A DNA stretch of 19,375 nt, taken from contig JBBQXJ010000088.1 of the NCBI GenBank assembly GCA_038209745.1, positions 1 to 19,375 of the forward strand. The letters run 5' to 3'. The DNA comes from Verrucomicrobiota bacterium. GTDB taxonomy: Bacteria; Verrucomicrobiota; Verrucomicrobiia; Limisphaerales; CANJSG01. Numbering within the stretch: the first letter of the stretch is position 1; every line of letters starts with the position of its first letter. The position numbers and the translations under genes were made by a program. The notes below the pieces were generated by a model. The model was not told the origin of the DNA. It was given only the letters and a program-made list of their open reading frames with translations, and did not search any database. Below are positions 1 through 19,375 of this stretch, piece after piece.

Positions 1-193
1 AGCCAAAACCGACCTTCGCCTTCCACGCGACCTTGGGACCGTCGGCCGGCCAGTCGTGCGACCCACCGGATTCAGCGGTCACGCCGTTGTGCTCCGGACC
101 CCGCCACTGCAGCCAGTCACCGGCGCGAGCCGACGAGACCAAAGCGAGGATGGGAAGGAGGGCGGCACTCAGGATAATGGCGCGTTTATTCAT
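1..193 (-). CDS. PQQ-binding-like beta-propeller repeat protein, N-terminal part (runs off the window)
   Basis: Not in the ORF track. Manual translation from ATG at 193 gives MNKRAIILSAALLPILALVSSARA-GDWLQWRGPEHNGVTAES...DWPADGPKVAWKAKVGFG, a signal peptide followed by the DWxQWRGP motif typical of PVC PQQ-like propeller proteins. Confidence 0.85.
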   Translation of the reverse strand, partial: MNKRAIILSAALLPILALVSSARAGDWLQWRGPEHNGVTAESGGSHDWPADGPKVAWKAKVGFG

Positions 194-483
194 GGCGATG
201 GCCGAGAAGGAAGCACAGCTCCGCCCCGTCGGAAAGGAATCTCGTGATGTCCGATTCTCCGTTCTCCGCCCGCTGCCGCGCCCCCCGACGCGACGTTCGC
301 CAAATCTTCTTGGCCGGACTTTTCTTGGTCCATGAGATCCCGTGGCCTGCTCCTGCTTGGGCTGATCGCTGGCGCCTTCCACCCGCCCGAGCGTTTCCGA
401 TGGCTGGAGTTCGTGGACTGAGATTTGCGACCGAGACCGAGTGTTGCGGCTCGTCTTGGAAAGGGCTGGCGCTCGTGGCGGGA

Positions 484-2109
484 CTACTTCTCCTCTGGCT
501 TGGGCGAGAGGATCAGCAGTCGGCCGGGCGTGCCCATGCCGGCGGCGAGGGTGGTCGCGTGGCTGAACTCGGCGATGACCAGTCGGTGGCCCGGGAGCTT
601 GAACAGGTCGATGGGCCGGGCGAGGGGAGCCAGCACTTGGGTCGCGGTCGTGGTCATGGCTTTGAAGTCGGGCCGCATCTGCAGCAGATCGAAGCCGACA
701 TCCTTTTCGCGGGCGAGCAGGTTGCCGAAACGGGCGGTGACGAAGCTGCCGCCGAGGGGTGCCGGCCAGTCGGCTTCCAGCCAGACGATGCCCAACGGAC
801 ATGAATGCGGATCGAAGGTCGACAGGCCGCCGGTTCCACCGCCGCCGTCGGGGCCGATGTTGCGCAGCGGCTTGGTGATGACCAGACCGGGGGGCGTGGC
901 GGGCGTGTGCGGATAGGCGTTGGTGGTCCAGTCGGAGAACTGGAACGGGAAGCCGTAGTGGTGGCCTTGCTCGACCAGGTTCAGCTCTTCGGCGGCGTCG
1001 GCGTCGGGTCCGTTCTCGGTGGCGAGGAGGCGTCCAGCCGGGTCCCAGCAGAAGCAGTAGCTGTTGCGCAACCCACGGGCGAAGACTTCGACGGACGGCG
1101 TCTCCGACCCGGGGTCCAGTCGCCAGAGGCAGGCGGTGACGGGTTCTTCGCCGGTGGTGGCGTAGTTCGGCTGGGTGCCCGGTTCGCCGCCATCGGTCCG
1201 CGATCCGCTGTTCACATAGAGCATGCCGTCCGGCCCTTGGGCGATGTGCGAGACGCCGTGGTTGTAGGGTCCGACGCCGAACGAATAGTTCGTCCGCAGC
1301 CACGGCACGGGTTTGTCCCACGGATGGTCTTTGGACCAGCTGCCAGTGCGGAAGATCGTCACTTCGTCGCGGACCGGTCGGGTGTTCACGTTTTGCTGGT
1401 TGCTCACCGTGTAGAGGCGGCCACGCGTGTCCACGGTGAGGCCCGTGACGCCGGCGTCGCCGAGCGAGGCGTCGATATAGGACGCGCCGCCGAAGACGAG
1501 GGCCAAGGCGTTGTCGGCCGGATTCCAGGACCAGATGTCGCCGTTGACCGCGAGCACGAGGACGTGTTCCCCGTCCGGGTGCGCCGCCATCCGCGCGGGG
1601 GAGAAGCCCAGTTCCACGGCCACGCGCAGATCCCATCCGGGCGGCGGTGCGGGCAGGGGACTGCTGGCGAGGGCGGTGTTCAGGGCGGCGAAGTTTTTGT
1701 ATTTCGATGAGCCCCTGACTGCGGCGATCTCCGCGCGATCGGGCGCCTTGGCGGTGTTGCCCCACGATGAGAAAACATGGCTGAACACGGCGACGAGCTG
1801 GTCGTCGTCGAGCATGACCGGCGGCATCACGCCCTGGTAGGTGCGGCCATTGACCTGGATCTTGCCGGACAGTCCTTCGAGCGGGGCGAGCAGGGCTTTG
1901 TCGCGTTCATTGAGGATGAAGTCCGACCCGGCCAAGGGCGGGAAGGCACCAGGAATGCCGCCGCCTTCGTGGCCGTGGCAGAGCGCGCAGTGGCGTTGAT
2001 ACAGCTCGGCTCCCTCGGTGGCGGACCGTCCCGGAGTCACGGGAAGCAGGGACAGGAGCAGCGTTAGCAGTAAGCGGGAACCCGGAAGGCGGCGACGCGG
2101 TGTGCTCAT
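484..2109 (-). CDS. Secreted cytochrome c fused to a glucose/sorbosone dehydrogenase-like (PQQ-dependent sugar dehydrogenase) propeller
   Basis: Signal peptide; CALCH heme motif followed by FPPLAGS and a probable axial Met (GVMP); C-terminal HGVSHIAQGPDGMLYV, ARGLRNSY, ENGPD..EELN and HYGFP motifs. Confidence 0.85.
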   Translation of the reverse strand: MSTPRRRLPGSRLLLTLLLSLLPVTPGRSATEGAELYQRHCALCHGHEGGGIPGAFPPLAGSDFILNERDKALLAPLEGLSGKIQVNGRTYQGVMPPVMLDDDQLVAVFSHVFSSWGNTAKAPDRAEIAAVRGSSKYKNFAALNTALASSPLPAPPPGWDLRVAVELGFSPARMAAHPDGEHVLVLAVNGDIWSWNPADNALALVFGGASYIDASLGDAGVTGLTVDTRGRLYTVSNQQNVNTRPVRDEVTIFRTGSWSKDHPWDKPVPWLRTNYSFGVGPYNHGVSHIAQGPDGMLYVNSGSRTDGGEPGTQPNYATTGEEPVTACLWRLDPGSETPSVEVFARGLRNSYCFCWDPAGRLLATENGPDADAAEELNLVEQGHHYGFPFQFSDWTTNAYPHTPATPPGLVITKPLRNIGPDGGGGTGGLSTFDPHSCPLGIVWLEADWPAPLGGSFVTARFGNLLAREKDVGFDLLQMRPDFKAMTTTATQVLAPLARPIDLFKLPGHRLVIAEFSHATTLAAGMGTPGRLLILSPKPEEK

Positions 2110-2229
2110 TTAGATTGAGCACGGGCTTATGCTGGCTCCGCCCCAAAAGCCAGTCCCGTCTGGGCGTCCCGGATTCCCGCGTCGTCGATGCGCCGTGCGC
2201 CGGGTCGATCGAGCGCTGCTCCGACTTCG

Positions 2230-3549
2230 CTAGAGTTCTTCCAGCGCCTTGTCGGCGTCTCCGAACTTCGGCAGGCGCACGTCCATCTTGTCCATCATCG
2301 AGAGGTAGAGCCGGCACATCTGGCGCTCGGGCTTGTCCTTGTAGTCGAGGACCCGGCCGCCCTTGATCCGGCCGCCGCCGCCGCCGAGCAGCACGACCGG
2401 CAGCTGCGACGCATCGTGGTTCCCGTTCAGCATGGAGGAACAATACAGCAGCATCGTGTTGTCGAGCAGGGTGCGCGGACCTTCCTGGATGCCGTCCAGC
2501 TTGCGCGCGATGTAGGCGACCTGTTCGAGGAAGAACCGGTTCACCTTCAGCCAATCGGCCGTGTCGCTGTGCGAGAGCAGGTGATGGATCATGTAGTCCA
2601 CGCCGAGATTCGGGAAACGCAGGGAGCTGTGGTCGTTGTTCAGCTTGAGCGTGGTGATCCGGGTGGTGTCGGTCTGGAAACCGAGCACCAGTATGTCGCA
2701 CATCAGGCGCATGTGCTCGGCGATGTCCTGCGGGATGCCATCGGCGGGGCGCGGGTGCTGGCTCACGGCGACCTTTGCGTCGAGCGTCGGCCGCCAGCCC
2801 TGCAGTTCGCCCTTCTTGCCGGCGTTCGCGATGCGCTGCTCCACGTCGCGCACGGACTCCAGATATTCGTCGAGCTTCTGCTGGTCGTTGGAACTGACCC
2901 GGCGGCGGAGGTCCTTCGCGTCGGTCAGGACGGCGTCGAGCACGCTTTGGTCGCCCTTCCTGGCCGAGTCCTTGAACAACCGGTCGAACGCGAGCGCGGG
3001 ATAGATCTCCAGCGGCGTCGGCGTGGTCGGCGAGTTCCACGAGATGTGCGAGCTGTAGAGCATCGAGTAGTTCTTGTGGACCGACGGGTTCGACTTCTCG
3101 CAACCGAGCACGAGGCTCGGAACCTTGGTCGAGTGGCCGTAGCGCTGTGCCAGCAACTGGTCGACGCTGGTGCCGGAACGGATCTCGCCGCCGGACGCCA
3201 GCGGTGCGCCGGAGAGCAGGTTGCCGGTCTGGGAACTGTGGATGTTTCCCTTCTGCGCCTCCTCGTTGTAGAGGCCGCGAACGAACAGCATCTTCTCCCG
3301 GAAATCACCGAGCGGCGCGAGCACCTGGCCGAGCTCCATCTGCTTGCCCTCGCCCTTGGCCCACCATTCCTTCGAGTGGAAGCCATTGCCCGAAAACAGC
3401 ACCGCGAGCCGCACCGGCGCTTCGCTGGCCGGCTTGACCCCGATGGGCGGCGTGTCGCCCCAGACGGTGAGCGATTCCATCCAAGGCAGCGCCATCGTGA
3501 CGCCGAGGCCGCGGAGAAAGGTGCGGCGGGAGAAGTGGTGGGTGTTCAT
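2230..3549 (-). CDS. DUF1552 domain protein with a Tat-like signal
   Basis: Start set at the ATG at 3549: MNTHHFSRRTFLRGLGVTMALPWMES. Also SVDQLLA, SLVLGCE, ISW, LDEYLESVRDVEQRI and TLLDNTMLLY..NH motifs. Lies directly downstream of a DUF1592 gene, the usual pairing. Confidence 0.9.
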   Translation of the reverse strand: MNTHHFSRRTFLRGLGVTMALPWMESLTVWGDTPPIGVKPASEAPVRLAVLFSGNGFHSKEWWAKGEGKQMELGQVLAPLGDFREKMLFVRGLYNEEAQKGNIHSSQTGNLLSGAPLASGGEIRSGTSVDQLLAQRYGHSTKVPSLVLGCEKSNPSVHKNYSMLYSSHISWNSPTTPTPLEIYPALAFDRLFKDSARKGDQSVLDAVLTDAKDLRRRVSSNDQQKLDEYLESVRDVEQRIANAGKKGELQGWRPTLDAKVAVSQHPRPADGIPQDIAEHMRLMCDILVLGFQTDTTRITTLKLNNDHSSLRFPNLGVDYMIHHLLSHSDTADWLKVNRFFLEQVAYIARKLDGIQEGPRTLLDNTMLLYCSSMLNGNHDASQLPVVLLGGGGGRIKGGRVLDYKDKPERQMCRLYLSMMDKMDVRLPKFGDADKALEEL

Positions 3550-3580
3550 GGTCGGTTGGGTTTGGACGGCGTGGACTTGG

Positions 3581-6500
3581 TCAGTCTTCGGAAACCATCG
3601 CCTTCCCGCGGATCTCGCGGAACTGGCGGCTGCGGACAATGGTCTCAAAGGCGGCCGTGATGCGGTAGTCGTGGGATTTGAGCGCGTCGCCCATTGCGGA
3701 AACCAAAGGACCGTCGGAGAGCATCACCGCGCGGCCGAGCGAGTAGCCGAGCAGCTTGCGGCAGAATTGCTTCAGCACCACGTCGCGGCGCTTCGTGAGC
3801 AGATAGCCGCGCAGGCCTTCGAGGCCCTCGAACTCCGATCCATCCATCGCCTTGGCGTGCGTGTCGATCGGTCGGCCGCCGAGATCCTGTTCGCGCCGGC
3901 GACCGATGGCGTCGAACGCTTCGAGGGAAAATCCGTAGGCGTCGATGCGGCGATGGCAGACGAAGCACTTGGGATCGGAGCTGTGTTTCTCGGTGAGCTG
4001 GCGGACGGTCAACGTCTCGGTCGCTTCGTCCTCGGGCAGGCGCGGGACGTCCTTCGGTGGTCGGGGCAGCTTGTCGCCGAGGAAGACTTCGGCCACCCAG
4101 TTGCCGCGCAGGATCGGGCTGGTGCGGGAGGCGCCGGACTGTTTCGCGAGGGTTGCGCCGAGACCGAGAACTCCACCGCGACCATACTGTTTGATCCCGT
4201 CCACGCGCCGCCACTCGGACCCGGTGACTCCGGGGATGCCGTAGTGCGCCGCCAGCGCATCGTTCAGAAAGGTGTGGTCCGTGTCGAAGAGCGTCAGGAC
4301 GGACGCGTCGCTCTGGAACAGGTCCGCGAAGAAGCGGATCGCCTCTTCATACATCGCGCCGCGCAGGCCGTTGAAGGTCGGAAAGGTTCTCTCGCTCTTC
4401 TCGTCCAGCGACGCGAAGTCGTGGATGTGCAGCCACGCGCATCCGAACTCGGTCGCGAGCCGGCGCACGCGCGGATCGCCAAGCATGCGCCGGGTCTGCG
4501 CGGCGAGCACATCCGGATCGCGGAGTCGGCCGGACGCGGCCATGGCGCGCAGTTCGTCGTCGGGCGCCGAGGACCAGAGGAAATAGCTCAGGCGCGTCGC
4601 GAGTTCCCAATCGTTTACCGGCCCCGGCTTGTCGCCCGGCTGTGGCTCCTCGGTGCGGTAGAGAAACGCGGGCGAGACCAGGGTCCGCGCAAGGGCGAGG
4701 CGGATGGCCTGGTCGTGGGGAATCTCCTCGTCGCGCAGTTTGCCATACAGGGCGCGCAGCTCGTCTTTTTCCGCATCGATGAGCGGTCGGCGATAGGCGC
4801 CTTCGGCAAATTTCAAAACGGCTTCGAGGTGCGCCGGTTGGGTCTCCACGAGCCGTTTCCTGAACTCCTCCGCATGGCGTTTGATCGGCTCGCGCAACGG
4901 TTCGAAGGCGCTCGGATCGGCGTCCTGCGTGGCGAACTGCCAGAGCTGCTCGAAGCCGTCGACCAGCTTGAGCGGATCCTGGCTGACGAAGTGCAGCTCG
5001 GCCCAGAGCCGGTCGATCTCGGCGGATTGCGCGGCGTCCAGCATGAGGCGTTTCAGCGGTTCGTCCTCGCGGTAGTAGAGGGTCAGCGTCACGACTTCGT
5101 CGACGGGGACGATCTTCGTGTAGCACAAGGCGGCGGGGAACAACTGGCGGAACTCGTCGAAAGCGGCCTCGATCCGTTTCCGTGCGGTGCCGCCCTTCGC
5201 CACGATGATCGGCGAATCCGACACGGCCGGACGTTCGCCGTCGGACCAGGTGCTCTTGTTGCCCTGTTCCTTCACGGTGCCGGCCGCGAGGCGCAGGGAG
5301 TTCGGCTTCGTCGTGAGCACCTGCATCTGCACGCTGCCCTCGGAGCCGGTCCCCTGGTGCAGGGTCGCGGTGGTGACCAGCTCATAGCCCTCGGCAAACT
5401 CAGCGGGCAAACGCACCTCGATGACCGTCGGTGCCTGGACGCAGAGGCTCTTGGCTGCGACCGCCGCGCCCTGCGGATGCCGGCCGAACAGGGCTGGGTC
5501 AAGACCCCAGCTGGGTGCGGTTGAGTCGACGGGATTCGGGTTTTGGCGCGGTTCAACTGGAAGAGCCGCGCTTCGGTCGTGGGCCACGAACGAAGCCAAG
5601 AGAGGGCCGGTCGGGGAAGCGAGCTGGCGATAGAGCACTGCGTCCGGCGATTCGTGCGCGAGGCCGGCGCCACCACCGATCAACAGCGTTTGCAACGCTT
5701 CGGCGATTTGCGCTTTCTCTGCGGCATTGTTGCTCGATTGCCAGCGCGAGAGCAGCGAGCCGGCGGGCAGCACCGATTGAGGGCCGGAACCCTCGTCCGG
5801 TTCGCTGTAGAAATGCCATACGTCCGGATGGCCCAGACGGTCCGCGTGCGGGTTGCCCGCGAGGATGTCCGGTGAAACGTCCTGCGCGAGGTCCCAGGAT
5901 TGGGCGCCATCGGTGAGGCGGAGATCGACGGCGGTGAGGTCGCACGAGTGGTTGCCGTCGCGGGGGCCGACGACCACGGAAACCACGTCGCCGGGCTGCA
6001 CCGCGAGCGGCTCGAACGGGCCGAACTTCACCTCCGTCGCGTCCTGGGCCGTGCCGGCGGCGAGACGTTGCCGGGTGTTGCCGCGCCGCACTTCCAAGGA
6101 CCACTCCACCCCGTTGCCGCACTCCGTGTGCGCGTGTTGTACGAGGCCTTCGACCCGAAGCAAGGCGGCCACCGGACTGCGCCACCCGACGGCGACGCGC
6201 AGCTTGGGCGAGGGATGCACCGCCACGCTGTGCGGCTTCATGTTGCCCGGCACGCGCACGGGCTGATCGGACGAATTGGCGATGACGCTGAGCGCGTCGG
6301 CCCCGACCCAACCCTTGATGAAGTCGTAGGTTTGCGCGCGCTCCATCCGCTCCGTCAGGTGGGAATCGATCCGGGTTTCACCGGCGCCAAGGCCGAGACA
6401 CGCGAGCCAACCTGCCAACACCGCCGGCTCCACCTCGTGCTTTTGCGCCTGCTCTGCAACGGCGTTGGTGCCGGACGAGCCGTTGACCTCCGCTGCGGCG

Positions 6501-7798
6501 GCCAGGCACTGGGCGGCGCTCGCGAAGACCTGTTTGCGGTTTGCGGTCAAGGCGAGGGCGGCCGCGCGCACGTCGCGCAATGGAAGCTCCGGTCGGCCGG
6601 GAGCGACGAGGCGCGGATTCTCCCAGATCGCGAAGTCGCCCGCATTGCCATCCCCCGCGTCCGAGGTCGCCAGATACAACGTCGTTTCGGCGCCTTCCTT
6701 CGGAGTCGGAATCTTCAGCCGGATTTCCCGTGCTTCGGCGATGGGAGTCACCGGCTCCTGCCAGGCTGTCGGGCCGTCGCGCTTGCCGATGTGGCCGACC
6801 TGGGTGAAGCGCCACAACGCGTGTTGCCACTGGCCGATGGCCGTTACCAGAGCCGCGCCGCCACCGGGCTTCGCGCTGCGCCATTGCGCGCGGATCGGAT
6901 CCAGGAGAACGGACGGGTTCGTGCCGTTGAGCGCGGTCCAGAGGGTGCCCAGATACTTTGCGTTCAAACCCCGGTCCCCCGCCACGACCGCGGGGGACTT
7001 GCGTCCGGTCTTGATCAGGTCGCGCTCCGTGATGGTCGCCTCCAGATACGGCTCCAGGGGCAGGAGGCCGCCGTCCTTGGTGTCGAACTTGATGCCCTGC
7101 AGATTGACCGCCGTGCCGCCGCCGTTCTCGGTGAAGCGGGCGTAGAAGGCGCGGATGGCCGCAAGGCGTTCCTCCGTCCAGTCGCGCGGCGAAATGCTGG
7201 GCGAAAAGCGGATTCCGTCGGGCAGCAGGACCGCGTGGGCCGCGGCGTCCTTGGCGGCGTCGAGATACTTGGTCACGAGCGAGGGCGACATCACCAGCGA
7301 GTTGCCGACGTTCATGAAGCCTTCGCCGGACGCTGAATCACCGGGGAATTCCCTCGCGGGATCGAGCGACGCGACGCCCGTCAGATCGCGGAGGGTGTAG
7401 GTGTATTCCGCGTTGTCCAGCCGGCGCAGCACGACCGGCCCCGGATCTCCGGCATGCGCCTGCGCGAAGGTGTCCAGGACCGAATTCGCCCAGGTCGCCA
7501 GAGTGTCGAACTGTGCGGCGCTGGGCTGGGGCTTTTCGGCCGGCGGCATCTCACCGAGGAAAAGCTGGTCGACCACGGCCTGCCAGACCTTCGGCGCGGC
7601 AGAGACGTCGGACATCGAAGCGAACCGTTCCAGATCGAGGTCGCCCTTGTGCTTCTCGGTCGAGTGGCAGCCGAGGCAATACTCCTTCATCACTGGACGG
7701 ATCTCTTTGACGAAATCCGCCGCCGTTCCGGCAGAGGCCAGGACAAGGACCGAAACGATGAACGTAGGAAACGCCCGAAGTTGGGTTCGAGTGATCAT
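3581..7798 (-). CDS. Large DUF1592-family protein (planctomycete cytochrome c domain plus DUF1587/1595/1592/1588/1585) with a long central insertion
   Basis: Start set at the ATG at 7798 (MITRTQLRAF..., signal peptide). YCLGCH heme motif, LRRLDNAEYTYTLRDL, WELATRLSYFLWSSAPD, RTSPILRGNWV, CFVCHRRID and KLLGYSLGR motifs. Confidence 0.9.
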   Translation of the reverse strand: MITRTQLRAFPTFIVSVLVLASAGTAADFVKEIRPVMKEYCLGCHSTEKHKGDLDLERFASMSDVSAAPKVWQAVVDQLFLGEMPPAEKPQPSAAQFDTLATWANSVLDTFAQAHAGDPGPVVLRRLDNAEYTYTLRDLTGVASLDPAREFPGDSASGEGFMNVGNSLVMSPSLVTKYLDAAKDAAAHAVLLPDGIRFSPSISPRDWTEERLAAIRAFYARFTENGGGTAVNLQGIKFDTKDGGLLPLEPYLEATITERDLIKTGRKSPAVVAGDRGLNAKYLGTLWTALNGTNPSVLLDPIRAQWRSAKPGGGAALVTAIGQWQHALWRFTQVGHIGKRDGPTAWQEPVTPIAEAREIRLKIPTPKEGAETTLYLATSDAGDGNAGDFAIWENPRLVAPGRPELPLRDVRAAALALTANRKQVFASAAQCLAAAAEVNGSSGTNAVAEQAQKHEVEPAVLAGWLACLGLGAGETRIDSHLTERMERAQTYDFIKGWVGADALSVIANSSDQPVRVPGNMKPHSVAVHPSPKLRVAVGWRSPVAALLRVEGLVQHAHTECGNGVEWSLEVRRGNTRQRLAAGTAQDATEVKFGPFEPLAVQPGDVVSVVVGPRDGNHSCDLTAVDLRLTDGAQSWDLAQDVSPDILAGNPHADRLGHPDVWHFYSEPDEGSGPQSVLPAGSLLSRWQSSNNAAEKAQIAEALQTLLIGGGAGLAHESPDAVLYRQLASPTGPLLASFVAHDRSAALPVEPRQNPNPVDSTAPSWGLDPALFGRHPQGAAVAAKSLCVQAPTVIEVRLPAEFAEGYELVTTATLHQGTGSEGSVQMQVLTTKPNSLRLAAGTVKEQGNKSTWSDGERPAVSDSPIIVAKGGTARKRIEAAFDEFRQLFPAALCYTKIVPVDEVVTLTLYYREDEPLKRLMLDAAQSAEIDRLWAELHFVSQDPLKLVDGFEQLWQFATQDADPSAFEPLREPIKRHAEEFRKRLVETQPAHLEAVLKFAEGAYRRPLIDAEKDELRALYGKLRDEEIPHDQAIRLALARTLVSPAFLYRTEEPQPGDKPGPVNDWELATRLSYFLWSSAPDDELRAMAASGRLRDPDVLAAQTRRMLGDPRVRRLATEFGCAWLHIHDFASLDEKSERTFPTFNGLRGAMYEEAIRFFADLFQSDASVLTLFDTDHTFLNDALAAHYGIPGVTGSEWRRVDGIKQYGRGGVLGLGATLAKQSGASRTSPILRGNWVAEVFLGDKLPRPPKDVPRLPEDEATETLTVRQLTEKHSSDPKCFVCHRRIDAYGFSLEAFDAIGRRREQDLGGRPIDTHAKAMDGSEFEGLEGLRGYLLTKRRDVVLKQFCRKLLGYSLGRAVMLSDGPLVSAMGDALKSHDYRITAAFETIVRSRQFREIRGKAMVSED

Positions 7799-8217
7799 GC
7801 GGAGGTCAGTTGCCCGATCCACGCAGACCCGGAATGAAGGTGGGAAAGGTCGATGGCGCAGGGAATCCGAGAATTCGGCCGCGCGGCGGATTCCATTTTC
7901 AATGAGACGATCCGATGCATGAAAACTGGGGGCGAGACGGGAGGCTAAGGAGCGCTGGCCGGGTGGCCAAGAGCCATCTTGTCGGGGCCGAGGGGAAAAG
8001 GTGGGGTGTCGCCGCTCTGTTTGCGGTTGCCGGGTCGGGTCAGAATGTCGAAGGGATCGGAAAGAACCGCGCGAGCCGGGCCGCGTTCGCCCATGCGCAC
8101 GAGGTGCCGGGCCGGGGAACGATTGGAGAATTGAATCGACCGCGCGGGCAACGCGGCTCAAACCAAGGTCAGGATCTGAAGCCCGCCGGATTGGACCGGC
8201 CAAACCTCGACACTCAA

Positions 8218-9168
8218 TTGAGCCCGAAGCGGATCATCCTTGTGGCCGGAATTCTGGCGTGCGGCCTGTGCTTCGGCCAATTCCGTTCCCGTCCCGGCTC
8301 GGACAATCGCTTCGGCCCGTCCGACAATTTTGTCCGGATCGAAGGAGGCCAGGTCATCAACGAGGACGAGGTCCGCACCGCGCGGGAAACGGCCTCCCAC
8401 GCCACGGGCACCGCGAACTGGACGAATGCGCCGGGCTTCAACGGGGATTCGTTCGTCTTCGCCCGGGTCATCTTCAAGTCCGAGGCCGGGGTTTCACGGC
8501 GCGGCGGACTGCGCTGGCTGGGCTGGTGGGTGGACTACCCGGACGCAGATCTGAACCTCTCCTATCGACTGCAACAGATCACGTCGATCAAGACCGATCC
8601 CGATGGGCGGGTGCTGAAGCTGACCGACCCGGCCCTGACCGATTATCCGCTGCTCTACATGGAGCATGCGGGCTACATGCGGCTCAGCGACGGCGAGGTC
8701 GTCCTGCTGAGGAACTACCTGCTGAACGGCGGAGCCATGTTGGTGAACGACTTCTGGGGTGGGGAGGAATGGGACGGCTTTGCCCGCGAGATGAAGCGCG
8801 TTCTTCCGGGACAGACCTGGACCAATCTGACGACCGATCACCCGTTGTTCCACTGCGTCTTCGATCTCCGGGTTCCGATGAACCGCCTTCAAGTGCCCAC
8901 CCTTCAATTCTGGAATCCGGCGCACGATCCGGACGATCCGAACTCGCCGCCGCTCCAGGGGATCTACCGGGGCGAAGGTTCCGAGGAGATGCACGTCCGC
9001 GCCCTGTTGGACGACCAGCAGCGGATCTCCGTGCTGGCCATCCACAACAGCGACATCAGCGATGGCTGGGAACGGGAGGAACAGAACGAACAGTATTTCC
9101 GCATGTTCTCCGAAAAGGTGGCCTATCCGCTCGCCATCAACATCGTCGTCTACCTGATGACGCATTGA
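8218..9168 (+). CDS. DUF4159 domain protein
   Basis: WWVDYPDADLNLSYRLQQITS, YPLLYM, LRNYLLNGG..VNDFWG, HPLFH and NSDISDGWERE motifs. Start uncertain: TTG 8218 precedes a signal-like stretch, and TTG 8191 is also in frame. Confidence 0.85.
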   Translation: MSPKRIILVAGILACGLCFGQFRSRPGSDNRFGPSDNFVRIEGGQVINEDEVRTARETASHATGTANWTNAPGFNGDSFVFARVIFKSEAGVSRRGGLRWLGWWVDYPDADLNLSYRLQQITSIKTDPDGRVLKLTDPALTDYPLLYMEHAGYMRLSDGEVVLLRNYLLNGGAMLVNDFWGGEEWDGFAREMKRVLPGQTWTNLTTDHPLFHCVFDLRVPMNRLQVPTLQFWNPAHDPDDPNSPPLQGIYRGEGSEEMHVRALLDDQQRISVLAIHNSDISDGWEREEQNEQYFRMFSEKVAYPLAINIVVYLMTH

Positions 9169-9266
9169 GAGCGACCGAGGCTCGGTGAGTCCGCCGATCA
9201 TCAATTCGCCCACGGCCGCTTTCGCGGTGTTGTCATCGCCCGCCGCTTTGGCTAGACCTCACGGCC

Positions 9267-11063
9267 ATGCCCTTCATCTCTCGCCTTGGTCGGCTCGCGT
9301 TCGGGTTTCTCGTGTGCGGGTCGGTCGGGTTCTCGGCGCACGCCCAAAACGACTACAAGCTCGCTCCCGAATCGACCGAACGCGCTCCCGGCGTTCCGAA
9401 GGGCCGCGTTGAAAAGTTCCAGTTTACCGAGTCCAAGGTCTTCGCCGACACCGCGCGGGACTGTTGGATCTACATCCCGGCGCAATACGACGGCTCCAAG
9501 CCCGCCGCGTTGATGGTCTTCCAGGACGGCGGCGGCTATGTCGGTGAAACCGGCGGCCAGCGCGCGCCGATCGTCTTCGACAACCTGATCGCCAAGGGCG
9601 AGATGCCCGTGACCATCGCCGTCTTCATCAATCCCGGCACCCGCGTCGCCACCGACTCGTCGGCCGAAGGCGCCCAGAACCGCAGCAATCGCAGCTTCGA
9701 ATACGACTCGCTCGGCGACGCCTACTCCAAGTTTCTGATCAACGAGTTCCTCCCCTTCATCACCCGGAAGTTCGGCGTGAAGCTCACCGACGACCCTGAA
9801 CTGCGCGCCATCGGCGGCATGAGCAGCGGCGCCATCTGCGCCTTCACCGTCGCCTGGGAACGGCCCGACCAGTTCCGCAAGGTGCTCTCGCAGATCGGCA
9901 GCTTCACCAACATCCGCGGCGGCGACGTCTATCCATTCTGGATCCGCAAGACCGAGCGGAAACCCCTGCGCGTGTTCCTGCAGGACGGCTCGAACGACTT
10001 GAACAACCTCCACGGCAACTGGCCGCTGGCGAACCAGTCGATGGCCAGCGCCCTCGGCTTCATGGGCTACGACTACCAGTTCGTCCTCGGCACCGGCAGC
10101 CACAGCGGGAACCACGGCGGCGCGATCCTGCCCGACACCCTCCGTTGGCTCTGGCGGCCCACGCTCGCCGAACTGCCCAAACCGCTGACCAAGGACAATC
10201 TCGGCGGCGACGAAGCGCTCTCCAAGGTGTTGGCCGAGGGTGGCAAACCGGGAGACTGGGAACTGATCGGCGAAGGCTACGGGTTCACCGATGGAGCGTG
10301 TGGCGATGCGGAAGGCAACTTCTACTTCAGCGACCTCGGTAAATCCGTGGTCTACCGCGTCGCGGCCAACGGGACCAAGCCCATGGCGTGGCTCGAAGGC
10401 GGGCCCAAGATCAGCGGCCTGAAGTTCGGGCCCGACGGCAAGCTCTACGCCGCGACCCAGGGAGGCGGCGCCGCCGACGCCAAGCAGATCGTCGTCATTG
10501 ATCCCGCGACCAAAGCCATCGAGACCGTCGCCGTCCAAGTGCAGCCCAACGACCTCATCGTCTCCAAGGCCGGCTGGATCTACTTCACCGACACCGCCGC
10601 CGGCCAGGTCATCGGTCTGCCCATCAGCGCGCGGAACCTGCCCCGGCCCCACGCCGTCGCCGGCGGAATCAAGCAGCCCAACGGCATCGGCCTCACGCCC
10701 GACCAGCGCCAGCTCATCGTCAGCGAATACGGCGGGAGCAACGCATGGACTTTCCTCATCGCGGACGACGGTTCGCTGCGGGGCGGAGAGAAGAACATGG
10801 AACTGCGCACGCCGGTCGGGAAGAACGACAGCGGCGGCGACGGCCTGACCACCGACGCGGCCAGCCGCTACTGGATCACGAGCAACCTCGGCATCCAGAT
10901 GTTCGACGCCAACGGCCGGATGGGCGGCATCGTCTCGCGCCCTCAGGAAAAGGGCACGGTGAGCTGCGCCTTCGCCGGTCCCGGCCGGAGCTACCTCTAC
11001 GTCTGCAGCAGCGACAAGGTCTATCGCCGCAAGACGCTGACCGCAGGCGCTGTCATTCCTTGA
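9267..11063 (+). CDS. Secreted fusion of an enterochelin-esterase-like alpha/beta hydrolase and an SMP-30/gluconolactonase domain
   Basis: Signal peptide; MVFQDG, NRSFEYD and the nucleophile elbow GGMSSGAI; C-terminal GFTDG..FYFSD, PND, PNGIGL and GDGLTTD propeller motifs. Confidence 0.85.
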   Translation: MPFISRLGRLAFGFLVCGSVGFSAHAQNDYKLAPESTERAPGVPKGRVEKFQFTESKVFADTARDCWIYIPAQYDGSKPAALMVFQDGGGYVGETGGQRAPIVFDNLIAKGEMPVTIAVFINPGTRVATDSSAEGAQNRSNRSFEYDSLGDAYSKFLINEFLPFITRKFGVKLTDDPELRAIGGMSSGAICAFTVAWERPDQFRKVLSQIGSFTNIRGGDVYPFWIRKTERKPLRVFLQDGSNDLNNLHGNWPLANQSMASALGFMGYDYQFVLGTGSHSGNHGGAILPDTLRWLWRPTLAELPKPLTKDNLGGDEALSKVLAEGGKPGDWELIGEGYGFTDGACGDAEGNFYFSDLGKSVVYRVAANGTKPMAWLEGGPKISGLKFGPDGKLYAATQGGGAADAKQIVVIDPATKAIETVAVQVQPNDLIVSKAGWIYFTDTAAGQVIGLPISARNLPRPHAVAGGIKQPNGIGLTPDQRQLIVSEYGGSNAWTFLIADDGSLRGGEKNMELRTPVGKNDSGGDGLTTDAASRYWITSNLGIQMFDANGRMGGIVSRPQEKGTVSCAFAGPGRSYLYVCSSDKVYRRKTLTAGAVIP

Positions 11064-11160
11064 ACGACCCGTCTTGTGGGTCCATTTTTGCTTCGAGGTG
11101 CCCAAATGGGGGCCGCCCATTGCGCGCACGCCAGAACAAACGTAAGCCTTGCCCCGTTGT

Positions 11161-11565
11161 ATGACTCTGCCCGAACGGAACCGCCTCGACGCGTTGCGCG
11201 CCGCCCTCGTCCGCCTCCACAAGTCGCTGCTCGATTCGGAGCGGATCGGCTACGAACAGGCGTTCGGCACCATCCCCTCGGCGCAGGATTTTCTGCGGCT
11301 GCTGCTCCAGGATCCGTGGTTCGCGTGGCTGCAACCGATCTCGCTCCTGATCGTGAAGATGGACGAAGCGCTCGACGCAAAAGACGGTGGACCCACGGTC
11401 AACTTCAGCGAGTGGATCACCCAGACCCGAAACCTGCTTGTGGCCTCGGAGATCGGGAAGGGCTTTCCGAAGCACTATGACGACGCCCTGCAACGCGATC
11501 CGAACGTGGTCATGGAGCACGCCGGCGTGATGATCCTGCTGCGGGACCCGGCACCGCCGGCTTAG
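11161..11565 (+). CDS. Hypothetical protein, probably helical
   Basis: ATG at 11161; GC3-rich codons; protein-like sequence LVRLHKSLLDSER...DPWFAWLQPISLLIV. Function not recognisable. Confidence 0.75.
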   Translation: MTLPERNRLDALRAALVRLHKSLLDSERIGYEQAFGTIPSAQDFLRLLLQDPWFAWLQPISLLIVKMDEALDAKDGGPTVNFSEWITQTRNLLVASEIGKGFPKHYDDALQRDPNVVMEHAGVMILLRDPAPPA

Positions 11566-11580
11566 GGCGGAACGATGCAG

Positions 11581-11707
11581 TGGGGATCGGGGAGCGCGCC
11601 CGCCCCGGGCGCAGTGGACCGCGCCCTCGCGGTCCATCGGAGGCGCAGGGAAACGATTCACCGCCCGGTGTGTCCGGGCGCGGCAGCCGGGGCGGCTGCG
11701 ATCCCCA
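11581..11707. repeat. REP-like composite palindromic element
   Basis: Outer inverted repeat TGGGGATCG (11581-11589)/CGATCCCCA (11699-11707) encloses four perfect hairpins: 11596-11612, 11615-11636, 11662-11680 and 11683-11699. Confidence 0.6.
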
Positions 11708-11812
11708 TCCATTTCCACTGCCTCGTTCCGGCTGAGGGCGTCTCCGAAGGTCCCGGCTCAATTGGCGGATTTTCAGGCGGCGTCCGTGGTGAAAGCACGC
11801 GAACGAATCCCC

Positions 11813-11845
11813 GGCCGTTGGGCAGATGCAACGGCCACATTTTTT
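11813..11845 (+). terminator. Possible intrinsic terminator
   Basis: 8-bp stem GGCCGTTG (11813-11820)/CAACGGCC (11829-11836), followed by ACA and a T6 run. Confidence 0.35.
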
Positions 11846-11913
11846 CGATGGCGCACGGTTGCGCGTCGAATCGCCGGAAACTTTTCAGAATACGGTCAGA
11901 AATCTCCGCCTGA

Positions 11914-11931
11914 CGTCATGGGATGCCGATG
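11914..11931 (-). mobile_element. Possible isolated IS terminal inverted repeat related to the IS end at 19238
   Basis: Reverse complement CATCGGCATCCCATGACG matches CATCGGCGTCCGAAGGCG (19238-19255) at 14 of 18 positions, including the first 7. Confidence 0.35.
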
Positions 11932-12130
11932 GGTGCAAAGGTCTCGCGGTCTAGGAGCAGGCTCAGGTCGCGGGCGGAACTGCGGGCCAGCGTGCGGTTT
12001 TTCTCGGAAGGAACCGCCTATGGAAAGACAGACGAGGAAAGGCGGCGGTTTTCATGGCAGCATTCGGAGCGCCGGCCAGTCCCGGCGGCCTCTCAACCTA
12101 AGAAATAAACGAAGCGGACGTCGATCTTGC

Positions 12131-12154
12131 GGTGCCTGCCAAATACAAGGCACC
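12131..12154. promoter_or_regulatory. Inverted repeat just upstream of dndC, possible operator
   Basis: GGTGCCT-N10-AGGCACC ends 12 nt before the dndC ATG. Confidence 0.3.
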
Positions 12155-12166
12155 TTTCGGTGACCG

Positions 12167-13336
12167 ATGTCAGATCCCGTTGTCCAAGACGCGCCCCACG
12201 CCCTCGACGAGCTTCATGCCAAGCTGAGGCTTATCCGGCGCGAACTCCGCGACGAATACCTCCAACCCCACGCGCATCCGTGGATCATCGGCTTCTCCGG
12301 CGGCAAGGACTCCACCCTCCTCCTCCATTTCGTTCTGGAGGCCATTCGCAGCGTGGCCCCGGACGAGCGGAAGCGCGCCGTCCATGTCGTCAGCAATAAC
12401 ACGCTCGTCGAGTCGCCCATCTTCCAGGACTTCGTGGACCGCTTGCTGGAGCGGCTGGAGGACAGCCTGGAAGGGTTGAACGTCCCTGTAAGCGTCGTCC
12501 GCACCAAACCGCTTCCCGAGGAGAGCTTCTGGGTGAACCTCCTGGGCAAGGGCTATCCCGCCCCCAACCGCACCTTCCGCTGGTGCACCGACCGGATGAA
12601 GATCCGGCCCACCTCCCGCCTTATCCGCAGCCTGGTGGACGCCAATGGCGAGGCCATCCTCCTGCTCGGCGTGCGGCGGGCCGAATCGGCCACCCGGGCC
12701 AACGCCATCTCCCGCCACGAGGACGCCGACAAGGGCCGACTCTCCCCCCACTCCGACCACAAGGGCGTCTCCATCTTCTCCCCTATCAAGGACCTGACCA
12801 ACGAGGACGTCTGGCTCACCCTGCTCAACAGCCGACCGCCGTGGGGCGGCAGCTACCGCGAGCTGGTCACCCTCTACAAGAACGCCGCCGGCGGCGAATG
12901 CCCCTTCGTCATGACCGTGGGCGATGCCCCCTCCTGCGGCTCCTCCTCCGCCCGCTTCGGCTGTTGGACCTGCACCGTCGTCGAGAAGGACAACTCCCTC
13001 GCCGCGCTGATCGAGGCCGGCCACGACCATCTGGAGCCGTTGGCCGACTTCCGCGACCGGCTCAAGCAGGTCAGCCAGTCGCCTCAATACCGCAAGACCA
13101 TCCGCCGCAATGGCCAGCACGGCATGGGGCCGCTCACCCCGGAAGCCCGGCGGATGCTGTTGGACGAGCTGCTCGCCCTGCGGGCGGAAGCCGACTTTCC
13201 GCTCATCTCCGACCATGAAGTCCGGCTTATTCGGGAGCAGTGGGAGAAGGACAAGACACAGGATTTGGTCCGGGCCTTGGCGCTGGAGGAGAATCTGGAA
13301 CCCCGTCTGCTGATTCTCAATGGAGCCGTCTGCTGA
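12167..13336 (+). CDS. dndC: DNA phosphorothioation protein DndC (PAPS-reductase-like, Fe-S)
   Basis: PP-loop IGFSGGKDS; NTLVESP, SFWVNLLGKGYPAP, FRWCTDRMKIRP, LGVRRAES, GECP and SCG..RFGCWTCTVV motifs; upstream of dndD/dndE-like genes. Confidence 0.95.
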   Translation: MSDPVVQDAPHALDELHAKLRLIRRELRDEYLQPHAHPWIIGFSGGKDSTLLLHFVLEAIRSVAPDERKRAVHVVSNNTLVESPIFQDFVDRLLERLEDSLEGLNVPVSVVRTKPLPEESFWVNLLGKGYPAPNRTFRWCTDRMKIRPTSRLIRSLVDANGEAILLLGVRRAESATRANAISRHEDADKGRLSPHSDHKGVSIFSPIKDLTNEDVWLTLLNSRPPWGGSYRELVTLYKNAAGGECPFVMTVGDAPSCGSSSARFGCWTCTVVEKDNSLAALIEAGHDHLEPLADFRDRLKQVSQSPQYRKTIRRNGQHGMGPLTPEARRMLLDELLALRAEADFPLISDHEVRLIREQWEKDKTQDLVRALALEENLEPRLLILNGAVC

Positions 13337-14219
13337 CAAGTGGTTATCCAAGCTGGGCCGCTTGCGAATCGACCGGAAAGATAACCCAGCTCCGCATAAG
13401 CCGCTCCTTCTCTTGACCGTCATCGAGATGGTCGAAAAGGGCTTCTTGAAAGAACCCGTTCTTCCATTTTCCGGAGAGCTGACTTTTCGCTTTATGACGC
13501 TGTGGCCGGTGGTCGCCGGGCGGCGGAGTCAGAGACCTGAGGTTTGGCTTCCTTTTTATCATCTCCGAACCTCCGGCGTCTGGGTTCCTCTCGACGCGTC
13601 TGGAAGCCCAACGGAAGAGCGCCGCCGAGTCGCTTCGGCGCGAATTGCCCTTGAGTTCTTCGATTGCCTGCTGGAACCCGAGTTCCGGGAAAAGCTTCGG
13701 GTCCTGCTGATAGATCGCTACTTCACCGATTCTGCGGAACGGGCTGCGTTAGCGGAATTCGCCGGTGTTACGCTGGAGCAGTCTAGCGAGCTGAATGATC
13801 GGGTTGATCGATATGAAGTCGCCCTTCGGATTGTCCGTGAGGTTCGCTTCCGGCTCGGGGTGGTTCCTGCCTTCGACTACACCTGCGCGCTCACGGGATA
13901 CCGGCTCGTCACCGCCGCTGCGGGAAGCATCGTTGACGCGGCGCATATCCACCAGTTCGCCGCCAGTCAGAACAACGATCTGCGGAACGGAATCGCGCTG
14001 TCCAAGAATGCCCATTGGACTTTTGACCAAGGTCTCTGGTCTCTGACGGACGACTATCGGGTGATCTTGGCGAAGGATCGTTTCAACGAGTCAGGCCCAC
14101 AGAGCCTTTTGTTATCCAGTTTCGAGGGACGACGCATCCATCTGCCCAAGCGTAAAGACCAATGGCCCGACGTTCGCCACCTTGAGTGGCATCGAAGGAA
14201 TAAGTTTGGGCGAATCTGA
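13320..14219 (+). CDS. HNH endonuclease with an N-terminal sulfur-binding-domain (SBD)-like region; putative restriction endonuclease
   Basis: N-terminal PAPHKPLLLL and LPFYHL motifs; C-terminal YTCALTG, VDAAHI, NGIALSKNAHWTFDQG and LEWHR motifs. Codon usage is less GC3-biased than in dndC and dndD. Confidence 0.85.
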   Translation: MEPSADKWLSKLGRLRIDRKDNPAPHKPLLLLTVIEMVEKGFLKEPVLPFSGELTFRFMTLWPVVAGRRSQRPEVWLPFYHLRTSGVWVPLDASGSPTEERRRVASARIALEFFDCLLEPEFREKLRVLLIDRYFTDSAERAALAEFAGVTLEQSSELNDRVDRYEVALRIVREVRFRLGVVPAFDYTCALTGYRLVTAAAGSIVDAAHIHQFAASQNNDLRNGIALSKNAHWTFDQGLWSLTDDYRVILAKDRFNESGPQSLLLSSFEGRRIHLPKRKDQWPDVRHLEWHRRNKFGRI

Positions 14220-15994
14220 CCTTCACCCCCGCTCTGGAGAACCATCGGGACGAGAAGAAATTCCGGATCATCCGGCGGTGGTTCTTCACCGGTTCGAATC
14301 AGCCCAAACAGGGCGACGCCTTCGAGGAGCTGGAGGTCCACGTCGGCGACAACATCATCCGCAGCGTCAACCCGCATGAACGGATCGAGCGGGAGCTGTT
14401 CCCGGCCCATGTGGCCCCGGCGTTCTTCTTCGATGGCGAGCAGGCGCAGTCCCTGATCGAGGGTTCCGGCGAGGCCGGCATCCGCAAGGCGTTGGACACG
14501 ATGTTCGGCGCGTCGGTGCTGGAGGAATTGCAGGACACTCTCGGTGGCTATCTGTCTCGCACTCATGCTCTCTTGGGCGGAAAGACGAAAGCCTCGGCAC
14601 GCCAGGAGCAGTTGGACGCCAAGGTGGCAGCCCAAACCGAGTTGAACCGGAAGATTGGCAAAGCCGAGAAACAGTTGGTCGAACTCCACACGGAGAAGGA
14701 GAACACCGACCGGGAACGCAACCAACTGCGCGATGAACTGGCTCGGGCCGGTGGTGTCGGCGGCGACGCCACCCGCATCAAACAGGAGTTCCAGGAAGCC
14801 GAGAGCCGGAAAGAAGCCGCCGAGAAAGCCGTGACTCGCTTGGCGACCGAGATGGGGCTGGTCCTGGCTGTCAGCCGGCTCGATCCGCTGGTTCGCCGCC
14901 AGTTGAACCGGGAACGGTTGCGCGAGGACTACGAGAACCTCCGCCAGGGCACGCTCGACAAGCGGGAACGCGTGCTGATGGAAGCCATGCCCGAGCCGCC
15001 GGAGAAAGATCCCTTGCTCGGCAACATCGCCCCCGCCGTCCGGGAAAAGGTGAAGCAGCGCATCCTCAAGGCGCTCCAGGCCATCTACGAGCCGCCCGAC
15101 CCGGACATCGCGGACAACTTCCTGCTGGGCCATGTGCGCGGCGCGCGGCGCAAAGAGGTGCTGACCCGCTTGGACGAGACCCGCACGTTCGCCTACGACC
15201 AGGTGCGTTCCGTGGCCAAGGCTCTGCGCGACGCCCGCGACGCCTACGAGGACGCCAAGGCGCGTTTCGCGAAGCTGGGCAACCAGTCCACCGAGACCAA
15301 GGATTTGGCCGAACGCATCCGCAAGCTCGACGAACGCGCGGACGACCTGGTCCGACGCATCACCACGGTGGAAAACGAGATCAAGTCGGGCAAGGCCGAT
15401 TGCCACAATCTCTCCGTGGAGATCGGCAATCTCCGGGAAGAGCTGGCCAAGCTGGAACCGGAGCAACGGCGCATCGCCGTCGCCGACCGGGCCTCACGGG
15501 CGGTCGCCGCGATCCTCGAACGGCTCAAGCCCGTCACGACCCAGCGTCTGGAAGAGCACGTCACCAAACATTTCCGCGCCATCGCCGACCCGCGTTTCCG
15601 CCACGGCCAGATCGTGTTCGCCGAAAGCGGCGAGCCGCACCTGAACCTGGGCGGGGAGAACAAGGCGCTGCTCAGCTCCATGAGCGGCTTCGAGCGGCGT
15701 TCCTTCGGCATCGCCTTCTCGCTGGCTCTGGCCGAAATCACCCGCCGCCGCGTCCCGCTCATCATCGACACCCCGCTGGGCAACGCCGATTCGCAGTATC
15801 GCCCCCGCACGCTGGACGCGCTCCGCAAGTTCGACTGCGACCAGGTGATCATCCTCACCCACGACCGCGAGGTGACGGCGGACCTGCTGGAACACATCCA
15901 GGGCCACGTCTGCCAGAAGTTCCTCGTCGAGTTCGACCCGGAGCAGCAGCGCTCCGTGGTCCATCGCAACCGCTTTTTCTTCGAAGACCGATGA
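14216..15994 (+). pseudogene. dndD: DndD (SMC/ABC-like ATPase), 5'-truncated, without start codon or Walker A
   Basis: The frame is open from an in-frame TAA at 14201-14203 and reads LTFTPALEN...FRIIRRWFFTG...APAFFFDGE, then coiled coil, MSGFER signature, IIDTPLG Walker B and QVIILTHDRE. No GxNGxGKT motif and no ATG, GTG or TTG before GTG 14411. Confidence 0.85.
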
Positions 15995-17559
15995 ACACCG
16001 AATTCAAGGAGGCCGTTTTCAAGGGGCAGTTCAAGCCCACGCAGCCGGCCCACGAACTGGAGGACAAGCTGAAGGCCAAGTTCGGCCTGACGCACCGTTA
16101 CGCCGCGGCCCGGCTGATGATCGGCCGCTCCTTGGCCGAGCCGGAGCCGCCGCCCGCGCTGCCGGCGGCGGCGAGCTTCGGTAAGTCGCTGCCTGGCGAA
16201 ATGCTCTTCGGCGACGACCTGGACCTGTGGCTCTGCGCGTTGATCCTCGACGCCAACCTTCCGGTCGGGGCTTCGGTCGAACATCTGCGTCTCAACGTGG
16301 AAGCCCACTGGGCGCGTGGAGCCCGGCTGGTGCTGAACGATCTGGAAGAGAGCGAACAAGACGCGGCCAAGCTGATCATGCGCCTAGCGGGGCAGTTGCC
16401 GGAGGACGGCCGAGAGGCGGTGCAGCACGCGCCGTCTGGCGCCGCGAAGTCCCATGCCGCTGCGGTCCAGGTGAAGGTCGGCTCCGTCAGCACGACCTTC
16501 GACACGAAGCCGGGCTCAAAATCGGAACCGGTGGACTTCTGCCTGGACGGGCCCGGCAACTCGCCGCACCTCGCCCTGATGGGTCGCACCCGCAGCGGAA
16601 AAACCACTACTGGCATCCAAATGGCCCGGAGCATCGTCGAGCAGGCCCGCATTCCCATGCTGCTGATCGACCCGCAGGGAACCTTCATCACCGACGGCAA
16701 ACTCAACGACAAGCTGCCGCCGGGGTTCGGCGACATCCAACCCATCGAGGTCGGATTGAAGCCCATTCCCCTCGACTTCCTGCCCAACGCCAATGTCGGC
16801 CACGTCGCCATCCAGAACGCGGCCATGACCCTGCGCGACAGCATCTGTCTTTGTTGCAAGTCACCCGGCGACCTGATGCGTTCGCGCCTCATCCAGTCCA
16901 TCGAGCAGGTCATCACCACGGGCGACAGCCGCAGTCTCCAGTCGATCAAGGACACCTATGAACAGCGGTTGGAGATCGACGGCGTGGAGATCGACAGCAT
17001 CGCCGCGCGGCTTGACGAACTGACCCGTTTCCAGTGCTTCGCCCCCGAGATGTCCGCCACGGATTTCTTTTCCCGATCCTGGGTCGTCAGCCTGATGCAC
17101 ATCCAGTCCGAGGAGTTGAAGCGCCTGGTCATGCTGCTGCTGCTCGACGCCACCGCGATGCACTTTCTGGCCCAGCCCGAGGCGCCGCTGAAGGACGGCT
17201 TCCGGCAGATGCGGCAGATGGTGGTCATCGACGAGGCGCGGAAGATCCTTCAGGAACGCAAGTCCGAGTCCGTCGTTCAGCTCATCACCCGCAGCGCGGC
17301 CAAGGGCGTGTCCGTGATGCTGCTCTCGCAGGACCCGAGCGACTTCGACGGGCACGACTACGACTTCACCACGCAGCTCGGTGCGGTGGTCTCCTTCTGT
17401 TGCAACCAGACCCAGCGCGGCCTGCGGTCGCTCACCGGCGTCTATGGCCGCAAGCTGTTGGCTGAGGAATTCAGCGACTCCCACCTCGCCCCCGGCATCG
17501 CCTTCGCCAAGCTGCCGAACCGCGAGGCGATGCGCATCCGGTGCTGGAAGGCGGGGTGA
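15991..17559 (+). CDS. dndE: DndE domain fused to a HerA/FtsK-like P-loop ATPase (DndEi-like)
   Basis: ATG 15991 overlaps the dndD stop (ATGA). N-terminus resembles DndE (KFGL..RYAAARLMIGRSL, LFGDD, EAHWARG). C-terminus has GRTRSGKTT (Walker A), LLIDPQG, VVIDEA (Walker B) and KGVSVMLLSQ. Confidence 0.8.
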   Translation: MNTEFKEAVFKGQFKPTQPAHELEDKLKAKFGLTHRYAAARLMIGRSLAEPEPPPALPAAASFGKSLPGEMLFGDDLDLWLCALILDANLPVGASVEHLRLNVEAHWARGARLVLNDLEESEQDAAKLIMRLAGQLPEDGREAVQHAPSGAAKSHAAAVQVKVGSVSTTFDTKPGSKSEPVDFCLDGPGNSPHLALMGRTRSGKTTTGIQMARSIVEQARIPMLLIDPQGTFITDGKLNDKLPPGFGDIQPIEVGLKPIPLDFLPNANVGHVAIQNAAMTLRDSICLCCKSPGDLMRSRLIQSIEQVITTGDSRSLQSIKDTYEQRLEIDGVEIDSIAARLDELTRFQCFAPEMSATDFFSRSWVVSLMHIQSEELKRLVMLLLLDATAMHFLAQPEAPLKDGFRQMRQMVVIDEARKILQERKSESVVQLITRSAAKGVSVMLLSQDPSDFDGHDYDFTTQLGAVVSFCCNQTQRGLRSLTGVYGRKLLAEEFSDSHLAPGIAFAKLPNREAMRIRCWKAG

Positions 17560-17600
17560 TATGACAGATTGGATAAAGCTTACAAACCAGCTCACAAAAA

Positions 17601-18038
17601 ATGAAGATCCCCGGAAAATTGGCCGATCCGATGATGAAGATCCTTCGGATGTTTTTGTATCTGGTTTTGATCGTGTTGATCGGAGGCGTGGGCTGTTGGA
17701 TTTCGCTGGGGCAACATTGGGTAAATCCATCAGCAACAAGTTTTGACGGATTCCTTGGGAATCTCGGGACTTTCGCCGTTTCAGTCGCAGTCATGGCATT
17801 TGCAGATTTTCTGCTGCTTCCGGCGAGTGTTTACAACTCCACCAAAGCCCTTTGCCTCTATGTTCTGATGGCACTGGCGGTAGGCTCGGGAATCTTGGTT
17901 GTTGTTTGGCATCCCGAGTGGATTTGGTGGTTGGGAACCGCCAGTTTGGGTCTGGCAGTTTTCGAGTGGATCGTTGTCAATTTGGGGAACCAAAATTTTG
18001 ACGAGCCAGGATCAATCCTTGGAGGAGATGTCGAATGA
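17601..18038 (+). CDS. Hypothetical membrane protein with about 4 TM helices; true start may be 17561 via a frameshift
   Basis: Four hydrophobic stretches; visibly lower GC than upstream genes; stop overlaps the next ATG (ATGA at 18035-18038). Confidence 0.75.
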   Translation: MKIPGKLADPMMKILRMFLYLVLIVLIGGVGCWISLGQHWVNPSATSFDGFLGNLGTFAVSVAVMAFADFLLLPASVYNSTKALCLYVLMALAVGSGILVVVWHPEWIWWLGTASLGLAVFEWIVVNLGNQNFDEPGSILGGDVE

Positions 18039-19312
18039 GCCCGTTTCCATTAAAGCTGCAAGCCGTGAAAGTATCCCAGCCAATGGGCGACTTTTATGCG
18101 GTCGCAATCCCCGCAAAAATCCTACGTCCCATAGTATTTCTTGATCCGACTCGTATTGAGTCCGTTGACCGAAGCTCGTTTCTCTACCGACTGCTTGGGA
18201 ACCAGCGAGACGCTTCCACTTCTCGCGCGCGAGAGATTGCCAAATACATCAACACCGTGGAGTCGGCCTTCCCCAACAGCATTATCCTGGCCGCCAACTA
18301 TGTTGAGTATGGAAGTTTGCAGGAGGACCCTGCTCGTAGGTGGAAGGTAGGAAAGGATTCGAGCGGGCTTTTCCTCACGATTCCAACTGCTGAGCGCATG
18401 GCCAGTGTGGTCGATGGGCAACATCGGCTTCTGGGATTCGACTACTGCAAACCTGAACGAAGGGACATGGAGCTTTTGTGCGCGGTTTACATGGATTTGC
18501 CGCAGGCCTACCAAGCTTACCTTTTTGCGACCATCAACATCAATCAGAGGAAGGTGAACAAGAGCCTCGCCTACGAGCAGTTCGGCTACAATTTGGATGA
18601 CGAAAAGCCAGAGGGTTGGGCACCAGACAAGCTGGCGGTATTCTTCACGAGGAAGCTGAACCTAAATCCAGAGTCACCGTTGCATCAGCATATCAAGATT
18701 GCACCGTTGGAGGCTGACTTGGTCTTTCAGAAATCTTCGGACTCCGACTGGGTTGTTTCTACCGCTTGCATCGTTGAAGGGATTGTTTCGCTGGTTTCAG
18801 CGCGCCCGAAGATTGACCGGGATCTTCTTCATTCCAAGCAGCCGAATGAACGGAACCGAAGCGGGTTGCCTCAAGACGGGGCTCCGTTTCGTGATCTTTT
18901 TCGGCAGTGCCAAGACGAAGTGTTGTGGGGCCAAATTTTGGGATTCTTTTCCGTCGTCAAACAGACATTCTGGGCGAAAGCCTCCGAAAAATCCTTCATC
19001 AAGAAGACGATTGGCGTTCAGGCGTTGTTTGATGTCTTCAGAGTCCTGGGTCTCAGATTCGAACTCGATAAGTTGTCACAGGAGGTCGGTCGTGTTGCTG
19101 GGGTAGCCTCAGCCATTGATTTCGGAGGAGACTTTTTCCAAGCCTCAGGCAAAGGACGAGTCAGGGTCAAAAACGTGATCTTGAGAGCGGCTGGATTGAT
19201 AGGAGATGCCGACCTGCCAGCACCAGACCGTGTGGGGCATCGGCGTCCGAAGGCGGGTGTCATGATGCGGCGTAGAGGGAGGCGAGGCGTGGCACGGCGA
19301 GGGCTTCCGTGA
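18035..19312 (+). CDS. DGQHR-domain (DndB-like) phosphorothioation-associated protein; last 24 aa derived from IS sequence
   Basis: NQR, FPNSIILAAN, VVDGQHRL and FATININQRKV motifs; low-GC codon usage up to about 19237. Confidence 0.9.
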   Translation: MSPFPLKLQAVKVSQPMGDFYAVAIPAKILRPIVFLDPTRIESVDRSSFLYRLLGNQRDASTSRAREIAKYINTVESAFPNSIILAANYVEYGSLQEDPARRWKVGKDSSGLFLTIPTAERMASVVDGQHRLLGFDYCKPERRDMELLCAVYMDLPQAYQAYLFATININQRKVNKSLAYEQFGYNLDDEKPEGWAPDKLAVFFTRKLNLNPESPLHQHIKIAPLEADLVFQKSSDSDWVVSTACIVEGIVSLVSARPKIDRDLLHSKQPNERNRSGLPQDGAPFRDLFRQCQDEVLWGQILGFFSVVKQTFWAKASEKSFIKKTIGVQALFDVFRVLGLRFELDKLSQEVGRVAGVASAIDFGGDFFQASGKGRVRVKNVILRAAGLIGDADLPAPDRVGHRRPKAGVMMRRRGRRGVARRGLP

Positions 19313-19375
19313 GCCGGTCGCGCAGGGCGTGGCGGAGCCAGCGGAGGAACTTCACGCTGCGCTGGGTGGCCCGCC
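19238..19375 (-). mobile_element. End of an insertion sequence, probably IS4 family
   Basis: Abrupt return to high GC at CATCGGCGTCCGAAG, which resembles an IS terminal IR, with a transposase-like ORF ending 22 nt inside it. Confidence 0.65.
19260..19375 (-). CDS. Transposase C-terminus (partial), probably IS4 family
   Basis: Manual translation gives ...RATQRSVKFLRWLRHALRDRLTEALAVPRLASLYAAS*. I recognise the TQRSVKFxRWLR...LYA tail from IS4-family transposases; not confirmed by a search. Confidence 0.6.
   Translation of the reverse strand, partial: RATQRSVKFLRWLRHALRDRLTEALAVPRLASLYAAS

Follow-up and report, generated by a model that had tools for sequence, protein, structure and literature searches.

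In discussions of phosphorothioate (PT) modification, the writers and the nucleases that depend on PT tend to be cast as antagonists that occupy different cells, or as loosely linked neighbors. The locus described here raises the question of what remains of a Dnd writer when the part of its ATPase gene that encodes the ATP-binding head has been physically replaced by a nuclease gene. The window, by which we mean the whole 19,375-nt stretch of a Verrucomicrobiota contig that was analyzed, comes from an assembly (G000) of 140 contigs that is 92% complete, and it contains the following features:

12167..13336, + strand: dndC, 389 aa; PP-loop / 4Fe-4S sulfurtransferase core
13320..14219, + strand: SBD-HNH nuclease gene, 299 aa; SBD at about residues 1-145, HNH motif at about 189-242
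14201..14219, + strand: HNH/dndD junction, read in the sequence and bridged by contigs of X1, X2 and X3
14204..15994, + strand: headless dndD open frame, 596 codons; profile matches and alignment with relatives
15991..17559, + strand: dndE-herA fusion, 522 aa; Pfam DndE and DUF87/HerA
17601..18038, + strand: small hydrophobic protein gene, 145 aa; open reading frame whose position is kept in related loci
18035..19312, + strand: DGQHR protein gene (DndB-like, ParB-superfamily), 425 aa; TIGR03187 and Pfam DndB

The HNH/dndD junction and the DndD remnant

The stop codon of the nuclease gene (TGA, 14217-14219) falls inside the dndD codons CTG ACC, and the dndD frame is closed by a TAA at 14201-14203 and open over 14204-15994. 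The first-pass annotation had described the nuclease frame as ending in mid-gene dndD codons, and the same coordinates were read here. Two related loci served for comparison: the sister locus L028 (genome G057), which has the same gene order and a dndD beheaded at codon 61, and the HNH-less relative L032; in alignment with these, dndD homology begins at ...CTGACCTTCACC. Misassembly at the junction, earlier listed as an alternative, is ruled out because independent contigs, including some from two other sequencing runs, span it: X1 (240 nt, covering 14013-14252), X2 (3433 nt, covering 13102-14700, free of indels and with 18 substitutions) and X3 (1247 nt, covering 13481-14700).

Canonical DndD is an SMC/Rad50-like ABC ATPase (TIGR03185), to which the window copy is homologous from position ~90 to the end. 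The TIGR03185 match covers positions 92-650 of 650 at 158.4 bits, under the cut-off of 245.85; DndD profile matches begin at position 88-92, and the PADLOC DndD/PbeC models match only from position ~96-108 on. Identity to relatives of ~690 aa is 72%, and alignment columns 1-94, which include the Walker A motif GAMNGHGKTS, are absent, close to the ~100 missing residues first estimated. The remnant retains the coiled coils, the FFFDGEQ region, in which FFFDGE occupies open-frame residues 74-79, and both the signature motif and the Walker B/H-loop region; its C-terminal lobe is present in the alignment (LSSMSGFERR...PLIIDTPLGNADS...ILTHDREV). These C-terminal ABC motifs are its best conserved part, at 87-92% identity, which is odd for an ATPase unable to bind ATP, and which would fit either beheading in the very recent past or provision of the head in trans.

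The latter scenario, in which the Walker A lobe lies on a plasmid or an unassembled part of the genome so that the ATPase is split rather than lost, draws on this conservation and on the incompleteness and fragmentation of the assembly. A search of G000 for a separate N-terminal fragment, as had been proposed, found none encoded elsewhere: the DndD profile returned generic P-loops (best E 0.002), and tblastn with the first 100 residues of five relatives gave no head (best E 0.21). No second DndD or DndC was found elsewhere in the assembly, and in G057 only the beheaded dndD copy was found. The deletion endpoints also differ between loci, unlike those of a designed split, and we regard a head in trans as very improbable.

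The absence of a Walker A motif and of a canonical start before position 14411, both noted in the first-pass annotation, is seen in the sequence, the first ATG, GTG or TTG in the dndD frame being GTG 14411. At the junction itself, CTG 14216-14218 is the sole near-cognate codon that could serve as a start, and it overlaps the HNH stop as CTGA. The headless dndD of L028 likewise has no ATG, GTG or TTG before its GTG 3284 (L016 coordinates). That a conserved N-terminal remnant lacks a canonical start in both the window and L028 counts against a kept protein. Gene callers give headless dndD as a 527-aa protein that starts at the internal GTG, and annotation pipelines would take the locus for a complete dndCDE writer. 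Judged by whether a functional DndD-type ATPase is paired with DndE, the window carries DndE-HerA together with a DndD that has no Walker A. No description of a beheaded DndD was found in a full-text search of the literature, as far as its partial texts extend.

The nuclease and its neighbors

The nuclease had been called SBD-HNH from the sequence, and this identification holds: NF045808 matches over positions 3-283 of 284 (113.2 bits, under the cut-off of 180), and both the sulfur cavity and the HNH motif are intact. Pfam HNH_2 matches residues 189-242 (E 1e-9), and the N-terminus matches PDB 8H0L (SBDHga; phmmer, E 8.7e-9). H26, K27, L77, P78 and H81 align with the Hga sulfur-cavity residues H25, K26, L75, P76 and H79 named in excerpts of PMC10602919, so that all five are kept; across 22 sequences H26, P78 and H81 are invariant, K27 and L77 are at least 90% conserved, and the catalytic D206, H209, N218, N223 and H232 are invariant. 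By its two-domain architecture and its cavity and catalytic residues, the protein is thus predicted to resemble enzymes of the SprMcrA / EcoWI type, from which it differs in scoring under the NF045808 cut-off and in lying within a dnd operon instead of standing alone. Its gene is compositionally foreign to the operon: GC3 is 0.645 against 0.88, 0.86 and 0.88 in the flanking genes (0.585 against 0.81, 0.79 and 0.78 in L028) and steps sharply at the gene borders, and the gene therefore looks inserted. Its GC3 is low in both lineages despite a dS >1, which could mean separate recent acquisitions.

Upstream, DndC scores 337.5 bits against TIGR03183 (cut-off 290.4; positions 7-366 of 447) and has the PP-loop SGGKDS and the Cys cluster; among PADLOC models it matches DndC (E 1.5e-110) and SspD (E 6.5e-11). 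Its close relatives are 365-385 aa long, which makes this short form the norm in the clade. Homology to L028 and L032 stops at ...LVRAL, and the last ~18 codons form a non-homologous tail running into the HNH start. L032 carries dndC, a 67-aa ORF, a full-headed dndD and dndE-herA. The missing stretch of the window, first taken to be the dndD head, does include the head, but not the head alone, as this 67-codon ORF is also gone. The ORF weakly matches the DndC profile at positions 408-456 of 505 (E 0.035) and the C-terminal columns of long DndCs (E 0.042). According to the available text of PMC12193691, E. coli B7A DndC docks onto both the head and coiled-coil-1 of DndD through its residues 433-482 and its C-terminal helix, and DndE is bound by coiled-coil-2 of DndD. 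These matches suggest that the ORF is probably the detached, DndD-docking C-terminal piece of DndC.

Downstream, the ATG of dndE-herA overlaps the dndD stop as ATGA. The product matches Pfam DndE (28.3 bits, cut-off 25) as well as DUF87/HerA, is 80% identical to its L028 counterpart and belongs to a fusion type already described (PMC10853773, in excerpt). The small hydrophobic protein is 63% identical to that of L029 and 29% to that of L028 at the same position (tblastn). The DGQHR protein scores 414.5 bits against TIGR04172 (cut-off 450) and 155 bits against TIGR03187 (above 58.85) and matches Pfam DndB; its gene has a GC3 of 0.60 and only 40% identity to the L028 counterpart. The contig ends 63 bases past this gene, and L028 and L032 carry a cysteine desulfurase just beyond the corresponding one; dndA lies close to the operon in relatives, and cysteine desulfurase homologs occur on other contigs of G000 (the best, on C9, at 55% identity). 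When the window's ORFs were scanned against protein families, no homologs of SspB or SspC were seen.

Selection and related loci

Selection was assessed between the window and L028, whose architecture is the same. Headless dndD, dndC and dndE-herA are under purifying selection, with dN/dS of 0.12-0.20: dN and dS are 0.166 and 0.84 for DndC, 0.161 and 1.10 for headless DndD (dN/dS 0.146) and 0.131 and 1.13 for DndE-HerA. The 68 dndD codons upstream of GTG 14411 give a dN/dS of 0.145, and the dN of the HNH protein, 0.161, is the same as that of the flanking genes. Third-position identity is 0.55-0.57, versus 0.83-0.90 at positions 1 and 2. The window had earlier been proposed to record a switch from PT writing to restriction; the intact nuclease and lost head agree with this, but purifying selection means that the operon is not a wreck merely keeping a nuclease.

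A plain recent pseudogenization, in which an HNH gene landed beside dndD, deletions clipped each lineage separately and the operon is decaying with its constraint inherited, must be weighed here. The DndD breakpoints do differ, lying at codon 61 in L028, 94 in the window and at or before 142 in P0016, and L088 and L099 retaining just ~134 or 125 residues of the C-terminal end; P0016 DndD groups with intact DndD and not with the window, the acidobacterial loci L020, L021 and L024 carry HNH beside a frameshifted or fragmentary dndC, and the remnant is served by no canonical start. If the window and L028 were beheaded independently and recently, dN/dS would reflect the time before beheading, and the post-event evidence would therefore amount to only 4 substitutions. 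These come from a strain that shares the junction at ~1% divergence and shows 3 synonymous changes and 1 non-synonymous change over dndD 14204-14700, all three synonymous ones falling upstream of GTG 14411. Against decay, ~590 codons have stayed free of stops and frameshifts at 25% nucleotide divergence, the internal indels relative to L028 being three, of 3, 1 and 1 codons and all in-frame, whereas none of 2000 neutral replicates simulated at the observed divergence was stop-free. The per-branch dN ratio of DndD to DndE-HerA is 1.28 in the window, 1.24 in L028 and 1.47 in L032, and hence shows no DndD-specific relaxation or rate increase. The beheaded DndDs of the window and L028 form a clade (support 100/99) which, together with the common gene order and an HNH dN equal to that of its flanks, fits one old event; about 20 HNH clusters exist at 68-86% identity, so the configuration has persisted and diversified. 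Pseudogenization is thus quite unlikely in our judgment.

The association of DndC with HNH extends beyond these loci. Among loci fetched around HNH relatives, dndC adjoins HNH in 6 of 11, 1 of 18 and 7 of 19, counts in which kin are not independent, and the pairing turns up repeatedly, in three DndC lineages and in two phyla. Around phylum-level HNH relatives, 17 of 18 fetched loci have no dnd gene within ~8 kb. Of the dndC-adjacent HNH loci, only L095 (dndC-D-E-B, then SBD-HNH) has an intact DndD in cis, the DndD of L057 being cut by a contig end. A full-length NF045808 match occurs in none of five genomes with intact-headed relatives of the window DndD, four of the five belonging to one genus. 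In G641 (contig C14), a canonical SBD-HNH (260.8 bits, above cut-off) is flanked by intact dndD-dndE on one side and another DndD-like gene on the other.

These loci bear on two earlier proposals. The suggested coupling of nuclease gain to loss of the dndD head survives in part: in most loci where HNH directly follows dndC, the accompanying dndD has lost its head, is reduced to a fragment or is missing. An HNH gene beside intact dnd genes, which if routine had been named as evidence against the coupling, occurs in G641 and L095. The general incompatibility of SBD-HNH enzymes with dnd clusters fails in places, namely in G641, L095 and the 698 taxa for which the consulted parts of PMC10853773 report wHTH(SBD)+SAD+HNH genes in Dnd loci. 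As SBD-HNH and intact dnd genes coexist, loss of the writer is not required for coexistence.

It is therefore worth considering that the writer still works, with SBD-HNH as its cognate restriction partner, the HerA of DndE-HerA supplying energy and headless DndD acting as a coiled-coil scaffold, and the SBD either taking PT for 'self' or aiming at PT contexts that the host does not make. All remaining dnd genes, dndC included, are intact and under purifying selection, a cysteine desulfurase lies beside the L028 cluster and several occur in G000, and the G641 and L095 loci and the 698 taxa would be consistent with such a partnership; HNH nucleases in Dnd loci have been proposed as a restriction component (PMC10853773, in part). 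Walker A, on the other hand, is strictly conserved in intact relatives, which argues that the DndD ATPase is needed in a normal HerA-type system, and the probable DndC-DndD docking ORF is also lost. The same excerpts hold that the modification module would be non-functional without the ABC ATPase, and those of PMC10602919 that characterized two-domain SBD-HNH enzymes cut PT-DNA rather than sparing it. A working writer therefore seems doubtful to us.

Candidate roles of the operon

The reading we favor, with somewhat better than even confidence, is a remodeled HerA-type Dnd operon in which the writer is disabled, a PT-dependent nuclease is resident and headless DndD is kept for a non-writer role; that the canonical writer is disabled is itself probable. 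An operon of this HerA type comprises dndC, the small ORF, dndD, dndE-herA, a small membrane protein gene and the DndB-like DGQHR gene. A foreign SBD-HNH gene may have inserted at the dndC/dndD boundary, and this insertion followed by a second, ~135-nt deletion in the window lineage would have removed the 67-codon ORF and the first ~94 dndD codons; an HNH stop inside dndD codons is as expected from a later deletion. With Walker A and the elements that dock DndC on DndD both gone, the canonical DndC-D-E writer would stop phosphorothioating DNA; owing to this loss, the operon could harbor a type IV nuclease that depends on PT and cleaves incoming DNA carrying it. The headless DndD still has the DndE-binding coiled coil and may have been retained with DndE-HerA for a role other than writing, most likely DNA binding or translocation serving restriction, and its translation would start at or near the junction, with CTG 14216 as the sole, putative candidate.

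The recurrence of the gene pair admits a different and unlikely account, in which DndC and SBD-HNH form an autonomous, horizontally moving two-gene module. Such a module would enter Dnd operons at the dndC/dndD boundary, destroy the DndD ATPase head and convert the writer into a PT-sensing restriction machine, with surviving headless DndD and DndE-HerA as its DNA-handling arm; it would also occur, with an intact and selected DndC, in genomes without any DndD or DndE. Alternatively, HNH nicking together with DndC might amount to a minimal writer that works without DndD, by analogy with SspB and SspD. G572 and G699 have a DndC-like enzyme beside a DNA-cutting protein without a DndD-type ATPase, an arrangement that recalls SspABCD systems by analogy only, with no sequence relationship beyond the PAPS-reductase fold.

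Among the closest described counterparts of the remodeled operon proposed above are Dnd systems with HerA/FtsK-fused DndE (clade 3 in the available portions of PMC10853773) and Dnd loci carrying wHTH(SBD)+SAD+HNH nucleases; the features in common are dndC, a DndD-type ATPase, DndE-HerA, a DndB-like protein and an SBD-bearing HNH. The window nuclease differs in lacking a SAD/SRA domain and in its position, which is between dndC and dndD instead of downstream of the modification genes, and it takes the place of the DndD Walker A head and the small ORF. The recurrent DndC-HNH loci form a natural series in which to ask whether lineages that acquire a PT reader-nuclease are selected to lose PT writing, and what a DndD without Walker A still does together with DndE-HerA. 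Should the beheaded protein prove functional, DndD would have a role as a scaffold or in DNA handling that is separable from its ATPase role, and this would bear on how the DndCDE complex works.

Gene order and the HNH/dndD junction

The assembly comprises 140 contigs, of which the window is one entire contig of 19,375 bases, and its dnd cluster is arranged as follows.

12167-13336, +: dndC (337.5 bits to the DndC profile TIGR03183, over cut-off)
13320-14219, +: HNH gene (299 aa)
14204-15994, +: dndD open reading frame (dndD')
15991-17559, +: dndE-herA fusion, its ATG overlapping the dndD stop
17601-18038, +: small hydrophobic (membrane) protein (GC3 0.55)
18035-19312, +: DGQHR protein, DndB-like (GC3 0.60)

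A DndE-HerA fusion is described in PMC10853773. The GC3 of the last two genes is far below that of the preceding dnd genes (0.86-0.88), and the DGQHR protein shares 40% identity with its counterpart in L028, a metagenome locus of the same architecture, while neighbouring genes share 72-80%; the operon tail at 17601-19312 looks like an exchangeable module. Neither this DndD nor this HNH was present in any of the six same-genus genomes searched, and the cluster is therefore accessory. The minus strand at 2230-8203 encodes a DUF1552 protein (HXXSHH) together with a 1540-aa multi-domain protein of PSD/PSCyt type, typical of Planctomycetota and Verrucomicrobiota; both are ordinary neighbours with no bearing on the finding.

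The first-pass annotation had placed an SBD-HNH nuclease where the 5' end of dndD should be, and sequence, profiles, alignment and bridging contigs all confirm this observation. The HNH stop (TGA 14217-14219) falls within dndD-homologous sequence, the dndD frame is closed upstream by TAA 14201-14203, and GTG 14411 is the first in-frame ATG, GTG or TTG. DndD profiles match only from position ~90 onward, leaving out the Walker A motif and the head; the closest relatives in a large protein collection (~690 aa, 72% identity over 99% of the query) begin MYLSKLHL...GAMNGHGKTS, and the window lacks alignment columns 1-94. Misassembly, which had been raised as an alternative, is contradicted by two other sequencing runs, each from a different study, whose contigs (3433 nt in X2, 1247 nt in X3) cross the junction without an indel at ~99% identity; a third run, X1, which may be the source sample, has a contig that bridges it without any difference. 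The junction is real. The head could in principle be supplied in trans by a gene elsewhere, yet no DndD head, second DndD or second DndC was found in the rest of this 92%-complete assembly, and we regard such complementation as highly improbable.

No terminator or promoter-like site was found between HNH and dndD' in a scan of 11400-14700, where the single convincing hairpin (11813-11836, terminator-like) lies upstream of dndC; a 138-aa ORF at 11149-11565 (+) lies upstream of this hairpin, between an esterase/SGL gene and the dnd cluster. The candidate start of the headless protein would be CTG 14216, the sole candidate at the junction, which overlaps the HNH stop as CTGA. Recoding that would fuse HNH and DndD' was considered and rejected: in the window it would take a -1 shift, for which there is no slippery site, and in L028, where both genes share a frame, three stops intervene.

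The nuclease, a probable insert, and the history of the locus

The HNH protein covers positions 3-283 of the 284 in NF045808, the PT-DNA restriction endonuclease family, at 113 bits (cut-off 180). At the N-terminus it resembles a sulfur-binding domain of known structure, that of Hahella ganghwensis (8H0L, E 8.7e-9). The sulfur cavity of that domain consists of H25, K26, L75, P76 and H79 (PMC10602919), with which H26, K27, L77, P78 and H81 of the window protein align; across 22 relatives, these five and the HNH residues D206, H209, N218, N223 and H232 vary little or not at all. The two-domain form is found in >80% of SBD homologues, eight of which are characterised PT-dependent enzymes (PMC10602919), and we infer that the window enzyme is likewise PT-dependent. 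A complex prediction for DndC and HNH (score 0.00, mark 0.32) counts neither for nor against their pairing.

The HNH gene looks like an insert in the operon, with GC3 changing abruptly at its borders. A low-GC donor and partial amelioration would be compatible with a single acquisition and with separate acquisitions alike.

Table. GC3 of the window and L028 genes, and divergence between them. Several pairs were saturated in NG86 dS, and ratios for these were withheld.
Gene; GC3 window; GC3 L028; dN; dS
dndC; 0.88; 0.81; 0.166; 0.84
HNH; 0.645; 0.585; 0.161; saturated
dndD'; 0.86; 0.79; 0.161; 1.10
dndE-herA; 0.88; 0.78; 0.131; 1.13

The window shares its gene order with G057:C60, a contig of another genome, and with L028, which is near-identical to that contig and extends through the DGQHR gene to a cysteine desulfurase. 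In this sister locus the breakpoint is codon 61 of dndD, which lies 16 bases past the HNH stop, and the remnant likewise has no canonical start. A maximum-likelihood tree unites the two beheaded DndDs as a clade among intact 690-aa proteins (support 100/99), with a stem of 0.13 and end branches of 0.22 and 0.10; most intact DndDs have branches of 0.05-0.09. The window's HNH gene takes its final three codons and its stop from sequence homologous to dndD codons ~92-95. The simplest history would be one HNH insertion followed, in the window lineage, by a ~135-base deletion that clipped the HNH end and 33 further dndD codons; independent beheadings in the window and L028 lineages are a possible alternative.

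A view of the locus in a relative without HNH is offered by the metagenome locus L032, which carries dndC (370 aa), a 67-aa ORF, a full-headed dndD and dndE-herA, followed by a 212-aa ORF, a DndB-like gene and, on the other strand, a cysteine desulfurase. The 67-aa ORF (L032, 7482-7712; JADMIO011200116.1) lies in the dndC frame behind the dndC stop codon. The L032 dndD is frameshifted near 9314, so the locus is not pristine and may itself be decaying or bear sequencing errors; L031, from the same assembly, has identical match statistics, the DndD split included. Loss of ~80-130 C-terminal residues from DndC, suggested by profiles stopping at 366/447 and 377/505, was ruled out by dozens of close relatives of 365-385 aa, some on contigs with intact DndD. 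Matches of the 67-aa ORF to the C-terminal part of long DndCs are weak (E 0.035 and 0.042), and in L032 this piece of DndC appears to be a separate ORF. For E. coli B7A, AlphaFold3 models with pull-downs indicate docking of the DndC C-terminal part onto the head and coiled-coil-1 of DndD, and binding of DndE by DndD coiled-coil-2 (PMC12193691). Judged by sequence, the window lacks the DndD P-loop and retains the putative DndE-binding part; given this docking, and if the homology of the 67-aa ORF is real, the DndC-DndD docking piece is probably also gone.

Constraint on the headless DndD

Between the window and L028, DndC shares 76% identity, and DndD' has identities of 0.83, 0.88 and 0.55 at codon positions 1, 2 and 3, with three internal indels of 3, 1 and 1 codons. 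Neutral simulation at the observed divergence left the frame stop-free in 0 of 2000 replicates (mean 11.8 stops), and dN/dS was 0.145 for the 68-codon stretch preceding GTG 14411, although these larger divergence figures may include time before the beheading. The DndD to DndE-HerA dN ratios of the window, L028 and L032 in a three-taxon split were 1.28, 1.24 and 1.47, respectively, and therefore indicate no DndD-specific relaxation. A strain ~1% diverged with the same junction has one non-synonymous and three synonymous changes in 14204-14700, the synonymous ones all located before 14411, and its protein P0005 has four internal differences over the 527 residues from GTG 14411, all small counts. 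Recent decay, under which the apparent constraint would date from before the beheading, we consider quite unlikely; the substitution patterns lead us to favour a translated, constrained headless protein.

HNH neighbourhoods and coexistence with intact writers

DNA around HNH relatives was examined in three sets. Among 11 loci on genome contigs, a DndC-like gene adjoins HNH in six and DndD was found in none; L017 has DndC (445 aa), HNH and DndE-HerA in that order, and on three Acidobacteriota MAG contigs (L020, L021, L024) a full-length or split HNH gene adjoins a dndC that is frameshifted or fragmentary, with a transposase also neighbouring in L020 and a PLD-family nuclease in L021. A phylum sample gave HNH matches of E 1e-10 or better in 34 of 401 genomes, and 17 of the 18 flanks taken had no dnd genes within about 8 kb. 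An order sample gave matches of E 1e-40 or better in 21 of 401 genomes, with DndC beside HNH in 7 of 19 flanks (a weak eighth was left out of the count).

When dndD integrity was tabulated across these seven loci, the gene was eroded or not found in six and intact in L095, where dndC-D-E-B is followed by HNH. In L089 (7282-10804; G651:C398), the gene after DndC is a DndD with its Walker A N-terminus that ends at 441 aa; SBD-HNH comes next, and the truncation mirrors the window's. L088 and L099 retain the C-terminal ~134 or 125 aa of DndD, and none was found at L086, L087 and L100. The L088 remnant (3852-4253; G674:C310), a 134-codon frame between HNH and DndE-HerA, encodes the C-terminal ABC lobe (LSEGQ signature, Walker B) and nothing else of DndD; it shares 49 bases with the 3' end of HNH, a junction style as in the window. 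In two of these genomes, G572 (97% complete) and G699 (93% complete), neither DndD nor DndE was seen anywhere; nevertheless, the DndCs of these DndC-HNH pairs share 70-87% mutual identity across two phyla (L086 versus L087: dN 0.093, dS 0.62). No full-length NF045808 match came from five genomes that encode an intact-headed relative (39-61% identity) of the window's DndD; four of the five are kin of one genus and not independent.

Some 20 HNH protein clusters occur at 68-86% identity. A third beheaded DndD, P0016 (549 aa), groups in the tree with an intact protein and not with the window; to judge from equal longest-contig figures only, it and one HNH cluster probably lie on a common 20,344-nt contig (P0016/P0259), as P0125/P0246 would on one of 14,943 nt.

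The first-pass annotation had further taken SBD-HNH enzymes to be incompatible with an active cognate dnd cluster, and had suggested that gain of the nuclease and loss of the dndD head may be coupled and turn the island against PT-modified DNA. The conserved SBD cavity and the missing head uphold part of this interpretation; the constraint on dndD' speaks against a simply dead writer, and L095 and genome G641 against incompatibility in its simple form. On C14 of G641 (78965-84778), a canonical SBD-HNH gene (260.8 bits, over the NF045808 cut-off) lies on the opposite strand after an intact dndD (635 bits) and dndE, with a second DndD-like gene on its far side; a separate DndC-HNH pair lies on C20. 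Genes of wHTH(SBD)+SAD+HNH type are reported in Dnd loci of 698 taxa and proposed as the writer's restriction partner (PMC10853773), and an SBD nuclease in a Dnd locus is thus already known. Our searches of full-text literature found no nuclease occupying the position of the ATPase head between dndC and dndD, no recurrent DndC-HNH pair with eroded DndD and no conserved headless DndD; the supplementary gene-neighbourhood datasets of PMC10853773 may hold cases of this kind.

These precedents would suit a writer that is still active with HNH as its cognate restriction partner; set beside the absent P-loop, this explanation strikes us as unlikely. We lean, by a modest degree, towards a remodelled operon, in which the canonical writer would be disabled, a PT-dependent nuclease resident, and the headless DndD and DndE-HerA kept for some other role.
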